DNA of 64,000 nt from a virus. Positions 1 through 64,000 of the stretch are shown here, one piece after another. The translations under genes and the position numbers were made by a program. How positions within the stretch are numbered: the stretch's first letter is position 1; the number at the start of each line of letters is the position of its first letter. A model generated the notes under the pieces. The model was not told the origin of the DNA, searched no databases, and saw only the letters and a list, made by a program, of their open reading frames with translations. Where the stretch lies: the IMG/VR virus record IMGVR_UViG_3300018465_000004, positions 29,019 to 93,018 of that record; one strand, 5' to 3'.

Positions 1-632
1 TTGCGTTCGCGGCACTCTGCACATTCCTCGGATTCAGGGTGAGGCGAACCTGCCTTCATTGCCCGCTGGTCAATGTAGTCGTACCCGAAACGCTTCCGGC
101 CACTGTGCGGGAGTCCGGCGTCCCTGCGCTTTTTGTGAGCTGCTTGCCAGCCCTCGCCGATCATGTCGCTCTGGAACTCGTCGAACTGCATAACCATGCC
201 CTGACTGAACCGGCCTATTGCAGTCGACTGGTCGAAGTCCTCCGTCGCCGAATCAACCCTACCGCCGGCTTGTTTGACCTTTCCAAGGTACACGCGCGAG
301 AACTCGACATTGCGACCCCACCGGCTCCACTTCCACAGTGTCACGCTCTTGGCGAGCCCGCTCCTGATGTCGTCGATGACGCCATCGACACTTCGCTTGC
401 GGAAGGTACGGCCGGTGCGGTTGATGTCAGGGACCACCTTGACGATCCGCTTGTTCTTCCGGACCGCGTCCGCAATACAAGATTCGAGCTGGATATCTGG
501 TGACTTCAAGGACTCTGGGTCGCGTTCCCCGACCATGGACACCCGAATGTAGGCGATCGTTGGTTCGCACTCACAGGGTCCTGGATGGTGGTGCTCGACG
601 GCCGGCGGGGTCCAGATCTCGGGTTGCGGCAT
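1..632 (-). CDS. Large serine recombinase (integrase), N-terminal part, runs off the left edge
   Basis: Manual translation from ATG 632: MPQPEIW...TIAYIRVS (catalytic Ser)...SPDIQ...LWKWSRWGRN...GRKRFGY; open to position 1; not in the ORF track. Confidence 0.9.
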   Translation of the reverse strand, partial: MPQPEIWTPPAVEHHHPGPCECEPTIAYIRVSMVGERDPESLKSPDIQLESCIADAVRKNKRIVKVVPDINRTGRTFRKRSVDGVIDDIRSGLAKSVTLWKWSRWGRNVEFSRVYLGKVKQAGGRVDSATEDFDQSTAIGRFSQGMVMQFDEFQSDMIGEGWQAAHKKRRDAGLPHSGRKRFGYDYIDQRAMKAGSPHPESEECAECRER

Positions 633-644
633 GGGCGTACTTTA
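633..644 (-). promoter_or_regulatory. Leaderless housekeeping-type -10 (TAAAGT) of the serine recombinase
   Basis: TANNNT hexamer 6 nt upstream of the ATG, no Shine-Dalgarno. Confidence 0.5.
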
Positions 645-981
645 GCGTAGTTCATGTTCGTTAACCACCCCGAACTGCCCCCTCGGCAGTGATCTATGAG
701 TGGCGCCTCTGAGCAGGCTGTATTCGCGTGGATCGCTAGTTGCGGCGCTCGATCGCTACAGGTTGTGACGCCTGTGAGGGCAAATCTAGCGACCCCGGGC
801 TCCCACAGGCCGATCCGGACAGCCCGGGGTCAGGCCGGCGGGCGCGGGTGTACAGGACGCACCCGCCGGACAAGAAGGCCAACGGGAACTCGCACCATCC
901 GGTTACGTCCGTCGTTGTGATTACCTCGCGTGGGTGACGCTCGTTATGCTGTCCGTCACCGTCGAGCCGGAGGAAACTGAC

Positions 982-1413
982 ATGGGCGCGCGGAGTTCTG
1001 TTCAAGCTCTGAAGAGATTCCTCGGGCGGCAGGCGGCCTGGGTGGTCATGCTGATCCTGCGCCGCCCAGTACCTACGATCTTCTCCGTCATGGTCGTTTT
1101 CTCGACCGTCCAGGTCTTCATAGGCCCGTTCGCGGTGCCTCTTGCACTGGTAGTGGGTATCGGCCTCGGCACGCTGGTGATCACCGCGAGGTTCGCCCGG
1201 CCCAAGATGATCCGGGTCGAGAGAAGCGATGGCGATCCTCTCGTCCTGCCATCCGTCTTCCGAATCGAGATCCACTCGGACGGCGACACCCACGCCTTGA
1301 TTGCCTGGCGCGCCAAGGTAGGGCTCCCGACGCACACGTTGACGACCATGGTCCGCGACTACATCACCGACGTCGAAGATCAGCACCGGGCGGACGTCAC
1401 AGCCTCCAACTAG
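982..1413 (+). CDS. Hypothetical membrane protein
   Basis: GGAGG at 969-973, ATG 982, two to three hydrophobic segments. Confidence 0.55.
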   Translation: MGARSSVQALKRFLGRQAAWVVMLILRRPVPTIFSVMVVFSTVQVFIGPFAVPLALVVGIGLGTLVITARFARPKMIRVERSDGDPLVLPSVFRIEIHSDGDTHALIAWRAKVGLPTHTLTTMVRDYITDVEDQHRADVTASN

Positions 1414-1474
1414 CAACTGTTCTGCACCCGACCAACCACTGTGCAAGCGCCTAGCGCCCCGTACCCTTGGTCGG

Positions 1475-2476
1475 GTGATCGAGAGCCAGCAGATAGAGAT
1501 CGCCGACGCGGTGGGCGCCTTACCCGTGCTCCCCGTAGATAACGCGCACGACCGGTACGGAGCCCGCGGTCTGACCGCGGCCTGGATCGCCCAGCTCACC
1601 TCGCGGCACACCCGCAAGGCGTACTTCACCGACCTCGCCCGGTATCTCGCCTGGTGCCAACTGGACGGCCTTGATCCGCTCCTGGCTCGGCCGGTTGATG
1701 TCGACCGGTACAAGGCGACCCTGACCGGCGCAGCCTCCTCGGTTAACCGCCGACTCTCCTCGCTGTCAAGCTGGTACCGGTACCTGCACACCAACGGAGC
1801 GGTCGATTCCAATCCGCTTGCGGCGGTCCGCCGACCGAATGTCGACCGGGACGCCTCGACAACGCTGGGCATGACCGTCTCGGAGGTCAAGCAGCTCCTG
1901 GTGGTCGCAGATCAGATCGCCGTGGCGGCGGCTGAATGGTCATCGTGGCGACGGCTGACTGCCCACCGGGATCGCGCTGTGGTCCGCTGCCTGGCGGACA
2001 TGGGAATGCGGGTTGACGAGGTCGTCCAGCTCGACCGTGAGCACATGACCCACAACCGTGGTTACCGGACCCTGCGCTACACCGGAAAGGGCGCCAAGCT
2101 CCGCGAGAGGGCGATGCCGGCGCACCTGCTGGAAGCTCTCGACGAGTACCTCGAACTGCGCCCGGATATCCCCGGCGCGTTGTTCGTGACCCGCAGCCGT
2201 GGCGATGCGTACGGCCGGATCGACGCCGCTTGCGTTTTCCGCCTGGTACGCCGGCTCGCGGCGATCGGACAGATGCCGGCCGCTGACCGGTATTCCCCTC
2301 ACGTCCTGCGGCACGCCTTCGCGACCAACGCACGGGACGCAGGCATTGCCCTGGAAGACGTCCAGGACGCGATGGGCCACGCCGATCCCCGGACCACCCG
2401 CCGCTATGACCGGGCGCGTAATGCGCTGCACCGGGAGCCGGGGCTGCGACTCGGCGAGCTGTACGCCGACGAATGA
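1475..2476 (+). CDS. Tyrosine recombinase, XerC/D-like (no arm-binding domain)
   Basis: SAM-like N-terminus; catalytic R (GMRVDE), K (GKG), HxxR (HVLRH), H (MGHAD), Y (TRRYD). Confidence 0.93.
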   Translation: MIESQQIEIADAVGALPVLPVDNAHDRYGARGLTAAWIAQLTSRHTRKAYFTDLARYLAWCQLDGLDPLLARPVDVDRYKATLTGAASSVNRRLSSLSSWYRYLHTNGAVDSNPLAAVRRPNVDRDASTTLGMTVSEVKQLLVVADQIAVAAAEWSSWRRLTAHRDRAVVRCLADMGMRVDEVVQLDREHMTHNRGYRTLRYTGKGAKLRERAMPAHLLEALDEYLELRPDIPGALFVTRSRGDAYGRIDAACVFRLVRRLAAIGQMPAADRYSPHVLRHAFATNARDAGIALEDVQDAMGHADPRTTRRYDRARNALHREPGLRLGELYADE

Positions 2477-2557
2477 GTTTCAACGACCAGCGGACTATGG
2501 TCATACGGGTCATCGTGGCCATACTGATCTTCATAGAAGAGGAGGGCCAGGCGCGAG

Positions 2558-2914
2558 ATGTTCTCCACCGGATGGCATGCGACCGCCTTCAGCTTCCACC
2601 CGGCGGAGGAGCCCCCGCACGTCTTCGGCAAAACTCAGCGCCGCAGACGCAAGCCGGTCGACAAGCGGCCGACGTTCCAGTTGACCGTTCACCGGGATTC
2701 CGACGGGCACGAGTTCTTCGGCGATGCCGTCCGGGCTACCAATGCGGCCGAGGTACCGGAAGCCGCCAGGATCCGGCTGGAGGCCGCCGGCTGGCTCGTC
2801 CAGGGTGAGTGGTGGGAGTTCCCCGGCCTGTACGGCACGGTGTGGCTGGTGCCGGTTATCACGGCCCCACGAAAGCCGTCGCCGCCCGACGCGTTGAAAG
2901 GCTGGACCTATTGA
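2558..2914 (+). CDS. Hypothetical protein
   Basis: GAGGAGG upstream, overlaps the next start. Confidence 0.5.
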   Translation: MFSTGWHATAFSFHPAEEPPHVFGKTQRRRRKPVDKRPTFQLTVHRDSDGHEFFGDAVRATNAAEVPEAARIRLEAAGWLVQGEWWEFPGLYGTVWLVPVITAPRKPSPPDALKGWTY

Positions 2915-3105
2915 GTACGCCACGGCGAGAGCTGGTGCTTCGGCTGACCGCCAAGGAGGCCGAGGCGCTGTTCGGAGCTGCACTTGCCGGCGAGTACGAG
3001 TTCCGGGACACGGTCGGGCGCGACCCGGATGCTAGCGCGCAGGCTAAGACGGCCACCCTGGCGGCCCTGGACCGGGCGCTAGACAAGCTCCGGGCGCCGG
3101 AGTGA
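2911..3105 (+). CDS. Hypothetical protein
   Basis: TTG start overlaps upstream TGA; stop overlaps next GTG. Confidence 0.45.
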   Translation: MSTPRRELVLRLTAKEAEALFGAALAGEYEFRDTVGRDPDASAQAKTATLAALDRALDKLRAPE

Positions 3106-3341
3106 AGGCGTTCGTCGACAGCTGCCCCGTCTGCCGCGCCCCCGGCCCTCACTCGATCGTGGCAACTTCTGCCCCGAAAGGTAGATGGGGCGAGTTCTAC
3201 GGCTGCCACGATCCGCAATGTGGCGACTCGACGTGGGACCATGATTGTCCAACTCCGCAGCATGTGACCATCTTTTGCGTTCCGAGCTGTGGACGAGTCA
3301 TGGTTCGACAAGTAGGAGTTAACGATGCAGATCAGCCGTGA
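3102..3341 (+). CDS. Small Cys/His-rich (zinc-finger-like) protein
   Basis: CPVC, CHDPQC, CVPSC motifs. Confidence 0.5.
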   Translation: MKAFVDSCPVCRAPGPHSIVATSAPKGRWGEFYGCHDPQCGDSTWDHDCPTPQHVTIFCVPSCGRVMVRQVGVNDADQP

Positions 3342-3633
3342 TGGAGACTTCGTGGTCATCCGGCTCCGTGGCAAGGGCCTGGACGCCGCCTCGATTGTTG
3401 CCGGGTTGGACTCTGACCGGAACGACGCGGTGCGCAAGGAGCTATACGACACGCTGCGGCACGTTCAGCACGGCAGGATGGCCTGCTGCCCAAACTGCGG
3501 ACACTGCGAGATCTGTGGGCTCTACGACCCGGACAGTCGGCACCGCGGACTCGGTTGCCCGTCCGGGCACGAGCCGTACGCGATGGTCCTCGCCGGCTAC
3601 CCGGCTCCGCCGGATCCTGCCGCCTCCGATTGA
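3325..3633 (+). CDS. Hypothetical Cys-rich protein
   Basis: AGGAG RBS; CCPNCGHCEIC. Confidence 0.55.
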   Translation: MQISRDGDFVVIRLRGKGLDAASIVAGLDSDRNDAVRKELYDTLRHVQHGRMACCPNCGHCEICGLYDPDSRHRGLGCPSGHEPYAMVLAGYPAPPDPAASD

Positions 3634-3654
3634 CCGCTACCCAGTGTGGCAGGA

Positions 3655-3790
3655 CATCCAGATATACAGATTCTTAAAACAGGTGAATAACTGCAAGATC
3701 AACCGGTTATAAACAACTGTTTGTGTGAGCGGGGAATCTAAGGGCAACCTGTACATTCGCAAAAAGAAGATCCACTTCCCCTCCCTGGCC
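3655..3790. other. AT-rich intergenic island
   Basis: Visibly A/T-rich against the GC background; CAAGATCAAC at 3694-3703. Confidence 0.6.
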
Positions 3791-4122
3791 CCCTTGACGC
3801 CGGATCACTGGCCCACCGGCAGGAAAATTTCTCCTTCGCGGCGGACCCCGGTCAGGGGATTGCGATCACGCAGAGCAGCCGGAAGCATGGTTGATGTGCC
3901 GCCCTTCGCCCCGCACCTATGGGGGGCCTTCCCCGCCGTGGCGGGGCTCCATTGAAGGAGAGTTCGAATCTGGATCGATCTCGCGGTGCAGGGCCTGATC
4001 GAGGCCAGCCGGAGGGTCGGGAGTCCCGACCCTCCGGCGTTGTCTGGAGAAACCTCAAGGTTCGGTATTGGGTCTACGGAGATCCCCCATACGGGGGTAG
4101 TCCGGTGTGTGACCCTCAGGAC

Positions 4123-4407
4123 ATGAGCAACCTGATCTGCAAGGACCACCGGCTCCCGGACTGCAACACCTGCAAGGCGCGGTCCCGGGCGGCGCACGGC
4201 TCGCCGTATAACTTGAACTTCTGGGACCCGGCTTCGACGGTTACCACTTTCACCGCGCCGGCCCTCAGCGACAGCTCGCCGGCCGGGGGTGGATGTGACA
4301 GCCCGGCTCCGAGTGCGCCAAGCCATGACACCGGCTCGTCGAACTCCAGCTATTCGAGCCACGACTCCGGCGGCTCGTCGGGCGGCAGCTTCGACAGCGG
4401 CTGCTGA
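4123..4407 (+). CDS. Hypothetical Ser/Gly-rich protein
   Basis: AGGA before ATG 4123; Cys cluster then S/G/D-rich tail. Confidence 0.45.
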   Translation: MSNLICKDHRLPDCNTCKARSRAAHGSPYNLNFWDPASTVTTFTAPALSDSSPAGGGCDSPAPSAPSHDTGSSNSSYSSHDSGGSSGGSFDSGC

Positions 4408-4455
4408 TCCAGCCGTAGAAGAAGGGCCTGACCATCCGGTCAGGCCCTTCTTCGA

Positions 4456-5019
4456 TCACACCTTGGTACAGAACCCGCTGAGGCACTCGGTACATGCCGG
4501 CACGAGCGCGACCTGCCCGGCTGTCTCCAGCCTCGCGAGGGAATGCTTCACGATCAGGTGGGTGCAGACGTCGCAGGTGTTGCCGCCCTCGACCTCGGCA
4601 AGCGCCAGCTCCGGGAAGGCGCCGACCAATGCAAACACGAGGTCGGGACGGCTTATCTGGGTCTCGTCGCGGACGATCGAGACCCAGAATCCCCGGTCGG
4701 CGGGGTCGGTCCTCGTCAGGAAGATCTGGCAGGCCGGGATCTGGCGGGCGATGACGTACGCCTTCATCAAGGAGATCATGGCGGCGATCGTTACTGCGCC
4801 GCCGATCGCGACCAGCCAGGTCCAGCCGCCGCGGAGCTGCCCGGCAATGTAGCCGGATACGAGCAGCATCCAGCCGCCACCCCAGGTGGCGAAAAGCAGC
4901 AGCGTCCGCCGCGAATCTTCCCAGCGGAGCATCCGCCAGATCGTGCGGGCTATCCAGAGCGCGATTCGGACGAGCGGCTGGCGCCTGAACCAGCTCATGA
5001 GACGGCTTGAGTTGAGCAC
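4456..5019 (-). CDS. Membrane protein with C-terminal CxxC pairs
   Basis: Two TM-like segments, CDVC and CTEC. Confidence 0.6.
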   Translation of the reverse strand: MLNSSRLMSWFRRQPLVRIALWIARTIWRMLRWEDSRRTLLLFATWGGGWMLLVSGYIAGQLRGGWTWLVAIGGAVTIAAMISLMKAYVIARQIPACQIFLTRTDPADRGFWVSIVRDETQISRPDLVFALVGAFPELALAEVEGGNTCDVCTHLIVKHSLARLETAGQVALVPACTECLSGFCTKV

Positions 5020-5081
5020 GTCGGCAACCTAGCGCAGTCCCGATCCCGCGCCCCGTGACCACGATGTCCTCACCCGTCCGG

Positions 5082-5111
5082 GTGAAAGGAGCCGGCCCGG
5101 ATCTGTAGGTA
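5082..5111 (+). promoter_or_regulatory. Class II element-specific promoter GYGAAH-N17-GTAGRTA
   Basis: Same bipartite motif and spacing at 19216, 27221, 54307. Confidence 0.6.
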
Positions 5112-5142
5112 CAAGCATGACGTCAACCCCCGGCGGGCCGTA

Positions 5143-6018
5143 GTGCCCGCGCTCAAGTTCCACGAGATCGCCGAGGTGTTCCCGCTCTTCCCTGAAGACC
5201 GGCTGCGATCGCTCGCCGACTCGATCGCTGTGAACGGTCTTCGGCATCCGATCGTGCTCTTTGAGGGCGCCATCCTCGACGGCCGGAACCGGTACCGGGC
5301 GGCCAAGGTCGCCGGCTACGAGACCCAGCCGAGAGACTTTGTCGACTTCGCCGGTACCTGGGATGACGCGCTCCAGTTCGTTGCCGACGAGAACCTGGAA
5401 CGGCGGGACCTCAACCCAGATCAGCGCGCCTTGGCTGCTGCCCGCCTGGCGCAGCTGGGGCGCGGTCGGCCGTCCTCGGAAAATGCCGCCACTGGCGGTA
5501 TTTCTCTCGCTGATGCTGCGGAGAAGGTAGGAGTCAGCCGCAGTCGGGCGGAGCGAGCGCGTTCGGTACTCAACCGTGGCGCGTCAGAGCTGGCAGATTC
5601 GGTCGCGCGAGGAGAGGTAACCGTTCGAGCGGCTGCCGATATCGCGAAGTTGCCGGCTGACGAACAGAAAAAGACCCTTGCCGGGGGACCGGAGGCCGTC
5701 AAGGACGCCGTTGCTGGGGTGCGCGCCCGCGCCCGGCCGCTCGTGCGGCCCGAGCCGACGGAGAGCGAGATCGCTGCCCGTCGGGGTCAGGTCGCGAACG
5801 ACCTGGTTGACCGGCTCATAGCTGCCGTCAAGATCGTGGAGCAGGCTGCCAGCAAACTCGCCGCCGGTGAGACGTCGCTGAGCCAGGGCAGCCAAGAGAT
5901 CGTGTTGATGGCCGCTGGCCGGCTGAGGTCTGGAGCGGATTGGGTCGCAGCGTTGATCAAGGGCGACGGGTTCTCGGATGAGGCGTTGGCCGCATGGCTG
6001 AGAGGGGAGTCGCAGTGA
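5143..6018 (+). CDS. ParB/Srx-like domain protein
   Basis: LADSIAVNGLRHPI, ILDGRNRYRA, ENLERRDL, then HTH-like region. Confidence 0.85.
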   Translation: MPALKFHEIAEVFPLFPEDRLRSLADSIAVNGLRHPIVLFEGAILDGRNRYRAAKVAGYETQPRDFVDFAGTWDDALQFVADENLERRDLNPDQRALAAARLAQLGRGRPSSENAATGGISLADAAEKVGVSRSRAERARSVLNRGASELADSVARGEVTVRAAADIAKLPADEQKKTLAGGPEAVKDAVAGVRARARPLVRPEPTESEIAARRGQVANDLVDRLIAAVKIVEQAASKLAAGETSLSQGSQEIVLMAAGRLRSGADWVAALIKGDGFSDEALAAWLRGESQ

Positions 6019-6512
6019 GCGCGCCGATTGAGACGCCTAGGGACCCGGCGGCTGAGCCCTCCGCGACGCACCGTCGGGCGTCGATGATTCTGAATTGGTT
6101 GAGGGACCCCAGTCGAACCGGGCAAGACTTCAGGCTCTGGGAGATTGCTGCCGCACTCGGTATGGACAGCGGTGCGAGTACCGCGGCGACGTTGGCGCGC
6201 GACCTGGCGATGGAGCATCGCGAGGTCATCACCTATGCACACCGTGCGGACGGTGAATGGTGGGTGAGCCATCACTACCCCGACGGATTTGATGGTCGAG
6301 TCACCGAGGGGCTCCTGATCCAGGACAAGGATTTGGTCTCCCGGACGCGACGGCAGGCGCGGATGCAGACGCTCAACGCGGAGCATGCGCCTGACCCTCT
6401 GGACCGAGCGTGGTCCCGAATGAAGGCCGAGGTGCTGAATGCCAACCTCGTTGTCTACTCCTCGATGGATGCCTTGCGAGCTGAGCTAGAAAAGATCCGG
6501 CGGGGGCAATGA
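6015..6512 (+). CDS. Hypothetical protein
   Basis: GAGGGGAG RBS, start overlaps ParB stop. Confidence 0.6.
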   Translation: MSAPIETPRDPAAEPSATHRRASMILNWLRDPSRTGQDFRLWEIAAALGMDSGASTAATLARDLAMEHREVITYAHRADGEWWVSHHYPDGFDGRVTEGLLIQDKDLVSRTRRQARMQTLNAEHAPDPLDRAWSRMKAEVLNANLVVYSSMDALRAELEKIRRGQ

Positions 6513-6703
6513 AAGCGTCGCCGCCGAGTGCTGAGTATCCCTATGAGGATGTCCGTGAATTTGTCATGCGCCGGTCGTTCCTGCGTGGTTGGCGCGTGAC
6601 CGAGTTGGAGTACGACGGGCTCAAGGCTCGGACAGCCGACCTGCCCGAGGAGCGGGCTGCATACCTGCGGGCGTTCATCGATGGCTGGCTCGCGGCTCGT
6701 TGA
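6509..6703 (+). CDS. Hypothetical protein
   Basis: ATGA overlap with upstream stop. Confidence 0.55.
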   Translation: MKASPPSAEYPYEDVREFVMRRSFLRGWRVTELEYDGLKARTADLPEERAAYLRAFIDGWLAAR

Positions 6704-6991
6704 TGCGCAGCGTCAGTATCACCCGGCCGGGTTGGCGCGTCCGCGCTGGCCCGGTCCGGTGTGCTGCTGGAATAGCAAGAGCCCGCGGCAAGACTCACCC
6801 GTTCGTGGGATCTGACACGCATTGTGCGGATTTGATTGCGTAGCGTGATTTGCCCTGGTTACGCTCTTGCCGTGAGAGGGGCGCCGAGGCGCTCCGCCTG
6901 GACCAGCGGATTCCCAGCGCTCTAGGGCTGCCGGCCCAATACCGGCGCCTGGTCCGGTGCCCCTCTCTCCACAGTGGAGGAAGGCACGGGG

Positions 6992-7405
6992 ATGAAATTC
7001 ACCGAGTACATCATCGGCGTTCTCGCCAGCAGTGCTCAGGCTGGCGTGCAGGACTGGGTCACGTGGACGGCGAACACCGAGGAGGACAAGCCGCCGATCG
7101 AGTTCTTCGTCGAGACCGGCAGCATGTTCAGCCCGGACGCGGAGCCGCTGACGCCGAAGAACCTGCCGGCCTACCAGGACGCCCTCCAGGTGGTCGGCAA
7201 CGTCACCGGCGGGGACTACACCTACGGCCCGGCGCTGTTCGTGGCCCGGCAGCGCGGCGTCCGGCCGGACAACCACCAGTACCCGTCCGATGTCCGGCTG
7301 CATCCGCTCTTCGACGACGCCGGTCCGCCGCCGGAAGCTGCACCTGACCCGCCTTCGCACCAGGAGCCGCTGCCCGAGCCCGAGCCGGTGGGGGTCCAGC
7401 CGTGA
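6992..7405 (+). CDS. Hypothetical phage protein
   Basis: GGAGG RBS, strong GC3 bias. Confidence 0.65.
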   Translation: MKFTEYIIGVLASSAQAGVQDWVTWTANTEEDKPPIEFFVETGSMFSPDAEPLTPKNLPAYQDALQVVGNVTGGDYTYGPALFVARQRGVRPDNHQYPSDVRLHPLFDDAGPPPEAAPDPPSHQEPLPEPEPVGVQP

Positions 7406-7608
7406 GCGTCGCACCGCCCGACTTCGACATCGTCGGCCGCGCCCTGCGTCACCGACGCCGCCTCGTCGTTGTTGCCAATAGGGAGCCTGCGCTCGGCGCT
7501 GGCTTCATCTGCCGGGTCAACCCGCTCGGCTGCCCCGGCCACCGTTCCCGTTCGATGTCCTGCCCAGACGCGGACATCCGCCCCCAACCCAAGGAGATCG
7601 CCGCATGA
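7402..7608 (+). CDS. Small Cys-containing hypothetical protein
   Basis: Coupled overlaps at both ends. Confidence 0.45.
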   Translation: MSVAPPDFDIVGRALRHRRRLVVVANREPALGAGFICRVNPLGCPGHRSRSMSCPDADIRPQPKEIAA

Positions 7609-8219
7609 TCGTCGTCGTCACCAGGCCGCCCGTCCAGACCGCCCGCGGCCCGGTGCCCTACCCCGAAGCCGTGGTCGCGTCGCAGGTCCACGCGGCCATA
7701 CACCTGGAGGCTCTGTTGAAGTACGACCCCGCGCCGGCTACCAACGCACCGCTGGTCCGCGCGACCCTGGCTCATATCGAGGCCGACCCTGACGGGTGGA
7801 GCCAGCTCGGCTGGAACCGCCGGACCGATTGCGGCACCACGGCCTGCTTCGCCGGCACGGCGCACCTCCTGGCGACCGGACGCCCGATGGTCGACGCCGA
7901 CGACAACGCCATGCAGATCGTCGAGGTCGTCCGCCACCTCGGCTTCACCGCCGACCAGGCCGCCCGGATCTTCTACTTCATGTCCGTCATCGACGCGGAG
8001 ACCGAGCAGCCACGCGAGCCAAACTTCGCCGAGCTGTGCGCCCAGGTCGCCGCGGTGACCGGCATCGTCTACACCCCCGGCGGCCAGCTCGCCCTCACCG
8101 CGGCCCCCGTGCTGCCGCCACAACAGGGCCTCGTCGAGGCAGCCATCACCCGCCATTACCAGGAGATGGTGTCCCAGGTGGAACTCGGGGAGCGTCGGGA
8201 GCTTGTCGGTGCCAGCTAG
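7605..8219 (+). CDS. Hypothetical protein, CG[TS]TxCxAG family
   Basis: AAGGAG RBS; IEADPDGWSQ...CGTTACFAG. Confidence 0.7.
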   Translation: MIVVVTRPPVQTARGPVPYPEAVVASQVHAAIHLEALLKYDPAPATNAPLVRATLAHIEADPDGWSQLGWNRRTDCGTTACFAGTAHLLATGRPMVDADDNAMQIVEVVRHLGFTADQAARIFYFMSVIDAETEQPREPNFAELCAQVAAVTGIVYTPGGQLALTAAPVLPPQQGLVEAAITRHYQEMVSQVELGERRELVGAS

Positions 8220-8649
8220 CGCGCTGGACAGCCCGCTCGACGCCAGGCTGGCCGAAGTCCGCGATCGGTTGACACGTGCGCCCGACTACGACGCGGCGTT
8301 CGTGGCGTTGTCTCGCGCCGATACAGAAACACTGCGGGCGCTTGAGGAAGAGCTTGCGTTCCTGCCGGGGCCGGCGGCCACGTTGCGCGAGCGGCTGGCC
8401 GCCGCCCACGTCGCGCGGGTGCGGGGGAAGGTGGCCATGACGACCCGGCGGGTGACGCCCAAGGCGGTCGCTCGCTGGGCCGTGGATGCCGTCTGGTTCG
8501 GCCTGAACGGCAGCACCGACCTGGAAGACATCGGTCAGTACCGTATCTCCCCGGACCCGGTGATGCCGCAGCTGTTCGAGGTGACCACCCTGGCCGGGAC
8601 CCATCCGCGCCGGTTCCTGGTCACCGTCGGCGTCCAGGAGCTGGTGTGA
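8203..8649 (+). CDS. Hypothetical protein
   Basis: GGGAG RBS, operon overlap. Confidence 0.55.
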   Translation: MSVPASALDSPLDARLAEVRDRLTRAPDYDAAFVALSRADTETLRALEEELAFLPGPAATLRERLAAAHVARVRGKVAMTTRRVTPKAVARWAVDAVWFGLNGSTDLEDIGQYRISPDPVMPQLFEVTTLAGTHPRRFLVTVGVQELV

Positions 8650-8993
8650 GCACCGCCGTCATGCACAAGGTGGACGCCCTGCGGCTGCGGGCGGCAGTCG
8701 AGGCTATCGAGTTTGATCCGAGACGCTGGGATCAGAACAGCTACCTGGGCGAATGCGGATCGACGTACTGCCTGGCCGGGTGGGTCTGCCACCTGGCCGG
8801 GCTGGACGTTCGCCGGCTGCTCCGTGAGGGTTTCCACGACGTCTTCCAGCGCGCCATGGCGCTGCTCGACCTGGACCCTGGCCAGGCTGACGACCTGTTC
8901 ATGTACATGGAGAACGACCGCGGCGAGCACCCGACGGTCGAGGAGTTCAAGGCTCGCATCACGCAGGTGACGGGGGTGACATTCGATGTATGA
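8646..8993 (+). CDS. Hypothetical protein, paralog of 7605..8219
   Basis: IEFDPRRWDQ...CGSTYCLAG. Confidence 0.7.
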   Translation: MSTAVMHKVDALRLRAAVEAIEFDPRRWDQNSYLGECGSTYCLAGWVCHLAGLDVRRLLREGFHDVFQRAMALLDLDPGQADDLFMYMENDRGEHPTVEEFKARITQVTGVTFDV

Positions 8994-9516
8994 CAACTGC
9001 GCTCCGTCTTCGCGGCGCGCCACTGCGGACCAGATCAAGGACTGGATAGCCACCCAGAGACCGCTTGTTGAAGTCGTCGACGCCATCATCCCGGCGCTCG
9101 GGCTCGGCGAGCCGAGGATTGTGGTCGGACCCAAGTTCTATCCCCGCGAGTCCGGCCTGTTGCCGGCGCACCTGCGCCGGGGCGCGGTGTGGTTCGTCGG
9201 TCGCCCGGTCACCAACACCGGCTTCCGGGTCGAGTTCTACGGTCCGCGGCTGCGGATCTCGGCGTGGGGTCAGAACCGGACCTGCACCATCGACTCCACC
9301 GATGTCGAACCGGGGTCCTTCGCGAAAGACCTGTGGGTTGCGCTCCAGGTTGCGCGGCTGGCCCCGACATCGGCGCCGCTCCCCATGCCCCCTGTCGTCG
9401 ACGACGGGCATGGCAACGTCTGGTTTCCATGCCGGCCAGGGTGCGACCTCCAGGTCGTGCGGCCCGGCAAGGCCCAATGCTCCTGCCCGGACAACATGGT
9501 CTCGGCAGACAGGTAA
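8986..9516 (+). CDS. Hypothetical protein
   Basis: Operon overlap, C-terminal Cys cluster. Confidence 0.55.
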   Translation: MYDNCAPSSRRATADQIKDWIATQRPLVEVVDAIIPALGLGEPRIVVGPKFYPRESGLLPAHLRRGAVWFVGRPVTNTGFRVEFYGPRLRISAWGQNRTCTIDSTDVEPGSFAKDLWVALQVARLAPTSAPLPMPPVVDDGHGNVWFPCRPGCDLQVVRPGKAQCSCPDNMVSADR

Positions 9517-9536
9517 CAGGAACTGGATCATCCGCG

Positions 9537-9728
9537 ATGGACGACATGAAGGACTGGCTCGTGCACGCCACCCGGGCGAACTACTACCACTGCCAGCGCT
9601 GCAAGCGCCCGGTGGATGCCTCCGACGGCAGGAACAGGAGCGAGGTGCTCGCGATCCTCATTGCGCATCGCACCTTCAATTGCACCGCGGATCCGTTCGC
9701 CGGGATCACCCAGCTGGTGATGGCATGA
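9537..9728 (+). CDS. Small hypothetical protein
   Basis: AGGAA upstream, CQRC motif, ATGA overlap with next gene. Confidence 0.45.
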   Translation: MDDMKDWLVHATRANYYHCQRCKRPVDASDGRNRSEVLAILIAHRTFNCTADPFAGITQLVMA

Positions 9729-9925
9729 CGTCCGACCTGCTGGATCTGCGCTGGTATGCGCACGAGAACGACCTGATCGGCAGCTGGTGCGTCACCGCGC
9801 AGGACGCACCGCCGGCTCGTACCGACCAGGTCATCGCCGACTTCATCGACGAGCGGACCGCCCGGTACATCGCCGAGCTACACAACTGGGTTCGCTTCGG
9901 TGACCCGCAGCCGGTACCTGCGTGA
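9725..9925 (+). CDS. Small hypothetical protein
   Basis: ATGA overlap, GC3 bias. Confidence 0.55.
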   Translation: MTSDLLDLRWYAHENDLIGSWCVTAQDAPPARTDQVIADFIDERTARYIAELHNWVRFGDPQPVPA

Positions 9926-10059
9926 GACGGTCGGCTGGCTGATCTTCCTAGCCGGCCTTCCGGTCTGCTCCCGGTACTCCTTCTGGGGCGGGCTAGCGCT
10001 CATTCTGGTCGGGCTGGTCATGGCGCAGTTCTGACGTTGCCGAGCCGGTAGAAGCAGGT

Positions 10060-10290
10060 GTGACCCTGCACTACGCCGGCTGCCCACTGTGGAGTGACGA
10101 CTGGGGCCGGTGCTCATGTCCCCGACCGTGGCGCATTGTCCGCGACCGCATTGCCCCGGGCAGGCAACCATGGCTGGTCCTGCACTGGGAGGCAGACGGC
10201 AAGTATCACCTGCTGGTGCGTACCCTCACCTGGGCCCGTGCCATGCGCCTGGTCGACCAGCTCATCGTCTTCGACAGGACGTTCACGTGA
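10060..10290 (+). CDS. Hypothetical protein, leaderless
   Basis: GTAGAAG 5 nt before the GTG. Confidence 0.6.
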   Translation: MTLHYAGCPLWSDDWGRCSCPRPWRIVRDRIAPGRQPWLVLHWEADGKYHLLVRTLTWARAMRLVDQLIVFDRTFT

Positions 10291-10431
10291 CCGACCCGGA
10301 CGAGCGTCTCCCGCCCCCGGCCGATGATGTGCTGGTGCGCCCGTTCACCTGCGGCGGATTCGACTGCCCCTGCGAGGACGGGCGAACATGCCCGGACCCC
10401 CGGTGTCAGTGCGCCCGCGAGCCCGCAGGGG

Positions 10432-10980
10432 GTGGCGCTTAACGCGCCGGCTGGCCCAATTCACCACCGCGTTGTTGCAGCAAGAAGAGTCCAGCCGCGC
10501 TTGGAGTCGTACTTCAGCGTTGAAAGGAAGCCTTGCGTGTTGACCACCGCTGTAAAGACCCGCCGCCGGATCACTGTCACGGCGGTTCGCGAAGTCCTGG
10601 AGGAGATCGCCCGGGACTACCCGTGGCGCCAGGACCGCCGCGTGACCGACGAGCGTCCGGTTCGCTATGTCGACTTCGGACAGCCGTCCTGCCTGGTCGC
10701 CCACGTCCTGATCCGGCTCGGCTACTCGGTGGGCGTGCTTCGCGCCCTGGATGCCGAACATCGCACCGGCGAGCTGTTCCGGGCGGGCGGGGTCAAGGTC
10801 GCCGAGTCTCGACATCCGGCCCTGCGCCGGATCGATCCGACGGCGCGCCGGCTCCTGCAATACGTTCAAGATCAACAAGACCGTGGAGAGGCGTGGGGTC
10901 GCATCGTCGCCGCCGCCTTCCGCCCGTCCAGGTTCTTCCCCCGCCTCGACAGGGAGCGCAGACCGTGGTTGTGCGCCTAG
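10432..10980 (+). CDS. Hypothetical phage protein
   Basis: PSCLVAHVLIRLG motif; start uncertain. Confidence 0.55.
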   Translation: MALNAPAGPIHHRVVAARRVQPRLESYFSVERKPCVLTTAVKTRRRITVTAVREVLEEIARDYPWRQDRRVTDERPVRYVDFGQPSCLVAHVLIRLGYSVGVLRALDAEHRTGELFRAGGVKVAESRHPALRRIDPTARRLLQYVQDQQDRGEAWGRIVAAAFRPSRFFPRLDRERRPWLCA

Positions 10981-11225
10981 ACCGCCAGACCGGCACGTGC
11001 GCCCATTGTGGACGCCGGGACGTGGGCACCCCTGACGCTGGCTACAGCGGGATCAACGGCGAGCGGCTGTGTCACCCGAACGTCAACGGCAGACCCGACT
11101 GCTATCGGCTGGTGACCGTCTACAACCACCCGCTGGACTGCCGGTGCGAGGACCGGGTCCCGATCGCCGGTAGTCGTGATGCAGCGATCTGGGCCGGTCC
11201 CCGCCAGGTGGTCGTCAGGGTCTGA
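10971..11225 (+). CDS. Small Cys-rich protein
   Basis: CAHCG, CHPN, DCYRLVT. Confidence 0.5.
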   Translation: MRLDRQTGTCAHCGRRDVGTPDAGYSGINGERLCHPNVNGRPDCYRLVTVYNHPLDCRCEDRVPIAGSRDAAIWAGPRQVVVRV

Positions 11226-11638
11226 GCCGGGAGACGTCGTAGCGGCCGTCCCAGGTCCGCAACCACCCCTCCGGTTCGCCTCGCGGGTTGCCACGCCAGA
11301 CAGCGATGGCGGAGGTGATCCGGATGAAGCCGGTCGTCGAGACAGCTCTATACACCCAGAACCGGGGCGGATCGTTGAAGCCTTCCACCTCGCCCACGGT
11401 CCAGGTGGGGGAGTTGCGGGTCAGGGTGATCGGCGGCCAGTCCTCATCGGGCGGTGTGTAGTGCAGCACCAGAACGCGGGGATTCTCCGGCTCCTCGTCC
11501 CGGGTCAGCGCGACCCCGTGGGACATGGCTACCCGGATCAGGTGCGCGGCCTGTTGCTGGACGAGGGCGATGGCCCTGCGGTCGTCCTCGTCCTCGGTCG
11601 TGAGGCATGAATGAAAAAGGTCCACAGGGGACCAACGA

Positions 11639-11849
11639 TGATCCACGGAGGCGAGATGTGGGACGGGTAACCGACCCAGCGGAGCAGGTCGTTCGAGCCC
11701 GTAGATGCCGCGGGTGTGGTGCTGGCCCGCAGATGCCGTGCACCAACAAGCCCTCCGGCCGGCGGATGCACATCTCGCACAAGGCCCGTTGGGACGACGC
11801 CCGACCCGAGCTGGCGGTGCCGACCGCACCAGCCGGCTTCATCCTCTAG
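11639..11849 (+). CDS. Small zinc-finger-like protein
   Basis: GGAGG RBS; CRGCGA..PC..H; start approximate. Confidence 0.45.
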
Positions 11850-12266
11850 CGCGGAAAACCCCCGTCCTCGTCGGTAGAACAGGGTGGGTGCCAGTACCTC
11901 CTGCGGCTGGCACCCTCCACAAACTGGGCCGGGTCGTGGTAGCCGCAAGCGTCTTCCCTGGATGTGCGGCGCGCTCCCCCCCAGGGGCGCCACGCCCCGG
12001 CCCCCTGGCTCCGCCACCGAGCCGCGGAGTTGGGGGTGTAGGGCGGGATCGGTAGTCCCGGGTTGGTCGACCATCAACTCGGGACGGGGGAAGACCAGTC
12101 CCGCCCTGCACTCTCGATGAGTTGTCGAGCCGATGAAACAGGAGCCCCCGTGCGGCAGCCGCCACCGTCTGACCGGCGGGGGCCCCAGGCTCAACCGAAG
12201 TGTCAGCGCGCTGTGAATGCAAACCCGAAGGGATCCACATGTACGGGCTTCTGAACGTTCTGGTCA

Positions 12267-12731
12267 ATGTCTTCAGCGTCAACTTCTACGGCTGCTGCTG
12301 ACCCGAGTCCCGACCCGGACTCAGACACGGGGCTGGCACTGATTCCCTCGGAGGGTGGGGGAGAGGTGCCAGCCCCGTCCCGTCGCATCAGGATCCGCCG
12401 CCCCCGCCGGCTGGCCGTCGTCACGGGTGAACCGAAGCCCCGCGCCCACGGCGCCCAGAGCCCACGCAAGTGGTTCCCCGGCATGACCTGCGCCATCTGC
12501 GGCGAGGCCGTTCGAGCTTGGCAGCCGTTCAACTTCGACCACCAGGTTCCGATGTCCAAGGGCGGCCGGCGCGGCAAGGCCAACAAGACCTTCACCCACA
12601 CGTTGTGCAACAGCGTCAAAGGTGACCGCTACCCGTTCAACCTGCGCACCCCGGCGGAACGCGAAGCCGTCCGCGCCGTCGTCTCCGAGCGCACCTATGC
12701 CCGGCTGGAGCGGACCTGGCGCGGCGCCTGA
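12267..12731 (+). CDS. HNH endonuclease
   Basis: CAICG...DHQVPMSKGG...HTLCNSVKGD. Confidence 0.85.
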   Translation: MSSASTSTAAADPSPDPDSDTGLALIPSEGGGEVPAPSRRIRIRRPRRLAVVTGEPKPRAHGAQSPRKWFPGMTCAICGEAVRAWQPFNFDHQVPMSKGGRRGKANKTFTHTLCNSVKGDRYPFNLRTPAEREAVRAVVSERTYARLERTWRGA

Positions 12732-12752
12732 GGTCCAGCCGATAGAGACTGC

Positions 12753-13031
12753 ATGTCGTTCGAGAGCGAGTACCCGAACCTTGCCTACCTCCTCGACGAG
12801 GTCTTCGAGTCCGTCGGCAGCATCAAGCTCGCGCTCAAGGACGGCGACCTCGACCCGGAGGAGATCGTCGCCGCGATCCCGGACCCGGACGTGCGGGAGT
12901 ACGTACTCAAGCTGCTGACCGCGCTCAAGGAGCTACCGGCCGAGGTCAAGGCCGTCGCCGAGGGCGGACCGTGGAAGATGATCGGCGTCTTCCAGTCGGT
13001 CGCGTCGAAGGTCATGGCGATCTTCAAGTAG
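12753..13031 (+). CDS. Hypothetical protein
   Basis: Strong GC3 bias, helical acidic composition. Confidence 0.65.
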   Translation: MSFESEYPNLAYLLDEVFESVGSIKLALKDGDLDPEEIVAAIPDPDVREYVLKLLTALKELPAEVKAVAEGGPWKMIGVFQSVASKVMAIFK

Positions 13032-13034
13032 CCA

Positions 13035-13062
13035 TTGCCGGGCAAGCCCCGCCCGGTATGAT
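13035..13062 (+). promoter_or_regulatory. Housekeeping-type leaderless promoter TTGCCG-N16-TATGAT
   Basis: -10 lies 6 nt before ATG 13069. Confidence 0.6.
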
Positions 13063-13068
13063 GGCGGT

Positions 13069-13332
13069 ATGACCAAGAAGATCGCCATCAGTCTCCCTGA
13101 CGATGTGGCTGACCATCTCGCAGGACAGCCCAACGTGTCTGCGTACGTCGCTGCTGCGGTCCGCGCCCGGATGAACCCCAGCCGCCTCGAAGAGATGCTT
13201 CGCGCGGTCGGGTATGAGATCACTGAAGCGGGCAAGTCGGCCTGGCGTGACCGGCTCGCTCAGCCGCTCGGCCGCGCAGCGCTGGAACGCAGCCGGATGT
13301 TCCGGGAGAAGTACGGAATTCCCCAAGGGTGA
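13069..13332 (+). CDS. RHH (CopG-like) antitoxin
   Basis: MTKKIAISLPDDVA...NVSAYVAAAVR; overlaps PIN-like gene. Confidence 0.75.
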   Translation: MTKKIAISLPDDVADHLAGQPNVSAYVAAAVRARMNPSRLEEMLRAVGYEITEAGKSAWRDRLAQPLGRAALERSRMFREKYGIPQG

Positions 13333-13760
13333 ACCAGGTCGCTGTCGTCCTGGCGGCCTCTGCGCTCAGGCAATACGCCCGTGGTCCGGTTGAGGGCTTG
13401 GCTGTCGCCGAGCTGATCAGTGAGGTTCGAGACGAAGGTCGGCAGGTCGCCATCTCTGCGGTCTCGCTGGCGCAGGCGATTGCCGTCCAAGGTCCAGACC
13501 GCGGCTCCTTCGGGCTCGCGCTGCTGGAGTGGTTCACTTCCGACGGATCCGACTTTCTCGTCGTCGAGATGGCGCTCGAACAGGTGCTGCCGGTCGGCAA
13601 CATCGCCCGCGATTTCGGCATCGAAGTCGCCCTCGCACACGAGGTGCTGCTCGCCACCCGGTTCAATGCTCAGTTCGCGACCACTGAGCCCGACGTCGCC
13701 CGGCGGGTGCTCGGGGATGACTGGCCCATCCTGGACGTGACCCAGGGACCCTTTAGCTAA
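13329..13760 (+). CDS. Degenerate PIN-domain (VapC-like) protein
   Basis: VVLAASAL and LAQA where active PINs usually have LD[AT]SAL and LAEA; size and position after RHH gene. Confidence 0.6.
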   Translation: MNQVAVVLAASALRQYARGPVEGLAVAELISEVRDEGRQVAISAVSLAQAIAVQGPDRGSFGLALLEWFTSDGSDFLVVEMALEQVLPVGNIARDFGIEVALAHEVLLATRFNAQFATTEPDVARRVLGDDWPILDVTQGPFS

Positions 13761-13773
13761 TAGGAGGTGCCGC

Positions 13774-13956
13774 TTGCAGACTGAGGACGATCGCCCCGCT
13801 ACCGACTTTGACGCTGAGACCTACCGGATTACCGGCCGACGTCAGCTCGAAGAAGCGGGTTTCGCGATCACTGACGAGGGCATTCAGCGGTGGCGTGCAA
13901 GGTTCCAGGCCGCTCGCGACCGGATCCAGGCCCGCCGCGATGAGCGGACCTCATGA
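13774..13956 (+). CDS. Paralog of the antitoxin C-terminal domain
   Basis: AGGAGGT RBS; LEEAGFAITDEGIQRWRARF vs LRAVGYEITEAGKSAWRDRL. Confidence 0.65.
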   Translation: MQTEDDRPATDFDAETYRITGRRQLEEAGFAITDEGIQRWRARFQAARDRIQARRDERTS

Positions 13957-14171
13957 GGAACTACTCCGTCGAAGAGTTCGAACGTCGCTTCGACGAGCTG
14001 CTGGGCCTTGTCGTGACCGGTGAGGCCATCGGCATCTCCGTCCGCGGCAAGCCTGCCGCTGTTGTCGTGCCGCGGGCCTACTACGACCTGCTGACAGCCA
14101 AGGCCGACGCCAACGACAGGTCCGTGCGGGCCGTCGAGGAACACCTGGCCGACCCGGGACTGCACAGCTAG
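13953..14171 (+). CDS. Phd/YefM-family antitoxin, orphan
   Basis: YSVEEFERRFDELL..V.TGE.I.ISVRGKPAAVVVP. Confidence 0.8.
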   Translation: MRNYSVEEFERRFDELLGLVVTGEAIGISVRGKPAAVVVPRAYYDLLTAKADANDRSVRAVEEHLADPGLHS

Positions 14172-14213
14172 CCACAGCCTTCAATCGGCTGCGTCGAGCC
14201 GGTAGAAGCCTGT

Positions 14214-16754
14214 GTGACGCGCAACTACGGGCTGATCAACTCGATCGACGAGCTGGCCCGGTTCTGCGACCGCCTGTCCCAGGGCGACGACGCGATCGCC
14301 TTCGACATCGAGACCGGCTACCTCGGGGTGGAGCGGGAGAAGTTTTCGCTGCACCCCGAGACCGCTCTCGTCGCCGGGATCAGCTTCACCGTCTCAGCCG
14401 ACTGGGCGCGCTACGCCCCACTCGGCCACGATGATTACCCCAACCTGGACAACCTCGACGCCTCCCGGCTGCTCTGGCCCCTGCTCAACACCGGACGCGG
14501 CGTCGCACACAATGCCCCGTTCGAGCTAAGGCATCTTGCCAGGTGGTTCCGGGATCTCCTTAGCGATGACCCGGACTTCGGCGAGCAGGTGCGCGCCAGT
14601 GATGGCTACTTCCCGGTCCGAAGCGACACCCAGGTTGAGTCCTACCTTGCCGCGGAGCACCCGCAGTTCGGTCTGAAGTACCTGGCCTGGGAGATCTTCG
14701 GCATCAAGATGACCGAGCTGCACGAGCTGTTTCCCGGGCTGGCCAAGAACAAGCGGAAGTACCTGCGGTTCAACACCCTCGACCCCCGTGAGCCCCGAGT
14801 TTTCAACTACGCCTGCGAGGACAGCGTCGGTTCGCTGCTGCTGCACCAGCGCTACCACGAATACGTGCGGGAGAAGCCGCTCTACCCGGTAGAGATGGGC
14901 ATCGTCGAGGAGTGCATCCCTCCGATGGAGGACTTCGGCGTCCGCTACGACTGGCTCCTCATGCGACGCACTGCCGAAGCCCTGCGGTCCTTCCGGGACC
15001 GGTACAACGCCGAGATCATGCGCGAGCTGTCCGACATGGTCGGACAGCCTGTCGCCATAAACATCGCCTCCCCGCCGCAGCTGTCCAAGCTGTTGTTCGA
15101 GCAGCTCGGCTTCCGCACCACCGTCTACACCGCCAAGACCCGGGACCTGCCTCCCGAGGAACGCAAGATGTCCACCGGCAAGATCGCCCTCGCCGGCCTC
15201 GCGAAGAAGCACCCGGTCGTGCAGAAGATCCGCGACTGGAAGGAGATGACCCGGCTCCTCGGCACCTACCTGGAGAAGTACGAGGGTCTCTACGCCTACG
15301 CCGCGGACGGCCGGACCCACCCCAACCACATGTCCGCGGTCGTCGTCACCGGCCGCTTCGCAGTCGGGGATCCGCCGTACCAGCAGTCGCCGAAGGTGTA
15401 CCACTACGACCTGGAGCCGGCCCGCGAGGCACACGCCCAGCATGCGCAGGCCCACGGTCCAAAGTGCACCTGCGACGAGTTCCCGCCGCCGCCGGACACC
15501 TGCTTCAAGTTCAACTTCCGCGACGTCATCGTCGCCCCGCCCGACCACTACATCCTCGGCTTCGACCTGAGCCAGGCCGAGCTTCGCGCCATTGCCGGTG
15601 AAGCCCAGGAGCCGGCGCTGCTCAAGGCGTTCGCGGATGGAACCGATGTCCACACCCTGACCGCGGCCCTGATGCTCAAGGTCTCCGTCGAGGACGTCAC
15701 CAAAGACCAGCGTGACATCGGCAAGACGATGAACTTCGCACTGCTCTACGGCATGCGCGAGAAGAGTCTCGCCGACCGGCTCGGCATCCCGATCGAGGAA
15801 GCCAAGGAGCTGTACGAGAAGTACTTCTCGGTCTACTCCCGCATCGCCGCGTGGGCCGCCAAGCAGGTCGAGCTGGGCCGCACCTACGGCTACGTCACCT
15901 CGCGGTTCGGCCGCAAGCTTCCCATCTGGGAGTACCGCTCGGAGAAGCGCTGGATCCGGCAGAAGGGTGACCGGGCCTGCGTCAACTACCCGATCCAGGG
16001 CTCCGCCACCGGAGACTTCGTCAAGATCGCCATGGTCCGGGCCCAACGCGCCCTGCGCGCGGCCGGCATCGCCGACCGGGTCCACCTGGTCATGAACGTC
16101 CACGATGCGCTGGAGTTCTATGTCCACCGCACCTTGCTGCCGCAGGACGTCATCCGCATCCTCCAGCCGGCGGTCATCTTTCCTGTCGACGGATGGCCCG
16201 CCATGAAGGCCGACTGGCACTTCGGCCGCAAGTGGGGCAGCCCCTACGAGATCGAGGTCACCGAGGACAACCGATTCATCGTCAAGGGTGAGGTCGAGTA
16301 CGAACTCAAGCCGTCCATTGAGGAGGACGAGGACACCGGGGAAGAGGTCGAGGTCTTCCCTGAGATCGACTACGACGTCCTGCGCCAGGCCCTCGGCCGC
16401 GACCCGGAGCCGGCGCCGCCGCCTGTCGTGCCGCAACAACGCACTTCCGAGGCCGAGCCGCACGCGCCGGCGCAACCCTCCACAGAGGAGGGCCGTCAGC
16501 TCATCCTCGAACTCCTCGACATGCCCACCGCAGCCGGCTACGAGAGGTTCCTCGAACTCCTCGACAGCCTCCCCGGCCCGCACCAGCTCACCCTGCGCAC
16601 CCCGGACGGAGAGCTGCCCCTGTCGCTAGGGGTCGGTACCAGTCTCGGTACCAAGGACTTGGCGCAGGTATACCTGCTGCTCGGTGAGGCGAAGCTCTAC
16701 TTCGACGCCGCCGACGTCGACTCAAGCACGTTGCTCGACGGGATCACCCTGTAA
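14214..16754 (+). CDS. polA: Family A DNA polymerase with 3'-5' exonuclease and extra C-terminal domain
   Basis: ExoI FDIET, ExoII HNAPFE, ExoIII YACED; motif A DLSQAELR, motif B KTMNFALLYG, motif C VHDAL. Confidence 0.95.
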   Translation: MTRNYGLINSIDELARFCDRLSQGDDAIAFDIETGYLGVEREKFSLHPETALVAGISFTVSADWARYAPLGHDDYPNLDNLDASRLLWPLLNTGRGVAHNAPFELRHLARWFRDLLSDDPDFGEQVRASDGYFPVRSDTQVESYLAAEHPQFGLKYLAWEIFGIKMTELHELFPGLAKNKRKYLRFNTLDPREPRVFNYACEDSVGSLLLHQRYHEYVREKPLYPVEMGIVEECIPPMEDFGVRYDWLLMRRTAEALRSFRDRYNAEIMRELSDMVGQPVAINIASPPQLSKLLFEQLGFRTTVYTAKTRDLPPEERKMSTGKIALAGLAKKHPVVQKIRDWKEMTRLLGTYLEKYEGLYAYAADGRTHPNHMSAVVVTGRFAVGDPPYQQSPKVYHYDLEPAREAHAQHAQAHGPKCTCDEFPPPPDTCFKFNFRDVIVAPPDHYILGFDLSQAELRAIAGEAQEPALLKAFADGTDVHTLTAALMLKVSVEDVTKDQRDIGKTMNFALLYGMREKSLADRLGIPIEEAKELYEKYFSVYSRIAAWAAKQVELGRTYGYVTSRFGRKLPIWEYRSEKRWIRQKGDRACVNYPIQGSATGDFVKIAMVRAQRALRAAGIADRVHLVMNVHDALEFYVHRTLLPQDVIRILQPAVIFPVDGWPAMKADWHFGRKWGSPYEIEVTEDNRFIVKGEVEYELKPSIEEDEDTGEEVEVFPEIDYDVLRQALGRDPEPAPPPVVPQQRTSEAEPHAPAQPSTEEGRQLILELLDMPTAAGYERFLELLDSLPGPHQLTLRTPDGELPLSLGVGTSLGTKDLAQVYLLLGEAKLYFDAADVDSSTLLDGITL

Positions 16755-16783
16755 TAGAGCCAGTTCCGCAGGTAGATGTACAT

Positions 16784-17077
16784 GTGCTGGTACGTCATGG
16801 CTGGTCCGGCGAAGTGCAACCCAACGTGTGGGCCAAGATCGACATCACGTTGGAGGAGGAAGACCTCCGCCGCATCCTCGGCCCCGGCTACCGGGACCTG
16901 CCCGGCCTGACCACCGCCGTCGCCTACCAGCTCCTCGAACTGGAATGCGAACGGCTCGTCATGGCCAAGCTCGTGACCCGCCACGGCTACAACCCGGTCG
17001 AGGGCGCAGCCAAGATCGGTGAGCTTGACCAGCAGAAGAACGCCATCCGCGACCGCCTACTCCGGGCCAGCCAGTGA
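16784..17077 (+). CDS. Hypothetical protein, leaderless
   Basis: GTAGATG 5 nt before the GTG. Confidence 0.65.
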   Translation: MLVRHGWSGEVQPNVWAKIDITLEEEDLRRILGPGYRDLPGLTTAVAYQLLELECERLVMAKLVTRHGYNPVEGAAKIGELDQQKNAIRDRLLRASQ

Positions 17078-17565
17078 GCGACCTCGCGGACCGGCTCAAC
17101 ACCCACCTCACCGAGGCGATCCTGCTGCGCGGCGAGCTGCCGCCGATGCCCGGCACACAGGCCGCCCCACACGAGGTACATGAGCACCTGCTCGACGTCC
17201 GCCGCCGGCTCGACCGCGTCGAACACCTGCTCGCCCTGGGCCTTCGCGTGCGCGCCATGGCCCACCGCGGCGTAGCCCGCAGCACCGCCGACGCAGAAGA
17301 GGCGTGGGATGACGCCATCCTGCGGGTCCGCTCCGCCCCGGTCCGTCGCGGAGATGAGTACTCCTCTGCCCGCGAACGTGCCGCCGAGGCCAACCTCGCC
17401 ACCATCGAAGCCCGCAGGGCCGTCCGCGCAGCCCAGGACGCAGCGTCGCACTGCGACGAGGCGGTCGACGTCCTGCGCACCCTGCACCGCGGCCTGGACA
17501 GCGTCCGCCAGGACACCCTCGCAGTGCTCCGCCTCATGCAGTTCGAGTCCCACCTGGAGAGGTAG
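17074..17565 (+). CDS. Helical/coiled-coil hypothetical protein
   Basis: Operon overlap, GC3 bias. Confidence 0.7.
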   Translation: MSDLADRLNTHLTEAILLRGELPPMPGTQAAPHEVHEHLLDVRRRLDRVEHLLALGLRVRAMAHRGVARSTADAEEAWDDAILRVRSAPVRRGDEYSSARERAAEANLATIEARRAVRAAQDAASHCDEAVDVLRTLHRGLDSVRQDTLAVLRLMQFESHLER

Positions 17566-17574
17566 AAGCCGTTG

Positions 17575-18102
17575 ATGCCCGACACGGCACGCCGTCGTCG
17601 ACTGTTCATCCGTGCTGAAGATCTGCGCCGGGCGCTGCGGGTGCCGGAGCACCTCAATGTCACCTCGATGGTGTCCTCGTGGGACCCACCCGGGCTCAAC
17701 GTCTACGTCACCAGCGATGCCTACTCGCCCGTCCCGCCGGGAGCGGTCGCCCCCGAGCTGGTCTTCGTCCCCCGCCCGTCCCAGCTGGACCCGGACTCCG
17801 CCGGATCCGACCCCGGCTGGGGCACCAACGACATCCTGCGCGCCGGCCGCGAGATCTGGGGCTCGGACCCCATGAGCCTGACCCACGTCGCCGCGTGCGC
17901 AGCTGTCGTAGCGGGCGACATCGCCCGCATCGCCCGCGACGCGATCGAAGGCGCCGGCTCAGATGAAGGCGTCGCCCGGGAACTGGGCAACCTCATCGTC
18001 TCCGCGGTCCGGTGGGCTGACGACCTCGGCTTCGACCCGGCGCAGTGTGTCCAGGAAGCACTCAGCGCCCAGCAGCGATACGTCTACCGCCGGGGGCGGT
18101 GA
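17575..18102 (+). CDS. Protein with C-terminal MazG-like (all-alpha NTP-PPase) domain
   Basis: GDIARIAR...VARELGNLIVSAVRWADDLGFDP. Confidence 0.55.
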   Translation: MPDTARRRRLFIRAEDLRRALRVPEHLNVTSMVSSWDPPGLNVYVTSDAYSPVPPGAVAPELVFVPRPSQLDPDSAGSDPGWGTNDILRAGREIWGSDPMSLTHVAACAAVVAGDIARIARDAIEGAGSDEGVARELGNLIVSAVRWADDLGFDPAQCVQEALSAQQRYVYRRGR

Positions 18103-18797
18103 ACGGGATCCGTTGCTATGTCTGCAAAAACAACATCGCGGCCGGAGCCGCCGCCACCAAGATGATTGTCGAGTACGCCCAGCCGGACTCCACGGTCAAG
18201 ATCTTCGGTTACATGATGCCCGACGGCCCGCTGTCCAAGGCCACCGGTCGCATGGTCCGCGGCTACCACCACAAATGCTTCTGGGTGATCCGCAAACGCG
18301 AAGCCCGCGGCGACGCCGTCACCGGCCGGGTCCTCTACGGCGTCCCCACCGCCTACGAGATCGGCGCCCTGGTGCTGTCCCGAGAGGAGTTCGAGGCGCT
18401 GGGCCTCACCGCCGATCAGGCCCGCCAACAGGGCACCGCCTACCTCACCGAACGGCTCGACAAGCTGCGCACCATCGCCCGGCGCATCGGCAAAGGCGTC
18501 GGTGACGCCACCGTCCTGGAGGCGTACTGGGCCGACACCCACGCCGGCCCCTACCCACACAAGCACCACCTCCCGCTGGAGATCTACCAGCTCCGAGCGC
18601 ACCTGACCTACGCCCACGGCCTGGACGCTGCCGCCGTCCACAACCGCGACGGAATCCGGGGCGTCCACGACGCGCTACACACAGCCGCCGTAATGGCCGA
18701 AATAGAAATGGCGCGCGAAACAGACCCCGGCTACCAAGCGCCGGGCGAATCGGACTGGCGTGAGCAGGTAGTAGAGGACGTAGAAAACCTCAGGTGA
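18099..18797 (+). CDS. Hypothetical protein with N-terminal Zn-binding motif
   Basis: CYVC...YHHKC. Confidence 0.65.
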   Translation: MNGIRCYVCKNNIAAGAAATKMIVEYAQPDSTVKIFGYMMPDGPLSKATGRMVRGYHHKCFWVIRKREARGDAVTGRVLYGVPTAYEIGALVLSREEFEALGLTADQARQQGTAYLTERLDKLRTIARRIGKGVGDATVLEAYWADTHAGPYPHKHHLPLEIYQLRAHLTYAHGLDAAAVHNRDGIRGVHDALHTAAVMAEIEMARETDPGYQAPGESDWREQVVEDVENLR

Positions 18798-18844
18798 GGA
18801 GCGTCGTGCTCAGCGAAACCGAAGTCCGAAATGAAGAGGCCGAA

Positions 18845-19180
18845 ATGGCTGAATCGACCGGATACCGTTCAGGAAAGCCACATCCGTTGTGCCTGCTCAT
18901 TCGCGAACTGCGAAACGCAGCCGGCTGGAGCCTGTCGCAGTTCCAGGCGCGATCCGGGATCCCGGCAGTCGTCGTCGGCGCGTACGAGCGCGGCGACCGG
19001 ATCCCTCCCTTGTCCAAGCTGGAGGCCATCTTCGCCGCCTTCGGATACAAGCTCGCCGCCGCACCGGTGGGCTGCGACTCGGTGCGCGTAATCACCGACA
19101 TGGTCGGCGACCTGCGTGCCATCGCCAACCAGCTCGAAGACAGCAAGACCCTGTTTGCCGACTCATCCGCCGAGGAATGA
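18845..19180 (+). CDS. XRE-family HTH regulator
   Basis: IRELRNAAGWSLSQFQARSGIP..VGAYERGDRIP. Confidence 0.85.
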   Translation: MAESTGYRSGKPHPLCLLIRELRNAAGWSLSQFQARSGIPAVVVGAYERGDRIPPLSKLEAIFAAFGYKLAAAPVGCDSVRVITDMVGDLRAIANQLEDSKTLFADSSAEE

Positions 19181-19306
19181 GTGTCCCCATTGTCGACCAT
19201 GGACAGATCGTCTTTGTGAATTGGTCGAAGTCGAATCTGTAGGTAAAGCCGTCAGAACCTTTTGCGCGGTCGCGTCCCGCCCGCCCCTTGAAATCAGGAG
19301 ACGGCC

Positions 19307-20380
19307 ATGCCCGAGATCGATTTCGACCCAGTTCACAAGCGAGTCTCCACCGGCGCCCTCGAATTCGACCGACTGAAGTTGAAGAAGGACGAGAAGGCCC
19401 GCATCGTACTGCTTGAAAAGCCCACCTTCGCCTTCGTCCACACCCTGCGCGCACCCAAGATTGTCAACGGCGTCGCGGTCAAGGTCGAGAAGGAGAGCCG
19501 CAAGGGCGGCACCTACGTCGACTACGACATGGACTTCGTCGGCCGCCCCCACTGTCTCGGCGACTACGGCATCCTGACCGACAAGGGTGTTGACCCCGCC
19601 AACTGCCCAGCCTGCAAGCGGTCCACCCAGACCGACGAGGTCTTCGCCCCCGACCGGCGCTTCGCCATGAACGTCGTCAAGTACGGCATGACCCGTGACG
19701 GCAAGCTGGTCCAGCCCTTCACCTGCGCCAACGTGGTCTGGGACTTCACCGAGGGCGTCTACAACCGCCTCATCGACATCGCCGAGGAGCACGGCGCCCT
19801 GGTCGGCCGGGACCTCCTGCTCGGCCCATGCACCAACGAGGGCTTCCAGAAGTTCGAGATCCAGGCCGGCGCACAGAGTCTCTGGCAGGCCAACGACGCC
19901 ATCAAGACAACGGTTGTCGCCACCTACCAGCAGAACCGCATCCCCGAGCTGGAACGGGCCTGCGGCCGGAAGGTCCAGACCGCCTGGCTGCTCAAGGATC
20001 TGGACTCCATCGCCGAACGGTGGCGCATCGCCCGCGGAGAGACCGACGGCACCGAGATGGCCGGCGCCGCCGCCCTCACCGAGGGCCTGGCCGACCTGCT
20101 CGGCAGCAGCGGGACCACCACCCTGACCGCGCAACCGGCCGTCGACATGAACGTCCTGCTCGGGACCAGCCCCAGCCCAGACGTTGTGCCCACCGCAGAG
20201 CAGGCACCGGCAACCGCCGGCCCGGCACAGCCCGCGTCACCGGCCGGCCCGCCGGACTTCGGCGACCTGCTGGGCACCGGCACGCCGCCGCCCGCGGAGC
20301 AGACCCAGCCCGCGCCTGCTGCCGCAAAGTCCGACGCTCAGACCTACGACTTCGGCTTGATCCTCGACGGGATTAGCTAA
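19307..20380 (+). CDS. gp32-like single-stranded DNA-binding protein
   Basis: AGGAG RBS; HCLG...NCPAC zinc site; long P/A/acidic tail; replication context. Confidence 0.65.
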   Translation: MPEIDFDPVHKRVSTGALEFDRLKLKKDEKARIVLLEKPTFAFVHTLRAPKIVNGVAVKVEKESRKGGTYVDYDMDFVGRPHCLGDYGILTDKGVDPANCPACKRSTQTDEVFAPDRRFAMNVVKYGMTRDGKLVQPFTCANVVWDFTEGVYNRLIDIAEEHGALVGRDLLLGPCTNEGFQKFEIQAGAQSLWQANDAIKTTVVATYQQNRIPELERACGRKVQTAWLLKDLDSIAERWRIARGETDGTEMAGAAALTEGLADLLGSSGTTTLTAQPAVDMNVLLGTSPSPDVVPTAEQAPATAGPAQPASPAGPPDFGDLLGTGTPPPAEQTQPAPAAAKSDAQTYDFGLILDGIS

Positions 20381-20438
20381 CCTGGTAACTGGTCGATCCT
20401 GGTGTGCCCCCGTGCATCAGGATCGACCTCCAACGACT

Positions 20439-20473
20439 GAGGGCCGTCCGCCTGTGGGGTGCGGACGGCCCTC
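20439..20473. terminator. 13-bp hairpin between convergent genes
   Basis: GAGGGCCGTCCGC / GCGGACGGCCCTC. Confidence 0.7.
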
Positions 20474-20478
20474 GTTGA

Positions 20479-20958
20479 TTACCCGGCGATTTTCCCGTTC
20501 GCGATCAGCCAATCACGCACCTCGGGCCGCCGATACAGCTTGGCCGAGGAGTCCACGCCCGGATCCGGGTTCGGGAAGTCGGCGTACCGGTTCTTCCAGT
20601 TGGCCACTGACGCTCGGCTCACCCCCGCCATCCGCGCGATCTCAGACGACGTCACGAGTTGGGTGTCGCTCGGGTCCGCCTTCCTAGCCGGACGGCGACG
20701 TGCCCCGCCCCGCTTCGCCGGCTGCTTCCTCGCGCTTGCCCGCCGGACCAGCTCCGCGCGGTATCGAGCAGAGGTCGTCCCGCCAGGCTCCTCGCAGTAC
20801 AAGGAGATGCCCACCATGTTGGTCCGGTTGGTCGCAAGCGCCTCGTCGACTAGCTCGGCGTACTGCGAGTAGAGCCGCAACAGTGCCGACTCTCCTTCGG
20901 TGATCCGCCCGGCCAATTCTTTGATGGCGTCAAGGATCGCCACGACATCTCTTCCCAA
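20479..20958 (-). CDS. DNA-binding protein with C-terminal AlpA/Xis-like HTH
   Basis: LVTSSEIARMAGVSRASVANWKNRYADFP..LYRRPEVRDWL. Confidence 0.75.
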   Translation of the reverse strand: MGRDVVAILDAIKELAGRITEGESALLRLYSQYAELVDEALATNRTNMVGISLYCEEPGGTTSARYRAELVRRASARKQPAKRGGARRRPARKADPSDTQLVTSSEIARMAGVSRASVANWKNRYADFPNPDPGVDSSAKLYRRPEVRDWLIANGKIAG

Positions 20959-21078
20959 AGTTCACACCGCCGTATCGCCTAGTCCTGGTAGCAGACAGTA
21001 CCGTTGACAGCGCTCACATCACCATCCCTGCCGGGGAGCGGACCGGGTGCAGCAGCTGATCTTGCCGCTTATGTAGGT

Positions 21079-21798
21079 ATGGCGTGCGAATGCGGTGCCG
21101 CGGTTACCGCGGAGATGGTCGACTGGGTCGCGATCGGCGGCGCCAACTCAGGCTGCTGCGGCAACGCCGCGCACACCTACGGCTTCCACGTCCCGGCTTA
21201 CAAGCTGTCCATATCGGACTACTCGCGCCGGCACGAACCGGGCAAGCCGTTCAACATGAACTGGGCGTGCGCAGGCGACTTCTCGCACCGCAACAACCCC
21301 GCCCTGCGCGCCAAGCACGCCCAGCTGCTCGCCCGGCTCATGCGCGGCGAACTCTCACAGCTCTGCGAATTCATCGGAAAGCCCTGGGCGGACAAACCCG
21401 TCTACTACTGGGCGCGGTGGAACGGCATCTCCAACCTGAAGGTCTACACCGGCTCCGGCCACGACCATTGGAGCCACATCTCTTGGTGGCGCTCCCGGGC
21501 CAACGAGCGCACCTACATGTGGCGCGACGCCGGCTCGGTACCTACTCCGGCCCCGCCGAAGGGCTTCCCCGCCTACCCCGGCTACGTCATCAAGTACAAC
21601 CCCGACAAGTACGACGCCAACCTCAAGGTCTGGCAGAGCCAGATGAGCCGCCGCGGATGGCGGATCACCGTCGATGGCGTGTACGGGCCGGACACCAAGC
21701 GGGTCGTCCTCGCCTTCCAGACCGAGAAGCGCCTCGGCGCCGACGGTGAGATCGGCCCGATCACCTGGAACGCCGCCTGGGCCATCCCGGTCACCTGA
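21079..21798 (+). CDS. Endolysin: putative Zn-peptidase domain plus PG_binding_1 domain
   Basis: AHTYGFH..DYS..AGDF..HDHWSHISW; C-terminal DGVYGPDTKRVVLAFQ..LGADGEIGPITW. Confidence 0.75.
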   Translation: MACECGAAVTAEMVDWVAIGGANSGCCGNAAHTYGFHVPAYKLSISDYSRRHEPGKPFNMNWACAGDFSHRNNPALRAKHAQLLARLMRGELSQLCEFIGKPWADKPVYYWARWNGISNLKVYTGSGHDHWSHISWWRSRANERTYMWRDAGSVPTPAPPKGFPAYPGYVIKYNPDKYDANLKVWQSQMSRRGWRITVDGVYGPDTKRVVLAFQTEKRLGADGEIGPITWNAAWAIPVT

Positions 21799-21833
21799 CC
21801 GCACAACCGAACCTCGTGCGAGTAGAAGCAACT

Positions 21834-22076
21834 GTGACCGCGAACTTCGAAGCCGTCCTGGACGAGCTGGGGCGCACGGCCTTCGAGGCGTACGCCCACA
21901 ACACCGAGTGGCGCAGCGTCCACGGCGAACCTCTTCCCAACTGGGACGACGTCCCCGACCGGGTTCAGACCGCCTGGCGTGCCGCCGCCCGCGGCATCCT
22001 GCGCGACCTCGCCCGCTGGGAACGCGGTCAGGAGTTCGACGAGATCCTCGACGAGGCGGACAGCGATGCTGGTTGA
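21834..22076 (+). CDS. Hypothetical protein, leaderless
   Basis: GTAGAAG 5 nt before GTG 21834. Confidence 0.65.
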   Translation: MTANFEAVLDELGRTAFEAYAHNTEWRSVHGEPLPNWDDVPDRVQTAWRAAARGILRDLARWERGQEFDEILDEADSDAG

Positions 22077-22260
22077 TCCGGACTGCGCGTACGTCCCCGG
22101 AAGCTACCGGCGGCACACCGACGCCTGCGACCCGATCACCCACATCAGACTCGCCTTCGCCGTCATCGACGCGATCGACCCGCCGATCTTCCGGTCCGTC
22201 AAAGGCGACCACGAGGTCTGCGCCGCCTACCCCTGCACCACGTGCCAGGCGCGCGTGTGA
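22066..22260 (+). CDS. Small Cys-containing protein
   Basis: GAGG RBS, operon overlaps. Confidence 0.5.
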   Translation: MLVDPDCAYVPGSYRRHTDACDPITHIRLAFAVIDAIDPPIFRSVKGDHEVCAAYPCTTCQARV

Positions 22261-22847
22261 AGATCCTCGCTGTCGACCTGGCGGCCAAATACTCCGCATC
22301 CTGCGTCATGGACGACGCCGGGCGTGTTTACGAGCAGAACGACTCCTGGGGCCGCACCGAGAAGCAGTTCCTCGACCTCATCACCAGTCCGTGGATGCAG
22401 ACCAACCCTCCCGACTTGATGGTCGTTGAAGACCTCCCGCACGGCGTGTCGTACATGACGACCACCAAGGCCGTCTGCCGGCTCCAGGGCCGCATCGTCG
22501 AGCGGATGGACTACCTCGGATCACTCAGCTCGGTGCTATTCGCCGCCCCCATCGAATGGCGCCGTGTGTACACCGGACTGGAGCGCGGCACCGGAGCCGC
22601 TGCGGTGGTCCCGGTCGCGGAGGCCCTCGGCTACACCGCACCGGACCTGTCCCACCGGATCCTCCGCGCTGGAGACAAGGCAATCGCCCGCAAGGTCGCA
22701 TCCGACTATTGCGCCGCCTATCTCATCGCCAAGTGGATGATCGACCGCTTCAACGAACTCGGAACATTCGACGTCACCGGCACCGCAAGGTATGGAGCAA
22801 CCCGGTCGAGAAAGAAGCAGCCGGTTGAAAAGAGAACACCCGGCTGA
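22257..22847 (+). CDS. RuvC-like Holliday junction resolvase
   Basis: ILAVDLA, MVVEDLP RNase H-fold acidic motifs; next to recA. Confidence 0.75.
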   Translation: MKILAVDLAAKYSASCVMDDAGRVYEQNDSWGRTEKQFLDLITSPWMQTNPPDLMVVEDLPHGVSYMTTTKAVCRLQGRIVERMDYLGSLSSVLFAAPIEWRRVYTGLERGTGAAAVVPVAEALGYTAPDLSHRILRAGDKAIARKVASDYCAAYLIAKWMIDRFNELGTFDVTGTARYGATRSRKKQPVEKRTPG

Positions 22848-22951
22848 ATACAATTCCGACCGGGGGTTTCGCAAGAAACACAGGTACGCCCACTCACCCT
22901 GGTTTGGCGATCTCGGGATGAGTGGGCGTTCCTGTTTGAGGAGCCAGCCCC

Positions 22952-24136
22952 GTGCCGAAAGACCCCAACCCCTCGATGGACGATCTCCTCCGCGAGATCA
23001 GCAAGAAGTACGACGTGTCGGTCGGCCCGATGTCGGCAGTGGTCCCACCCACCGAGGCACTGACCACCGGCAACCTGGCCATCGACTACAACACCGGCAT
23101 CGGCGGGTTGCCCATCGGTCGGATCACCGAGCTGTACGGCCAGCCAAGCTCCGGCAAGACCACCACCGCACTCCAGACCGCGGTCGAGCTACAGCGGCGC
23201 ATCATCGCCGAGGGCCGTGACGAGCACATCCTCTACCTCGACTTCGAGCACGCCCTCGACGAGGACTACGCCATGAGCCTCGGCCTGGACGTGGAGCACC
23301 CCACCTTCCTTCTCGCCCAGCCCTACTGGCTGGAGCAGGGCGCCGAAGCATCCCGCAAGATCATCGAATCCGGCAAGGTCCGACTGTCCATCTGGGACAG
23401 CGTCGCCGAGATGACCCCGAAGTCCATCCTCGAAGCCGACTTCGACCGGCGCACCGGAGCGATGGAGCGCGCCCGCCAGATCAAGGAGCTGCTCATCCGG
23501 ATGACGCCGCTCATCCACCAGCACCGTTGCGCCGCGGTCTTCCTCAACCACCTCATGGAAGCCGTCGACATGGGCGGCGGTCGCCCCGGCATGCCGCCTG
23601 CCGAGACCACCCCCGGCGGCAAGGCGCTGAAGTACTTCGCCTCGCTCCGGATGAGCTACAAGCAGATCAAGCCGATCAAGGCCCGCGCCATCGACGCCCT
23701 CACCGGCGAGACAGTGGACCAGGTCGTCGCGGTCGACACCAAGATCAAAGTCACCAAGAACAAGCTCGGCAGCCCGTTCCGCGAAGCCGTCGTGCGCGTC
23801 CGCTTCGGCACCGGCTTCGACAACCTGTGGAGCGCTCTGCGCGTCCTCACCGCGTACCGGAAGATCGTCGTCGGAGCTGGTGGGTATCACTACTTCGACG
23901 AGAAGAGGGTCCCCGCACTCGTCCACGCCAAGATGGCCCGCTCCAGCACCGGCCGCCCCAACATCCAAGGCGAGGCCGCCGTCCTGCGCTTCGGCGATGA
24001 GCATCCCGAGTGGCGCGACGCCGTCATCAAGCACGCCATCGAGGTCGTCGAGGCCAGCGGCGACACCCAGCTGCCCGAGGGCGAGCCGGTCGACGCCTTC
24101 GGCGAGAACACCGAACTGATGGGGGAGAAGGAGTGA
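22952..24136 (+). CDS. recA: RecA recombinase
   Basis: GLPIGRITELYGQPSSGKTT, DFEHALD, WDSVA, FLNHL, TTPGGKALKYFAS. Confidence 0.95.
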   Translation: MPKDPNPSMDDLLREISKKYDVSVGPMSAVVPPTEALTTGNLAIDYNTGIGGLPIGRITELYGQPSSGKTTTALQTAVELQRRIIAEGRDEHILYLDFEHALDEDYAMSLGLDVEHPTFLLAQPYWLEQGAEASRKIIESGKVRLSIWDSVAEMTPKSILEADFDRRTGAMERARQIKELLIRMTPLIHQHRCAAVFLNHLMEAVDMGGGRPGMPPAETTPGGKALKYFASLRMSYKQIKPIKARAIDALTGETVDQVVAVDTKIKVTKNKLGSPFREAVVRVRFGTGFDNLWSALRVLTAYRKIVVGAGGYHYFDEKRVPALVHAKMARSSTGRPNIQGEAAVLRFGDEHPEWRDAVIKHAIEVVEASGDTQLPEGEPVDAFGENTELMGEKE

Positions 24137-24309
24137 GCGCGCCCTGCCGCAAGTGGTCCGGGCCGATCTGGAAAACCGGCGGCGAGACCTGCGTCTGCAA
24201 GCTGCGAGCCGACCACGCCGACGGCCGATTCGGCGCAGACCACGAGTGCGACTGCGGAGCCTGGTTCGTCGACTCGGTCGCCCGTGACTGGGCGGAGCGG
24301 GCAGCATGA
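24133..24309 (+). CDS. Small Cys/His-rich protein
   Basis: AAGGAG RBS; CVCKL..H..HECDCG. Confidence 0.5.
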   Translation: MSAPCRKWSGPIWKTGGETCVCKLRADHADGRFGADHECDCGAWFVDSVARDWAERAA

Positions 24310-24629
24310 GCCTCAACGACTACTCCGACCGGGTTGCGGTCTGGCTCGCGCGGAACTTCCCCGGTGACAACCTGCTCTGGCGGGGCCTCGTGCTCGCCGA
24401 GGAGGTTGGCGAGGTGTGCAGGTGCATCGTCAAGGCCGACTCAGGCCAGCGCGGCACCAGGGACGAATGGATGCGCGAGCTGTACATCGAGGTCGGCGAC
24501 GTCTTCCTCAGCCTCCAGGCCACCTGCAACCTCGCTGGCATCGACCTGGAAAAGGCCGTCCACGACAGGTTCACCGCGGTCGAGCACATGGATCTGTTCG
24601 CGCGCCGGCTCCCCTCGGAGAAGCCGTGA
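24306..24629 (+). CDS. MazG-like nucleotide pyrophosphohydrolase
   Basis: LAEEVGEV...EVGDV. Confidence 0.85.
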   Translation: MSLNDYSDRVAVWLARNFPGDNLLWRGLVLAEEVGEVCRCIVKADSGQRGTRDEWMRELYIEVGDVFLSLQATCNLAGIDLEKAVHDRFTAVEHMDLFARRLPSEKP

Positions 24630-24639
24630 CCCGCTCCAC

Positions 24640-25120
24640 GAGCGCGTCGGCGGACCTGATGTCCCCAGGGAGGACCAACGGGGCGCCCATTTTGGGGGCG
24701 CGCGGAAGGTGCCTAAGCCCGGCAGATCCGCCGACGCCAGGTGACCGTAGCAGCGCTACCCGGCGCGACTACAAGGTCAACGTGAATGACACCCGGCCGG
24801 ATGAATGAACCTGGCGATTCGCGGCGCTCACCCGCATCCTGTGGAGTAAGCGGGGCGGCATCGCCAACCCCCCTGGCAAACCACTACCGCGGTGGGCTGC
24901 TCCGCTGGTTCACCCGCTCCGAATGGTGCTCGGAGCGGGTGAGCTTCCTCCAATGGCAGGGTCACCCATGGCCGTGGGTGACCCTGCGTGGCGCGGATCA
25001 GTCAGTGAACCCGCGGTTTCGAACCGTTGACCAGCCTACGACCGAACCTCTGATCAGTTCACTCGGCCGAAAGGTTGATAGGTGTCGTTGGATCACTCCC
25101 GTAACCCGAGCTGTCCGCGG
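24640..25120. ncRNA. Candidate structured non-coding RNA
   Basis: No credible ORF; perfect stems of 11, 13 and 12 bp. Confidence 0.35.
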
Positions 25121-25135
25121 CTCGTTTCACGCGCT

Positions 25136-25378
25136 ATGCGATGGACTCTGATTCGGACGGCATTGGTGGCGGCACTGCCGTTGATGGCAGGCCGGCTGAT
25201 CTACCTGGCAGCCGACAACTTCACCCGGCTGCACATGGGTGTGGGCATGACCCAGATCGTCTTCGGCATGCTCGCGTTGTCCGTCGCGGTAGCGATTCTC
25301 GCCTACCAGGCTGGCGTCAACGACGGGATGGGCAGGCTCGTCAGCTGGCTACGCGGTCAGGCTCCAGCTTCCGACTAG
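25136..25378 (+). CDS. Small two-TM membrane protein
   Basis: Two hydrophobic helices. Confidence 0.55.
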   Translation: MRWTLIRTALVAALPLMAGRLIYLAADNFTRLHMGVGMTQIVFGMLALSVAVAILAYQAGVNDGMGRLVSWLRGQAPASD

Positions 25379-25430
25379 ACCGCCCGACTTCTACCGGGGA
25401 ACCTTGCATGTTCCACCGGTAGAAGTCGGC

Positions 25431-26561
25431 ATGACCCGACAGTCCATCACCGTCGAGGCGATGAAGCCGAAGCTTCTCAGCCTCGACGCTGTTCGTGAAG
25501 TCCTCGCCTCCACCGAACCTCTGTCCACCCACGAGTTCAGCGTCGGCGACGACGTCCGCTTCTCCGTCGACCCCGGTTGGGAACACGGACTGGACGCCAA
25601 GGCCGGCACCGAACCGATCGACGCCGCCATCCACATCGGCACCGGCGCGGCGGCCACCGAGTACCGGCTCACCAAGGACGCCCTCCTCGAAGCCACCTCA
25701 GCCTGCGGCCTGACCAAGACCTACACCGCCAAGGCCCCCGCCCAGCTCGTCGAGCCAGCCCTGAACTACTGGTTCCGCGGCGGCATCGCCGAACGCCGGT
25801 CGGGCACCAAGGACTTCCAGCTCCTCGTCGCGGCCGGCACCGGCGCCGCCATCACCCGCGCCTCCATCCAGCCCTTCTCCAACCTGCGCCTCCTGGAGCA
25901 GGCACTCAACGGCATCGAAGCCCGCTACGGCGCTGGCGAGATCCTCGCCGACTACAAGTTCGTCCACACCCTGCGCCGCACCCACCTGCGGCTGATCGTG
26001 CCCGAGTACATGCGCACCATCGCCGGCTCCGGAACCGACGACGACACCTGGTCGGTCGGACTCCAGGTCAAGAACAGCCTCACCGGCACCGAGAAGACCA
26101 CCATCGACGGATACCTGTTCCGGTGGTGGTGCACCAACGGCGCCACCGACACCCGCTCGGCCACCGGCGCCTGGACCCGCCGCGGAGCCGGCCGCGAAGA
26201 GGACGTCTACGAGTGGGCCCGCGCCACCGTCGACGAGGTTCTCGGCGGCCTGGAGCCCGCCCTCGACGCCGTCCAGGGCCTCGTCGACATCCCCATCGAA
26301 GGTGAAGCCAACGACGTCCTCCGCGACGTCTTCACCCACTACCGGGTCCCGCTCCCGGAGCGGAGCCGGATCATCAGCAACATGGTCGAGGCCGGCGGGC
26401 AGCTCACCATGTACAGCGTCGTCGCCGCGATCACCGAGGTCGCCAACGACGGCGAGCTGGACCCGGCACACGTCGACAACCTGCTCCAGATGGGCGGCGA
26501 CCTGTCCCACGCCGCAGCGAGCCGGTGCGAAGCCTGCCGCCGGCTCATGCCACACGACTGA
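25431..26561 (+). CDS. DUF932-family protein, leaderless
   Basis: QVKNSLTG...GYLFRWWCTNGA; GTAGAAG 5 nt before ATG. Confidence 0.75.
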   Translation: MTRQSITVEAMKPKLLSLDAVREVLASTEPLSTHEFSVGDDVRFSVDPGWEHGLDAKAGTEPIDAAIHIGTGAAATEYRLTKDALLEATSACGLTKTYTAKAPAQLVEPALNYWFRGGIAERRSGTKDFQLLVAAGTGAAITRASIQPFSNLRLLEQALNGIEARYGAGEILADYKFVHTLRRTHLRLIVPEYMRTIAGSGTDDDTWSVGLQVKNSLTGTEKTTIDGYLFRWWCTNGATDTRSATGAWTRRGAGREEDVYEWARATVDEVLGGLEPALDAVQGLVDIPIEGEANDVLRDVFTHYRVPLPERSRIISNMVEAGGQLTMYSVVAAITEVANDGELDPAHVDNLLQMGGDLSHAAASRCEACRRLMPHD

Positions 26562-26905
26562 GTGAAACAACGGCTGTCGCCTGTCCACAACGTCCAGGTT
26601 CAGTCATGATGGATTGACCGGTCACCTGCCAAGGCGCACCTCCCCAGAAGAAGGCGCGTGGCCTCCCCACAGATCGCGGGCACAGACCGCTATCTCGCAG
26701 GGTCCATACCTGTGCGGATTGCAGCGGCCAACCCGCGGACCTGTCGGCGGGTGAAGGCTGGGCCGTCGGTCCAGCCGCAGTGGGCGGAGGTCGAGGGAAG
26801 GGGCCTCGACCTCCGTCGCGGCGTTCTGGGTGCAGGTCAGTTGCAGGCGCTTGGCATACGCCTAGTGGCAGGTACCCTTGGGCTCCCCACACCCGAGGAG
26901 ACCTC

Positions 26906-27247
26906 ATGCCCGACGACGTTGACTACGCCCGCATCCTCTTCGGCCGGTACGCAGTCCACGTGCCGGCCTGGCTCTACGTCCAGCATCAGGGCGACGGGAC
27001 CGTGCTGTTCGTCGGCGCGAGCAAGGTGCCCGACCTCGCACACCCGCTGCGCTACGGCAGTGACCGGACCCACCAGTTCATCGTTGGTGAGGTGATCGTC
27101 CGACCCCACCGGGTCGTCGCCACCGACGCTCTGCGCGGGTCCGGTGTCAGCTTCCTGGCCGGCGGATCCCACGACCTCGGTGTGATGCTCGGCGATGGCG
27201 AGGTGATCCTCGACAACTCGGCGAACGGAGCTTTGCCGAATCTGTAG
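26906..27247 (+). CDS. Hypothetical protein
   Basis: GAGGAG RBS. Confidence 0.6.
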   Translation: MPDDVDYARILFGRYAVHVPAWLYVQHQGDGTVLFVGASKVPDLAHPLRYGSDRTHQFIVGEVIVRPHRVVATDALRGSGVSFLAGGSHDLGVMLGDGEVILDNSANGALPNL

Positions 27248-27255
27248 ATACAGCG

Positions 27256-27492
27256 GTGCGCTCATCCACCGTCTGGTTCGACGACCTCGGCGACCTCATC
27301 AGCATCGACCTCGATCTCACCCGCTATCCCTACCGACTCGTCGAGCGCTACGGCTCTCGGGTCGTCGTCGTGACCCGGTTCTGGCGAGAGAGGTCCGCCA
27401 CCACTGCCTTTCAGGCCGCGATGCTCAACGCGGAGGCACTCGTCGATGCCCTCAGCCACCAACCGCAGACCGTGATCCGACCGTTGTTGTAA
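27256..27492 (+). CDS. Hypothetical protein, leaderless
   Basis: Class II promoter, -10 element 5 nt before GTG. Confidence 0.55.
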   Translation: MRSSTVWFDDLGDLISIDLDLTRYPYRLVERYGSRVVVVTRFWRERSATTAFQAAMLNAEALVDALSHQPQTVIRPLL

Positions 27493-27524
27493 CCCGTAGC
27501 GGGCTAGCTCGTTGATCTGAGTGA

Positions 27525-27598
27525 GCCTCGGGTAGCTCAACCGGAAGAGCGGCCACCTTAAAATTGGCGCGTTGTGGGTTCGACTCCCACCCGGGGCA
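27525..27598 (+). tRNA. tRNA with anticodon UAA (reads UUA), short variable loop
   Basis: Acceptor GCCTCGG/CCGGGGC, D stem GCTC/GAGC, loop CTTAAAA, 5-nt variable loop, T arm GTGGG-TTCGACT-CCCAC, A73, no encoded CCA. Confidence 0.8.
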
Positions 27599-27775
27599 CG
27601 TGGGCCAGCGCCGTCCCCTCGCCATGCACAAAAGGACGGCGCCTTCCCGTCCGTGCTTGCCCACGGGACGGGCCTTACCCCAACGCACCGGTGACGCGAG
27701 GCACCAGAGGTTCACTCAGGGTAGACCTGACGACTACAACTGTCCAGGTTCATTCACGCAGCCGATGTAACTGGC

Positions 27776-28594
27776 ATGAAGGTCGGGATCAACGCCTCAC
27801 CTGCCGAGCTGGCCATCGCACTCCAGACGTACCCGCAGGTCGGCACCAGCCGAGTCTTCGGTGCGCCCGGCAAGGGTATCCCCGGTTGGACCTCCACTGC
27901 GGTCAACCTGCTCCGCAAGGCCGGTGTGATCCCGTGGCTGTCGTTCAAGGACTGGGCCAACGACACCACCGCCACCGCAGCCATCAACATCTGGCTCGAC
28001 ACCATGCCGACAGACGTCCCGCAAGCCTGGCTCACCTACCACCACGAGCCCGAAGGCGATCTGCTCAGCCGGGAATACCGCCGCCGCTGGACGCTACTGG
28101 CCAAGACCGTCCGGTACCACGACAACGCCGAGCGGGTGAAGCTCGTCCCTATCCACACCCTCTACCCGTCCCGGCACAAGGCCAGCGACCGTTACAGCAC
28201 CGACTGGACGGACTGGATCGGCGTATGGCAGCAATGGGCACCCCAGGACGCCGCCGGACGCTACATCGGCGACTACATCGGCTGGGACTGCTACCTGGAG
28301 ACCACCGCAGCTCAGTACGAGCCGCCCGAGCAGTTCTTCGCCATCCCCATCGGCGCCGCCCACCAGCTCGGCGCCACGCTCGTCGTTCCTGAGCTGGGAT
28401 CCCTGCGCATCGGCAGCGACACCACCGGGGCCGGCCGCGCCGCCTGGATCACCGGTTGCGTCGACTACCTGGCCAGCCGCAACGTCGCAGCCGTCAACTG
28501 GTGGCACAGTACCGGCTCGGCCGGACAGGACTACCGACTCATCGACACCGCCTCCGCCGACGCATGGAAGGCGGCACTCGACCGCTTCCGCTGA
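27776..28594 (+). CDS. GH26-like glycoside hydrolase
   Basis: YHHEPE acid/base motif, GWDCY, VPELG nucleophile, NWW. Confidence 0.6.
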   Translation: MKVGINASPAELAIALQTYPQVGTSRVFGAPGKGIPGWTSTAVNLLRKAGVIPWLSFKDWANDTTATAAINIWLDTMPTDVPQAWLTYHHEPEGDLLSREYRRRWTLLAKTVRYHDNAERVKLVPIHTLYPSRHKASDRYSTDWTDWIGVWQQWAPQDAAGRYIGDYIGWDCYLETTAAQYEPPEQFFAIPIGAAHQLGATLVVPELGSLRIGSDTTGAGRAAWITGCVDYLASRNVAAVNWWHSTGSAGQDYRLIDTASADAWKAALDRFR

Positions 28595-28651
28595 CCACCC
28601 TGGCGGCATGCCCTCCAACCGATAGATCAGGTCGGAGGGAGGCGGCACACG

Positions 28652-28942
28652 ATGGTGGCCAAGCGCATCTTCAACGGCACGCTCACGCCCGACACGGTCG
28701 AGGTTGTTGAGCCTGACGCCTCTTACCGTCAAGCCCGGGTCCTCAATGTGGACGGGGCCGCGGAGATCTACGTCCGCGGCGACGGCGTCGATCCCGAACC
28801 GCCCTGGGACGACTGTGAACTGATCCCCGCAGTCATTGGTTTCATTGTCATCCGTCTGCCACGCGACCGTACCGACGGCATCGCCGAGGTCCGCATGCGC
28901 TCGCCCGGCGCCCCGGTCTACAACGTCAAGTTCTGGTCGTAA
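28652..28942 (+). CDS. Small beta-rich protein, possibly virion-associated
   Basis: GGAGG RBS, beta-strand pattern, precedes fibre genes. Confidence 0.55.
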   Translation: MVAKRIFNGTLTPDTVEVVEPDASYRQARVLNVDGAAEIYVRGDGVDPEPPWDDCELIPAVIGFIVIRLPRDRTDGIAEVRMRSPGAPVYNVKFWS

Positions 28943-28952
28943 GGGGCTTCCC

Positions 28953-31028
28953 GTGGCCGAACCCGAGGAGATGCTCGGCTTCTACGCCTCCGCTGGCGGG
29001 GGAGGCGGAGCCGTCGACAGCGTTGCCGGCCGGACCGGAGACGTGGTCCTGACCAAGTCCGACGTCGGCCTGTCCAACGTGGACAACACCACCGACGCCG
29101 GCAAGCCGGTCTCCACCGCCCAGGCCACCGCCGACAACCTGCGGGTCCTCAAGGCCGGCGACACCATGTCCGGCGACCTCAGCATGGGGTCAGCCGTCAA
29201 GATCGTTTGGGCAAGCGACACCAACCTCTACCGGTCCGCGGCAGACACCCTTACGACCGACGACAGACTTTCCGTCCTGCGAACCGCCTCCGGCGCTAGC
29301 CTGTACATCGACAACCGCGATGCAAACGGCAGCATTCTCTCCACCGCCACAGCGGTCGGATCCTCCGGCTACCTGCTGGGTTCCGCGGTTGTTGGAGATA
29401 CCACCAGTCGGTTCGTGGTTCGGCCTAGCGGCCAGCTGGAATGGGGCACTGGCCTCGCGGCCTGCGACACCATCCTTTACCGCAGTGCCGCCGACACTCT
29501 GAAGACCGACGACTCATTCCACCTCGGAGGGGTCGGAGCCGCCCTCAAATTCACCAGCACGAACCCCGGTGGCATCATCGCCGAGGATCTCGACGTGTCC
29601 TCCAGTGGCAACGTATTGCTGTACACCAAGGTCACCGGGGAGGCCAACCGCCGCTTCCAGCTCCGCAACAGCGGGCGAATGGACTGGGGTGCCGGCGGAG
29701 CCACCGCCATGGACACCAACCTCTACCGTTCGGCAGCCGATCTGCTGCGCACCGACGACGCGTTTATCGTCTCGACCAGCCAAGCCAACGTATGGGCGCA
29801 CACCGTCACCAACACCAGCGCCACTGGACATGGCGTCGCGGTATCGGTCGGAGCCGCCGCCGGGAATTGTTTCGGAGCCACGGTATCCGGCGACGCGTTT
29901 TACCGGTACTTCATCGACGGTTCCGGCAAGGTCACCTGGGGATCCGGCGCTGTCGCCGGAGACACAAACCTCTATCGCGGTGGCGTAGATCTGCTGAAAA
30001 CCGATGACAGTTTGGAGGTCGGTCCGGCTGCCAGCTACTTGAAACTCAACAACAACGGGACCGACCCGCAGATCGCCGCTGAGGGCTCGTCGGCCAACCA
30101 CCACCTGGTCCTCACACCGAAGGGGGTCGGTTCGGTCAAGGTCGCCAACTCCGGCATCCTGTTCGGTGCAGACACTAACCTCTACCGCAGCGCAGCGGAC
30201 ACGCTTAAGACGGACGACGCCTTCTCGGCTGCTGCCGCCATCACCGCGTTCGACGGCGGCACCAAGGCAACCCAGATCACAAACGCCGGGATCAAACTGG
30301 TCGGCTCGGACACCGACCAGACCATGTCCCTGCAAGCCAAGGGCATCGGAACTGTCCGGATCAACAATGCAGTCGGAGACGGCACTGGCGGACTCCTGGT
30401 CTATTCCGGCGGAGCCTCCCCGGCTCTGCGAGCCCAGGTTGGTCCCTCCATCGCCGCAGATCTCCGCCCAGCAGCTGGCAGCGACGGGGTCAGGATCCTC
30501 AAGGAAGGCGAAGCCTTCCACCGGATCCGGCTGACCGACAGCGGACAGATCCTGCTCAGCGACGGCGCCAACGCCGCCGACACCAACCTATACCGGTCCG
30601 CAGCCGACAACCTCAAGACCGACGACATGCTCTGGGTCGCACCTAGCCAGGCCGCCCTGTTTGCGCTGACAGCAACCAACGCAAACGCAACAGGCAACGG
30701 GCTAATTGCCCGTGGCGGCGGTACCGGCACCACGGCAGGCAGTTTCGGTGTGGTTGGCGACGCCAACGCCCGCTTCGCGGTTCTCGGCTCCGGCCGGCTT
30801 GAGTTCGGCGACGGCACCGCGGCAGCAGACACCAACCTCTACCGCAGCGCCGCGAACGTTCTCAAGACCGATGACGCGCTGTCCATCGCCGGCAACGTCG
30901 GCTTCTACGGCACGACGCCCGCCGCCAAGCCGACCGTCACCGGCTCACGCACGGATGGAACTGCGCTCACCTCGCTGCTTACTGCCCTGGCCACGCTCGG
31001 CCTGATCACCGACTCGACCACCGCATGA
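28953..31028 (+). CDS. Tail fibre-like repeat protein
   Basis: SVAGRTGDVVLTKSDVGLSNVDNTTD..KPVSTAQ fibre motif; seven DT[NI]LYR...L[KRT]TDD repeats. Confidence 0.75.
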   Translation: MAEPEEMLGFYASAGGGGGAVDSVAGRTGDVVLTKSDVGLSNVDNTTDAGKPVSTAQATADNLRVLKAGDTMSGDLSMGSAVKIVWASDTNLYRSAADTLTTDDRLSVLRTASGASLYIDNRDANGSILSTATAVGSSGYLLGSAVVGDTTSRFVVRPSGQLEWGTGLAACDTILYRSAADTLKTDDSFHLGGVGAALKFTSTNPGGIIAEDLDVSSSGNVLLYTKVTGEANRRFQLRNSGRMDWGAGGATAMDTNLYRSAADLLRTDDAFIVSTSQANVWAHTVTNTSATGHGVAVSVGAAAGNCFGATVSGDAFYRYFIDGSGKVTWGSGAVAGDTNLYRGGVDLLKTDDSLEVGPAASYLKLNNNGTDPQIAAEGSSANHHLVLTPKGVGSVKVANSGILFGADTNLYRSAADTLKTDDAFSAAAAITAFDGGTKATQITNAGIKLVGSDTDQTMSLQAKGIGTVRINNAVGDGTGGLLVYSGGASPALRAQVGPSIAADLRPAAGSDGVRILKEGEAFHRIRLTDSGQILLSDGANAADTNLYRSAADNLKTDDMLWVAPSQAALFALTATNANATGNGLIARGGGTGTTAGSFGVVGDANARFAVLGSGRLEFGDGTAAADTNLYRSAANVLKTDDALSIAGNVGFYGTTPAAKPTVTGSRTDGTALTSLLTALATLGLITDSTTA

Positions 31029-31053
31029 TCCGTAAGGGTGGGGGATAGCCACA

Positions 31054-34000
31054 GTGTCCGAGATGGCAATCTACGGCGGCGGCGGACCGCGGGGTGTCGC
31101 CGACGAGGTCGACGGCGTCCGTCACACGCTCACCAAGATCGAATTCGGTGCACCCGGCGAGGCGTACCACGTCTCGGCCGACGACCCGCTCCCCGTCGCC
31201 ATCGCCGGTGGCGCCACCATCGAGCTGCCCGAGGGCGCCTCGATCACGATTGACGGGTCGACCGTCTCCCTCGAAGCCGGGACCACGGTCGAGCTGGCCG
31301 CCGGCACTGTGGTGGGGCTGGACTCGGCCACGTTGACGGCTCTCGGCTCGTCCTCCGAGGTCTCCCTGGCGGACGGCGCAACGGTTTCGATCAGCGGGAC
31401 AGTCCCGGTCAGCGTCGCGGCCCCTCTCACCCTCGCTGAGGGCACCACAGTGGAGCTGGCCGAGGGCACCGAGGTCGCCCTGGCAGACGGCACCGTCGTG
31501 ACCGTTGCCAACGCCTCCCTGCCCGTCACCATCGCCGCCCCGATCACCGTCACCTGGTCCGGCAACCCCACCGTCACCCTCGCCTCCGGCGCCTCCGTCT
31601 CGGTCAGCAACACCGTCGCCGTCAGCGGCACCGTCGCGCTCAACTCGGCCACCATTACCGCGCTCACCCCGCCCACCGAGGTCGCCCTCGACTCGGCCAC
31701 CATCACCGCCCTCGCGGCACCTGCCGAGGTCTCGCTGGCGGACGGCACCACCGTCGCGGTCACCGCCACCTACCCGCTACCGGTCGTCCTGTCCGAGGGC
31801 ACTGTGATCGAGCTGGCCGAGGGCGCCACCATCACCCTTGACGGCTCCACCGTAGGACTCGAAGAGGGCACCACGGTTGCTCTGGCGTCCGGCACCGAGG
31901 TCGACCTCGCTGCCGGTGCCACTGTGGACCTCGCCGCGGGCGCTACCGTCGCGATCGACCCGGCCACGCTGCCGCTGCCCGTCACGGTGGACGACAGCAC
32001 CCCGGTCGACGTCAACATCGGCGCCGGCCCACATGCGGTCACGGTGTCCGGCACCGTCGCACTGGCCGCGGGCACCATCACCGCGCTCACCCCGCCTGCC
32101 GAGATCGCCCTCGAAGAGGGCACCACGGTCGCCCTGGAGGCCGGAACGACGGTCGCCCTCGCCCCGGGTACCAGCGTCGCCGTCACCGCCGCTACACCGC
32201 TGTCTGTCCAGATCGGCAACGGCGAGGACCCGCTCCCGGTCACCTTCTCCGAAGGTGTCTCGATCGCCGGGCCACTGGAGCTGGAGCACGACGGCGACCC
32301 GGTCTCGGAGGCCAACCCCTTCCCGGTCACCGTCATCTCCGGCGGCGGAGGTGTGGCCAGCGAGGTTGCGCTCTCGGCGAACGGTGACACTGTCGATGAC
32401 GCCCACCCGCTGCCAGTCGCGGTCATCTCCGGCGGCGGAGGTGTCGCCTCCGAAGTCGCGCTATCCGCAAACGGGGACACGGTCGACGACACCAACCCGC
32501 TCCCGGTTGCGCTCGCGGCGGGGGCCGAAGTCGACCTTGCCTCCGGTGCCACCGTTGCCGTCACCACAGCCTCCGCACTGCCCGTGTCCATCACCGCTGA
32601 CGGATCCACGGTCAGCACCGCCGACCCTCTGCCGGTAGCGATCGTCTCCGGCGGAGGAGGAGGCGGCGAGGTCACCATCTCGTCCAACGGCGACACGGTG
32701 GACACCGCCAACCCGCTCCCGGTTGCCGTGGTCTCCGGCGGGGGATCAGGGTCCTCGGGAAGCATCATCACCGGGGACACCGGCCAGTCCGCGCAACTGG
32801 TTGCCAGTTCCCGGCTGGAAGTGGCGTTCTCGACCACCACGGTCCAAGCCGTGGCCGCCACTGATGTGTCCAACTACCGCTGGGTCAGCGTCCAGATCAC
32901 CGGGCAGGGCGGCAGCTCCACCGTCAACTTCCAGGGCAGCAACGACGGCTCCACCTGGGTCAGCGTCCCGGTCATGGCCACTACATCGACCGGCACCATC
33001 GTCTTCTCGACCGGCTCCGCTGGCATCTTCACCGGCCCCATCACGTACCGGCACTTCCGCCTCAACGTCACCGGCATCGCCAGCGGTACCACCGCCGGAG
33101 TCATCGAGTTCCTGTCGATGCCGGCCGGGCAGACTATCACCTCGGTCTCCGCCGACACCGAGATGGCCAGCGCCGCAGCCCTGGCGGATTCCACCGCCAA
33201 CCCGACCACGTCGATCGTGGCTGCGGCCAACGAGGTCTTCAACGGCTCCACCTGGGACCGGGTCCGGACCGCCAACACCGCCGACAACACCTCAGGTACC
33301 GGCGTCCCCGCCTCCGGCCTTATGGGATGGGACGGCACCTCCGCCTACCGGCGCATCAAGACCGACGGCACCGGCGCACTCGTGCCCCACGCCGCCCTCA
33401 ACAACTCCGGCTCCGCGGGCGCGAACAACACCGACGTCATCGCCAGCACGGACGTCGCCGCCTACAGCATGATCAGCTTCCGGCTGTCGGGCACCTTCTC
33501 CGCCACCGTGTCGCTGCAAGGGTCGAACGACAACACCAACTGGCTGCTCCTGCCCGTCATCCTCCAGCAGCCCGCGGACAACTTCCCTCGCCCGGTGGGA
33601 TACGCCGGCCCACCGCCAACAGCACCAGCAACACCTACTACGCCCCGGTCACCACCCGCTACATCCGGCTGCGGATCACCGCGTACACATCCGGGACCGT
33701 CACCGCCAACATCACCGCGCACCCCAACGCCATCGCCCCATACCTGGTTGTCGACGCCGGGATGCCGACCGCCGCTGCGCTGTCGGACGCGATCAACAAC
33801 CCCACCGCTCCGACTCTGGGTGCGGCCAACCTAATCTGGGACAGCTCGGGCGCCACCTGGGTCCGCCAGCGGGCCGCGAACGGCGTCACCGACTCCCAGT
33901 CCGGTGTGCTGCTCACCCCGATGGCGCCGTGGATGTACAACGGCTCGAACTTCGAGCGGCAGCGTTCAGCGACCGGGGCGACCGGCACCACCGGTACCGG

Positions 34001-34361
34001 CGTCCTGGCGTCCGGCATCATGGGATGGGACGGCACCAACTACCGCCGGCTGCTGTCCAGCACCGCCGGAGTCCTCTCCGTCGCTCCCGCCGGCTTCGGC
34101 ACCGTCAACACCAACAAGGCGACCGTCACCACCGCGGGCACCCGCGTGCAGCTGGGCGCCAATGCCGCGTCGGTTGTCATCGTGCGCGCCAAGCCGGGCA
34201 ACACCGGCCTGATCTACGTCGGCGGCAGCGGCGTGACCGCCGCCAACGGATACGACCTCAGCCCAGGCGGAGAGGTCACACTCAACGTCAGCAACACCAA
34301 CCTGATATACGTCGACGCCGCCACCAACGGCGACGGCGTCTCGTACATCTGGACCACCTAA
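31054..34361 (+). pseudogene. Long fibre/adhesin-like repeat protein split by a -1 frameshift near 33610 (about 1100 aa if joined)
   Basis: Frame of 31054 degrades after PVGYAG; frame of 33327 continues TANSTSNTYYAPV; one extra C in GGCCCACC joins them. Confidence 0.75.
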
Positions 34362-34385
34362 GCGGTCAGGCGTCGATCGGGGCGC

Positions 34386-34715
34386 TTACCTGGCGACTAG
34401 GATGCCCAGCTCAACCAGGCGCGACACCAGTGGCTGGGCTGCTTCGACGGCGGCTGCGGCCCGAGCCTCGAAGTCGGCAGCAAGTCCAAGGTGGACACTG
34501 GCCCACCGTTCGGCCGCTGGGTCGCCAGCTGCGTCCATCGCTTCGCCCAGGGCGGAATCCTCGTTCGTCACCGTCGACCGCGCGTAGGCCATGTTCGCCG
34601 CGCAAGTCACGAACGCGGCGACGGCAGGTTCCGAGATTCCCGCCTTGCTCAACGCCGCGAAGTCCACCTCGTAGCCGAGCTGGGCGGCCAGCTCGCGCTC
34701 CGGGTCCGGGTTCAT
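34386..34715 (-). CDS. Hypothetical protein
   Basis: AGGAGAG RBS, operon overlap. Confidence 0.6.
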   Translation of the reverse strand: MNPDPERELAAQLGYEVDFAALSKAGISEPAVAAFVTCAANMAYARSTVTNEDSALGEAMDAAGDPAAERWASVHLGLAADFEARAAAAVEAAQPLVSRLVELGILVAR

Positions 34716-35026
34716 ACGCTCTCCTGCGCCTTAACGGCCGCAACCGCCTCGCGGTACCCCCGGATGTCGCGCAGCGCGGTCGCCACGTGCTCCGAGTCCG
34801 AATGCCTGTCAAGCTCGGCCTCTAACAGGTCGAGCTGGGCCGGCGTCAGGCTCATCTTGATGGTGGCCTCGGACACCCCGAGGTACAGCTCCAGCCCCGA
34901 CGCTTCGCGCAGATCAGGCTGGTCGACCAACGCGTCCCAGACCGCCTGGATGACCGGCTCTGGCCAGTCGACTTTCAGTGACGTCGTCGCCACGTCGCTC
35001 TCCTTACCGTCCACTATTGGACACAT
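34712..35026 (-). CDS. Hypothetical protein
   Basis: Operon context; start may be downstream of AAGGAG. Confidence 0.55.
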   Translation of the reverse strand: MCPIVDGKESDVATTSLKVDWPEPVIQAVWDALVDQPDLREASGLELYLGVSEATIKMSLTPAQLDLLEAELDRHSDSEHVATALRDIRGYREAVAAVKAQESV

Positions 35027-35029
35027 TGG

Positions 35030-35830
35030 TCAGACCAGACTACCGGTACTCACGAGTCCGCCGGCCAGCGTTGTTTCGAGAGGCCGCCCAGGCTGGAACG
35101 GCATGCCAAGCTCGGCTTCGACGGCCAGGTACTCGGCGGCAAGATCCGGCCTGAGGCGCGCCGCCGTACACAGGTCCGCCTTGCTGGCCATGATGCAGAA
35201 CGAGCAGGATAGCCGGCTCATCCCCTGGCCGTAAGCCCAATGCCAGGGCAGGCTGACGTCGCGGTGCCGCTGCCAAACCTGGTCTTCGGTCCAGTGGTGA
35301 ATGGGAAGCCAGTCCCAGACCTCACGGGTGGTCTTGGTTGATGAGCGAGCGTTGGGCGCCAGAGCCGGTCGAAGCGCGCGCCCGGTGCTCTCCTGCGCGC
35401 GGAACCCGAGGCAGTACAGCACCCTGGCACGCCGCCCCAGCCCGGACAGCCATGCCTTGCAGAAGGCCGCGACGACACGGTATGCCGGCTGGCGCTTGTG
35501 GTCACTCGTGCAGTAGCGGATCCGGAAGTCCGCCCAACCGCGCAGCGAACCGTCGCGCTTGCGACGGGTGCGCATGTCTTCGAGCAGGTTGGCCCCGTCC
35601 TTGGTCGCGACCACGAGGTTGAGCCCGTAACGCGCGGCACGCGCCTTGACGAGCGCCTTGGTGCCCGGCCACGCGATCTTGCCCAGGTCGTTGTAGATGA
35701 CCAGGATGACGGAGCGATCAACGCCGGCCGCGTCACAGAGGCGGACCACCTCATCAACCATGGCGCCAGAGTCTTTGCCGCCCGAGTCGTTGATGACGAT
35801 CAGGTCCCACTCGTGGAGATTCGGATGCAT
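35030..35830 (-). CDS. PAPS reductase-family (DndC-like) protein
   Basis: PP-loop DSGGKDS, RYCTSDHK, GFRAQES..RA, WLPIHHW, SRLSCSFC. Confidence 0.85.
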   Translation of the reverse strand: MHPNLHEWDLIVINDSGGKDSGAMVDEVVRLCDAAGVDRSVILVIYNDLGKIAWPGTKALVKARAARYGLNLVVATKDGANLLEDMRTRRKRDGSLRGWADFRIRYCTSDHKRQPAYRVVAAFCKAWLSGLGRRARVLYCLGFRAQESTGRALRPALAPNARSSTKTTREVWDWLPIHHWTEDQVWQRHRDVSLPWHWAYGQGMSRLSCSFCIMASKADLCTAARLRPDLAAEYLAVEAELGMPFQPGRPLETTLAGGLVSTGSLV

Positions 35831-35839
35831 GATTCTTGG

Positions 35840-36037
35840 CTACCCCTCTTCCAGAGCAGAGCTGACCTCGTACGCGAGGTGCGCTTCGCAGACCGGCGGC
35901 ATGTTCATCGGCGGGTTGATCAGCACCACGAAGTCCGCGAACACACCGCACCCGCCGGGGGCCGACCCGCGGCTGACACCGGCCCGGTGCACGCACATCA
36001 GCCCCTCTTCCGCGAGTCGAACGGGTATCGCCTTCAC
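35840..36037 (-). CDS. Small zinc-finger-like protein
   Basis: CVH, CG, VCEAH. Confidence 0.5.
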   Translation of the reverse strand: MKAIPVRLAEEGLMCVHRAGVSRGSAPGGCGVFADFVVLINPPMNMPPVCEAHLAYEVSSALEEG

Positions 36038-36187
36038 TTCATCCTCCTGAGCGCGCGGGTCCGCCCCGACTTCGCACGGAAGCGGGGCGTGCCGATTTGG
36101 TCGTTGGTTCGATGTACGGCTTCGCTTGGCTGCGGACGTAGTGGCCTGCCATGGTGAACACGAGTAGCAGCAACAACCACCACCCGA

Positions 36188-36448
36188 TCACGCGTATACG
36201 ACCCTGCCGAACAGCCCGATCCCCAAGCGCAGCCTAAGCGCAGGCCGACCGTCATCCACGGCGTCACGCTCGTGCTCTCTGCACCAGAAGGAGCCGCGTC
36301 GGCGCTCGGCGTCGGACAGGCGGGTCTCGCAGAATGTCATGTGCGGCAGGCCGTACCCGGTCTGATACGCGCACAGCCCTTGGCCGACGCGCCGTCGATC
36401 ACCATCGTCGAACCGCGGACCACTAAGATCGACAAGCTCAACCCTCAT
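36188..36448 (-). CDS. Small Cys-containing protein
   Basis: CAYQ..FCE..FWCREH; ATGA overlap. Confidence 0.55.
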   Translation of the reverse strand: MRVELVDLSGPRFDDGDRRRVGQGLCAYQTGYGLPHMTFCETRLSDAERRRGSFWCREHERDAVDDGRPALRLRLGIGLFGRVVYA

Positions 36449-36864
36449 GCGTACACCACCGCGCCGAACAGTCCGCACTCCAGCACCGCGAGCGCGTCAA
36501 GCACGTCCAGGTCGCCCTCGTACCCGTTGGTGCGGTTGGCGCGCAGGATGTTGTCCCGCATCGACGCGGACATGTACAGCCGTTGACCCGTCTTCTTGTT
36601 GTGGTACACGCTGTGCGTGCCGTCGTGGTCCGTGACTTCCTGGAGCACGGCCGCCCGGATGACACCGAGGCCCTTTGTCAAGGTGTCGAACGTAACCGTG
36701 TGGGTTTCGCTTTCGTCGTCCTTGTCCTCGATGACGACGGTCGGGTTGGTCTTGTCCGTGTCGTCGGAGCGCACCACGTGGAAGAAGCCGTAGCCGGCGT
36801 GGGACATGGCGGTTTCGAGCAGGTCATTGAGAAATTCAATTCGCTCCGGGCTGCGCGTTTTCAT
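36445..36864 (-). CDS. Hypothetical protein
   Basis: GAGGAG RBS; C-terminal GLFGAVVYA resembles GLFGRVVYA of the downstream ORF. Confidence 0.65.
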   Translation of the reverse strand: MKTRSPERIEFLNDLLETAMSHAGYGFFHVVRSDDTDKTNPTVVIEDKDDESETHTVTFDTLTKGLGVIRAAVLQEVTDHDGTHSVYHNKKTGQRLYMSASMRDNILRANRTNGYEGDLDVLDALAVLECGLFGAVVYA

Positions 36865-36993
36865 GCCCCCACACTCCTCTAGCGCTAAGCACAGCACTAG
36901 CACCAAATGTACCGGGATCTCCAGCCAAACGGCTGATACGCAGGGACAATGCAGCCTAGAGACTGTTCGTGTGCCTAGCGCAGGAGGATGACA

Positions 36994-37566
36994 ATGAGCA
37001 CCACATACACCGCATACCGTAGGGTCCGGCGGGAGTACCCAGGACTGCCGGCGAGTCACGCGCTTGCCATACTCAGGCGTCGTGAGGCGCCGGCATGGGC
37101 TGCCAGCTTCGACCAGGTCGGAGACGACTACGTCGGCACGGTGGACGGCTGGGACATCCGCATCATGGCCGAACCGGACGAAGACGCCGATCTGTCGTGG
37201 TTGGGTACCTGGACTGACGACCCGACCGACGCGGTGCCCAACTCCAACGGCTCGTACGGCTCGTACAAGTACTTCCGCCCGGAGCCGTCGATCCTTCCCA
37301 CGCCCGCGGACCTGCGCAAGGCCGGCATGCCCAGCTCCAGGGTCCCCGAGGCGATCCGGGAATCCATGCAGGCGGCGGAGCGGGAGGCGCACATCACGCC
37401 CTACGACGTGACCGTTCGCGCCACCCGCGACGGACAGACCGGCTATGACTCGCTCGGCGGTGTGTACGCCAGCGGCGACGCAGATCTGCTGTGGACGGTT
37501 GACGACCATGACATGGTCGCCGCCGCCATCGATGCCGCAAAGGCAGAGCGCTACGCACACGCCTAG
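36994..37566 (+). CDS. Hypothetical protein
   Basis: AGGAGG RBS. Confidence 0.7.
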   Translation: MSTTYTAYRRVRREYPGLPASHALAILRRREAPAWAASFDQVGDDYVGTVDGWDIRIMAEPDEDADLSWLGTWTDDPTDAVPNSNGSYGSYKYFRPEPSILPTPADLRKAGMPSSRVPEAIRESMQAAEREAHITPYDVTVRATRDGQTGYDSLGGVYASGDADLLWTVDDHDMVAAAIDAAKAERYAHA

Positions 37567-37651
37567 TATCACCCGGACGTAGGATGCGCCGCGAACGACG
37601 GCCAGGGCACGCTACACAGGCACATCACCCCACCGCAGGAGCAGACCAACC

Positions 37652-38383
37652 ATGACGAACAACGACCCGCAGCTAGACCCATACGCAGCCTCCGCCCGGG
37701 ATCTGAGTTTCGGATCGCTGGACGCCGGAGTGCACGGCAACGACTGGGACCGGGAACAGCTCGGCGACGAGCAGTGGTCCTACTGGCAGTCGTTCACCCA
37801 CACCGACGACCACGGCCGCGAGCACATCCTGATCGACGGTAGCGGCGTGGTGGCCGCGCTCTGGGTGGAAGACGACCTGCGCTACTACGAGCGGCACGAG
37901 TTCGACGAGTATGCCGAGTCCCGCACGTACGAGGATGGCGACCTGTTCCCGGACGCGCTTACAGCCGACGAGTTCGAAGCGCTCTTCGAGGTGGAGCCGT
38001 TCCTGTCGAGCGTGGAAGGTCCCATGATGGCCGTGTGGTACGACTGCGCGGCCATCGGAGGAGACGAGATCACGGCCGCTGCCAAGATCCACAACCTCTC
38101 GCTCTGCGTGGTCCAGGTCGAGGAGAACTACGGCCTAGCCCTGACCGGCGGAGGCATGGATATGACGTGGGACATCGTGGCCGCGTATGTCGCGCTCGGC
38201 CAGCTCCCGCCGATTCGGTTCGCGCGCAACCTGCCGGCCATGGCCGGAGCGGGCAAGAGCGACGAGGACCGCCGATCGATCGCCGCGTGCCTGCGTAGCC
38301 TGCGAGCCGAGGCGGAAAACCTCACCAGGGAGGCGAACCGCCTCGAAGAGAACGCCGCGCGCTGGGCGATTGAAGGCGCGTAG
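37652..38383 (+). CDS. Acidic hypothetical protein
   Basis: AGGAG RBS; GPMM...LALTGGGMDMTW..AY..LG.LPP. Confidence 0.75.
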   Translation: MTNNDPQLDPYAASARDLSFGSLDAGVHGNDWDREQLGDEQWSYWQSFTHTDDHGREHILIDGSGVVAALWVEDDLRYYERHEFDEYAESRTYEDGDLFPDALTADEFEALFEVEPFLSSVEGPMMAVWYDCAAIGGDEITAAAKIHNLSLCVVQVEENYGLALTGGGMDMTWDIVAAYVALGQLPPIRFARNLPAMAGAGKSDEDRRSIAACLRSLRAEAENLTREANRLEENAARWAIEGA

Positions 38384-38400
38384 GGCGCACCACCCGCAAG

Positions 38401-38436
38401 GGCCCGGACCTGTCGCAGGTCCGGGCCTTCGCTTTT
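38401..38436 (+). terminator. Intrinsic terminator
   Basis: 12-bp stem GGCCCGGACCTG/CAGGTCCGGGCC followed by TTCGCTTTT. Confidence 0.75.
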
Positions 38437-38521
38437 GCAACCAACCTGCACCCGTCGCAGTGCTATGCACAGCCATAGCGCTATGGGAGTGTCATTGCAC
38501 CAACCCACGGAGGTACACCCC

Positions 38522-38647
38522 ATGAGCTACAAGAACGCCGCCGCCCGCCGCCGCCGCCGCGCCGAGACGCGCAAGCTCCGTTACCAGCGCCGCGACGCCC
38601 TGATGCGGGCCGCTGCCAAGCTCGCCGACCGCATCGCGCAGGGCTGA
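38522..38647 (+). CDS. Small basic protein
   Basis: GGAGGT RBS, Arg-rich. Confidence 0.55.
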   Translation: MSYKNAAARRRRRAETRKLRYQRRDALMRAAAKLADRIAQG

Positions 38648-38651
38648 GACG

Positions 38652-39218
38652 ATGGCCGCGCCGATCGTGACTAACCAGGCAATGGCCTTGACGGCTGACG
38701 ACATCGCAGCCTTCAAGCTCGCCGACTCGGTCACCTTCCACCACTACGAGGGCCGGAGTTTCATCCGCGCACACCTAGACAACACCTCGGGGGAGCGGAT
38801 CTTTACGGCGCGAGAGCAGCGCCTCTTTCAGTCCGAGCGTGACAGCAACGACAGGCATCGCGAAATCACCTGCGACGTCACCATGTACGGATACAGCCAG
38901 AACGGCTTCGAGAGTTGGAACCTGGAAAGCGCGCCGGGCGCAAGCGCGTTCCACTATGGGTTTGCCGCCAAGTACGACAAGCCTTGGCAGACAATAGCGG
39001 GGCTCCTGCGCGCAGGCGACCGCTTGCGGCTTGAATGGGTCGCAGACAACAACAACGACAACGTTCGCGGCGTTGGTTTCCACTGTGACGAACTACGTCT
39101 GATTGTGGTCCGCACCAACAAGCGCACGGACGCGTCGCACGACACCATGACCTTCCGCATCGTGACCCAGGTCGGCCCGGACAACTCCGCACGCCTCATC
39201 CGCCGCTACGGCCGCTGA
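38652..39218 (+). CDS. Hypothetical protein
   Basis: Coherent ORF in operon. Confidence 0.7.
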   Translation: MAAPIVTNQAMALTADDIAAFKLADSVTFHHYEGRSFIRAHLDNTSGERIFTAREQRLFQSERDSNDRHREITCDVTMYGYSQNGFESWNLESAPGASAFHYGFAAKYDKPWQTIAGLLRAGDRLRLEWVADNNNDNVRGVGFHCDELRLIVVRTNKRTDASHDTMTFRIVTQVGPDNSARLIRRYGR

Positions 39219-39230
39219 AAGGATGATGCA

Positions 39231-39479
39231 ATGAGCGCAGGAATCGGGCTCGCTCGTCAGCTAGCGGCCTGGTGCAGTGACGGCCTTGCCGCAACCCTCT
39301 ACCTCGTAACCGGGGGATACGCCACGTCGGACCGGTTCGAGTTTGACGAGTCCGAGGGCTTGCTCTCGTATGAGGCGCCCGGCGGCGTGCTCCACTTCAT
39401 CAACCCTGACCATGTGACCGGAATCCATTGGGGGCCGCCGGAGGATCGGGACCCGGCATGTGTCCCTGTCGCGGTCTAG
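39231..39479 (+). CDS. Small hypothetical protein
   Basis: AAGGA RBS. Confidence 0.6.
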   Translation: MSAGIGLARQLAAWCSDGLAATLYLVTGGYATSDRFEFDESEGLLSYEAPGGVLHFINPDHVTGIHWGPPEDRDPACVPVAV

Positions 39480-39589
39480 CTGCCGAGACTCACCCGAACG
39501 TCTGATGTACCGAGGCGCTAGGCGTCTGCCAAGCTAGGCGTGCGCCTAGCGCTTCGGAACCACCGCAACGAAACCCGAGGTACAGAGCA

Positions 39590-40000
39590 ATGAACATCGC
39601 CGACATCCGCGGACTCTCCGTCAATCAGCTGGTCAAGCTCGCCGATTGCGCGTCGCCGGATTCCATGACCAGTCCAGGCGCCGCGTTCCTGGAATCGGTG
39701 CGGGACGCCGTCGCCGACACGATCGAGCCCGACGGCACCCTGCGCGACGACTCGCGGCACGAGATCGCCGATGGTGCGCCCGACGTGTACACCGTCACGC
39801 GCTGGGCGGAGTTCGTGGATCTCGCGGCCTACCAGGAAGAGCCGGACTGCGGTGAATGGCCGTCGGACCTGACGGACGCGGCCGGCGTCGCGCTGTACCA
39901 GATCGCCGCGCGTCTGATCTCCGCCATTCTCGACGACATCGACACGGACGAGACCGAAGACGATGACAGTGAAGCCGACGCGGAAGGCGAGCCGGCATGA
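39590..40000 (+). CDS. Acidic Ocr-like (DNA-mimic) protein
   Basis: RHEIADGAPDVYT resembles Ocr IHMAADNAVPHYY; ALYQ helix; very acidic tail. Confidence 0.5.
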   Translation: MNIADIRGLSVNQLVKLADCASPDSMTSPGAAFLESVRDAVADTIEPDGTLRDDSRHEIADGAPDVYTVTRWAEFVDLAAYQEEPDCGEWPSDLTDAAGVALYQIAARLISAILDDIDTDETEDDDSEADAEGEPA

Positions 40001-40218
40001 CTCGTTACACTGAGGCGGACCTGGCTTGCGATGCTGGCCGACTCGCTGATTGGAGCGCCGAACTAAAGACGGCTGTCACGTTGGGCGGGCACGCTCCCCA
40101 CGTTGCCGAATTGGCGAAAGCTATCAGCACCGTTGCGAATCGCATCCTGGAACGAGAGGGACGGCCGACCGGAGTAGAGCCGACGCCCCGAAACGACGGA
40201 TACGAGCGGACTTCCTGA
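39997..40218 (+). CDS. Small hypothetical protein
   Basis: ATGA overlap. Confidence 0.55.
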   Translation: MTRYTEADLACDAGRLADWSAELKTAVTLGGHAPHVAELAKAISTVANRILEREGRPTGVEPTPRNDGYERTS

Positions 40219-40288
40219 CCCTTCGGCCGATCCGCCAGCGCTAGGCGCATGCCAAGCTCTGGCGGATCGCTCGTTAGGAGGCAACACC

Positions 40289-40618
40289 ATGGAACCCACC
40301 ACCTACACAGACGCAGATCTGGGCGCAGCCGAGGCAGGGTCAAGCCTTGGCGATGCCCGCGCGGCGGGTTACCTGCGCGCTGTCGAGTGCCCGGAGGCAC
40401 GCGCGGGCATCGTCGCAGAGGCAACCATCATGACCAACGTGACGGCCGGCTGGCGCTATGCCGATGCCGTACAGAACCGCGTCGCGGCCTACCTGCGCGG
40501 CGAGGACCCGAGGCGGTACCGCGATCTCAATGCACGGCTGATCGCGGACGATCCGCACGGCTTCAAGGCCGCCGGAGTCGCGGAAGGCGACCTAGACGCA
40601 GTCATGCGTCGGCTCTGA
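40289..40618 (+). CDS. Hypothetical protein
   Basis: AGGAGG RBS. Confidence 0.65.
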   Translation: MEPTTYTDADLGAAEAGSSLGDARAAGYLRAVECPEARAGIVAEATIMTNVTAGWRYADAVQNRVAAYLRGEDPRRYRDLNARLIADDPHGFKAAGVAEGDLDAVMRRL

Positions 40619-40632
40619 CCCACCACACGCGC

Positions 40633-40666
40633 AACGGGCCGCCCGGTCGGGCGGCCCGTTCGCTTT
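40633..40666 (+). terminator. Intrinsic terminator
   Basis: 12-bp stem AACGGGCCGCCC/GGGCGGCCCGTT then CGCTTT. Confidence 0.7.
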
Positions 40667-40755
40667 GCACCCAAGCTGCACCCGACTAGCGCTACGCGCA
40701 GCCATATCGCCGTGAAAGTATCGCTAGGTAACCCCACGCTAGGAGGTACCAAGCG

Positions 40756-41253
40756 ATGCCACGAACAGCCGAAATCCTCGCCGATCGCCAGGCGTACGCG
40801 ACCACCCTGCCGGCCGACCGCGCACCGCGCATTCTCACGTTCTCGGCCGCACTCGACGCGCACGACGTCACGCGGGCATGGGCCTACGGGTACGCGGTCC
40901 GGTACTCGATCCAGGGTGACGACACGCGGCGCGGCCTGGCCATCTGGCGCGACGACTTCAGCGAGCTTTCCGCGGGCCGCCTCGCCGACCTGCACCGCGC
41001 CGTTTTCCTGGTGGACGACGGTAAGACCGTGGTCCCGCACTACGTCGCCGGATGGAACCCCACCGCCCACCCAGGCGCCATGTTCTTGCAGCCCTACCCG
41101 ACCAACCCCAACGGCGCCACCAGGCCGGACAACGGCGAGACGATCGACTACGGCACGTGGTTCGCATCCTGCCGCGTCGCCTATCACCTCAAGGTCTCGG
41201 CTCTGTCCGTGACCCTGACGCAGGTACCGGCCGAGAACGGAGCGCAGGCATGA
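40756..41253 (+). CDS. Hypothetical protein
   Basis: AGGAGGT RBS. Confidence 0.7.
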   Translation: MPRTAEILADRQAYATTLPADRAPRILTFSAALDAHDVTRAWAYGYAVRYSIQGDDTRRGLAIWRDDFSELSAGRLADLHRAVFLVDDGKTVVPHYVAGWNPTAHPGAMFLQPYPTNPNGATRPDNGETIDYGTWFASCRVAYHLKVSALSVTLTQVPAENGAQA

Positions 41254-41711
41254 TCGACACAACGGCCTTCCGCGCGATCGTCAGGGAAGCACTCGGCGCC
41301 CGTGCAGTGATGGTGCGAGCCGGCGAGACGCACTCAGACAGCCTTTCCACGCTCACCCGTGTGATCGCATACCTCCTGGGCGCCGAGCCCAACACGCCCG
41401 GCATGCGCACGATGTTCGAGGCGGTTTCACCGGTGATCGCCGACGCGTTGCCGGAGCATGTCGCACCCCTCATGCTGACGGTGGCGGCCGAGCCGGTATC
41501 GGGGGTGCTGTACACGCTGGCGCCCGACCGGGCGCCCGTGACGTATGACAGAGCCGATGGACAGATCTACCGGGTAGAGCGCACCGGTACCGACGTGACC
41601 ACGTCCAGCGTTGCGCCGACCGACCCAGACTGGCTCACGGCGTGCGGGTACGTCCAGCGCGAGACGATCGGCTCCATCGTCGCCACCGTTTCCGGCGGTA
41701 GCTTCGGATGA
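41250..41711 (+). CDS. Hypothetical protein
   Basis: ATGA overlaps. Confidence 0.6.
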   Translation: MIDTTAFRAIVREALGARAVMVRAGETHSDSLSTLTRVIAYLLGAEPNTPGMRTMFEAVSPVIADALPEHVAPLMLTVAAEPVSGVLYTLAPDRAPVTYDRADGQIYRVERTGTDVTTSSVAPTDPDWLTACGYVQRETIGSIVATVSGGSFG

Positions 41712-41968
41712 ACGGCGAAACGGTCCACACGTGGGCGGACGCTTTCGGCGCCTGGCACGCTCGGATCACGTTCCCCGCGCCCGGGTACGGGCCGGCTCAC
41801 TTGCGCGGCGAGATCCGACGCATTCGAGCCAAGGCGCGCCGCGCGATCCGCCGTGAGATCTTGGCTCGCGAGCGTGGGCCCATCAGGGTTCGCATAGAGG
41901 TCACGGCGAATGACGAAAACAGCCAAGGGCAGATGCAATCGATCACCTTCGGGGAGCGCAAGTCATGA
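41708..41968 (+). CDS. Small basic hypothetical protein
   Basis: ATGA overlaps. Confidence 0.6.
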   Translation: MNGETVHTWADAFGAWHARITFPAPGYGPAHLRGEIRRIRAKARRAIRREILARERGPIRVRIEVTANDENSQGQMQSITFGERKS

Positions 41969-42246
41969 GCCGCAAACGAGAGACGCACGCGCAGGCCGCC
42001 ACGCGCATGCTCGGTGCGGCGGAGACTCACATGCGTGAGGCTGGTTTCTTGCGCGAGTCGACGCGGCTTGAGCTGTGCACGGACGGCACGGCCTATTGGG
42101 TCGCCTACGTCAGTGCGCCCGACCTGAACCGTTCCACGTCGGTTATCGGCGCCTCACCGCGGGATGCCGCGCGATTCGCGCACGGGTACCTGACGGCTGT
42201 GTGCGCCATCACGGGCCAGACACGGCACGGTTGCCGGCCGGACTGA
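41965..42246 (+). CDS. Small hypothetical protein
   Basis: GGGGAG RBS, ATGA overlap. Confidence 0.55.
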   Translation: MSRKRETHAQAATRMLGAAETHMREAGFLRESTRLELCTDGTAYWVAYVSAPDLNRSTSVIGASPRDAARFAHGYLTAVCAITGQTRHGCRPD

Positions 42247-42366
42247 CCTGCAACTGATTCGCACCTGACCTCTCCTCCGATCGGACGATGCGCTAGGCAC
42301 ACGCCTAGCGCATCGTTTCACCCACGCGCGTGCAGCTCCCGCGCGTTTGGGAAGGGAGACGCAACC

Positions 42367-43299
42367 ATGACCCTCGCGATTGCCAGGCCGCCGACCGACC
42401 ACCCAGAAGAGTGCACGTGTGTGCCGTGCCTCTTGGCGGACATGGATTGTCACGTCTATTCGACCTTCGGGATTGATTCCCAGAGGTACGCGGACGGCCG
42501 CAACGGTGAGAACGTCGCACCGGAGCGCACGCGCTACGCCACGCCCGGCGCCCGCTCTGGTTACGGCATTGTCCGGGAGATCTCACGCGGTCAGCTGAAC
42601 CGAATTCGCTGGATGATGGCCACGCGCGACACGTCCAAGCTTGTCCGCCTGCCCGGCTCTGAGGTGATCGAACGGATGTCGCTCCGCGGTGCCTCAGACC
42701 TCATAGACCGGCTCGAAGCATGCCCGGTGCTACCCGGCATGCCTGAGCGCCCCCCAGGGCCCTGGGAGCGTGAGGCAACGGCGCCCATGCTCGCCTACCT
42801 GCACAAGCTCTACGCGGGCAAGCAGCACACGTTTGCGCCGCTCCCGGGTTACGTGCCGTTCGCACTGGCCCGCCACTTGATTGATCAGCTCACGGATAAG
42901 CCCTGGAAACCGTGCGAGGCTACCTCTCGGCCGACCCGTACGGGTGCGCCTGCCTCGCTGGCGAAACCGATTGATGTTGGTGCGTATTTGCTGGATGGGA
43001 CCGTCTATAAAGTCCAGCGCGGGCGCGAGTCGGGCAAGCTCTACGCCAAGGTCCTGGTAAAGGTCGACCCGTACACCAAAATGGTTCGCGGTAAGGAAAA
43101 GCTCATTACCGCCGAATTCAAATACAGCGGCGCCGCGATTGTTTCGCGTTTGACTCCGGACATGCGCATGACCCTCGAAATGGCAAAGGAATACGGCGCG
43201 CAATTCGGCGTTTGCTGCGAGTGCGGCGCCGTTTTGACGGCTGAGGCATCAATTGAGGCACAAATCGGGCCGGTATGCGCGGGCAAGCTAGGCCGCTAG
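42367..43299 (+). CDS. Protein with C-terminal DUF6011-like zinc motif
   Basis: GVCCECGAVLTAEASIEAQIGPVCA. Confidence 0.7.
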   Translation: MTLAIARPPTDHPEECTCVPCLLADMDCHVYSTFGIDSQRYADGRNGENVAPERTRYATPGARSGYGIVREISRGQLNRIRWMMATRDTSKLVRLPGSEVIERMSLRGASDLIDRLEACPVLPGMPERPPGPWEREATAPMLAYLHKLYAGKQHTFAPLPGYVPFALARHLIDQLTDKPWKPCEATSRPTRTGAPASLAKPIDVGAYLLDGTVYKVQRGRESGKLYAKVLVKVDPYTKMVRGKEKLITAEFKYSGAAIVSRLTPDMRMTLEMAKEYGAQFGVCCECGAVLTAEASIEAQIGPVCAGKLGR

Positions 43300-43445
43300 C
43301 GGGCCCTCACGCGATGGCGCGGCGGGGCGAATGTCTCAGACTTTCCCCGCCGCCCCCATTGATTCGGCAACCAACTTGCAACTTGACGCTAGGCACAGCG
43401 CTAGCGCACGCTGGCCCCTTACCCCACGCGATTGGAGCCCCCCTC

Positions 43446-43952
43446 ATGTGCAAGGCCGCCATCGACTACACCCACCGCGTATCACTGCGCAAGTCCGGCG
43501 TGTACTACACGGCCGACGTGATCATCCCGGACGGATCCGACACGGGTGTCTACGGCGACGGGTGCGAGCCCGGTACCGGCGCCTACATGGAGTCCGGCTG
43601 GATCGACCCCCGTTGGAGCCGCGAGACCGTACACGAGAACCGCGATCACGTGCGCCCGGACATGTTCGAGGCATCGCAGGATGGCGACCGGCGCCGTTGG
43701 CTGGCCGATCGTCTCTCCGAGCGTGTCAACTGCCTCGACATCGACAACTACGGCAACCACTACTCCGTGCTCTACGGTGAGGCGGAAGAGCCGGATTACC
43801 GGACGGGCATCACGGTCAGCGTCGCGGCTCACCCGTACGGATTCGAGGATTGGGAGATTGAGTCCGCGCTGGACATGATCCGCCGGGAGCGCCTGCATCG
43901 CGCACGCATCGCGCGTGAGTACCTGGATCGGCTCTATCCCCGCGCGGCCTAG
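43446..43952 (+). CDS. Acidic hypothetical protein
   Basis: GGAG RBS. Confidence 0.65.
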   Translation: MCKAAIDYTHRVSLRKSGVYYTADVIIPDGSDTGVYGDGCEPGTGAYMESGWIDPRWSRETVHENRDHVRPDMFEASQDGDRRRWLADRLSERVNCLDIDNYGNHYSVLYGEAEEPDYRTGITVSVAAHPYGFEDWEIESALDMIRRERLHRARIAREYLDRLYPRAA

Positions 43953-44353
43953 CCGCTCAACCGCACGTCACGCCAAAAGTCCAAGACTTTTCCCCCGCGC
44001 CTGGTGATCCCCAAATCACCAGGCGCCCCTTCATATCTGTCCCCTACGAACCCACAAGCGGATATGAGGGCTATCTAGCTGTCACTGGCCCTAACAGGCA
44101 CCTAGCGGCCTAGCTGAGGCTCTAACCCCCAAGAGCCGGTACGTCGGCTCACACGCTTTACAGCCCCCCAGGGGCCATCCATAGGCCGGTACCGGCATGT
44201 CTACTGTCCCGTTCCCCACACGGCACCCTTAGCGCTTTAGGAGCAAGTTGGGTGCAACCCTGCATATCCCTTGGGGATAGCACTGTGCCTAGCGCATGGT
44301 TGGCGCTGGTGCTGCTCATGGCGCCGACCGGCCGCACGGGTAGGGGGTAGGCA

Positions 44354-44731
44354 ATGGAGATCACGGTTGACATGGCAGAGGTGATCCTCGGCTATGTGGA
44401 GTGCGCACTGTGGAGTGAGCTTGACGATGCCGGCATGCCGCTTGACCAGCGGTTTGACCAGTCCGACGTCACGGCCGACGCGCTCACGGCGATGGCCAGT
44501 GAGCTGCAAGATTTCGTCGCCGGATGCCTCGCGGAGCGGCCGGAGATCTTCGACGGTATGGAGCCCGGACAGATCGGTCATGACTTTTGGCTCACGCGCA
44601 ACCGGTACGGCGCGGGTTTTTGGGACCGCGGTCTAGGCGAGCGTGGGCAATGGCTCACCGACATGGCGCACCCCTACGGGTCCGCGATGCTGTACGTGAC
44701 CGATTCGGGACGCGTCGAATTCGTCAGCTAG
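44354..44731 (+). CDS. Acidic phage protein (GHDFWLTRN..GAGFWDR type)
   Basis: Motif I recall from phage hypothetical proteins. Confidence 0.7.
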   Translation: MEITVDMAEVILGYVECALWSELDDAGMPLDQRFDQSDVTADALTAMASELQDFVAGCLAERPEIFDGMEPGQIGHDFWLTRNRYGAGFWDRGLGERGQWLTDMAHPYGSAMLYVTDSGRVEFVS

Positions 44732-44868
44732 GCCGCTCGATAATGGGGATTATCGTGTGCCCGATCGGCCGGAGAGATTCGACCGATCGGGCTACGCGTG
44801 TGCCTAGCGCTAAGGTAGCGTTGTCCCTGGTAGGCCGCCCTAACGGCCGGAGCGATGGGAGCGCAGCA

Positions 44869-45111
44869 ATGAGCCTCGACAGCATCAACGACCGGCTTCA
44901 GCAATCGCCCGACGCACAGCGCGCGTGGGACGTGCTGGCAAGCGTTTCCGACGGCATGCTGCGCAAGCTGTGCGACTTGAACCACCTGGAAACGGGCGGC
45001 AAGCGGGACGCGCTCACCTATCGATTGATTGCCGACGTGCACGGCAACACTGCGGCCGGTGCGGAGCGCATCGCCCGGTCGCTCGGCGCCTCTCTGCTTG
45101 GGGGTTTGTGA
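44869..45111 (+). CDS. Small hypothetical protein
   Basis: GGGAG RBS. Confidence 0.55.
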   Translation: MSLDSINDRLQQSPDAQRAWDVLASVSDGMLRKLCDLNHLETGGKRDALTYRLIADVHGNTAAGAERIARSLGASLLGGL

Positions 45112-45114
45112 GCC

Positions 45115-45453
45115 ATGCGCACCTACACCGGAGAGCAACTGTCAACCATCATCGATGCCCTTGTGACCACGAACGGGCCGGATGCCCTGATAGAGCGCCT
45201 GTTAATGGACTACCGGGAGACGCGTGCGCGTGAGTTGCCATCGGGCCCCATCACTAAGTGGGATGCCCTGCACACGCATGAGCGGGCCCAGCTGGAACGC
45301 ACGCCATTCATGGATGGCGTGCAGCTCTGTAGCGGATGCGGCACGCCGCTACCCACTGAGGCGGCATTCGCACAGCACTTCACAGTGACCGATCGGCGCT
45401 ATCTCAACCTTGGCTCATGTGGAGCCGCTACGCGCACGGACGGAGCGGCCTAG
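45115..45453 (+). CDS. Hypothetical protein with C-terminal CxxC
   Basis: CSGCG; in-frame TTA codon at 45202. Confidence 0.55.
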   Translation: MRTYTGEQLSTIIDALVTTNGPDALIERLLMDYRETRARELPSGPITKWDALHTHERAQLERTPFMDGVQLCSGCGTPLPTEAAFAQHFTVTDRRYLNLGSCGAATRTDGAA

Positions 45454-45590
45454 CACTCACCTACCAGGCGCGCCCGTTAGGCGCTTAGCGGCCAGCACAG
45501 AGGGCCGGATGGGGGTCTAAGGACATGTCCTTAGACCCCCTCAGCGCGAGCCGCTGCGCGGTAGCACCCCACCAGCCAATTCAGAGACTC

Positions 45591-45780
45591 CAAGATCAAC
45601 TTCTACTGGACACCACTACAAGCAATTCCCGACCGCAAGATCAACTTCTATTAGCTCACCTACAGCGGAATGGCAGGCAGTCAAGATCAACTAGCGCTTT
45701 AACCACTCCAAATTGGTCACCGGTCCAAGATCACTTAATAGCTGCCTATTCATCGAAGATTCTCTAGATCAACTCACTCC
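45591..45780. repeat. Degenerate ~45-bp tandem array with core CAAGATCAACT; candidate iterons/origin
   Basis: AGATC cores start at 45593, 45638, 45684, 45728, 45766; AT-rich, non-coding. Confidence 0.75.
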
Positions 45781-45983
45781 ATAATGTCTAGCGCTGTCCA
45801 GGGATGACCACTATTTCCAGGGCTTCAACCCGGGGGAAAATACAAATCCGGGGCTCCAACTTGTGCATCCCCGGCTCCTGTCCACTATGGGCAGGTATCC
45901 CGTCCACATAGTCCATTGCCAGCTGATGGCGATCTATGAACCACCTACACGGACAGTAACGGAAAACATATTTGGGCCCGGGT

Positions 45984-46178
45984 TTAGTTCCCCTCCTCGT
46001 GACTCTCGGTATAGATCCGGCCTAGTTGATCTACGTTGACTCCGCAGGCCATCAGGATGACCTCTTCCCGGCTGTATCCGCGCTCGTAGAGCGCCGCTAC
46101 GAGCTGGCGGAGGTCGTTGGCGATCTCAACCTCGAACAGCTCGGCGTCGACGGTGCCCGGTTCGGGGATCTCCTCCAT
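45984..46178 (-). CDS. Small acidic protein
   Basis: GAAGGAG RBS. Confidence 0.55.
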   Translation of the reverse strand: MEEIPEPGTVDAELFEVEIANDLRQLVAALYERGYSREEVILMACGVNVDQLGRIYTESHEEGN

Positions 46179-46380
46179 GGCTTTGCTCCTTCCCTCGCTC
46201 TTCAGGTCCGGGGAAGGGGCTTGGCGTTGGCCGGTTCGTTCAAGATCTTTTGAGTTCCTTCCCTCCTGGCTTAGAGCGGGGGAGGGGCGGATGTATGAGC
46301 CAGGGCAGCCAAGATCTTTGGGGGCGGGCTGTCCACCTTGAGGGTGATCGCCGCTCCGCCAGCGCGATCGTTGGGCGTGC

Positions 46381-47052
46381 GTGCCTTCTTCTACCTATGT
46401 CGTCGACCCGCGCGAAATCCGGGATCTCTCGCCGGAGGCGCTTGACGCTGATCGCCGGCTCAAAGTCCTGCCGGCGGCGTTCTGGGCGGGGACGACGGGG
46501 ATGGAGCGGCTGCTCTTCGGTCAGCGCAACGGGCTCTACTCGTTCCCCACCCCCGAGCTGGTCGACCATATGCGCGCGGTCATCGGGGACCGGTCGGCCA
46601 TTGAGATCGGCGCGGGCCACGGCGCGCTCTGCCAGGCCCTGGGGATCCCCGGGACCGACACCCGGGAGCAGGAGCGCCCCGAGTACAAGATGCTGCTGGC
46701 GTTGCAGTCCAACCAGCCGCCGGTGCGCTACGGCGATCACGTCATTGCGCTGGAGGCCAGCGACGCGGTCCGGCAATACCAACCCGACGTCGTCATCGCC
46801 TGCTGGGTGACCCAGCGCTGGGACCCGACCAAGCTGGACGAGATCGACAGCAAGCATGATGGCGTCGACGAGGACTTCGTCATCGACAACTGCCAGAGCT
46901 ACATCCTGGTCGGCAACGAGAAGGTCCACCGCAACAAGCGGATCTGGCGGCGCCGGCACCGGTTGCTTCAGCCGTCCTACGTCTACTCCAGGGCGGCCAA
47001 CGGCAGTCCGGATTTCATCGCGGTCTTCCGGGGCGGCAAGCGCCCGCGCTAG
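46381..47052 (+). CDS. Class I SAM-dependent methyltransferase-like protein
   Basis: AIEIGAGHG motif I, DVVIACW. Confidence 0.7.
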   Translation: MPSSTYVVDPREIRDLSPEALDADRRLKVLPAAFWAGTTGMERLLFGQRNGLYSFPTPELVDHMRAVIGDRSAIEIGAGHGALCQALGIPGTDTREQERPEYKMLLALQSNQPPVRYGDHVIALEASDAVRQYQPDVVIACWVTQRWDPTKLDEIDSKHDGVDEDFVIDNCQSYILVGNEKVHRNKRIWRRRHRLLQPSYVYSRAANGSPDFIAVFRGGKRPR

Positions 47053-47292
47053 ACCAGTTTGGCCCGAAGCAGCAGGACGCCCAGGGCGACGCCGATGACG
47101 CCGGCTGCGGGCTCGTTGAAGGCCGTTGCGGCGCCGGCCAGCATCAGCGCCCAGGCGACGATCCTTTGTAGCCGGTTGAGGTCTCTGCGGGTTTTTCGCA
47201 TCATGGCCCCAGCATGGGCGTGAGAATCCTGAGCTGGAACCTTCATTCACGCAGGTCAGCCGGGGTTCAATTGTTAACCCGGACGCCACCCG

Positions 47293-47610
47293 TTATAGGC
47301 GCCCGATCAGCCCGAAGAAGGTCCCCGGCTTGCTGCCGGTCCGGAATGTAACGACGCTCTTGCCTTGGCGCTGGGCCAGCTCGACGGCCTGCTCGCGGGC
47401 GCCCGCCTCGGTGTCGTCGAAGATCAGGAAGGCGGCGTGGTCGGTTCCCGGGGTGTCGGGGCCGATCAGCTCGACCTGGAATTCCCAACCGGCAAAGGGT
47501 CCGTCGGTGGCGGGGATCTGGGTGCTGCGGACTTCGGCGGGCTCGGTGTCCATGTAGGAGCCAACGAAGAAGGCCGTCACCGGTTGCTGGAACGGCTCGT
47601 TGAACGCCAT
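47293..47610 (-). CDS. Hypothetical protein
   Basis: Coherent composition. Confidence 0.55.
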   Translation of the reverse strand: MAFNEPFQQPVTAFFVGSYMDTEPAEVRSTQIPATDGPFAGWEFQVELIGPDTPGTDHAAFLIFDDTEAGAREQAVELAQRQGKSVVTFRTGSKPGTFFGLIGRL

Positions 47611-47847
47611 GATCGCGGCCCGAGGCGATGGTGTCAGGCCCGGGGGTTGTCGGGGGTTTGTGCGTTGCCCTCGCGACCCTGAGACTCGGGTGCCTGTCGT
47701 CGCAGGCGGGAGAACCCTGGACGGGGAGCTTCATCCCCCATGAAACACGACCCGGGCCGCGATCCCCTCACGCCCCCGGTTCACTGCGGACCGCACCGAT
47801 AAGCCCAGGGTGGCGGGTGAGCGTGTTGTCCAGGGCGTGGGTTAGCC

Positions 47848-48378
47848 GTGTTGGCGCTGCCTCGACCGCTCCTCTCCTGGCTCAGCCGAGCTTTCCGGCG
47901 TCCCCCGCCGGTTGTGACCCTGGAGCTGCCGCGCTCGGAGGCCGGGACCCCGGACTTCGTCCACATTGAACGGATTGTCTCAGATCCGAAGGCAATCATC
48001 TACGTTCGCGACGATTCCGGACGCTACGTCTGGGTAAACGATGCCTATGGGAAGTACCTGCCCCATTCCCGAGAGCAGGTGATCGGGAAGACCAACCGCG
48101 AACTGCACGGCGAAGAGGCGTCCCGCACCTGGGAGGCAGCTGATTCCCTTTCAATGGCGGCAGACACCTTCGTGGTCACGCCGGAGCAGATGTTCGACGA
48201 GCGGAGCCGGAACTGGCGGAAGTTCGTCAGCACCAAGATTCCGATCAGAGCCGGAGGGCAGCGGTACCTGGTCGGTGTGAGCATCGAAATTCTCGACGAC
48301 AACGTCATTGAATACGAGCGTCGGCTCGGACAGGTTCGCGCTCGGCTCATCGAACAGATGAGGGTCGAGGATGCCTAG
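47848..48378 (+). CDS. Stand-alone PAS-domain protein
   Basis: IIYVRDDSGRYVWVNDAY...REQVIGKT..EL...STKIPI...YLVGVSIEI. Confidence 0.85.
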   Translation: MLALPRPLLSWLSRAFRRPPPVVTLELPRSEAGTPDFVHIERIVSDPKAIIYVRDDSGRYVWVNDAYGKYLPHSREQVIGKTNRELHGEEASRTWEAADSLSMAADTFVVTPEQMFDERSRNWRKFVSTKIPIRAGGQRYLVGVSIEILDDNVIEYERRLGQVRARLIEQMRVEDA

Positions 48379-48710
48379 TGGATTACCTGGCAGCTACGGC
48401 CGACAACCCAGCGAACCTTCTCAGTCCGTTTCTTCAGCTCGGTGTGGTCGGCGTTGTCAATATCGTTCTGTTCTACATTGCGAGGAGCCTCATTCAGCGG
48501 GAGCAGACAAGGGCCGACCGAATTGAAGAAGACAACCGGCGGATCAACAGTCTGATGACCGACCAGATGGTTCCTGCCCTGACCAAAGCCACCGAGGCCA
48601 TCGTTGACGCCCAGCGACTCATTGAGGAGATGAAGCGTGAGCGTGATGTTGAGGCGGAGGCACGGCGCCGGATGCGCGACGAGAGGGATAATCGTGGAAG
48701 AAACGCCTGA
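48378..48710 (+). CDS. Single-TM coiled-coil protein, holin-like
   Basis: LQLGVVGVVNIVLFYIAR then coiled coil, resembles actinophage lysis-cassette proteins. Confidence 0.55.
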   Translation: MDYLAATADNPANLLSPFLQLGVVGVVNIVLFYIARSLIQREQTRADRIEEDNRRINSLMTDQMVPALTKATEAIVDAQRLIEEMKRERDVEAEARRRMRDERDNRGRNA

Positions 48711-48828
48711 GCGCCGACTGGAGCGTATCTCCCGAAACCTTTCCGACGCGGCCGACGAGTTGAAGAGCCTGGTGGTCGCCCTCCGGGACCAGGTCGAGAA
48801 GGAGCGGGACGACGATGACCCAGATTGA
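48694..48828 (+). CDS. Small coiled-coil protein
   Basis: GAGAGG RBS. Confidence 0.45.
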   Translation: MEETPERRLERISRNLSDAADELKSLVVALRDQVEKERDDDDPD

Positions 48829-48962
48829 GCGCGAAAGCATCGAAGCCGTCCGAGCGAGGGTGCTGGAGATTTCAAAGCGCCTTGCTGCCGTCGCCTCTGA
48901 GATGGAAGAGATCGCAGCTTTGGTTGAATTGTCTGCGCAGCAAATGCCCGGAGGAGACAGTG

Positions 48963-49442
48963 ATGCCTGAAGTGTCCCTGGAGCGGGTCGCCACGGCGGT
49001 CGGCGAGATGGCCGACCAGGCGCGTCTGCTTGCCGGTGAGGTCAAGGAAGAGAACGAACTCCGTCGCAGGCAGGACCGCAAGCAGACGATCCTGATCGTG
49101 ATTCTGCTTCTCGGTACCGTTCTCATCGGTGCCATGCTGGTCAAGCAGGTCCAGGACTCGTCCGCCCGGAGCGCGGCTGCGACGCAGCAGCGGATGGACC
49201 AGCTCCGGCTCGCTCGCCAGATCAACGACTGCCTGGATCCCGCGGGCAAGTGCGCGCTTGAGTCCCGGGCGAACCAGCAGCGGATCATCGGCATCGTCGC
49301 GGATGCCGACGTCATCTCCGACCGGTGTGTCGTCATCGCCGAGGGACGGCTGTCCGCCTATGACGCCTGCATGGCGGCCAACGGGGTTGTCATCACCACG
49401 GACCCGGCCACCGGGAAGGTCACCATCACCCGCAAGCCGTGA
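48963..49442 (+). CDS. Membrane protein, lysis-cassette type
   Basis: GGAGGAG RBS; one TM and Cys-containing extracellular domain. Confidence 0.6.
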   Translation: MPEVSLERVATAVGEMADQARLLAGEVKEENELRRRQDRKQTILIVILLLGTVLIGAMLVKQVQDSSARSAAATQQRMDQLRLARQINDCLDPAGKCALESRANQQRIIGIVADADVISDRCVVIAEGRLSAYDACMAANGVVITTDPATGKVTITRKP

Positions 49443-49480
49443 GCCCGGTAACCGCGTGCGCCAGGCTGTAGAAGCCTGGC

Positions 49481-50086
49481 GTGACGGTTATCTGCTACGA
49501 CACCGAGTTCCTTGAGCACGGTCGGACCATCGACCTGATCTCGATCGGGATGGTCAGCGAGAACGGCGACGAGCTGTACCTCATCAGCAATGAGATCGAT
49601 CTCCACCGGCTCGCCCGCCACGAGTGGCTGATGGCCAACGTCGTGCCCTACCTGCCGCTCAAGCGGATCAAGCAGGAGTACCGCGACGAGTACGAGCTGA
49701 AGTACTTTCACGACGACCTCTTCTGGGACGGCGACCACCCCGACTTCGTACGGGTTGTTGACCGGGCCATGCTGAGGCGCAAGGTCATCCAGTTCATCCT
49801 GCGATGCCACCGGCCCGAGCTGTGGGCGTGGTACGGCGCCTACGACCACGTCGCGTTGATGCAGCTGGTTGGAACCATGACGGGCAAGCCTGACGGCGTT
49901 CCAGGCTGGACCAACGACCTGCGGCAGATCCTGCACGAGCTGGGCGACAGGCTCAGCCCGCCGGACCAGGTATCCCGCCGGCACCACGCCCTGGCCGATG
50001 CGCAGTGGGTCATGAACTCGCTGGGCTGGGTCAACCAGGCGGTCCGCCAGCTCGCCAGCGATTCGATCGCGGAGTTCGGACCGTGA
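49481..50086 (+). CDS. DEDDh 3'-5' exoribonuclease, Rv2179c/RNase AS-like
   Basis: YDTEFLE..IDLISIGMV...AYDHV...HHALADA. Confidence 0.85.
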   Translation: MTVICYDTEFLEHGRTIDLISIGMVSENGDELYLISNEIDLHRLARHEWLMANVVPYLPLKRIKQEYRDEYELKYFHDDLFWDGDHPDFVRVVDRAMLRRKVIQFILRCHRPELWAWYGAYDHVALMQLVGTMTGKPDGVPGWTNDLRQILHELGDRLSPPDQVSRRHHALADAQWVMNSLGWVNQAVRQLASDSIAEFGP

Positions 50087-50316
50087 CCGTCGAGGCTCCG
50101 CCACCCTTCTTCAATCTGCCGGCGTCGGACTTCCCCTTCGTGGTCGAGTTCTTCCAGGAGGGCCTGCCGGAGGGCAGTGACCCGCTGTCGCGCATCGTCG
50201 TCGACGGACCGGGCGCCGTTATCTGTCCCGGCTACGGCGCGCTCGGGATCCGTGTGCTGACCCGGATCACCTACCCCGACGGCCGGGTCGAGGAGCAGGG
50301 GCCGCCGGATGTCTGA
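50083..50316 (+). CDS. Small hypothetical protein
   Basis: GTGA overlap. Confidence 0.6.
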   Translation: MTVEAPPPFFNLPASDFPFVVEFFQEGLPEGSDPLSRIVVDGPGAVICPGYGALGIRVLTRITYPDGRVEEQGPPDV

Positions 50317-50499
50317 GTTGTGCCGGGCCTGCACTAAAGGGCAGCACGACTGGTGTGTCGCTCTCGACGAAGGCCGTGCTGACCTGTGTGTATGCACAGG
50401 GGTTTGCGCGAATCGGATAGCCACTGCTGAATGTGGACAGCCGGTAGGAGAGCCCCCGAGTATCGTCTGAGACTTCATCCGTCAAACCCAGAGGTGGCG

Positions 50500-50730
50500 A
50501 TGGTGGACGGTCGTGCGCGGCGAGAGTTTCGAACCACGTCCGGCGACGGGATGGTGCTGGAGGTCTACGACGCCACGCTGCTCTGGTCCTGGTGGCACCA
50601 CACCGATACCGGTCCGGCCAAGCAGACCTCGTACCATCTCGACTCGCCTGATTCGGCGTTGGCGTTGCTCGCCCAGCTCGCCGAGACGGTCAGCGCGGCT
50701 CCGCTTCATTACAAAGAGGTCGAAGGGTGA
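50500..50730 (+). CDS. Small hypothetical protein
   Basis: GAGGTG RBS. Confidence 0.5.
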   Translation: MVDGRARREFRTTSGDGMVLEVYDATLLWSWWHHTDTGPAKQTSYHLDSPDSALALLAQLAETVSAAPLHYKEVEG

Positions 50731-50930
50731 GCACATTCACGGGGTGGGACCGGCTGCGCGACGTCCGACGGTCGATCGAAGAGTGTGAGGGCCAGTTCGA
50801 GCGGCAGCTCAAGCCGCTCTATGACGCCCGAGACGAGATCATCGTGGAGATGACGGCGGCCGGGATGTCAACGGTTGAGATCAACCGGCACTGGGGTATC
50901 ACGCCGAAGGCGTCGGACCCAGGCGCTTGA
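50727..50930 (+). CDS. Small hypothetical protein, possible HTH
   Basis: GTGA overlap; AGMSTVEINRHWGIT. Confidence 0.55.
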   Translation: MSTFTGWDRLRDVRRSIEECEGQFERQLKPLYDARDEIIVEMTAAGMSTVEINRHWGITPKASDPGA

Positions 50931-51113
50931 TCCAGGTGGCGACGCTGGCGCCCGCGCCGGCAGTGACCTTACGGGCTGAAGATCGCGGCGGCGATCCCTC
51001 TCCGGAGTGACCCTTCGGATAGTGCAAATAGACACACGCGGAAGTGGTCGCGTCGCGTTGCGTGGTTCGTCCGGCAGGCGCACACTGTTTCTCCCGGACG
51101 GCCATCCGGGTTG

Positions 51114-51185
51114 GGGCCGGAACCGCACGGGGTGCGGCGCTGCCGTACAGGTGGTGTTTGCGAGGTTCGAGTCCTCGCCGGCTCG
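51114..51185 (+). tRNA. Degenerate tRNA-like cloverleaf (nominal anticodon UAC)
   Basis: Acceptor GGGCCGG/CCGGCTC, D stem CCGC/GCGG, T arm CGAGG-TTCGAGT-CCTCG; A at position 8, G at position 33. Confidence 0.45.
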
Positions 51186-51350
51186 CGTGTCCGGGGGACG
51201 ATCCGCTCGTTGAGGTTGGTGTGCCGTACCCAGCAGCGTGCGCGGTGTGCCGACACCTCAATGCCAGGCATGGCCTGGTGTTGCTTCGCCGGCTTCGGTG
51301 GGAGGCGCTGACGATGAGCTGCCGAGACTGTCCCCAGGGGCTCTGCCGCC

Positions 51351-51704
51351 ATGGATAGCCTGCCGATCCACGTCCTGACTGACATTCAGGCCCGCAAGAT
51401 CGTCGACCACATGAGCGCCTTCGAGGCGGTCATCCTCGGCGGACGGGTCGATGGCACCGACATCCGCGTCCCCGGCATGAAGTTCCCGTTCGTGCCGACC
51501 CGTCATCACACCAAGGTCGACTGCCGGTTCTGTGACAGCCAGATCTGGATCGGCCCCAGCAGCCTCGACATTAGTCGCATGACGGGTAACCACCCGATGT
51601 GCACGCTTTGCTTTGCGGCTGGCCGATCTCTGCTCGGTGAGACAGTTCGGATCCGGCTTCAATACGCCGGCCACCAAACGCCGCCGGATCTGCGTCAGCC
51701 CTAA
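51351..51704 (+). CDS. Hypothetical protein with two CxxC motifs
   Basis: CRFC, CTLC. Confidence 0.55.
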   Translation: MDSLPIHVLTDIQARKIVDHMSAFEAVILGGRVDGTDIRVPGMKFPFVPTRHHTKVDCRFCDSQIWIGPSSLDISRMTGNHPMCTLCFAAGRSLLGETVRIRLQYAGHQTPPDLRQP

Positions 51705-51886
51705 CAGCAGCCGTCCGCCGGGTCCTCCCTGAGCACCATCTCCACCACCCGGTCCACGGACGCGACAAGGCGCGGGTCTGTGCTCGTCATTAGCTCGTGG
51801 AAGGGCATCGACGTGACGTCGACCAGGAGCCAGTCTTCGGGTAGAGGCCAGCTACCCTCCCCGGGGTCACTCGCGGTACCGTTCAT
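51701..51886 (-). CDS. FxSxx-COOH (FxsA)-like RiPP leader peptide lacking the FxS core
   Basis: LLVDVTSMPFHELMTSTDPRLVASVDRVV; TCGACC-N18-TACTCT promoter 7 nt before ATG. Confidence 0.5.
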   Translation of the reverse strand: MNGTASDPGEGSWPLPEDWLLVDVTSMPFHELMTSTDPRLVASVDRVVEMVLREDPADGCC

Positions 51887-51922
51887 CTCTCTGAGAGTAC
51901 GCGCTCGCATAGGGAGGGGTCG

Positions 51923-52186
51923 ATGGCTAGCGCGGGGCACAGCGGTGGAACGCCCGACACCGCCACCTTGTACGGCTGGATGAGCCGGAACCAGGATGGG
52001 GCCGAGGGTGTGATCACGGTCCAATCACCGAGTCTTGGTCTCGTGCCGTTGATCGCCAACGACGAGCGGCACGCACGGTCCTTCCGGAACCTAGCGCGTC
52101 AGGCCGCCATGCACCGCGGCTACGCAGCCCTCCTCGTCGCATTCGACCGGCGGCCGGGCGAGCCGCTCGACGTGGTCGATCACTAG
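51923..52186 (+). CDS. Hypothetical protein
   Basis: GGGAGG RBS. Confidence 0.6.
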   Translation: MASAGHSGGTPDTATLYGWMSRNQDGAEGVITVQSPSLGLVPLIANDERHARSFRNLARQAAMHRGYAALLVAFDRRPGEPLDVVDH

Positions 52187-52232
52187 CCGGTCGGGGGACC
52201 CGTCAGCGTTTACGAAGGTTTACACTTGCCCA

Positions 52233-52490
52233 GTGAAGCAGCCCGAGCTTGACCCGTCCGGCGCAGATGTTGAGCGTTCGCGACAAGCGAAAGTCGTACA
52301 CGCCGCCAGAATCCCGGTGCAGTACTCCGAGGCACTGGAGGCCGAAGCCACCCGACGCGGCATCACCCCGAGCGCGTTGATCTGTGAGTTCGTCATCGCC
52401 GGCTTGAGGGGCCTCGGGGACGACACCGTCGTTTCCGTCAGAGCTTCGGATCTTCATCGGGCCATCGACCAGGCGATCCGGGCGGCATGA
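52233..52490 (+). CDS. RHH/CopG-like DNA-binding protein
   Basis: HAARIPVQYSEALEAEATRRGITPSALICEFV. Confidence 0.65.
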   Translation: MKQPELDPSGADVERSRQAKVVHAARIPVQYSEALEAEATRRGITPSALICEFVIAGLRGLGDDTVVSVRASDLHRAIDQAIRAA

Positions 52491-52939
52491 TGAGCGAGCC
52501 CGCGCCGCACAAGGAGTACCGGGAGCTTGATTCAGCTGAGCTGATCGAGCTGCTTCGGGCGATGCCGGCTGACGTGCCGGTCGAGGTCGTCGTCGAGGAC
52601 CCGAACGGCAACGAGGTGATCACCGAAGTCGTCCGCCTCAGAGTTGGCTGGGGCACGGACTTCGACCGGTCCGGCGGCTACCAGTGGACGAGGATCGTGG
52701 CCCGGATGGAGCCACACGCCGGGCAGCGGGTCATGCGACCCTTCAAGGCGCGCGATGTCCCAATGGGCTCGGTACAGCCGGTCTGGACCTCTGAGGGCGG
52801 GTCGCTCCGCAAGCTCGTTGATCGGGTGTGGGACGGCCCGCAGCCCGGATACCTGACCCTGGTCTTCGACGACGGGTCGCAGACGCCGTACCCCGCGGAC
52901 AAGTCGCTGACGGTCTATCCGCCGGACCAGCCGCTGTGA
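52487..52939 (+). CDS. Hypothetical protein
   Basis: Operon overlaps. Confidence 0.55.
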   Translation: MMSEPAPHKEYRELDSAELIELLRAMPADVPVEVVVEDPNGNEVITEVVRLRVGWGTDFDRSGGYQWTRIVARMEPHAGQRVMRPFKARDVPMGSVQPVWTSEGGSLRKLVDRVWDGPQPGYLTLVFDDGSQTPYPADKSLTVYPPDQPL

Positions 52940-53142
52940 GCGCCTGGGAGAACGACAAGGGCGTGCGGATGACGTTCGCCGTCGATGCCCGGTTCGTGGT
53001 GGTGACCATGACCCGGCCAGGCTTCGAGCCAAAGGTGAGGCGGTACCCGACCGCCAACGAGGCCGCAGCCCGAACCTTGGCTTCGGCCAAGGCGAAAGCT
53101 CTGCCGAGCACGTTCAAGAGGGTGCCCGAGGTGGAATCGTGA
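52936..53142 (+). CDS. Small hypothetical protein
   Basis: GTGA overlaps. Confidence 0.5.
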   Translation: MSAWENDKGVRMTFAVDARFVVVTMTRPGFEPKVRRYPTANEAAARTLASAKAKALPSTFKRVPEVES

Positions 53143-53528
53143 CTCAGCCTTGGCCCACTGTGGCGACACAGGACCGGATTCTCGAAGCCCTCAGCGGCCT
53201 TCAGCCGCTTGCTGAGGTGTTCGACGGTGACTGCCTAGACCGGGCGCCGCTGGTAACCCAGACGCTCGTTGAGGCTGGTTTGCCAGCCGAGGATCGGTGG
53301 CTCACCGCCTGGACCGATCAGCAGGTCGTCATGTTCTGCCACAAGCTCACCGTCGTCGGTGACTGGGCGGTCGATGACACCGCCCGGCAGTTCGACAAGT
53401 CCCTGCCCCAGCGTTGGATCGCGTCGGTGTGGGTCTACCTGGCTCGGCTCACCTCCGCGGCCGGCGCCAGGCGGGCAGCGCTGAACCCGACCCCGTTGTT
53501 GGTCTTCCCGGAAGAGGTCGGCTCGTGA
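53139..53528 (+). CDS. Hypothetical protein
   Basis: GAGGTG RBS. Confidence 0.55.
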   Translation: MTQPWPTVATQDRILEALSGLQPLAEVFDGDCLDRAPLVTQTLVEAGLPAEDRWLTAWTDQQVVMFCHKLTVVGDWAVDDTARQFDKSLPQRWIASVWVYLARLTSAAGARRAALNPTPLLVFPEEVGS

Positions 53529-53827
53529 CACAGCCTTGGCCGGGGGAGACCTTCCCCGTTCCGCAACGGATCGATGGTCTACGTGTCGTTGCCGCGTTCA
53601 AGCTTCCGGTCGACAATCGCGACCCCCGTCCGCACCAGTACGCCGTCGTCGTCGAGCAGAACCCCGGCCCCGGCTACATCTATCTCGCGTTGGTCTGGCA
53701 CGACGGCGGGCACGGCTACCGGGCCGGCGAAGGCGGCGTCTACGGACTTGACTGGCCCGACGCCGTGCAGCGCCTCATCGACAGGATCAAGACCCGGCTC
53801 ACGCAAGCTGGCTCCCCCGACAAGTAA
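53525..53827 (+). CDS. Hypothetical protein
   Basis: GAGGT RBS, GTGA overlap. Confidence 0.55.
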   Translation: MTQPWPGETFPVPQRIDGLRVVAAFKLPVDNRDPRPHQYAVVVEQNPGPGYIYLALVWHDGGHGYRAGEGGVYGLDWPDAVQRLIDRIKTRLTQAGSPDK

Positions 53828-53837
53828 CAGGAGAATC

Positions 53838-54188
53838 ATGGCAAGCGACTTCGAGCGTCAGTTCGCCGAGCAGTGGCCGTTGCGCCCCGACCACCCGGAT
53901 ATGCAGCGGCTCCTGGAGGTCGTCGAGATGGTCGAGCGCCTGAAAGCTGAAGGTGCTGACGCCAGGCAGGTCTACGAGGCTGTCGTCGACGTCTACACCG
54001 TGTCCTACCTCGGCGCCAACCGGATGGGGATGAACATCCCGTCGGACTTTCCGTCAGGCTTACGGCAGAAGCTGTTGGAGCTGATGACCAACGCCTGGGT
54101 TGAGGGGGTGTTCTTCGGGGTGCAGTACGAGCGTCTTGGCGGGCACCGCCCAAGCGCTGAGGATGCCGGGCCGGTCAGGTCCGGGTGA
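53838..54188 (+). CDS. Hypothetical protein
   Basis: AGGAG RBS; in-frame TTA at 54060. Confidence 0.65.
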   Translation: MASDFERQFAEQWPLRPDHPDMQRLLEVVEMVERLKAEGADARQVYEAVVDVYTVSYLGANRMGMNIPSDFPSGLRQKLLELMTNAWVEGVFFGVQYERLGGHRPSAEDAGPVRSG

Positions 54189-54217
54189 GCCTGGTACGTC
54201 GAACTGAATAAGCACGA

Positions 54218-54248
54218 AGCGGCCGGTACCTGACAGGTACCGGCCGCT
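54218..54248. terminator. Perfect 15-bp inverted repeat, terminator or operator
   Basis: AGCGGCCGGTACCTG-A-CAGGTACCGGCCGCT. Confidence 0.6.
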
Positions 54249-54355
54249 CTTCATGAGGGGAGCGAGAGGTCGGGGGAAAGTCATTCAGCCTGAATGACGG
54301 GTTAGAGCGAAAAGTTCATCTCCTCAGCTGTAGGTACTAGCGCCGGCAGCAGTCG

Positions 54356-55282
54356 GTGACGACGACCTCACTCAGGGAGATCTTCATGTGGATCTGTTCG
54401 AGCTTCGGCATCCTCATGCCGGCGATCCGTCCACCCAAGACCGTCCGGCCGGGCGACCTGCGCACCATGCAGATCCGCGCCCGTCGCGCCCGCGACCTGG
54501 ACACCCTGCGCGCGCAGTACATGCGCGGCAAGCTCGGACCCACGATCCACACCCCGGACAAGGACTACGAGTACCGGGCCTACTGCACGCCCGAGGCGTT
54601 CGCGTTCGCCGTGGCCGCGATGACCATGGAGATCGACTACCTCAAGTTCAAGCCGACCACCGACCGGTACGAGGACGACGAGCTGCACGCCGTCTACAAC
54701 CGGATGTGGTCGGTGGTGATGGCCGGGCTGTCGACCCCCCGGCACCGGCGGGAGTACTGGCACAGCAGGCCGCCCGCGTCGGGAAAGACCGGCGTCACGC
54801 TGGACAAGACCACGTCGGGGGTGAACACCGGTTGGCCCGCGGACTACGCCAGCTACGAGGGCTACGACAGCCACCGTTACGCCCTCCCGGCCGGCACGGC
54901 GGACTACCGAAGCACCGCGGCCGACCGCGACAGGTACGAACCCGAGGTGTGGGACGCCGTCGACGGCTGGCGCGACCAGCAGCCGCTCTCCACCGGCGAC
55001 CCGGAGCTGGACAAGCTCTACGACGACATCGAAGCGTTGGAACGCGCTCTGGCCGACACCTCTCCCATGGACCACCGCGGCTGTGAACACGGCCTCAGCG
55101 ACAACGCCCGCGCCCGCTGCCGGCGCCGCCAGCGCTCCAACCAGGCCGCCGACCTCTCCGAGCTGCGGAAACGCCTCGACGCGCACTACGACGCCCTCGG
55201 CAATCGACTCCTCCAGGCAGATGTCGCGGAAAGTAGCGAGCCTGTGACGGTAGTAGAAGGTAGCGCAACCCCAAATGACTAG
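54356..55282 (+). CDS. Hypothetical phage protein
   Basis: IRARRARDL..DYEYRA..IDYLKFK; C-terminal CEH..ARARCR; start uncertain. Confidence 0.7.
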   Translation: MTTTSLREIFMWICSSFGILMPAIRPPKTVRPGDLRTMQIRARRARDLDTLRAQYMRGKLGPTIHTPDKDYEYRAYCTPEAFAFAVAAMTMEIDYLKFKPTTDRYEDDELHAVYNRMWSVVMAGLSTPRHRREYWHSRPPASGKTGVTLDKTTSGVNTGWPADYASYEGYDSHRYALPAGTADYRSTAADRDRYEPEVWDAVDGWRDQQPLSTGDPELDKLYDDIEALERALADTSPMDHRGCEHGLSDNARARCRRRQRSNQAADLSELRKRLDAHYDALGNRLLQADVAESSEPVTVVEGSATPND

Positions 55283-55295
55283 GAGAACAACGAAA

Positions 55296-56360
55296 ATGTC
55301 AACCGCAGTCGGCCGCAGGTCCCGGTCCGGGACCGACTGGCTCCGCAGCCAGGTCCGCCGGATCGGCGAAGGACCCGTGCAGCCGGTGACCGCCGAGGTC
55401 GCCGCCACCGTCGAGGTGGAGAGCTGGTTGCAGTCCCACGGCGTCCAGTACGCGCCGCCGGCACCGATCCCGATGAGCCTCATCGACGTGAAAGCATCAC
55501 GGACCAACCAGGCCCGCCGCGATCCGATCGTCGCCGAAAGCGTGGACCGGTTCTGCACGGCCATGCGCGCCGGGGTGGCCTTCCCCCCGATCGTGGTCTA
55601 CCCCAACGGCGGCAAGCTGGTGATTGTCGACGGGAACAACCGGCAGGCGTCGGCCGCCCGGGTCGGCGTCGACACCATCAACGGCATCGTGCTGTCGGAG
55701 GAAACCCCGAGCGAGGTCATCCACCTGCTGACGGTCGAGGCCAACGCCCGCCACGGGGTCACCCCCGAGCTGGCCTGGCGGATCCAGCAGGCGTTCGGAC
55801 TGTCGGCCATGGGCTGGAGCGACGCCCAGGCCGCGGAGGCTGCCGGCCTGTCACCGGCCCAGCTCCGCAGCGCTCGCACGGTCCAGGATGCCGACCAGCG
55901 CGCCCGCGGCCTGAAGCTCGGTGGATTCCTCGACCTGCCGGCGTCGAGCAAGGTGGCGCTCGTCGCGGTCAAGGACGACGCCGTTTTCTTCGCCCTGGCC
56001 AAGCTCGCCACCTCGACCGGAATGACCACGGACGAGATCCGCGAGGTCACCCGCGCCCTGCGCGGCCTCAACTCCGAGGGCGCCCGGCTGGAATTCGTCG
56101 CCAAGGCGGCAAAGGTGCGGGCGGTCGAGCGTCGGCCCGTCAAGCACGCGCAGGGCAAGCACCCGCGGCTGCACTCGCCGAAGTCGGCACTTGCCGCGGG
56201 CATCGGTAAGGTGCTCGGAGTCAAGCCGGAGGATCTGGTCCGCCAGATCGTCACCAGACACGACCGGGAGCTGATCGAGCAACGGCTCGACGAGCTTGAC
56301 CGCAAGCTGGATGTCATCCGCGCTGCCATGAACGCGCTGCCCAAGCTGGACGGGGAGTAG
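55296..56360 (+). CDS. Second ParB/Srx-like domain protein
   Basis: AGGAGA RBS; FPPIVV..LVIVDGNNR. Confidence 0.75.
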   Translation: MSTAVGRRSRSGTDWLRSQVRRIGEGPVQPVTAEVAATVEVESWLQSHGVQYAPPAPIPMSLIDVKASRTNQARRDPIVAESVDRFCTAMRAGVAFPPIVVYPNGGKLVIVDGNNRQASAARVGVDTINGIVLSEETPSEVIHLLTVEANARHGVTPELAWRIQQAFGLSAMGWSDAQAAEAAGLSPAQLRSARTVQDADQRARGLKLGGFLDLPASSKVALVAVKDDAVFFALAKLATSTGMTTDEIREVTRALRGLNSEGARLEFVAKAAKVRAVERRPVKHAQGKHPRLHSPKSALAAGIGKVLGVKPEDLVRQIVTRHDRELIEQRLDELDRKLDVIRAAMNALPKLDGE

Positions 56361-56364
56361 GCCA

Positions 56365-56994
56365 GTGGGAAGTCCGCTGTCCAGCGAGAGCAGGGACCTG
56401 CTCAAGCTGCTTCTCGACGGCCAGTGGCAACCCTTGGACGACGTCAAGGCGAGGGCGGCCAACCGGGTGATGCCGGGACGGGCGCTGCGCCACTACCAAA
56501 CCAAGGAGCAGAGCAGGCTCAGCCGCGAAGGACCCCGCACGCACCAGGAACTTGACGTCGACCAGCAGATCCGAAGCGGGCAGGTGGCACTGGTCAACCA
56601 GGCGGTCTACTCGATGACCAAGAAGTACCTGGAGGTCCGCGACGACGGGCTTCTGGGCAGGCGAATGGTGCGGATACGGCCAAAGATGCTGGAACAGATC
56701 AAGGCCAGACCGACAACTCTGAGCCCGGGAAAAGCGGAAGACCCGCCGACCACTCCGGAGGAGGAAGAGTCTATGCCGGAGCCGCAGCCAACAGCGCCGT
56801 TGGAATCGTCGACGGGAGTCACAGAGGAACGACTCCGAAGCATCTTCGCTGAGGAGATCTCTGCCGCGCTGGACACCTTCCAGCTCGGGATGCAGCGCTA
56901 CCTGGACGCCCAGTTCGCCGACCTGGACCGTCGACGCCGTCGAGGCAACCGCGGTGGAGATTCACGTCTACCACTGGACATCCGGAGACGGTAG
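56365..56994 (+). CDS. Hypothetical protein
   Basis: GGGGAG RBS. Confidence 0.6.
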   Translation: MGSPLSSESRDLLKLLLDGQWQPLDDVKARAANRVMPGRALRHYQTKEQSRLSREGPRTHQELDVDQQIRSGQVALVNQAVYSMTKKYLEVRDDGLLGRRMVRIRPKMLEQIKARPTTLSPGKAEDPPTTPEEEESMPEPQPTAPLESSTGVTEERLRSIFAEEISAALDTFQLGMQRYLDAQFADLDRRRRRGNRGGDSRLPLDIRRR

Positions 56995-57227
56995 TGCCGC
57001 GACAGTTCGACTCCGATGCGGTGGCCAGGGGCGAGGAAGGTCTCCGGTTCACCGAGAACCTCGACTGTCCACAGTGCGCGCTCATGTTCGAGGGGGTGTT
57101 CGTCGATGACTCGATATCCGTCGAGGACATCGTCGACCCCCCTCGGGCCGCGCACACATGTCCTGGCTGCGGGCACCAGTGGACGGCTGAGATGACCGGT
57201 TGGACCTTCTTCTCCGAAGCCGGCTGA
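56994..57227 (+). CDS. Zinc-ribbon protein
   Basis: CPQC...CPGCGH. Confidence 0.6.
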   Translation: MPRQFDSDAVARGEEGLRFTENLDCPQCALMFEGVFVDDSISVEDIVDPPRAAHTCPGCGHQWTAEMTGWTFFSEAG

Positions 57228-57289
57228 GCGCCGGGCGCGGAAACTGTCGTACGGTCGCGGTAGAAGTGGGTGGGCATACCAGCCTCCGA

Positions 57290-57363
57290 CGCGGGGTGGC
57301 GCAGTTCGGTAGCGCAGCGGGCTCATAATCCGCAGGCCATGGGTTCAAATCCCATCCCCGCCT
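57290..57363 (+). tRNA. tRNA-Met(CAU), initiator-like
   Basis: CGCGGGG acceptor with C1xC72 mismatch, loop CTCATAA, T arm ATGGG-TTCAAAT-CCCAT; no encoded CCA. Confidence 0.9.
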
Positions 57364-57367
57364 CGAT

Positions 57368-57399
57368 GACGGGGCGGCCAGGTTCCTGGCCGCCCCGTC
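57368..57399 (+). terminator. Hairpin after tRNA-Met
   Basis: GACGGGGCGGCCAGG / CCTGGCCGCCCCGTC. Confidence 0.7.
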
Positions 57400-57714
57400 C
57401 TGTCTGTTCACAGAGGGCAAGGTGAGTTCGATCAAAAGCTGGTTCAACGCCCGGTGGCCGTATCTGAGGCTGTGCACGGCACGGTGGTGCCTGCGCGGGC
57501 AGATCTACGACTACCGCTGCTACCGCCACCAACGGCATGCCTGAGCCGTTCCTCCGGTCGGAACTCGGTCGGGGTCCCGAGGCGACCCTGGACATGACGC
57601 GGCGCATCCGTGCCCTGCGAGCAACCGGGGCCGACATCCTGACAGCCCTGTGGATCCGCCACCTGATCGCCACCACCGGAGACGGCTATGTCTACGACTT
57701 TGCGACCGAACGCG

Positions 57715-58095
57715 ATGAAGCCCTCGCAGGCGACCCCGCCCAATAGGTTCGACCGCTTCGCCACCGCCGTCGCCGGCTGGGTTGCCCGCGGCTGGTTCTT
57801 CGCAGCATGTGTGGCCCTGGTCGTCGCCTGGGGACCGACAATCCTGCTGGTCCGCGACATCGACACCTGGCAGCTGTTGATCAACACACCGACCACCATC
57901 ATCACCTTCCTCCTGGTCGCGCTGATCCAGAACACCCAGGCCCGGGACAGCCGGGCCGTTCACCGCAAGCTCAACGCCATCGCCGACGCGGTGGCCGACC
58001 TGATGGAGTCCACACCAGACTCAACCGGTGAACTCGTCCGCGACGTTGACGAGCTGCGTGCAGCCGTCGGCCTGGAAAGCCGGGAAGGGACATGA
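57715..58095 (+). CDS. Low-affinity iron permease (Fet4-like) family protein
   Basis: DTWQLLINTPTTIITFLLVALIQNTQARDSRAVHRKLNAI. Confidence 0.85.
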   Translation: MKPSQATPPNRFDRFATAVAGWVARGWFFAACVALVVAWGPTILLVRDIDTWQLLINTPTTIITFLLVALIQNTQARDSRAVHRKLNAIADAVADLMESTPDSTGELVRDVDELRAAVGLESREGT

Positions 58096-58286
58096 GCGAA
58101 TCAAAGGCGCGGATGCAGGCGGATCTTCGTGCCCTGCGCCGGGAAGCCGACCGTGCCCACGCCATCGCCGCGGACCTGTTGCAGCACATCGTGGACCTGC
58201 ACGAGCACCTGCATCAGGTGCACGGTGAACGCCACCAGCTGGCCGTGCAGGTGCCTGAGTCGCTCTGGCGGCGGGTGAACGTGTGA
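58092..58286 (+). CDS. Small coiled-coil protein
   Basis: ATGA/GTGA overlaps. Confidence 0.55.
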   Translation: MSESKARMQADLRALRREADRAHAIAADLLQHIVDLHEHLHQVHGERHQLAVQVPESLWRRVNV

Positions 58287-59218
58287 TCGAGCACGTCGCC
58301 ATCCGCAGCTTCCAGAGCCTGCGCAGGGTCGACCTCGACCTCGGCCGCTTCACCGTCATCGTCGGCCAGTCCTCATCGGGCAAGTCCGCCCTGATGCGAG
58401 CCTTCCGCGCCGTCGCCTCCAACATCTCCGGAACCTCGGCAATCACCCGTGGCGCCGACGCCGCCGCCATCACCGTGCGCACCGGCGAGGCCGCGGTGAC
58501 CCTGGAGTACAGCCGCGGGGCCTGGCGCTACCGGCTGGTCGGACCCGACGGGGAAAAGGACTACACCAAGCTCAACCGGTCCGTCCCCGAGGCGGTCACC
58601 CAGACGCTGCGCATCGCCCCCGTCCCCACCACCGGCACCTCGATCAACTTCGCCGGCCAGTTCGACCGGCCGTACCTGCTCACCGAGTCCGGCGCCACCG
58701 TCGCCCGCGAGCTGGGCGAGCTGACCAATGTGGACACCATCTACGCGGCGGTCCGGGAAGCCAACCGTGTGCGGGCAGCCGCCGCCGGCACCTTGAAGAC
58801 CCGCCGCGCCGACCTCGAACGGCTGGTGACCGAGGCAGCCCGCTTCGCCGACCTCAAAGTCCGCCTCGCCGCATGCGACCGCGCCGAGCTGGCCGCCGCC
58901 CGCGCCGCCCACCTCAAAGACCAGATCCGCCGGTTGACGGCCGCCACGGATGCCCTGGAGATCGCGGAAGGTGTCCTGGCCCGAGCCGAACAGCTGCCGC
59001 CCGTCCCGTCCGAGACGGCCGCTCTAGCCGCCCACGGGCGGCTCACCACCCTCCATCAACTCCTGCGCGAATGCGCTTCCGCCGCCAAAGCCGAGGCGGA
59101 AGCCGCGCAGGCGAAGTACCGGACCTCAACCGCTACCGCGGTGCTGGAGCAGCAGCTGCACGCCCTGCTCGTCGAGGCCGGTACCTGCCCCACCTGTCAA
59201 CAACCCATACGTAACTAA
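58283..59218 (+). CDS. SbcC/Rad50-like ATPase, N-terminal half
   Basis: IRSFQSL, Walker A GQSSSGKS, GQFDRPYLL, coiled coil ending in CPTC hook. Confidence 0.85.
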   Translation: MIEHVAIRSFQSLRRVDLDLGRFTVIVGQSSSGKSALMRAFRAVASNISGTSAITRGADAAAITVRTGEAAVTLEYSRGAWRYRLVGPDGEKDYTKLNRSVPEAVTQTLRIAPVPTTGTSINFAGQFDRPYLLTESGATVARELGELTNVDTIYAAVREANRVRAAAAGTLKTRRADLERLVTEAARFADLKVRLAACDRAELAAARAAHLKDQIRRLTAATDALEIAEGVLARAEQLPPVPSETAALAAHGRLTTLHQLLRECASAAKAEAEAAQAKYRTSTATAVLEQQLHALLVEAGTCPTCQQPIRN

Positions 59219-59227
59219 AAGCTGGAG

Positions 59228-59668
59228 ATGCCAGTTATGAGCGGTATGAGCCACACCATCATTGGTGCCGGGGGCGGCTTCAACGCAGCTTCCTTCGCGC
59301 CGGTCAGCGTCAGCGACATCGTCCAGGGACGGTGCGGGCCGCACGGCTACGGCCAGCCCTGCCCCAGCAAGAGCCCGTCCACCAGCCCCTCGCCGAGCCC
59401 GTCGAAGAGCCCGTCCGCCAGCGCTTCGCCGAGCCCGTCGACCAGCCCGTCAGCGTCGTCGAGCAGCTCGGCGCCGGGGACCCCGTCCACCTCGCCGCAG
59501 CCGTCCACCTCGACCAGCACCACCACACCGCCGCTGGAGCTGCCCCGCACCGACTCCCTGCCCGGGACCGGCGCGATGGTCGGCTTCGGACTGCTCCTCG
59601 TCGTCGCCGGATCCGGGCTCGTCATGGCGACCCGCCGGATCGGCCGGCACCGCCGCCAGCGCGCGTAA
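59228..59668 (+). CDS. Ser/Pro-rich protein with LPxTG-type sorting signal
   Basis: LPGTG, hydrophobic stretch, RRIGRHRRQRA tail. Confidence 0.6.
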   Translation: MPVMSGMSHTIIGAGGGFNAASFAPVSVSDIVQGRCGPHGYGQPCPSKSPSTSPSPSPSKSPSASASPSPSTSPSASSSSSAPGTPSTSPQPSTSTSTTTPPLELPRTDSLPGTGAMVGFGLLLVVAGSGLVMATRRIGRHRRQRA

Positions 59669-59737
59669 ACGACGGCCCGCGCCGTGTAGAAGTCCCCAGG
59701 AGGCACGCCTCCTGGGGACTCTCTGCATGGAGGTGCG

Positions 59738-60178
59738 GTGCCGCGACCACATTGGACGGACTACTTTCTGGCGATCGCCCACCAGGTCGCTGAGCGCACT
59801 GACTGCCGCCGGGCAAAAGTGGGTGCCGTCCTGGTCGACCAGCGTCACCGCATCGTCGGATCCGGCTACCCCGGCACCGTTCCTGGGCGACCCGGCTGCC
59901 TGGCCGGTGCCTGCCCCCGCGGCCTCAAGTCCGCCGCCGAGCAGCCCCCGCTCAGCGCTTACGACGACTGCATCTCGGTGCACGCCGAGGCCAACGCCAT
60001 CCTCAACTCCGACCGGGCGCTCTACACCGGCGGCATCATCTATGTCACCCGCGAACCCTGCCACTGGTGCTTCAAGCTCCTCCAGGCCGCCGGTCTGAAC
60101 CTGGCCGTCTACGGCAGCCCCGGCGACTTCCGGTTCACCGACCTGGCCAAGTGGCAGGCGGTACAGGCTGATGTCTGA
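59738..60178 (+). CDS. dCMP deaminase
   Basis: HAEANA and PCHWC zinc motifs, KVGAVLV. Confidence 0.92.
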   Translation: MPRPHWTDYFLAIAHQVAERTDCRRAKVGAVLVDQRHRIVGSGYPGTVPGRPGCLAGACPRGLKSAAEQPPLSAYDDCISVHAEANAILNSDRALYTGGIIYVTREPCHWCFKLLQAAGLNLAVYGSPGDFRFTDLAKWQAVQADV

Positions 60179-61130
60179 GTACCTGCTGATGGGCGACATC
60201 CACCTCTCCGACCGGCCCCCGTCGAGCTGCACCGACAGCTACCAGGACGACATCTTCGACCTGTTGCGCCACGTCGGCACCATCGCCGCCGATCGCAGGT
60301 CCGCGGGCGTCATCTGGGCCGGTGACGTGTTCCACCACAAGACCCCCGGGCGGACCAGCCACCGCACCGTCATCGACCTGATCGCGCTGCTCTTCGACTA
60401 CCCCTGCCCGACCTACGTCGTGCCCGGCAACCACGACATGCTGCACGACCGGCTCGACAGCATCGACAACACCCAACCCCTCGGCGTGGTCATCGCCTCC
60501 GGCGCCCTGCGCCTGCTCAACGGCTGGATGAACAGCGGCGGCGACCTGGTCTACGGCGTGCCCTGGCTGATGCGTTTCACTGACGACGCGGTCGAGTCCG
60601 CTTTCGCCGACTGGCGCCACCTCAACCCCGAAGGTGCCGCCGCGCTGTGCGTCACCCACGCCCCGCTCTACCCGGTAGGTAGAGAACTCGCCTACGAGAA
60701 CTACCCCGCCGGCAAGTGGGCGTGGGCGATGGGCGGACACGGCAGCGTCTACTACGGACACGTCCACGAGCCGCACGGCATCCACCAGGTCGGCGGAGTG
60801 ACCTTCTGCAACGCCGGAGCCCTCTCCCGCGGTTCCCTGCACGAACACAACCTCACCCGCCCGGTCCAGATCGCCGCCTGGAGCGCCGACACCGGCACCT
60901 TCGCGCTGCTCGACCTTCCCCACAAGCCGGCCGAAGAGGTCTTCCGCCTCGTCGAGGCAAAGCAGGCCCGCACCGCCCAGGTCGAACTCGACCGGTTCCT
61001 CGACTCCGTCGGCCAGGCCCGGCTCGAAATCACCTCCATCGAGGCGGTCCTGGCCCACGTGCGCACCCTGCACCTCGGCGAGGAACTCGAACGCCTCATC
61101 GCCGCCCTGTTGGAAGAGGCCAGCGCGTGA
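60171..61130 (+). CDS. SbcD/Mre11-like metallophosphoesterase
   Basis: GDIH, GDVFH, GNHD, GHVH. Confidence 0.88.
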   Translation: MSEYLLMGDIHLSDRPPSSCTDSYQDDIFDLLRHVGTIAADRRSAGVIWAGDVFHHKTPGRTSHRTVIDLIALLFDYPCPTYVVPGNHDMLHDRLDSIDNTQPLGVVIASGALRLLNGWMNSGGDLVYGVPWLMRFTDDAVESAFADWRHLNPEGAAALCVTHAPLYPVGRELAYENYPAGKWAWAMGGHGSVYYGHVHEPHGIHQVGGVTFCNAGALSRGSLHEHNLTRPVQIAAWSADTGTFALLDLPHKPAEEVFRLVEAKQARTAQVELDRFLDSVGQARLEITSIEAVLAHVRTLHLGEELERLIAALLEEASA

Positions 61131-61615
61131 ACCCGCTCTACCGCACCGTCGCCGGCACCCGGATGGAGGTCATCCTCACCGACCTGGACTCCACGCTGGC
61201 CGACACGCGCCAACGCCGGCATCTGTGCCCCACCGTGGACGCGGCACGGACCTGGTCCGCCTACGCGATGGCCTGCTCCAACGACGCCCCGATGCTCGGA
61301 CCCATCGCCGCCCTGCGGATGTTCCACGCCGCCGGCTACGGCGTGCACATCGTCACCAACCGGCCCGAGTGCTCCCGCGCCCTGACCGAACGGTGGCTGC
61401 GGACCCACTGCGTGGCCTACGAAGTGCTGCGGATGCGCCCCGACGACAGCCCGTTCGACGGCGACATCAAACTCGCCTACCTCGACGAGATCCGCGCCAC
61501 TGGCTACGCACCCCTGCTCTTCCTCGAAGACTGGGCCGAGACCGCAGCCGCCATCGAAGCCGCCGGAGTCCCCACACTCTGCCTGAACCCCCGCTACCAG
61601 CTGGCCCCGGTATGA
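61127..61615 (+). CDS. HAD-superfamily phosphatase (PNK 3'-phosphatase-like)
   Basis: DLDSTLAD, VTNRP, LRMRP..D..K, LEDW. Confidence 0.75.
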   Translation: MNPLYRTVAGTRMEVILTDLDSTLADTRQRRHLCPTVDAARTWSAYAMACSNDAPMLGPIAALRMFHAAGYGVHIVTNRPECSRALTERWLRTHCVAYEVLRMRPDDSPFDGDIKLAYLDEIRATGYAPLLFLEDWAETAAAIEAAGVPTLCLNPRYQLAPV

Positions 61616-62433
61616 AACCCATCCGGATCTCCTGGAGCGCGCTACGCACCCACGACGAGTGCGGCATGAAAGCCCGCCTGATCCGCGAAGGCAAACGCAG
61701 CCCGGTCAAGGATCTGCGCAACTACTACCACGGCATGGTCGTGGACTCCGTCATGCAGCAGTGGCTCGCCGACCCGCAGCGGCGCCCCGGGCAGATGACC
61801 ACCATGGTCGACGCCGCCATCGTCGACGGCCTCACCGAGGCCCGTAGTTCCGGCGACGGCATGGTGCGCTGGCGCAACCCCGACGACCGCGCCCAGTTGC
61901 GCCAGTTCTGCCTCGACCTCGTCGACCGGCTCGAACCACTGCTCGCCCGCCACGTCCTGCCCTACCACTTCCGCGCCCCGTACCGCTTCGAAGTGCCCGT
62001 CGTCGTCGCCGGCAGCACCGTCCTGCTCGTCGGCGAGATGGACATCCTGGTCCACCACCAACCCGGCTACGTCGTACTCGACCTCAAAGCCACCGCCGAC
62101 GACCAGTACTGGCGGCGGGTCGCCGGCCAGCTCACCTTCTACGACCTGGCCGTGCTCGGCCTCTTCGGCGAACCCACCCGGGCCGTCGGACTCATCCAGC
62201 CCATGTGTCCCCAGCAGATGCTCGGCATCACCATCACCGACGAGGACCGCCGCCAGATGTGGGCCCGCATCCAACGCATGGTCGAAGAGATCCGCACCGA
62301 CGCCATCACCTGCAAGTCCGGCACCGCCGGCTGTACCTGGTGCGAGGTCCGCCACGCCTGCCCCCGTTACGCACCCGAGGCCGACTCACTCGGCCTGGGT
62401 CTGCGCCGCGCCGCCGAGGAGGCCCGCCAGTGA
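61612..62433 (+). CDS. PD-(D/E)xK RecB-like nuclease
   Basis: ISWSAL..ECGMK, GEMDIL, LDLKA, QLTFY, CTWCEVRHAC. Confidence 0.85.
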   Translation: MKPIRISWSALRTHDECGMKARLIREGKRSPVKDLRNYYHGMVVDSVMQQWLADPQRRPGQMTTMVDAAIVDGLTEARSSGDGMVRWRNPDDRAQLRQFCLDLVDRLEPLLARHVLPYHFRAPYRFEVPVVVAGSTVLLVGEMDILVHHQPGYVVLDLKATADDQYWRRVAGQLTFYDLAVLGLFGEPTRAVGLIQPMCPQQMLGITITDEDRRQMWARIQRMVEEIRTDAITCKSGTAGCTWCEVRHACPRYAPEADSLGLGLRRAAEEARQ

Positions 62434-62681
62434 CCGCCGACTTCGAAACCAGGGTCAACGCCCTCCGCGAGCGCATCGCCGCCGCGCAACGCGACCGCAT
62501 CCGCGCCGAACATGCCCGCGACGCCGCGCAGGCCCAGGCGCAGCGTGCCCGGCAGGCACTGCACGACGAGTTCGGTATAGCCACGCCGGAGCAGGCCCGC
62601 ACCCTGCTGGCCGCACTCCAGGAACAGCTCGCCGATGAGCTGGCCATCCTCAACGCCGAGCTGGACAAGATCGGGGCATAG
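62430..62681 (+). CDS. Small coiled-coil protein
   Basis: Heptad pattern, FGIATPEQA hinge. Confidence 0.65.
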   Translation: MTADFETRVNALRERIAAAQRDRIRAEHARDAAQAQAQRARQALHDEFGIATPEQARTLLAALQEQLADELAILNAELDKIGA

Positions 62682-62684
62682 CCG

Positions 62685-63884
62685 ATGGGCAACGTCGTCG
62701 ACGGACGCGATTTCCTGGACACCCTGCTCACCGACGAACCCGCACCGGCCACCCGACACACCACCAGCCTCGGCCTGGCCTTCACGGTCAAAAGGTTCAT
62801 CCTCGGCCTGCTGCTCGACCGCGCCGCCACCGTCGTGCCCACCCGCGATGTCATGGAAGTCCTCAACAACTTCCAGCTCGACGCACGCCCCGGCCGGCTA
62901 CGGGTCATCGCCAGCGACATGGAACAGTCCATGATCGCCACCACCGAGCTGGTCACCGTCACCGAACCCGGCGTCATCGTCTTCCCCGCAAAGAAACTGC
63001 TCGGCATCATCCGCGAAGCCGAAGACGGTGACGTCGCCTTCCGCGTCTCCGCCGGCACCGCCCATATCACCATCGGTCGCACCACCTGGACCAACAGGCT
63101 CCAGGGCGGCGAGGACTACCCCGCCATGCCCGAAGTCACCGAAGTGGTCATGACCGCCGTCGACCGCACCGAGTTCGCCACCGCCCTCGATGCGGTCCGC
63201 TACGCCGCCTGCAAGGACGTCGCCCGCGCCAGCCTCATGATGATCGACATCCGGGACAGCAAGCTCACCGCCTGCGACGGTTCGCGGTTCCAGCAGGCCG
63301 CCATGTGCACCTTCCCGTTCGCCTTCCAGCTGCCGATCGCCGCTGCGGACCGGCTGCTCAAGCTGCTGGCCAAGAGCGACGTCACCGAGATCGGAATCGG
63401 GCAGAGCGACCACCACCTGATCTTCCGCCTCGGCGCCGACGTATTCGTCGTCAACAAGCTGATGGCCCAGTTCCCGGACATGGAAGCCTCCCTGCTGCGA
63501 CCGGCCCTGGCCAACCGGCACCCGCTGACCGTCGACCGCCGCGAGCTGCTCGTCGCCCTCAAGCGCACCCGGATCAACGCCGACCCCGAAACCTCGGCGA
63601 TCGCACTGCGCCTGGCCGCCGGCACCGTCACCGTCGTCGCCCGCGACAAGTACGGCAACGACGCCACCGAGACCATCGACGCCGGCTGGACCGGCCCCGA
63701 ACGCACCGTCGTGGTCAACCACCAGTTCCTCGCCGATCTGATCTCGGCCCACCACGGCCAGACCCTGACCCTCCAGCTCGGCGACGACACCAAGACCCGC
63801 AAAGCCCCCGTCATGCTGCGCGCCGACACCGGCGCCGTCGGAGTCGTCCAGCAGATGCACAGCGACTGGGTAGGCGCCGGATGA
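62685..63884 (+). CDS. dnaN: DNA polymerase III beta sliding clamp
   Basis: FTVKR..L...VP..VL, ASDME, KKL..IIR, EDYP, ACDGSR, FPDME..L, NHQFLAD. Confidence 0.88.
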   Translation: MGNVVDGRDFLDTLLTDEPAPATRHTTSLGLAFTVKRFILGLLLDRAATVVPTRDVMEVLNNFQLDARPGRLRVIASDMEQSMIATTELVTVTEPGVIVFPAKKLLGIIREAEDGDVAFRVSAGTAHITIGRTTWTNRLQGGEDYPAMPEVTEVVMTAVDRTEFATALDAVRYAACKDVARASLMMIDIRDSKLTACDGSRFQQAAMCTFPFAFQLPIAAADRLLKLLAKSDVTEIGIGQSDHHLIFRLGADVFVVNKLMAQFPDMEASLLRPALANRHPLTVDRRELLVALKRTRINADPETSAIALRLAAGTVTVVARDKYGNDATETIDAGWTGPERTVVVNHQFLADLISAHHGQTLTLQLGDDTKTRKAPVMLRADTGAVGVVQQMHSDWVGAG

Positions 63885-64000
63885 ACCTGACCAGCTGCCA
63901 GGATCGGCTGCGGCGGGCGCGCCGCGCCCTGGACCGCCAGGTCGGCGAGGCAAGCGCCCTGGCCCGCGCCGGTCAGCAACTGCAAACCGACATCGCCGAC
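63881..64000 (+). CDS. Partial coiled-coil protein, possibly the SbcC C-terminal half
   Basis: ATGA overlap, heptad pattern, runs off the window. Confidence 0.4.
   Translation, partial: MNLTSCQDRLRRARRALDRQVGEASALARAGQQLQTDIAD

Follow-up and report, generated by a model that had tools for sequence, protein, structure and literature searches.

A cassette of toxin-antitoxin parts ahead of polA in a phage of actinomycetes, with a PIN-fold protein that has lost an invariant aspartate and a possible role against host toxins

Toxin-antitoxin modules are now recognised as defences against phages, and a few phage antitoxins are able to defeat them. To our knowledge, nearly all of the antitoxin-based counter-defences known from phages belong to phages that infect Gram-negative bacteria, and they are aimed at systems other than those of type II. 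The phage orphan antitoxins that act in this way include Dmd of T4, which counters RnlA and LsoA, and the DarG-like orphans of T4-like phages, which counter DarTG1 (PMC11825919; PMC7354431). Related to these are the anti-addiction antitoxins, orphan or chromosomal, such as the CcdA of Erwinia chrysanthemi that acts against the CcdB of the F plasmid (reviewed in PMC7354431). The cassette described here lies in the 137.6-kb genome of a phage of actinomycetes. That phage is probably temperate, since it encodes a large serine recombinase as well as a tyrosine integrase. Within the window, by which is meant the whole 64,000-nucleotide stretch of DNA that was analysed, positions 13035-14171 of the plus strand hold a sigma-70-like promoter, with what is probably a leaderless start, and four coupled genes:

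13035-13062, plus strand: sigma-70-like promoter, TTGCCG-16-TATGAT, the sole such match in positions 1-20000 of the window
13055-13062 and 13066-13073, plus strand: two direct copies of GGTATGA(T/C), 11 nt apart, a candidate operator for the ribbon-helix-helix (RHH) protein
13069-13332, plus strand: open reading frame of an 87-aa antitoxin, probably RHH (VapB-like)
13329-13760, plus strand: gene for a 143-aa PIN-fold (VapC-like) protein, with a GTGA overlap with the 87-aa gene
13762-13767, plus strand: AGGAGG ribosome-binding site, read from the sequence, 6 nt 5' of the TTG of the 60-aa ORF
13774-13956, plus strand: 60-aa ORF with a TTG start and homology to the C-terminal half of the antitoxin only
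13953-14171, plus strand: gene for a 72-aa Phd/YefM-type antitoxin, with an ATGA overlap with the 60-aa ORF

As with Dmd and the DarG-like orphans, these are phage-borne genes of antitoxin type without a working toxin, and at least one of them is homologous to a host antitoxin family. They differ in being of the type II RHH and Phd kinds, in belonging to an actinophage and in standing three in a row, and any neutralisation by them is putative. They differ further in that an inactivated toxin has been retained and that one antitoxin copy is without its DNA-binding half. Orphan antitoxins in phages are an established kind; what would set the cassette apart, if it acts as supposed, is its dead toxin and its antitoxin fragment, since the literature searched describes neither a toxin inactivated in nature and kept next to its antitoxin nor a toxin-binding antitoxin fragment that stands alone. 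The Erwinia CcdA follows the logic proposed for the phage cassette, in that an antitoxin acting in trans neutralises the toxin of another element, with the direction reversed, since here the mobile element would be guarding itself against its host. If this is true, the cassette would represent type II (VapBC/Phd) counter-defence in an actinophage.

The gene that follows the Phd gene is polA, which starts at 14214, 42 nt downstream. The nearest cultured phage as judged by polA is Microbacterium phage Magritte, which has no genes of the cassette type 5' of its polA, and the cassette is therefore regarded as an insertion. The first three genes (87-aa, PIN and 60-aa) have third-position GC contents (GC3) of 0.74, 0.78 and 0.69, values at the lower edge of the range seen in the long ORFs of the phage or beneath it (median 0.85, 5th percentile 0.76). 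The cassette was seen in one metagenomic genome only and a second phage carrier was not found; the INPHARED phage collection, searched at both the nucleotide and the protein level with the cassette and with the PIN protein, gave zero matches, PADLOC matched none of five proteins, and no public sequencing run is listed for the cassette. When the whole genome was scanned with Pfam, Phd was the sole toxin or antitoxin family of toxin-antitoxin systems to respond, and the ParE/RelE, YoeB, Fic/Doc and Pfam-PIN families all went without a match in the 137.6 kb. On such comparisons the cassette is made up of toxin-antitoxin parts from which every recognisable toxin activity has gone.

The first gene encodes a protein with a conserved N-terminus that starts MTKKIAISLPDDVA and a C-terminal motif G-Y-E-I-T-E-A-G...W-R-D-R. 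Its family occurs in Micromonospora, Microbispora and their relatives: a search for homologues recovered 19, of which several belong to Micromonospora, and 73 genomic loci were located by searching with the antitoxin alignment. The phage protein is 49-60% identical to the Micromonospora copies over roughly the first 53-70 residues. At the host loci the antitoxin gene always overlaps a PIN-like gene downstream, as it does in the phage (GTGA). The class to which the protein had been assigned in the initial annotation, an RHH antitoxin, is probable and weakly supported: the antitoxin-first overlap speaks for it, as do Atlas features, which group the protein with 'CopG family transcriptional regulator' (0.95, 204 shared features). 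The 87-aa protein has no Pfam match, its 16 relatives that were scanned respond to RHH_5 in three cases (E 0.017 or worse) and to RHH_1 in one (E 0.5), and a PDB profile search with the antitoxin family returned matches at chance level only.

The 143-aa protein can be assigned confidently to the VapC-type PIN fold on the basis of its predicted structure. The AlphaFold2 model made with a 23-row alignment has a pLDDT of 90.5 and a pTM of 0.86 (single-sequence prediction gave a pLDDT of 47.6), its strands and helices follow the order expected for a PIN domain, and VapC/PIN proteins make up 37/37 of its top Foldseek matches in the PDB. The best of these is VapC26 of Mycobacterium tuberculosis (5x3t_B, TM 0.74/0.77), and the D7A form of Shigella VapC (5ecw) is also among them. 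VapC26 is likewise the only match, at E 0.022, in a PDB sequence search with the profile of the PIN-like family. By sequence the phage protein has no match to Pfam PF01850 (PIN); of 23 relatives, four match that model with E values of up to 1, of which the lowest is 9.4e-5. Against an HMM of its own family built without it, the phage protein scores 103 bits (E 1.9e-30) over its full length. A k-mer search of some 15 billion proteins recovered only the protein itself and no close relative, and the phage PIN and antitoxin are 26-57% identical to the known host copies. In Micromonospora the antitoxin/PIN-like pair forms a syntenic chromosomal locus between an ABC-F gene and otsA.

What, then, has become of the active site? 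The VapBC26 pair of M. tuberculosis (5x3t), an RHH-type VapB with a PIN toxin, resembles the phage pair in having the antitoxin gene first and an overlapping PIN gene after it, and at 19% identity the two PIN proteins can be set side by side, with Asp4, Glu40, Asp97 and Asp116 of VapC26 facing Ala9, Gln49, Leu102 and Glu120 in the phage. Phage residues were mapped to VapC26 by profile alignment and the residues of the family were tabulated from 72 distinct homologues. At the position of Asp4 all 72 homologues carry Asp and the phage alone carries Ala. This first active-site Asp is almost always invariant across the PIN superfamily and is needed for metal binding (PMC5499597). Gln49, at the position of Glu40 (the acid after S2), stands in a column of mixed composition among the homologues (A 22, E 16, R 9, H 6, Q 6) and is therefore not a loss specific to the phage. 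Thus, of the earlier statement that Ala and Gln occupy the sites where VapC has Asp and Glu, both residues are confirmed and the loss of Asp9 gains in weight, and the Gln has lost its force; the objection that the subfamily might naturally lack these acids applies to the Glu site and not to Asp9.

Further along the chain, Leu102, with Ala101 beside it, takes the place of Asp97 at the H4 site, where only 3/72 relatives have Asp in the canonical column. In 68% of the relatives, mainly those of Micromonospora, an Asp stands one column before that position and may substitute for the canonical residue, the register of the alignment at H4 having been fixed through a conserved Ala seven residues downstream. 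At the S4 site the phage keeps an acid and a Thr, with Glu120 in place of Asp116 of VapC26 and Thr118 nearby; in the family the acid column is mostly Arg (R 38/72, E 13, D 7) and the Thr is present in 68/72. To judge from these columns, it is the whole family, and not the phage protein alone, that deviates from the canonical set of PIN acids at H4 and S4. Since it does so, and since in Micromonospora the pair is syntenic and chromosomal, the host PIN-like homologues may not be toxins. One acid, Glu105, is unique to the phage PIN and lies one helical turn past the H4 site, where it might conceivably help to restore a metal site in part.

Replacement of the first active-site Asp by Ala is the standard laboratory means of inactivating VapC. 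The same kind of substitution is present in the D7A and D7N forms of Shigella flexneri VapC (5ecw, 5ed0); those were engineered for inactivation, whereas Ala9 of the phage is natural and is unique against 72 relatives that bear Asp. Taken with the full-length fit to the family and the pLDDT of 90.5, the uniqueness of Ala9 points to a targeted loss and not to decay. As read from the alignment, the loss of this invariant residue is stronger evidence of disarming than the initial annotation could draw upon.

The 60-aa ORF that follows had been described as a repeat of the C-terminal segment of the antitoxin without the RHH, and this stands. A profile of the host antitoxins, from which all phage sequences had been left out, was searched against the complete six-frame translation of the phage genome (2387 segments). 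Its best match was the 87-aa gene (E 2.2e-29), followed by the 60-aa ORF (E 1.6e-5) and then by a match at 0.028; BLASTP gave E 0.001 for the homology of the ORF. The match of the ORF covers profile positions 41-73 only, and so the C-terminal half of the antitoxin, presumed to be the part that binds the toxin, is present and the N-terminal half is absent. A strong ribosome-binding site precedes the ORF, and its translation is coupled to that of the Phd gene. A k-mer protein search, which missed even the ORF itself, returned no homologue elsewhere, and an Atlas search gave no usable match. Complex prediction for the PIN protein with the ORF scored 0.12 against a mark of 0.32, which counts neither way. 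Two other accounts of the ORF were rejected: it is homologous to an antitoxin segment, which speaks against its being the toxin partner of Phd in a reverse gene order, and the stop codon of the PIN gene lies only 13 nt away, which leaves no place for a frameshifted RHH upstream.

The last protein of the cassette was correctly recognised as a Phd/YefM antitoxin with no toxin beside it and polA next. It exceeds the cut-off of TIGR01552 (36.1 bits against 20.8), falls slightly below that of Pfam PF02604 (29.0 bits against 29.8) and matches phrog_375, 'Phd-like antitoxin', at E 3.7e-5. The nearest solved sequences are weak matches, VapB46 (6jqy) at E 0.079 and then the Phd of the P1 Phd/Doc system, the latter being of the same length class as the 72-aa phage protein. 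Unlike these, the phage Phd is without a Doc, YoeB, RelE/ParE or Pfam-PIN gene. A close relative is absent from the 151 Micromonosporaceae genomes sampled; the 401 genomes of the class contain six weak matches, all actinobacterial, and two of these six are followed by a PIN gene, which gives a weak lead towards PIN toxins as its natural partners.

The promoter is of the host type, as had been supposed: TTGCCG-16-TATGAT is present, in a region that shares homology with the promoter regions of the antitoxin genes of the hosts. Only 6 nt separate the end of the -10 hexamer from the ATG of the 87-aa gene, and the mRNA is therefore probably leaderless, starting at 13069. The first copy of the direct repeat (13055-13062) also serves as the -10 hexamer, the second (13066-13073) overlaps the start codon, and the 64-kb window contains no GGTATGAY words other than these two. 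In 61/76 distinct host upstream regions the same word occurs twice, once at -23 to -25 and once more at the ATG. The spacing is about 22 nt in the hosts as against 11 nt in the phage, whose form has been remodelled.

What purpose could such a collection of parts serve in a phage? The anatomy of the locus, with its toxin-antitoxin parts, its want of a recognisable functional toxin, its own host-type promoter and its insertion before polA, fits an arsenal of antitoxins directed against host toxins. We tentatively favour, at a level of confidence that falls somewhat short of probable, a self-promoted accessory ('moron'-like) cassette, derived from actinomycete type II modules, in which the antitoxin functions have been kept and the toxin functions lost. 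A counter-defence role for it, in which host toxins would be neutralised, is plausible. Host RNA polymerase would read the cassette from the host-derived leaderless promoter, thereby supplying three toxin-binding proteins, namely the full-length VapB-like antitoxin, the mini-antitoxin devoid of DNA binding and the Phd-type antitoxin. These would act in trans on PIN-type, and possibly other, toxins of the host that would otherwise abort the infection or destabilise the lysogen, and the PIN partner, inactivated by the change of Asp9 to Ala, would be kept as a stabiliser of the antitoxin and as a co-repressor. The host homologues would in that case be toxic, the phage proteins would bind them and the phage would benefit. 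Type II systems as a rule cross-neutralise one another only within narrow limits (PMC7354431), and this narrowness, along with the 26-57% identity to the host copies, counts against such an arsenal, as do the single genome, the non-canonical host family, the Phd without a close relative in Micromonosporaceae and the presence of Glu105.

The same parts can be read as a regulatory module, in which the RHH protein and a non-catalytic PIN-like partner form a repressor that autoregulates the cassette and no toxin is involved on either side, a reading that is somewhat unlikely. FitAB and VapBC complexes do repress their own operators. Such a repressor may also act on the homologous locus of the host, because the operator word GGTATGAC is common to both, with the 60-aa fragment competing for the surface of the PIN protein and Phd serving as a separate DNA-binding regulator. 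A direct repeat like GGTATGAC does flank the -10 hexamer in 61/76 host promoters, the phage form having the 11-nt spacing, although the second copy sits on the start codon, so that its conservation is confounded with coding. The non-canonical H4 and S4 sites and the syntenic Micromonospora locus are atypical of mobile toxin-antitoxin modules, and a role as co-repressor would explain why an inactive PIN has been retained intact; yet the presence of Asp9 in 72/72 homologues is a sign that the active-site pocket still serves the host proteins and that the loss of this residue in the phage is of consequence, and the clustering of three different antitoxin-type genes is left without a reason. A further reading, very unlikely, takes the cassette for a functional toxin-antitoxin or exclusion module, in which the PIN protein is toxic by a non-canonical route (by binding and not cutting, or through a site rebuilt from Glu105, Glu120 and Asp122) and stabilises the prophage or excludes other phages. 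A probably temperate phage with both types of recombinase, an overlapping operon in the classic order, antitoxin first, whose promoter looks autoregulated, and the unique Glu105 near the active site would suit it; however, the one invariant Asp that has been lost is needed for metal binding (PMC5499597), its change to Ala is a standard inactivating mutation (5ecw), and the additional antitoxin fragment and the orphan Phd go unexplained.

Finally, the cassette may have no current function and be evolutionary debris, the remains of decaying modules in the form of a point-mutated toxin, an antitoxin fragment and an antitoxin without a toxin. This is unlikely, and would in its turn offer a clear snapshot of how a toxin-antitoxin module decays on a phage. 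The single carrier genome is in keeping with it, as are the GC3 values of the first three genes (0.74, 0.78 and 0.69 against the phage median of 0.85), and many of the orphan antitoxins found in surveys of bacterial genomes are remnants of degraded systems (PMC7354431). Set against decay are the four intact frames with their tight coupling through the GTGA and ATGA overlaps, the strong ribosome-binding site, the well-formed promoter, and a PIN protein that matches the profile of its family from end to end and folds confidently. Furthermore, coding space is limited even in large phages, so that neutral retention of 1.1 kb is unlikely to last.

In the boldest reading, the naturally dead PIN would be kept on purpose, and it and its RHH partner might form a non-toxic high-affinity complex that sits on the shared GGTATGAC repeats and silences the host locus, with the three antitoxins soaking up those host PIN toxins that had already been made. 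This reading is quite improbable; were it true, the phage would possess a two-level strategy against toxin-antitoxin systems, transcriptional as well as post-translational, assembled from captured host parts. Beyond the phage itself, the comparison brings to light a large RHH/PIN-like family that had gone unannotated, with an active site of non-canonical make-up and a syntenic position across Micromonospora.

Judged from its sequence, the cassette at window 13035-14171 has the anatomy of a captured toxin-antitoxin operon, joined by two more antitoxin-type genes, from which recognisable toxin activity has gone. Four genes on one strand lie downstream of a 92-codon gene that ends at 13031 and upstream of polA (14214):

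13069-13332, + strand, 87-aa gene, ATG start
13329-13760, + strand, 143-aa gene, GTGA overlap with the 87-aa gene
13774-13956, + strand, 60-aa gene, TTG start with AGGAGG 6 nt upstream
13953-14171, + strand, 72-aa gene, ATGA overlap with the 60-aa gene

The word GTAGAAG can be read at 14201-14207, just before polA, which thus appears to have its own signal, leaving the cassette as an apparently separate unit.

What kind of protein does the 143-aa gene encode? Pfam returned no match, and a k-mer protein search yielded nothing beyond the query. Searched exhaustively with HMMER, 1.84 billion cluster representatives gave 27 matches, the best non-self at 45% identity. The AlphaFold2 model (23-row alignment, pLDDT 90.5) has the strand-helix order typical of PIN domains, and the top 37 PDB matches of the model in Foldseek are all VapC/PIN proteins, headed by VapC26 of M. 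tuberculosis (TM 0.74/0.77). Given that the family profile also reaches VapC26 by sequence (E 0.022) and that the Atlas features of the protein agree, the predicted structure identifies it as a VapC-like PIN domain beyond the reach of Pfam. The gene itself is not decayed by the measure of its sequence, since the product aligns over positions 2-127 of 127 (103 bits) with a family HMM built without it, and retains most of the family's other highly conserved residues (Y16, L63, A109, T118, L128 and W132).

In PIN domains three acids are almost always invariant, after S1, at the N-terminus of H4 and after S4; a fourth is variable, usually after S2, and activity needs at least four (PMC5499597). 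The genes that follow the antitoxin at the host loci were gathered with a family HMM, giving 72 distinct relatives whose residues were tabulated, with the H4 register anchored on a conserved Ala seven residues downstream.

Active-site positions of the PIN-like protein and its 72 relatives
After S1 (VapC26 Asp4): phage Ala9; relatives Asp 72/72
After S2 (VapC26 Glu40): phage Gln49; relatives A 22, E 16, R 9, H 6, Q 6
H4 N-terminus (VapC26 Asp97): phage Leu102; relatives Leu 49, Asp 3
After S4 (VapC26 Asp116): phage Glu120; relatives R 38, E 13, D 7

Among these columns only position 9 is strictly invariant, and the phage is the sole exception. The initial annotation, which saw Ala and Gln in place of the catalytic Asp and Glu, was therefore on firmer ground with the Ala than it could have known. 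Gln49 was correctly read, but does not represent a phage-specific loss as its column varies across the family. The alignment with actinomycete homologues that it proposed thus leaves the Asp9 loss unique to the phage; the family as a whole is, on these residues, a non-canonical PIN clade. In 68% of the relatives, chiefly those of the Micromonospora clade, an Asp one residue before the canonical H4 position may substitute for the H4 acid; at this position the phage carries Ala. The conserved hydroxyl residue Thr118 is present in the phage protein. Glu105 (codon at 13641-13643) is phage-only, the relatives having Ala, Leu, Val, Thr or Ser, with one gapped; it sits one helical turn past the canonical H4 acid and may have arisen by chance or partly rebuild a charged site. 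A module that is still toxic is very improbable, and the least likely of the readings, because the invariant Asp has been lost.

The 87-aa protein matches nothing in Pfam, PHROGs or NCBIfam. It has 18 homologues (E 1.4e-12 to 1.3e-7), several from Micromonospora, and the family alignment finds 73 loci in species-representative genomes, mostly Micromonospora, the remainder being Microbispora, Microtetraspora, Sinosporangium, Sphaerimonospora and a few metagenome-assembled genomes. At every host locus examined, a gene of about 130 codons follows and overlaps the antitoxin gene. The RHH assignment of the initial annotation holds as probable: a nearly invariant N-terminus (MTKKIAISxPDDVA...NVSA...R) is joined in the C-terminal half by another conserved stretch, G-[FY]-x-[ILV]-T-[DE]-E-G, the Atlas features read 'CopG family' (0.95), and RHH_5 is weakly matched in 3 of 16 relatives.

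Expression of the cassette would begin at TTGCCG-16-TATGAT, the sole sigma-70-like match in window 1-20000, which ends 6 nt ahead of the first ATG and so implies a leaderless transcript. Of 76 distinct host upstream regions, drawn from loci L002-L081 and several genera, 61 have a GGTATGAC-like word 23-25 nt ahead of the ATG and another copy across the start codon, so that a direct repeat flanks a -10-like TAGCGT/TAGCCT, with TTGCC further upstream. The phage (13035-13075) keeps TTGCCG and both words, spaced 11 nt apart as against about 22 in hosts, and its upstream word is itself now the -10 TATGAT. The 64-kb window holds only two GGTATGAY words, both here. Host-like words at altered spacing indicate a promoter captured together with the operon and later remodelled; the repeats are a candidate operator for the RHH protein, possibly common to phage and host.

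The 60-aa ORF had been described as an antitoxin copy without its DNA-binding part, and as homology this is borne out. A protein-database search found no homologue; by BLASTP the ORF and the adjacent antitoxin share 8/21 identities (E 0.001). A profile of host antitoxins only, searched with every filter disabled, placed the ORF second among all 2387 six-frame segments from the phage genome (E 1.6e-5, 22.4 bits; next match 0.028), the match covering profile positions 41-73 and none of 1-40. Its motif AGFAITDEG is nearer the host consensus aGfeltdeG than is VGYEITEAG of its neighbour. By likeness to VapB proteins the retained half would be the toxin-binding part. A lost N-terminal domain ahead of the ORF was considered and rejected, there being only 13 nt from the PIN stop codon. 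Variants lacking a recognisable RHH may occur in bacteria too, as a bacterial metagenome contig (L007:330-671) encodes, upstream of an Asp-bearing PIN homologue (P0025), a 113-aa product with the antitoxin C-terminal motif (AGIVATEAGKQRWRELLSRPIP) and another N-terminus without the MTKKI...PDD signature.

The 72-aa protein passes TIGR01552 (36.1 bits, cut-off 20.8), falls 0.8 bit short of the Pfam threshold and is the sole Phd of the genome. Searches of the whole 137.6 kb for ParE/RelE, YoeB, Fic/Doc and Pfam PIN gave no match, in keeping with the earlier description of a Phd without a toxin. Relatives were absent from 151 sampled Micromonosporaceae genomes and numbered six, all weak, in 401 genomes of the class, a PIN toxin gene following in two. 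The nearest solved sequence, VapB46 (E 0.079), is a Phd-type partner of a PIN toxin. There is thus a weak hint that the three antitoxin-like genes are all of kinds that pair with PIN toxins.

The window covers bases 29019-93018 of an IMG/VR virus record of 137.6 kb with about 66% GC. The virus is probably temperate, since it encodes two recombinases, close together near the window start and about 11-13 kb upstream of the cassette; an HNH gene lies two genes upstream of it:

about 114-557, - strand, large serine recombinase, 568-codon open frame, Resolvase domain E 3.9e-18
about 1952-2416, + strand, tyrosine integrase, E 1.3e-22
12267-12731, HNH endonuclease gene, PF01844 at threshold, phrog_338 E 6e-9

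Homing-type genes such as HNH endonucleases are frequent markers of insertion hot spots in phage replication modules. By polA, the nearest cultured relative is Microbacterium phage Magritte (133 kb, 36.7% identity), in which polA is preceded only by an ATPase gene and one small hypothetical gene.

What, then, might the cassette do? Tentatively, it may supply antitoxins in trans against host toxins, which could serve against abortive infection in lytic growth or against addiction in the lysogen, with the dead PIN staying on to partner its antitoxin and act as co-repressor. Counter-defence by orphan antitoxins of other kinds is established in phages (PMC11825919), Dmd being one example (reviewed in PMC7354431). 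A purely regulatory RHH/PIN-like repressor module is unlikely, and still a serious reading because the host family has a non-canonical active site and its locus is syntenic on the chromosome: both in Micromonospora chokoriensis and on a 54-kb metagenome contig, the pair lies between an ABC-F ATPase gene and otsA. Decay into remnants is a slightly less likely reading; it is supported by a third-position GC content at the low end for the phage and by the cassette being known from one genome, no second phage with it having been found, and is to be set beside the intact PIN gene.

The pair is present as one copy in most of the Micromonospora species sampled (L002:3001-3695, L004:3001-3743, L009-L053), in the ABC-F ATPase/otsA position wherever flanks were checked; their PIN-like proteins keep Asp9, but Leu occupies the canonical H4 Asp position, directly preceded by an Asp, and the S4 acid is replaced by Arg. 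A non-canonical PIN pair kept in synteny throughout a genus is not typical of toxin-antitoxin modules, and this one apparently lacks annotation. The pair also occurs on two viral or prophage contigs of IMG/VR, L082:3001-3668 (172.9 kb) and L083:2971-3647 (58.9 kb); neither has the downstream 60-aa ORF or Phd gene, both keep Asp9, and in L083 an excisionase-like helix-turn-helix gene lies just upstream of the pair.

Follow-up and report, generated by a model that had tools for sequence, protein, structure and literature searches.

What does a phage gain from a tRNA that reads UUA, and which amino acid does that tRNA carry? UUA is the rarest codon of high-GC actinomycetes, where it is decoded by the bldA-type tRNA that in Streptomyces is tied to development. 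The question is raised by a 74-nt gene in the 64,000-nt stretch of DNA analysed here (hereafter, the window), which comprises bases 29019–93018 of a 137.6-kb virus record in IMG/VR (IMGVR_UViG_3300018465_000004; rated complete, 66.7% GC). The gene has the bldA-type anticodon UAA on a short-armed body, and an initial annotation of the sequence offered three explanations for it: a bypass of bldA, a tRNA that inserts another amino acid at UUA, or a decoy for anticodon nucleases. [quoted passage not shown]

A short-arm tRNA gene with anticodon UAA

ARAGORN called tRNA-Leu(taa) at 27525–27599 of the window, and reading of the sequence gave a 74-nt tRNA up to the discriminator A73 (Table 1). As a membership criterion we required a match to Rfam RF00005 above the gathering cut-off together with a full-length cloverleaf; the locus reached 42.9 bits where the gathering score is 29 (E = 1.7e-7 when 1.2 kb was searched, 4.4e-9 for the whole genome), aligned over model positions 1–71 as a full-length cloverleaf. 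All four peculiarities that the initial annotation had listed, namely the UAA anticodon, a variable loop of 5 nt, an extra G after the acceptor stem and a C31xU39 mismatch, were confirmed by sequence reading, with ARAGORN and RF00005 in agreement. The leucine anticodon with a variable region (GCGUU) in the 4–5 nt range and no extra hairpin places the tRNA in class I; the long variable region or arm of the bldA type (class II) is absent. A 59-kb contig from a second public assembly (ENA ERZ27251397), possibly built from the same reads, shows no difference over 6.8 kb, a stretch that covers the extra G and the anticodon. No public sequencing run holding the tRNA region was listed, nor any RNA run. 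Together, these results identify a genuine tRNA gene with a short arm.

Table 1 Features of the tRNA gene and its surroundings (positions in the window)
Feature	Position	Strand	Evidence
tRNA gene, anticodon UAA, CCA not encoded	27525..27598	+	ARAGORN, RF00005, sequence read, second assembly identical
Acceptor stem GCCUCGG/CCGGGGC, 7 bp including U4.G69			sequence read
Extra G at the junction of acceptor stem and U8; 3-nt connector G-U-A	27532..27532	+	sequence, folds, family comparison
D arm GCUC-AACCGGAA-GAGC, with A14, A15, G18, G19	27535..27550	+	sequence read
Anticodon arm, stem GCCAC/UUGGC with C31xU39, loop CUUAAAA	27552..27568	+	sequence read
Anticodon UAA	27559-27561	+	sequence read
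Variable loop GCGUU, 5 nt; U48 able to pair with A15	27569..27573	+	
T arm GUGGG-UUCGACU-CCCAC, with G53, U54, U55, C56, A58, C61	27574..27590	+	
Discriminator A	27598	+	sequence read
Intergenic segment with the tRNA, 283 nt	27493..27775	+	tblastn synteny, L183 junction sequence
Upstream 78-aa ORF, ending 32 nt before the tRNA	27256..27492	+	ORF list; homologue in L183
Downstream 272-aa ORF, family unassigned	27776..28594	+	62–66% identity in L183 and L184
Two GC-rich hairpins just 3' of the tRNA	27608-27616/27634-27642, ~27647-27672	+	fold

The stems are intact at 20 of 21 pairs, C31xU39 being the sole mismatch, which weakens the anticodon stem, and the universal tertiary bases are all kept. 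The cloverleaf has a folding energy of −30.3 kcal/mol, within 2 kcal/mol of the unconstrained minimum (−32 kcal/mol), and the alternative Infernal register that leaves out base 1 is much worse (−17.7 kcal/mol). Unconstrained folding does not yield the cloverleaf; GC-rich tRNA sequences without modifications often behave in this way, and it is not evidence against a gene. Isoenergetic with the 7/5 cloverleaf, at −30.3 kcal/mol, is an 8/4 fold with an 8-bp acceptor stem and a 4-bp T stem, in which the extra G pairs with C65. The predicted structures thus make that G either a bulged third connector base or half of an eighth acceptor pair; as this tRNA is without a close homologue, comparison leaves both folds standing. 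Its oddities are therefore three: UAA on a body with a generic 4-bp D arm, a connector of three bases, and C31xU39.

Such oddities might be marks of decay, in a class I tRNA that was recently acquired, whose anticodon drifted to UAA and whose folding, processing or charging was lost. The extra G, C31xU39 and the modest Rfam score, when set against 62.5 bits for the tRNA-Met of the same phage, would fit this, as would two observations presented below, that the body is indistinguishable from that of non-leucine class I tRNAs and that the closest relatives do not have the gene. We nevertheless consider decay quite improbable, given the near-complete stems and the retained tertiary bases, Rfam scores in the 30s and 40s for many phage tRNAs of related genomes, and mismatches at 31–39 in 25 of 546 phage tRNAs and in a native Streptomyces type I tRNA-Leu(CAA), found in the chromosomal search described later.

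The tRNA-Met(CAU) is the only other tRNA in the whole record (ARAGORN, 57290–57364; Rfam match at 57290–57363, + strand, of the window). It is initiator-like, with an unpaired first base (C1 opposite C72) and a GGG run in the anticodon stem, and it ends in discriminator U, which is unusual in an initiator tRNA.

Genome context and the probable gain of the tRNA

Upstream of the tRNA lie genes for RecA, MazG and a phrog_1362-family protein, and downstream large glycine-rich proteins with minor-tail-like matches. A metagenome scan produced a set of closer relatives (L183 to L195; 56–73% identity, GC 67–68%, contigs up to 122 kb). In the closest of these, L183, the counterparts of the two ORFs flanking the tRNA (78 and 272 aa) are separated by only ~18 nt, against 283 nt here (tblastn), and a short motif directly before the start codon of the 272-aa ORF is conserved. 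No tRNA was found within 5 kb of the marker gene in any of these relatives (~11-kb loci, on contigs JACCDR01... and WUUC01...). On this comparison, the tRNA and its trailing hairpins appear to be a lineage-specific insert of ~265 nt, a recent gain or else a loss in the relatives, and the absence of the tRNA from the closest relatives means that it is dispensable for this type of phage. Searches of IMG/VR gave no match to an exact 39-nt word of the tRNA and no locus related to the downstream 272-aa protein; a plasmid collection gave generic tRNA matches only.

More distant relatives (G001 to G005 and Microbacterium phage Magritte; 39–50% identity) carry 14–44 tRNAs each, clustered in arrays that occupy the corresponding site behind the same gene. 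Set beside the lack of tRNAs near the marker in L183 to L195, this makes the tRNA content of the group very fluid. The arrays mix long-arm with short-arm (73–75 nt) leucine tRNAs, with anticodons CAA, UAG, CAG and GAG. Magritte, the only cultured relative (~37% amino-acid identity on two proteins), keeps the order RecA, phrog_1362, tRNA array (L151; OR553905.1 68365–76104); its array combines long-arm Leu(caa, gag) with a short-arm Leu(cag) of 74 nt, is immediately preceded by a gene for a HicA-like toxin and is followed by a Ro-like RNA-binding protein. G001 to G004 have gene order in common with this phage at 46–65% GC, and the hosts of the group apparently differ widely in base composition. 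Elsewhere, Gordonia phage Smoothie and ~15 of its relatives have an 81-nt gene annotated as 'tRNA-OTHER / undetermined' (L022 153–233), which shows 74% identity to the present tRNA over 74 nt and receives no ARAGORN call.

The best named homologues of the phage's HTH_31-DUF5753 regulator come from Catenuloplanes, Micromonospora and Actinoplanes, and from this hint, given by a single gene, we guess that the host is a Micromonosporaceae-like actinomycete. The phage encodes no class Ia (LeuRS-type) synthetase, CCA-adding enzyme or RtcB-type tRNA repair gene, and host enzymes must therefore serve for charging and for addition of the CCA end. No sigma-70-type promoter was found between the 78-aa ORF and the tRNA, which makes co-transcription with that ORF the simplest assumption, and a probable one. 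The two hairpins behind the tRNA may act as a terminator or as a processing signal; no obvious U tract is seen on this strand, they fold no more stably than shuffled sequences (z −0.47), and a terminator scan near the tRNA gave a site on the minus strand only.

A tyrosine integrase (window 1475–2476, + strand; Pfam Phage_integrase) suggests that the phage may be temperate, and with it comes a second explanation for the tRNA, which would still carry leucine: the integrase may insert into a host tRNA gene that is not restored in the process, leaving the phage copy to replace the lost function. TRNA-dependent lysogeny of this kind is established in actinobacteriophages, for example with the tRNA-Leu-CAA of Gaia (PMC10865867), and a tyrosine integrase accompanied by just two solo tRNAs, one of them a recent single-gene gain, would suit it. 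The integrase lies 25 kb from the tRNA, however, and no attP-like core in common with either phage tRNA rose above chance near it, the best candidates measuring 9–11 nt and falling mostly inside the int ORF. Moreover, the UUA tRNA is dispensable for growth of Streptomyces (PMC2000904), so that its loss would not force complementation, and we regard this explanation as unlikely. The tRNA itself was also considered as the attP and rejected, because the gene is complete and pairs its own acceptor stem, lies 25 kb off the integrase and has no partial copy elsewhere in the genome.

Short-arm leucine tRNAs and the amino acid carried

We searched IMG/VR with a pattern taken from this tRNA (anticodon loop, nine free bases, T arm). 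At least 119 contigs matched, and a short-arm tRNA-Leu(UAA) was present in 79 of the 80 loci examined. Among the 72 unique sequences of this family, the acceptor strand comes in 47 versions, and 68 of the sequences keep all seven acceptor pairs; every one of the 72 has A73 and a two-base connector, and none has the three-base connector seen here. Short-arm tRNA-Leu(UAA) is also annotated in the cultured phages Acinetobacter phage Acibel004, Myxococcus phage Mx1 and cyanophage P-RSM6, and short-arm tRNA-Leu occurs in the relatives G002 to G005 and in Magritte. The design is thus common in phages, although we found no paper describing it as a phage feature in a literature search of incomplete coverage.

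It is also native to bacterial chromosomes. A covariance model built from 40 phage short-arm leucine tRNAs with five anticodons detected chromosomal type I tRNA-Leu in two Micromonospora (CAA, with CCA encoded), Actinoplanes utahensis, a Micromonosporaceae metagenome-assembled genome (MAG) and a Streptomyces, the last being the tRNA-Leu(CAA) with its own 31–39 mismatch. One Micromonospora tRNA-Leu(CAA) has the D loop CAACCGGAAGAG, as here, and is identical at 57 of 74 positions. The statement in the initial annotation that bacterial tRNA-Leu has a long variable arm is therefore too absolute, since short arms are native to Streptomyces, Micromonospora and Actinoplanes as well as being found in cultured phages and at least 119 contigs. 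The Micromonosporaceae MAG has in addition a class II tRNA-Leu(UAA) with loop CUUAAAA and a 10-nt variable region. In A. utahensis, 15 tRNA genes form a dense array within 1.3 kb (L343 957–2256), and a Micromonospora sp. likewise has an array (L344 1230–1747); both contain short-arm leucine tRNAs with anticodons CAG and GAG, and these chromosomal arrays look like mobile tRNA array units.

Would such a tRNA be charged with leucine? The review by Giege and Eriani (2023, PMC9976931) lists as marks for bacterial LeuRS A73, U8:A14, A15-U48, G18G19 and their T-loop partners, and treats the long arm and the anticodon as dispensable for the E. coli enzyme; PMC6614811 is a second source for these marks. 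All of these marks are present in the phage tRNA (A73, U8:A14, A15-U48, and G18G19 with U55 and C56), and the 40 aligned short-arm phage leucine tRNAs, with their five anticodons, show no variation at U8, A14, A15, G18, G19, U48 or A73. The combination of A14, A15-U48 and A73 was found in 98 of 120 leucine and 44 of 415 (~11%) non-leucine phage tRNAs, and is thus ~8 times commoner in leucine tRNAs. A 19-mer of the D arm is, however, identical in 73 Thr, Trp, Arg, Lys and other tRNAs and in no leucine tRNA, so A15-U48 comes with this type of arm and is weaker evidence than it might seem. Home-made isotype HMMs with the anticodon masked gave 34.3 bits for Met, 32.9 for short-arm Leu(UAA) and 31.0 for Ile, and the short-arm leucine covariance model gave 61.0 bits, in a range where true short-arm leucine tRNAs (61–83) and non-leucine tRNAs (up to 68) overlap. 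By these comparisons the body is generic class I, for which reason we grade leucine identity as likely and not higher. Because short arms are widespread among phages and also occur natively in the probable host family, this is most probably an ordinary leucine-carrying tRNA with two odd details.

The same generic body leaves some room for recoding, with an amino acid other than leucine inserted at UUA. The obvious candidate is phenylalanine, since PheRS reads A35, A36 and A73 and the loop CUUAAAA is one base off the CUGAAAA loop of the relatives' tRNA-Phe; an unpaired 31–39 would also give a nine-base loop, which might read more than three bases. By established identity rules, however, each synthetase that reads the anticodon would find one or more of its key bases wrong in UAA. 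For PheRS in particular, U34 removes a major determinant (PMC9976931). The canonical long-arm tRNA-Leu(UAA) of G001 also has C31xU39, no broken reading frame was noticed at TTA in the genes checked, and the checkable TTA codons (below) align with leucine or methionine, never with phenylalanine. Recoding, as proposed initially, is on these grounds disfavoured, and either form of it seems to us very unlikely indeed.

C31xU39 is found more widely among the relatives: together with the loop CUUAAAA in that tRNA of G001 (L023 14211–14293), and also in the Arg(UCU) of G002 and G003 and the Gln(UUG) of G001. Its recurrence hints at selection on the pair, and this bears on the third option, counter-defence, in which the phage copy would replace, or act as a decoy for, a host tRNA-Leu cut by an anticodon nuclease or a VapC- or Schlafen-type tRNase, its odd shape making it a poor substrate. 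Phage tRNAs have been shown to evade tRNA-targeting defences (PMC10264068, PMC11464382, PMC11555353), and the present tRNA has been retained despite few TTA codons. We found no report of a nuclease targeting tRNA-Leu(UAA), though; the phage is without an RtcB-type repair gene, and within the window the tRNA is linked to no defence or anti-defence gene. Nor does the short arm need a defence explanation, because short-arm tRNA-Leu is native to the chromosomes of the likely host family. Counter-defence is, in our view, decidedly doubtful.

Proposed UUA decoding and comparison with known systems

No sense codon is used less often by the phage than TTA, which occurs 9 times in ~31,700 codons, against 200 times for TTG (crude gene calls). 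Three are in supported genes: codon 257 of the clamp loader, codon 279 of the HTH_31-DUF5753 (Scr1-like) regulator and codon 280 of a phrog_19090 protein. The two that could be checked against homologues fall in leucine-like columns: of 29 homologues of the regulator, 23 have leucine there, 5 methionine and 1 arginine, and the column for the phrog_19090 protein reads L, L and M. Six of the nine lie, by crude gene calls, in the ~19 kb around the integrase (14.4–33.3 kb of G000). A further TTA, in a metallophosphoesterase ORF, was set aside as probably non-coding because it is upstream of the start in the public gene call (334 versus 458 aa). None of the nine is in regions that align with G001 to G004. 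The rate does not significantly exceed that of close relatives without the tRNA, at 9 in 34,351 codons compared with 2 in 25,593 (0.26 versus 0.08 per 1000, p = 0.13, regions unmatched). The initial annotation had called UUA the rarest, developmentally regulated codon of actinomycetes; the regulation would apply only with a sporulating actinomycete as host, which is a guess.

In our preferred reading, host-charged leucine decoding of UUA, the tRNA would be transcribed with the small upstream ORF, matured by RNase P and the CCA-adding enzyme of the host, and charged with leucine by the host LeuRS. It would then decode UUA, and UUG too by wobble if modification of U34 allows, so that TTA-bearing phage genes (those for the clamp loader and the HTH_31-DUF5753 regulator, and others) would be freed from the host's scarce bldA-type tRNA. 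We infer expression, leucine charging and a benefit to the phage. The bldA bypass that had been suggested at the outset therefore survives as the best reading, favoured by the commonness of the design, the counterparts in the host family and the TTA codons at Leu/Met columns, with leucine charging as its conditional step.

If the tRNA is charged with leucine, a phage of a TTA-poor actinomycete brings its own decoder for a codon that its hosts ration, and an actinophage case is added to the short-arm leucine tRNAs that are common in phage genomes. Antonov et al. (2023, PMC10732093) point out that phages of Streptomyces generally do without UUA, and propose that avoidance of this codon may shield hosts from phages. 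A bolder form of the reading, which we hold to be rather unlikely, is that the single-gene insert serves as a private bldA, making the TTA-bearing early and lysogeny genes (the regulator, the clamp loader and possibly the integrase) follow expression of the phage tRNA and not the developmental state of the host. If true, it would defeat TTA scarcity, a proposed actinomycete barrier to phages, and the 8/4-capable fold and C31xU39 might help further in tuning decoding or in evading tRNases of the host. The gene is in any case a cheap test object, at 74 nt in one insert, with natural relatives that do not have it.

Compared with known systems, the phage tRNA belongs to the type I tRNA-Leu already known from actinomycetes and phages, with the three individual oddities given above. 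The Gaia type of tRNA-dependent lysogeny (Guerrero-Bustamante and Hatfull 2024, PMC10865867) likewise involves a solo tRNA in an integrase-bearing actinobacteriophage, but here no attP core was found near the integrase and the tRNA is far from it. The bldA tRNA of Streptomyces and the type II tRNA-Leu(UAA) of the MAG have the same anticodon, and the MAG copy also the loop CUUAAAA, but these are chromosomal class II tRNAs with a longer variable region, whereas the present tRNA is phage-borne with a 5-nt loop.

Closer is the phage short-arm Leu(UAA) family of Acibel004, Mx1, P-RSM6 and the at least 119 contigs, to which the tRNA is identical at 56–58 of 74 positions. The length of 74 nt, the loop CUUAAAA, the 5-nt variable loop ending in U48, the T arm GUGGGUUCGAnUCCCAC and A73 are alike; where the pattern was derived from this very tRNA the agreement is circular, but it does show that tRNA and family have the 3' half in common. 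The D arm differs: the family has a leucine-type 3-bp stem, a 10–11-nt loop of the CAAnnGGCAGA type and a two-base connector at 8–9, whereas here a generic 4-bp arm with an 8-nt loop follows three bases; most family members are, moreover, on low-GC contigs (median 39% GC). With the type I tRNA-Leu(CAA) of Streptomyces coelicolor and the chromosomal counterparts, the tRNA has in common the actinomycete context, a length of ~74 nt, the 5-nt loop, A73, U8:A14, A15-U48 and G18G19; it differs in its UAA anticodon, in being phage-borne, in the 4-bp instead of 3-bp D stem, in the extra base before U8 and in the lack of an encoded CCA. The S. coelicolor tRNA, a native chromosomal one and the subject of the sole biochemical study of a short-arm tRNA-Leu among the literature that we found, is leucylated by the single LeuRS of that organism, and the length of its 5-nt loop matters (Fan 2019, NAR, PMC6614811).

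Follow-up and report, generated by a model that had tools for sequence, protein, structure and literature searches.

Phage and small-gene block

The window examined in this study is a 64,000-nucleotide stretch of IMG/VR record IMGVR_UViG_3300018465_000004 (positions 29,019 to 93,018). The whole record comprises 137,600 bases and represents a 137.6-kb uncultured actinobacterial phage. It belongs to a large family of 120–140-kb uncultured actinobacterial phages, which was hitherto unstudied; PolA identity to the nearest named phage is only 37%. An array of 17 small plus-strand genes, organized in 10 units, occupies positions 36995–45453. One of these genes (42367–43299) could be assigned to a Pfam family, DUF6011, while the remaining genes lack such an assignment. 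The 8-kb block consists of accessory genes, probably of the early class, and its approximately 17 orphan genes probably act early on the host. Nearly every small transcription unit of this block is preceded by one 22-bp palindrome.

Number and distribution of palindromic sites

The search for the pattern GCGCTAGG-N6-CCTAGCGC with up to three mismatches revealed 12 matches in the window versus 0.65 expected; the highest count in 100 shuffled controls was 3. Ten of the 12 matches are located within positions 36882–44810. The array is real. A whole-genome scan with a symmetrised matrix set apart 15 sites (score ≥14.7) from the remainder (≤11.4), adding a site at 26847 and, outside the window, two tandem sites at genome positions 7529/7552. 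No second cluster of sites was found across the 137,600-base record. The list of sites given in a preliminary description of this DNA was largely reproduced: those at 36882, 38460, 39515, 39531, 40238, 40689, 42290, 43386, 44274, and 44789 match with at most three mismatches, but the site at 37548 has four. The half-sites reported at 36960 and 1436 do contain a perfect right arm, and the right arm only. The 8-6-8 geometry also held throughout, with a spacer of 6 bp at every site, and the spacer is, as described earlier, partly conserved (CACASS) and present in both orientations.

The placement of sites at gene boundaries was equally clear: each of the 10 intergenic gaps longer than 40 nt in the region 36865–44868 contains a site. 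The sites stand 13–82 nt 5′ of start codons, after terminators. The motif is therefore found far above chance (12 versus 0.65) and at regulatory positions (10/10 gaps), as is characteristic of dispersed operators.

The array opens with a divergent control region, in which the site at 36882–36903 (three mismatches; score 20.6) lies 17 nt before the ATG of the minus-strand gene 36445–36864. The right arm of the site at 36960–36981 (score 15.9) is perfect but the left arm is poor; this site borders directly on the Shine-Dalgarno sequence of the first gene on the plus strand (ATG 36995). The next site, 37548–37569 (score 22.4), overlaps the stop codon of gene 36995–37566 and is separated by 82 nt from ATG 37652. 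The unit 37652–38383 is closed by an intrinsic-terminator-like hairpin on the plus strand (38396–38432; −32 kcal/mol, z −5.9) with a T-rich tail after it. This is followed by a directional upstream element, TTGCAACC..CTGCACCCGTC (38435–38456, plus strand), whose core CACCCGAC is common to the relatives L015 and L016, and by the palindromic site 38460–38481 (score 23.3), 40 nt before ATG 38522. The same arrangement recurs downstream of unit 40289–40618: a terminator-like hairpin (40629–40663, plus strand; −32.9 kcal/mol, z −4.8), the upstream element TTGCACCC..CTGCACCCGAC (40665–40686, plus strand), and the site 40689–40710, 45 nt before ATG 40756.

Between these two regions, two overlapping sites (39515 and 39531) with a middle half-site in common occupy positions 39515–39552, 37 nt before ATG 39590. 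Their outer arms make up a perfect inverted repeat of 10 bp, and the folding energy of the entire region is −39 kcal/mol. The site 40238–40259 lies inside a longer hairpin with 10 perfect flanking pairs (40228–40270), 29 nt before ATG 40289. The perfect 13-6-13 palindrome noticed earlier at 42285–42316 was verified; it includes the consensus 22-mer (42290–42311) and lies 55 nt before ATG 42367. A terminator-like hairpin at 43312–43361 (plus strand; −30.4 kcal/mol) includes a second palindrome type, ATGTCTCAGACTTTC, and is followed by the site 43386–43407, which has GGCAACCAACTTGCAACTTGAC ahead of it and ATG 43446 38 nt after it. The last two sites, 44274–44295 and 44789–44810, each precede a start codon by 58 nt (ATG 44354 and ATG 44869, respectively); in the latter, TAGCGT occurs 17 nt after the left-arm hexamer.

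Two further sites are located far from the block. In the outlying site 26847–26868, the left arm TTGGCA serves as a −35 hexamer, with TACCCT 16 nt on, and ATG 26906 is found 37 nt after the site. The site at 1436–1457 is doubtful (matrix score 11.4). A leaderless integrase promoter (TACCCT, 7 nt, GTG 1475) contains its right half-site, GCCTAGCGCC, within the spacer. The GCCTAGCGCC 10-mer and the same promoter layout recur in L005, a relative with another block motif.

Arm sequence and folding

The suggestion that the arms of the sites co-vary did not withstand analysis. Pairing was observed in 71.1% of cells versus 73.3% when the 3′ arms were shuffled among the 16 sites; 448 of 500 shuffles scored as high as the observed arms, and only two cells were compensated. 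Both arms fit the consensus independently of each other. This lack of covariation indicates a dimeric protein on DNA rather than a hairpin. Together with the failure of site 40689 to fold (−5.4 kcal/mol, z +0.8), it also means that half-site sequence is conserved and structure is not. A structured RNA element was rejected on the same pairing data, and the Rfam search returned nothing at gathering score (best E 0.59).

Three sites are extended into long hairpins, which counts against an operator function. These are 39515/39531, 40238, and 42290, with stems of 16–20 bp (−29 to −39 kcal/mol), in gaps devoid of a separate terminator. Such stems, and the fact that read-through, if present, would transcribe all sites, are what would be expected if the palindromes were RNA or DNA hairpins acting as terminators, mRNA-protecting ends or processing sites between cistrons. 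We consider this explanation improbable, however: besides the absence of arm covariation and of an Rfam match, site 38460 folds weakly, flank pairing is at background level in 13 of the 16 sites, the loop is found in both orientations, and a conserved stem sequence would be unnecessary.

Comparison with related phages

The homologous block is present in related phages, with an element at the same places. Such an element was found upstream of five of seven orthologous genes (36445, 36995, 37652, 40756, and 43446) in L015 and/or L016. Its sequence is specific to the lineage: TAGGCA-AC-TGCC(T/A)A in L015 (12 copies) and CTAGAC-N4-GTCTAG in L016 (at least 12 copies). Orthologues of gene 40756, for example, carry their own lineage's element upstream in both L015 and L016. 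The geometry CTAG-N8-CTAG is common to L015, L016, and the phage of the window. Thus, each lineage has its own motif, but the position before orthologues is retained, which is the behaviour of dispersed operators.

The flanks of the relatives' elements are directional, and the elements overlap −35 or −10 hexamers. The centre of the L016 element is found in both orientations (CAAC/GTTG), but its flanks keep their direction, as expected of a symmetric binder.

Promoter context

Overlap with promoter hexamers was also observed in the window phage, namely at 26847, at 1436, and at the tandem pair at genome positions 7529/7552 (TATGGA, 17 nt, TAGGGT). The right arm of the L016 element continues into TAnnGT, which is invariant. 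In G001, TTGACTTAGGTCTAC forms the −35 of six TTGACT-N18-TAnnnT promoters; the right arm is degenerate in four of the six block copies in this genome.

No sigma-70 consensus promoter was found in the block. Most block sites lack a recognisable −10 (TAnnnT) at 16–18 nt, an observation that counts against the operator reading. Given these two results, transcription from the sites may depend on an activator, or the sites may not be promoters at all. A possible, if unlikely, alternative is that they are positively controlled promoter elements, in which the palindrome substitutes for an absent −35 or −10. A phage activator or a specificity factor of RNA polymerase would recognise it and thereby activate the block as a single temporal class. 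The left arm TAGGCA is similar to a −35, canonical promoters of G001 have a related motif as their −35, and every unit comes after a terminator and so needs its own start. A promoter, however, has no need of dyad symmetry. The right arm in L016 overlaps a good −10 and, as is usual for repression, both hexamers are covered by the sites on the promoter of the putative regulator described below.

Candidate regulator and proposed mechanism

The tandem sites at genome positions 7529/7552 are directly upstream of a gene for a 92-aa helix-turn-helix protein (HTH_17; genome positions 7599–7877, outside the window), just 3′ of a DnaB-like helicase gene, and they overlie the −35 and −10 hexamers of this HTH_17 gene. 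In G001, that genome's own block motif likewise stands immediately ahead of the homologue of this Xis/BldC-like gene. The HTH is conserved across the family of this gene; five of 11 family members matched HTH_17 (PF12728; best E 1.9e-4), and the window phage's own copy had no match. The predicted model (pLDDT 79.5) matched Pukovnik Xis and BldC (4j2n and 6ama) with an rmsd of 1.8–1.9 Å and a target TM-score of 0.71–0.78, with Foldseek E-values of only 0.06–0.1. The model has an additional 23-residue C-terminal helix in comparison to Xis/BldC. Both the family sequence signature and the fold are thus those of the HTH_17 / Xis-BldC-MerR winged helix.

This Xis/BldC/MerR-like protein is a candidate for the autoregulated regulator of the array; the putative regulator–operator link is drawn from two lineages only, the window phage and G001. 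Xis and BldC recognise direct repeats, as monomers or in a head-to-tail arrangement, rather than palindromes, and this mode of binding counts against the operator reading. The binders proposed initially, namely the XRE (18794–19180), AlpA-like (20479–20958), and RHH (52233) proteins, have no site near their genes.

Taken from sequence, the palindromes are probably operators of a dimeric phage-encoded DNA-binding regulator, situated at the 5′ ends of approximately ten short units. One operator or pair would stand at the 5′ end of each of these transcription units, in the order terminator hairpin, directional upstream element, 22-bp operator, ribosome-binding site, and one to four genes; further operators would occupy position 26847 and the promoter of the regulator gene. 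The regulator would be the 92-aa HTH_17 protein, with two operators over the −35 and −10 of its own promoter. Its binding would most likely occlude the promoter, i.e. repress, and the whole block would be switched off together, in lysogeny or after the early phase. A host transcription factor, binding the palindromes in place of a phage protein and tying the block to host physiology, would agree with the differences in motif among relatives, which may infect different hosts. This is very unlikely, since in two lineages the promoter of one phage HTH gene carries the motif as well.

Recombination and gene order

Two interpretations had been offered in the preliminary description, an operator regulon and an integron- or shufflon-like cassette system. 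The former is favoured by the independent half-sites, their positions, the situation in relatives, and the promoter overlap. The latter, in which the tyrosine recombinase (1475–2476) would use the sites as its cores to excise or invert cassettes, found no support and is extremely unlikely. The two inverted arms and 6-bp asymmetric spacer, 8-6-8 everywhere, do resemble Xer/Cre cores, and fit the 6–8-bp overlap of tyrosine recombinase sites. Partner sites of such a recombinase have a common overlap sequence, and two subsets do share a spacer: CACAGC is found in three copies, and CACACG/CGTGTG in four copies that include both orientations. These are, however, the only such subsets: the 12 block sites display seven spacers read in one orientation, and most differ from one another. 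The recombinase gene is 35 kb distant, its upstream half-site is kept in L005 despite a different block motif, and the contexts in relatives are those of directional promoters. Integron attC sites are folded imperfect palindromes of 57–141 bp at the 3′ end of promoterless cassettes, with integrase, attI, and Pc adjacent. The sites described here, by contrast, are simple 22-mers upstream of genes, after terminators, with no structural covariation of the arms; attC was rejected on these grounds and on the distance of the recombinase gene.

The comparison of gene order between relatives, proposed earlier as a check, did reveal shuffling: the block differs from those of L015 and L016 by transposed genes and one inverted module. 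This module (34386–36864) is inverted relative to L015 and lies beside an inverted pair of sites. Both observations agree with recombination at the sites, but no site remnant was found at the other end of the module (34361–34386), and some junctions versus L015/L016 are away from sites.

In view of these differences in gene order among relatives, the repeats may act as sites of shuffling during evolution. In a broader version of this idea, which we regard as rather unlikely, the terminator/operator modules have a double role, being both control sites of the block and places where genes move, swap, and invert between phages of the family, possibly aided by a phage recombinase on spacer-sharing sites. 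They would then be an actinophage counterpart of the T4 PeSL 'mobile regulatory cassettes'. In T4-like phages, PeSL combine an early sigma-70 promoter with a stem-loop, and recombination at these repeats has been shown (PMC2839356, PMC4122927). Both systems share a terminator stem-loop/promoter composite between small genes of a hyperplastic region and gene content and order shuffled at or near repeats. PeSL, however, lack an operator palindrome, and recombination at the present repeats is only inferred.

Relation to known phage control systems

By analogy, the probable operator array is a further example of a known, poorly understood kind of phage control, which includes the phiC31 CIRs, the cluster A stoperators, and the repeats of clusters O and K. 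The conserved inverted repeats (CIRs) of Streptomyces phage phiC31, studied in the 1990s by Ingham, Wilson, Smith and co-workers, are reportedly operators of the c repressor in many intergenic stretches of the early region. Both are actinomycete phages in which an inverted repeat precedes many early units, near unusual promoters and terminators, and also occurs at the gene of the regulator or, here, of the candidate regulator. The sequences are unrelated, and the regulator in phiC31 is a large repressor, whereas here the candidate is the 92-aa HTH_17 protein.

The stoperators of cluster A mycobacteriophages are asymmetric 13–14-bp sites, bound by monomers, oriented with transcription, and distributed genome-wide (PMC9283540, PMC6550527). 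As is proposed here, many dispersed sites serve one phage regulator and their sequence shifts by lineage with it; unlike them, the present sites are symmetric 22-mers, mainly within one block. The genomes of cluster O mycobacteriophages contain over 30 invariant copies of a 17-bp repeat, TGTTCGG-N3-CCGAACA, distributed genome-wide; one-third are intragenic, and most lie away from promoters. Binding of a dimeric protein is predicted, and the function is unknown (PMC4351075). Dyad symmetry, an asymmetric centre in both orientations, many intergenic copies, and a predicted dimeric binder are common to both, but the approximately 15 copies described here are degenerate and all at unit 5′ ends. In cluster K mycobacteriophages, ESAS is an inverted repeat with 17-bp arms and a variable 4–13-bp spacer, accompanied by a 13-bp SAS at the start codon (PMC3203893). 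These repeats, too, are tied to gene starts, are retained upstream of the same gene families across genomes, and have a lineage-specific consensus; the present sites, in contrast, have a constant 6-bp spacer and no SAS-like box.

The array delimits a presumably co-regulated set of approximately 17 orphan genes, which probably act early on the host, and supplies a testable candidate operator–regulator pair. It shows a probable control sequence that has been rewritten in concert in each lineage with its positions retained. It could help to account for the similar repeats of cluster O and cluster K mycobacteriophages, and could yield orthogonal repressor/operator parts for actinomycete genetics.

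Phage family and relatives

The source is a single virus record of 137,600 bases with a G+C content of 66%, in which the window occupies positions 29019-93018. The phage encodes a family A DNA polymerase (PolA), RecA, a beta clamp, a DnaB-like helicase, a Mu-type portal protein, and a tyrosine recombinase. The closest named phage is Microbacterium phage Magritte, with a PolA identity of just 37%; the motif count in Magritte was the same as the control count. No DNA-level match to the small-gene block at 36882-44810 was obtained in a near-identity search of 50,697 phage records, and a scan of viral contigs for the exact motif gave no occurrence. Relatives among the viral contigs were reached via PolA alignment, after queries with single proteins (two block proteins and RecA) had given no match. 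Many metagenomic contigs, 120-140 kb in length, carry PolA homologues with 55-68% identity; the source record is thus one of a large group of related actinobacterial phages that are uncultured.

Number and placement of the palindromic sites

The array of 8-6-8 palindromes reported in the preliminary description was confirmed. With at most three mismatches allowed, 12 copies of the pattern GCGCTAGG-N6-CCTAGCGC were counted where 0.65 would be expected, and shuffled sequences never contained more than three copies. Ten of the 12 copies are located within 36882-44810, and the remaining genome has no second cluster. A symmetrised weight matrix returned 15 sites scoring at least 14.7, with all else at or below 11.4: 12 sites in the block, an outlying member at 26847, and, beyond the window, two sites in tandem (genome positions 7529 and 7552). 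The gene map of the block, made from GC3 and sequence inspection, comprises 17 plus-strand genes in ten units. A site is present in all ten intergenic gaps longer than 40 nt, and the next start codon follows 13-82 nt further on. In three gaps, a strong terminator-like hairpin (-30 to -33 kcal/mol) lies immediately 5' of the site.

Another type of palindrome, A(A/T)GTCY-N-RGACTTT and then YCCC, occurs in two block gaps (43331-43347 and 43977-43993). It was also detected at positions 19746 and 20425 of L015, a related locus, in the later part of the homologous block, where it heads another conserved leader, GCACGAAAGTCTCAGACTTTCCCTAA... Just past the block, at 45591-45733, there is a CAAGATCA(A/C) repeat array. 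Since this array is shared with L016, a related Logan contig (13479-13771, five copies, followed by a gene for a 65-aa GntR-type winged-helix protein), it is a conserved family feature and not a local oddity.

Hairpins or protein-binding sites

The co-variation of arms claimed earlier had one position at 38460 as its whole basis. In an alignment of 16 sites, 71.1% of cells show arm pairing, versus 73.3% when 3' arms are dealt among sites, and 448 of 500 arm shuffles pair at least as well as the real sites. Thus, either arm fits the consensus independently, and deviations are uncompensated. Pairing of the flanks is at background in 13 of the 16 sites, site 40689 does not fold (z +0.8), and comparison of the sites with Rfam families gave no match. 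The palindromes at 39515/39531, 40238, and 42290 extend to stems of 16-20 bp in gaps from which a separate terminator is absent, and may double as stem-loops. What the sites have in common is the sequence of the half-sites and the constant spacing between them, the signature of a dimeric DNA-binding protein.

N-like antitermination, considered on account of an arginine-rich 41-aa ORF (38522-38647), was set aside: the loop orientation is variable, and the sites stand after terminators, not before them. This ORF has a good ribosome-binding site, and its arginine-rich stretch, AAARRRRRAETRKLRYQRR, resembles the RNA-binding arginine-rich motif of N-type antiterminators; a search for family matches was negative.

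Conservation of the element among relatives

A homologous block is present in the JGI contig Ga0633457_0000003, which has a PolA identity of 67% (loci L005, L009, and L015) and from which the GCGCTAGG palindrome is absent. Instead, L015 contains 12 copies, on the coding strand only, of CACCCGAC, a short gap, and TAGGCA-AC-TGCC(T/A)A. L016 has at least 12 copies of CACCCGACAC-N7-CTAGAC-N4-GTCTAGTGTTG. A CTAG-N8-CTAG geometry is common to the window phage, L015, and L016; no such sites were identified in two further relatives, G001 and G002. The more distant ENA contig L017 carries GTTAGCC-CG-GGCTAAC immediately 5' of ribosome-binding sites; between 677 and 12538, it stands 7-10 nt 5' of nearly every one of them, and canonical TTGACA-N17-TAGGAT promoters occur in a few gaps. 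This layout is closer to that of the start-associated sequences of cluster K.

Each lineage's own element was found 5' of the orthologues of genes 36445, 36995, 37652, 40756, and 43446; the orthologues of 38652 and 41250 did not agree. Homologues of gene 37652 were not detected in the genomes G001-G005. The position of the sites is thus conserved and their sequence rewritten in concert in each lineage, as co-evolution of the sites with a trans-acting factor would predict. Such co-evolution has been shown for cluster A stoperators (PMC6550527). The central four bases in L016 are CAAC or GTTG in an otherwise directional context, so that the two spacer orientations of the window phage need not carry functional meaning. 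The centre of cluster O repeats likewise occurs in both orientations (PMC4351075).

Relation to promoters

No sigma-70 consensus promoter was identified in the block. Where promoter hexamers are recognisable, the element overlaps them. The right arm in L016 enters an invariant TAnnGT, and six block promoters of G001 (an IMG/VR relative with a PolA identity of 62%) consist of TTGACTTAGGT..., 18 nt, and TAnnnT, the -35 being supplied by a palindrome-like TTGAC-TTAG-GTCTA. At 26847, the left arm TTGGCA is followed after 16 nt by TACCCT; the tandem pair outside the window shows TATGGA, 17 nt, and TAGGGT. Repression of the block units is somewhat the more probable mode of control, with positive control a serious alternative because most block sites are without a good -10.

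A role of CACCCGAC as a -35 was discarded: candidate -10 hexamers are 15-16 nt away in the window phage versus 20-22 nt in L015 and L016. A T7-like promoter was likewise considered for the L015 motif and not retained; the scan of large proteins detected no RNA polymerase family. The word resembling CACCCGAC may serve this phage family as a general upstream element. CACCCGTC at 5071-5125 is also located 5' of GTGAAA-N17-GTAGGTA, previously described as a class II promoter. In the variable region of G001, units of 13-14 nt, GCACGCTGCCGCTC / GCCTGTCCGCTC, are repeated in tandem over a long array at about 10,600-10,860 of its locus L024 (about 83,460-83,720 of the record), immediately 5' of an AT-rich stretch.

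Candidate regulator

No site is near the genes for any of the candidate binders named in the preliminary description (XRE, AlpA-like, and RHH proteins). The promoter directly overlain by the tandem pair at genome positions 7529 and 7552 is that of a gene for a 92-aa protein (genome 7599-7877); this gene comes after one for a DnaB-like helicase and one for a 240-aa protein. Homologues occupy the same position in 10 of 29 related metagenomic loci and display a clear helix-turn-helix, LEGWxTLxEA..LG.S.QG.H..VF; five of 11 family members match Pfam HTH_17. The AlphaFold model (pLDDT 79.5) superimposes, at 1.8-1.9 A, on Xis of mycobacteriophage Pukovnik and on Streptomyces BldC, with an additional 23-residue C-terminal helix. 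No match was obtained by tblastn against named phages or by a sequence search of the PDB. The homodimer prediction (score 0.26; mark 0.42) speaks neither for nor against a dimer.

In G001, the block motif CTAGACTTAGGTCTAC also precedes the homologue of this gene; apart from that copy, the motif is nearly confined to block promoters in 129 kb. An upstream palindrome was not clearly found for the weak homologues in G002 and G004. Since the block motif stands on the promoter of the same gene in two lineages, we tentatively regard this gene as the one most likely to encode a regulator that controls its own expression, at slightly less than even chance.

Recombinase and gene shuffling

The 8-6-8 geometry is also compatible with the core layout of tyrosine recombinases, and the sites had alternatively been read as part of a recombinase cassette system. 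This was not supported: seven distinct spacers occur among the 12 block sites, the recombinase gene lies at a distance of 35 kb, and the sites follow terminators and precede genes. Moreover, the integrase half-site, an identical 10-mer GCCTAGCGCC just 5' of the -10, and its leaderless promoter are kept in L005 despite the different block motif of that contig. TACCCT lies seven bases 5' of the integrase GTG (1448-1477), and TAGTGT lies 7 nt 5' of the ATG in L005 (2221-2251); with this spacing, the integrase gene appears to be leaderless.

Comparison of gene order, as proposed earlier, did reveal shuffling between relatives. Genes 38652 and 41708 are located elsewhere in L015 and L016, and between the orthologues of 40756 and 41250, L015 has two additional genes with additional sites. 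The seven-gene minus-strand module 34386-36864, which includes a PAPS-reductase-like gene and begins at a divergent control region, adjoins an inverted site pair. Its first gene is orthologous to the first plus-strand gene of the L015 block; the module is therefore inverted between the two phages. No site remnant was found at its far end, and some rearrangement junctions are away from sites. The pattern is reminiscent of the PeSL repeats (terminator/promoter) of T4-like phages, where small genes are shuffled via homologous recombination at repeats (PMC4122927). Shuffling would not need a site-specific system.

The independence of the half-sites and the position of the element, kept across lineages, support the operator regulon proposed in the preliminary description, now with a new candidate regulator. 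The array is of the same kind as the stoperators, the cluster O repeats, the ESAS/SAS of cluster K, and the CIRs of phiC31.

Follow-up and report, generated by a model that had tools for sequence, protein, structure and literature searches.

Our findings point to a short phage gene whose product shares the leader of host FxsA-type precursor peptides and carries cysteines where these precursors carry their modifiable core. We read this peptide, with a confidence that falls a little short of even, as a leader-guided, thiol-tipped inhibitor of a host maturase, a reading that draws on the leader, the register of the tail and the predicted docking of the peptide on the alphaKG-HExxH Fe(II) enzyme of a stand-in host. 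The gene is a 61-codon open reading frame (ORF) in a 137,600-base (137.6-kb) IMG/VR virus record, IMGVR_UViG_3300018465_000004, which is rated 100% complete, has 67% GC and is an actinophage. Unless stated otherwise, coordinates refer to the window, the whole stretch of 64,000 nucleotides (positions 29,019 to 93,018 of the record) that was analyzed.

Results

The peptide gene and its promoter

The original prediction had described an antisense ORF of 61 amino acids ending DPADGCC, and this ORF is indeed present, running from 51886 to 51701 on the minus strand and followed by TAG (Table 1). Its GC content by codon position (0.66/0.47/0.84) resembles that of other phage genes; the corresponding values for the overlapping plus-strand frame are 0.59/0.69/0.65. 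In comparisons with nine relatives, pN was lower than pS in every pair (0.27-0.43 vs 0.47-0.77), which indicates that the reading frame is under selection, and on these sequence grounds we regard the ORF as a real gene. The plus strand opposite the end of the ORF (51653-51733) holds an imperfect inverted repeat and gives the best TIGR04268 match of the genome (14.8 bits, E 0.0056). A second gene or an inversion at this position was rejected, as the frame lacks a start codon and is not kept in the relatives, and the match is read as chance.

Table 1. Features of the peptide gene and its flanks, in window coordinates.
Feature	Position	Strand	Basis or remark
61-aa gene, Cys-tailed relative of FxsA / HExxH-cluster precursor peptides	51701..51886	-	codon bias, 13 relatives, pN<pS
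Leader-like segment, residues 21-52	51731..51826	-	LVDV strand, short helix 29-33, Asp-Pro, long helix 38-54; predicted HExxH docking surface
Linker, residues 53-59	51710..51730	-	length equal to host helix 2-to-core linker
C-terminal Cys60-Cys61	51704..51709	-	+14/+15 relative to Arg46, where host cores have their cross-linked aromatic residue
-10 hexamer TACTCT	51894..51899	-	7 nt ahead of ATG; leaderless transcript inferred
-35-like TCGACC	51918..51923	-	18-nt spacer; overlaps divergent ORF start, uncertain
Convergent neighbor, 117 aa, without family	51351..51704	+	stop codon overlaps peptide stop; context gene only
Divergent neighbor, 87 aa, without family	51923..52186	+	context gene only

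The sequence TCGACC-N18-TACTCT, previously claimed as a promoter, lies exactly as described, with TCGACC at 51923-51918 and TACTCT at 51899-51894, though it was not called by a strict sigma-70 scan. The TCGACC hexamer shares nucleotides with the start codon of the divergent ORF at 51923 and with its Shine-Dalgarno spacer, and may be an incidental by-product of that start. The -10 hexamer is better supported by sequence comparison than the -35: a [TC]AnnnT hexamer stands 5-7 nt ahead of the ATG in half of the ten relatives with available DNA, in two independent settings (CATAGT at 5 nt in a tRNA-array setting represented by four loci, and TACAAT at 7 nt in the second setting), against a background of 3.1% of all ATGs in the phage genome. 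An in-frame ATG at 51910 sits between the two hexamers and would be untranscribed from the proposed promoter. The peptide is thus probably expressed leaderless from a promoter of its own. Neither the 117-aa nor the 87-aa flanking ORF has relatives in IMG/VR. An 85-aa ORF at 52233-52490 (+) gives a weak match to BrnA-type antitoxins (E 0.013) and is probably a ribbon-helix-helix protein.

The phage genome

The phage encodes a tyrosine recombinase, together with an Lsr2-like gene and an XRE/DUF397-like pair (G000:C1 9122-9514 and 23023-24121 of the complete genome, named by sequence resemblance). The best matches of the Lsr2-like and XRE/DUF397-like genes among five test genomes are in Micromonospora, a weak indication that the host leans to Micromonosporaceae. 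Profile searches of the complete phage genome returned no match to FxsB (TIGR04269), HExxH (TIGR04267) or STAND-TPR (NF040586) proteins. With FxsB, HExxH and FxsT missing from the phage, any partner of the peptide has to be supplied by the host. The sole genome-wide match to the radical SAM family PF04055 lies just past the end of the window (94616-97585 of the genome) and encodes a 989-aa TIGR03960-like B12-binding radical SAM protein with a long, unassigned C-terminal part. We disfavor this protein as a maturase acting in trans, given its B12/TIGR03960 type, which is not FxsB, and its distance of ~14 kb from the peptide gene. A gene of the low-affinity iron permease (Fet4-like) family (57688-58095, +), with 53-60% identity to copies on Rhodococcus plasmids, is found 6 kb from the peptide gene.

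Homology of the leader

A phmmer search of 1.8 billion representative sequences returned six relatives of the ORF (E 1e-6 to 6e-4), and two profile rounds enlarged these to 13, giving a family of 14 with the ORF itself. Only this unindexed search yielded the relatives, which were absent from a word-indexed protein search, from IMG/VR locus scans and from GenBank phages and plasmids. The suggested comparison with TIGR04268 gave a divided answer. The ORF alone matched nothing in family scans (NCBIfam including TIGR04268; Pfam), but nine of 11 relatives matched TIGR04268 at E<=1, and seven that were rescored reached 19-32 bits, of which only P0014 exceeds the curated cut-off of 28 bits; many relatives also carry Pfam PF27839. 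An HMM built from 31 independently found host leaders scores the ORF at 11.2 bits, a value equaled by one in 5000 shuffles, and a broad FxsA HMM in which Kitasatospora/Micromonospora types predominate scores it at only ~5 bits. At the level of profiles, hhalign aligned the Cys-tailed family with the host leader alignment at 95.5% (E 1.4e-8), and the family profile recovers host precursors at up to E 5e-9 per genome. An unbiased six-frame search covering 301 Micromonosporaceae genomes ranked four FxsA-type precursors among its top 30 matches, at least three of them directly upstream of FxsB. Atlas neighbors of the ORF are FxSxx-COOH clusters at 0.85-0.86, which we treat as a lead only. The leader residues of the ORF are kept across the 14 divergent family members. 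The resemblance to FxsA leaders in the original prediction is upheld by the six-frame search, by the host-leader HMM and hhalign, and by the TIGR04268 matches of the relatives, and homology of the ORF leader to the FxsA leader is supported. The leader tree does not resolve and neither demonstrates a single origin nor rejects one (p-AU 0.28), and a sequence search of the PDB found no relatives of the leader.

A cysteine tail in register with the host core

The relatives share 33-51% identity with the ORF (alignment A2), so that their common tail is not explained by near-copy identity. A cysteine lies at +13 to +17 from the helix-2 Arg in 13 of 14 members (the remaining member has no Cys), five members have Cys-Cys at exactly +14/+15, and the terminal residue is Cys in 11 of the 14. 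The tail takes the forms CC, CGC, WGC or a single C, as a Gly-Cys type motif. An aromatic-x-Ser (F-x-S-x-x) core is found in no member, and the ORF itself ends in Gly-Cys-Cys. Of 34 host precursor rows, in which one gene is counted twice, 24 have the cross-linked aromatic residue at +15, and a Cys anywhere in the last 22 residues is seen in three of 59 host precursors. The match between the cysteine positions and this aromatic position indicates that the host core has been replaced in register and not merely lost. The original view of a core-less, leader-only peptide thus holds for the missing FxSxx core but gives way to a conserved Gly-Cys tail that is in register with the aromatic residue of the core. 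When the tail was sought by DNA pattern scans, one already-known member was recovered, beside otherwise unrelated frames.

All relatives lie on short contigs (0.6-15 kb). Five are antisense neighbors of tRNA-Glu in arrays that comprise as many as 25 tRNA genes, and others adjoin an integrase, an RNA ligase, a ParB-like gene or an HNH nuclease. The large arrays (L213, L216, L217, L218 and L430) share the order Ser, Asp, Glu and then the antisense peptide gene, whose promoter region abuts tRNA-Glu. No maturase is visible beside the relatives on these contigs, and FxsB, HExxH and FxsT were not found on the five contigs tested. Viral origin is established for the present genome only; the contigs of the relatives resemble phage but could belong to other mobile elements. 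The family profile, searched over 401 class-wide and 301 Micromonosporaceae genomes, gave no Cys tail among its host matches, all of which are ordinary precursors whose tails are FxS, WxS, HxS or Arg-rich. An 89-aa protein, P0015, comprises two tandem leader-plus-WxS repeats and represents a doubled precursor.

The enzyme that accompanies the leader in host loci

In host genomes the leader is common to FxS, WxS, HxS and Arg-tail precursors, several of which occur without a radical SAM gene. Of 19 host loci tested, 18 have an HExxH gene adjoining the leader and only six have FxsB there; in this set no HExxH gene was detected at L390, and the leader of L397 was missed by the HMM and is known from another search. 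The HExxH gene follows the leader with or without FxsB in the loci examined, FxsT accompanies host loci too, and the host precursors that best match the family profile (L227-L229) come from clusters without FxsB. The constant neighbor of the leader in the loci checked is an alphaKG-HExxH Fe(II) enzyme, not FxsB. This agrees with the report of Kaur et al. (2020; PMC7159879) that a radical SAM enzyme accompanies the FxSxx type alone. In that work the HExxH protein was read as a peptidase; it has been reassigned as an alphaKG/Fe(II) hydroxylase, and HExxH enzymes carry out varied oxidative chemistry at peptide C-termini (PMC12636437). Its constancy beside the leader and this reassignment are the reasons why the HExxH enzyme, relatives of which have solved structures (22nu, 22ob, 8s5f), was chosen for modeling. 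One locus, L394 (5070-7640, +), presents an apparent FxsB-HExxH fusion that is due to a frameshift late in FxsB, and its enzyme was left out of the modeling for this reason.

Peptide residues 14-61 were modeled with the HExxH enzyme of a stand-in host (81-row alignment) and Fe. The predicted complex scored 0.92 in three runs, against 0.01 for the best control; in the calibration, 58 of 80 solved complexes reach the mark, as do two of 110 mismatched pairs, with the Fe ligand outside this calibration and the alignments custom-built. The runs agreed in at least 94% of contacts, with a partner pLDDT of at least 80. In the model, the leader packs on the N-terminal helices of the enzyme (36-51, 99-106) and on residues 332-336, and the predicted interface takes in His321, Glu322 and His325 of the HExxH motif and peptide residues 56-61. 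The best-defined contacts all lie within the leader, and a Cys-Fe contact was not seen in the output. The model supports docking of the leader on the host HExxH enzyme. As close cousins of true partners also pass, it shows a likeness to the natural precursor complex, and a genuine substrate would give the same prediction.

Discussion

In the mechanism that we propose, the phage would express, from its own leaderless promoter, a peptide with the recognition leader and linker of host FxsA-type precursors. The leader would dock this peptide on the alphaKG-HExxH Fe(II) enzyme encoded by Fxs-type clusters of the host, and possibly on FxsB too, and the linker would bring the terminal cysteines to the core aromatic position next to the metal, which they may ligate. 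Having no modifiable core, the peptide would act as a competitive inhibitor and maturation of the host peptide would stop. For this host peptide, a joint function with the TIR protein FxsC and the STAND-TPR protein FxsT has been predicted, in antiviral cell death or signaling, and halted maturation would be expected to damp this linked system. The original prediction of a decoy against a host system retains its mimic role, in keeping with a phage that has no cognate maturase, and the maturase on which the peptide docks in the model is HExxH. We infer, rather than observe, the disarming of a defense system, because the Fxs system is functionally uncharacterized (bioRxiv 10.64898/2026.10.19.760177). 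More tentative still is the wider proposal that actinophages hold a family of leader-targeted metalloenzyme inhibitors, precursor mimics in which the core has been swapped for a thiol warhead.

The predicted complex would fit a hijacked substrate equally well, in which case the Gly-Cys tail would be a new core type, modified by host HExxH or FxsB, and its product would antagonize the FxsT TPR receptor or give it a false signal. The occurrence of one leader with several tail types, both in the host loci and in PMC7159879, and the varied C-terminal chemistry of HExxH enzymes (PMC12636437) also speak for a substrate. We nevertheless consider it unlikely, since a Cys-tailed peptide and a maturase are paired at no locus, with none among the matches in ~700 host genome searches, and since the number and spacing of the cysteines appear to vary beyond what would be expected for a regioselective reaction. 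The register of the tail, which equals that of the residue cross-linked by FxsB, could instead point to radical SAM FxsB, whose open Fe-S site the terminal thiols could bind, or to the FxsT receptor, as the main target in place of HExxH. The FxsB-linked precursors among the top 30 six-frame matches and the presence of FxsT at host loci are consistent with this, yet the best-scoring host precursors (L227-L229) come from clusters that lack FxsB, and we think such a target quite improbable.

A stand-alone antisense gene with its own promoter, in a phage with a tyrosine recombinase and with one relative adjoining an integrase, would also suit a lysogen accessory gene, expressed from the prophage to tune or trigger the host system to the benefit of the prophage, for example against superinfecting phages; the lack of an intact core speaks against this reading, which we consider very unlikely. 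We give slightly less credence again to a captured leader with an unrelated job, such as a small metal-binding or redox peptide, or to a near-neutral remnant. The ORF has a score of only 11.2 bits on the independent host-leader HMM and misses TIGR04268, and vicinal cysteines generally bind metals, but purifying selection, the leader residues kept in 14 divergent members, the exact linker length and the high-confidence predicted fit to HExxH all argue against it.

Fxs-type clusters are widespread in filamentous actinomycetes, where their chemistry, but not their biological role, is known. That a phage carries such a mimic under selection provides indirect evidence of a phage conflict. At 50-60 aa, such a peptide is a ready reagent for use against purified HExxH or FxsB and in plating assays; the model indicates the HExxH N-terminal helices as the place of leader binding, and the phage peptide suggests a simple design for maturase inhibitors. 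If the inhibitor reading is correct, thiol-warhead mimics would constitute a new anti-defense mechanism aimed at peptide maturation and would offer the first phage-side evidence of an antiviral role for Fxs/HExxH clusters with TIR-STAND proteins, a defense role that is itself a prediction.

Compared with known systems, the phage peptide is closest to FxsA / FxSxx-COOH precursors (TIGR04268, PF27839; substrates of FxsB, TIGR04269), with which it shares an LxD[VL] strand, a short helix, Asp-Pro/Ser, an amphipathic helix with Arg, an equal linker length and a size of 50-65 aa. Unlike these precursors, it lacks the aromatic-x-Ser core and ends in a Gly-Cys motif, has no FxsB, HExxH or FxsT in cis, and is phage-borne, mostly antisense and leaderless in its start. 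It also resembles the RxD-type and other non-FxS precursors of HExxH-only actinobacterial clusters (PMC7159879), which have the same leader, a different tail and no radical SAM enzyme and are the best-scoring host matches to the family profile; these, in contrast, are chromosomal and directly upstream of their own HExxH gene. The leader family is thus already known, and the Cys-tail type is absent from the four published tail types (PMC7159879). The host system on which the peptide would act, TIR-ParA (FxsC/FxsT), is presented as a predicted apoptosis system coupled to FxsAB and called uncharacterized in the accessible text of bioRxiv 10.64898/2026.10.19.760177, which describes no phage-side mimic. 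No precedent for a phage-borne mimic of a RiPP precursor was found in the subscription-free literature searched. Phage mimics that inhibit defense include T7 Ocr, the Dmd antitoxin mimic and RNA anti-CRISPRs, in which a phage copy of a host ligand or component occupies a defense protein. The peptide described here differs from these in its proposed target, a RiPP maturase, and inhibition of such an enzyme is a plausible new anti-defense mechanism.
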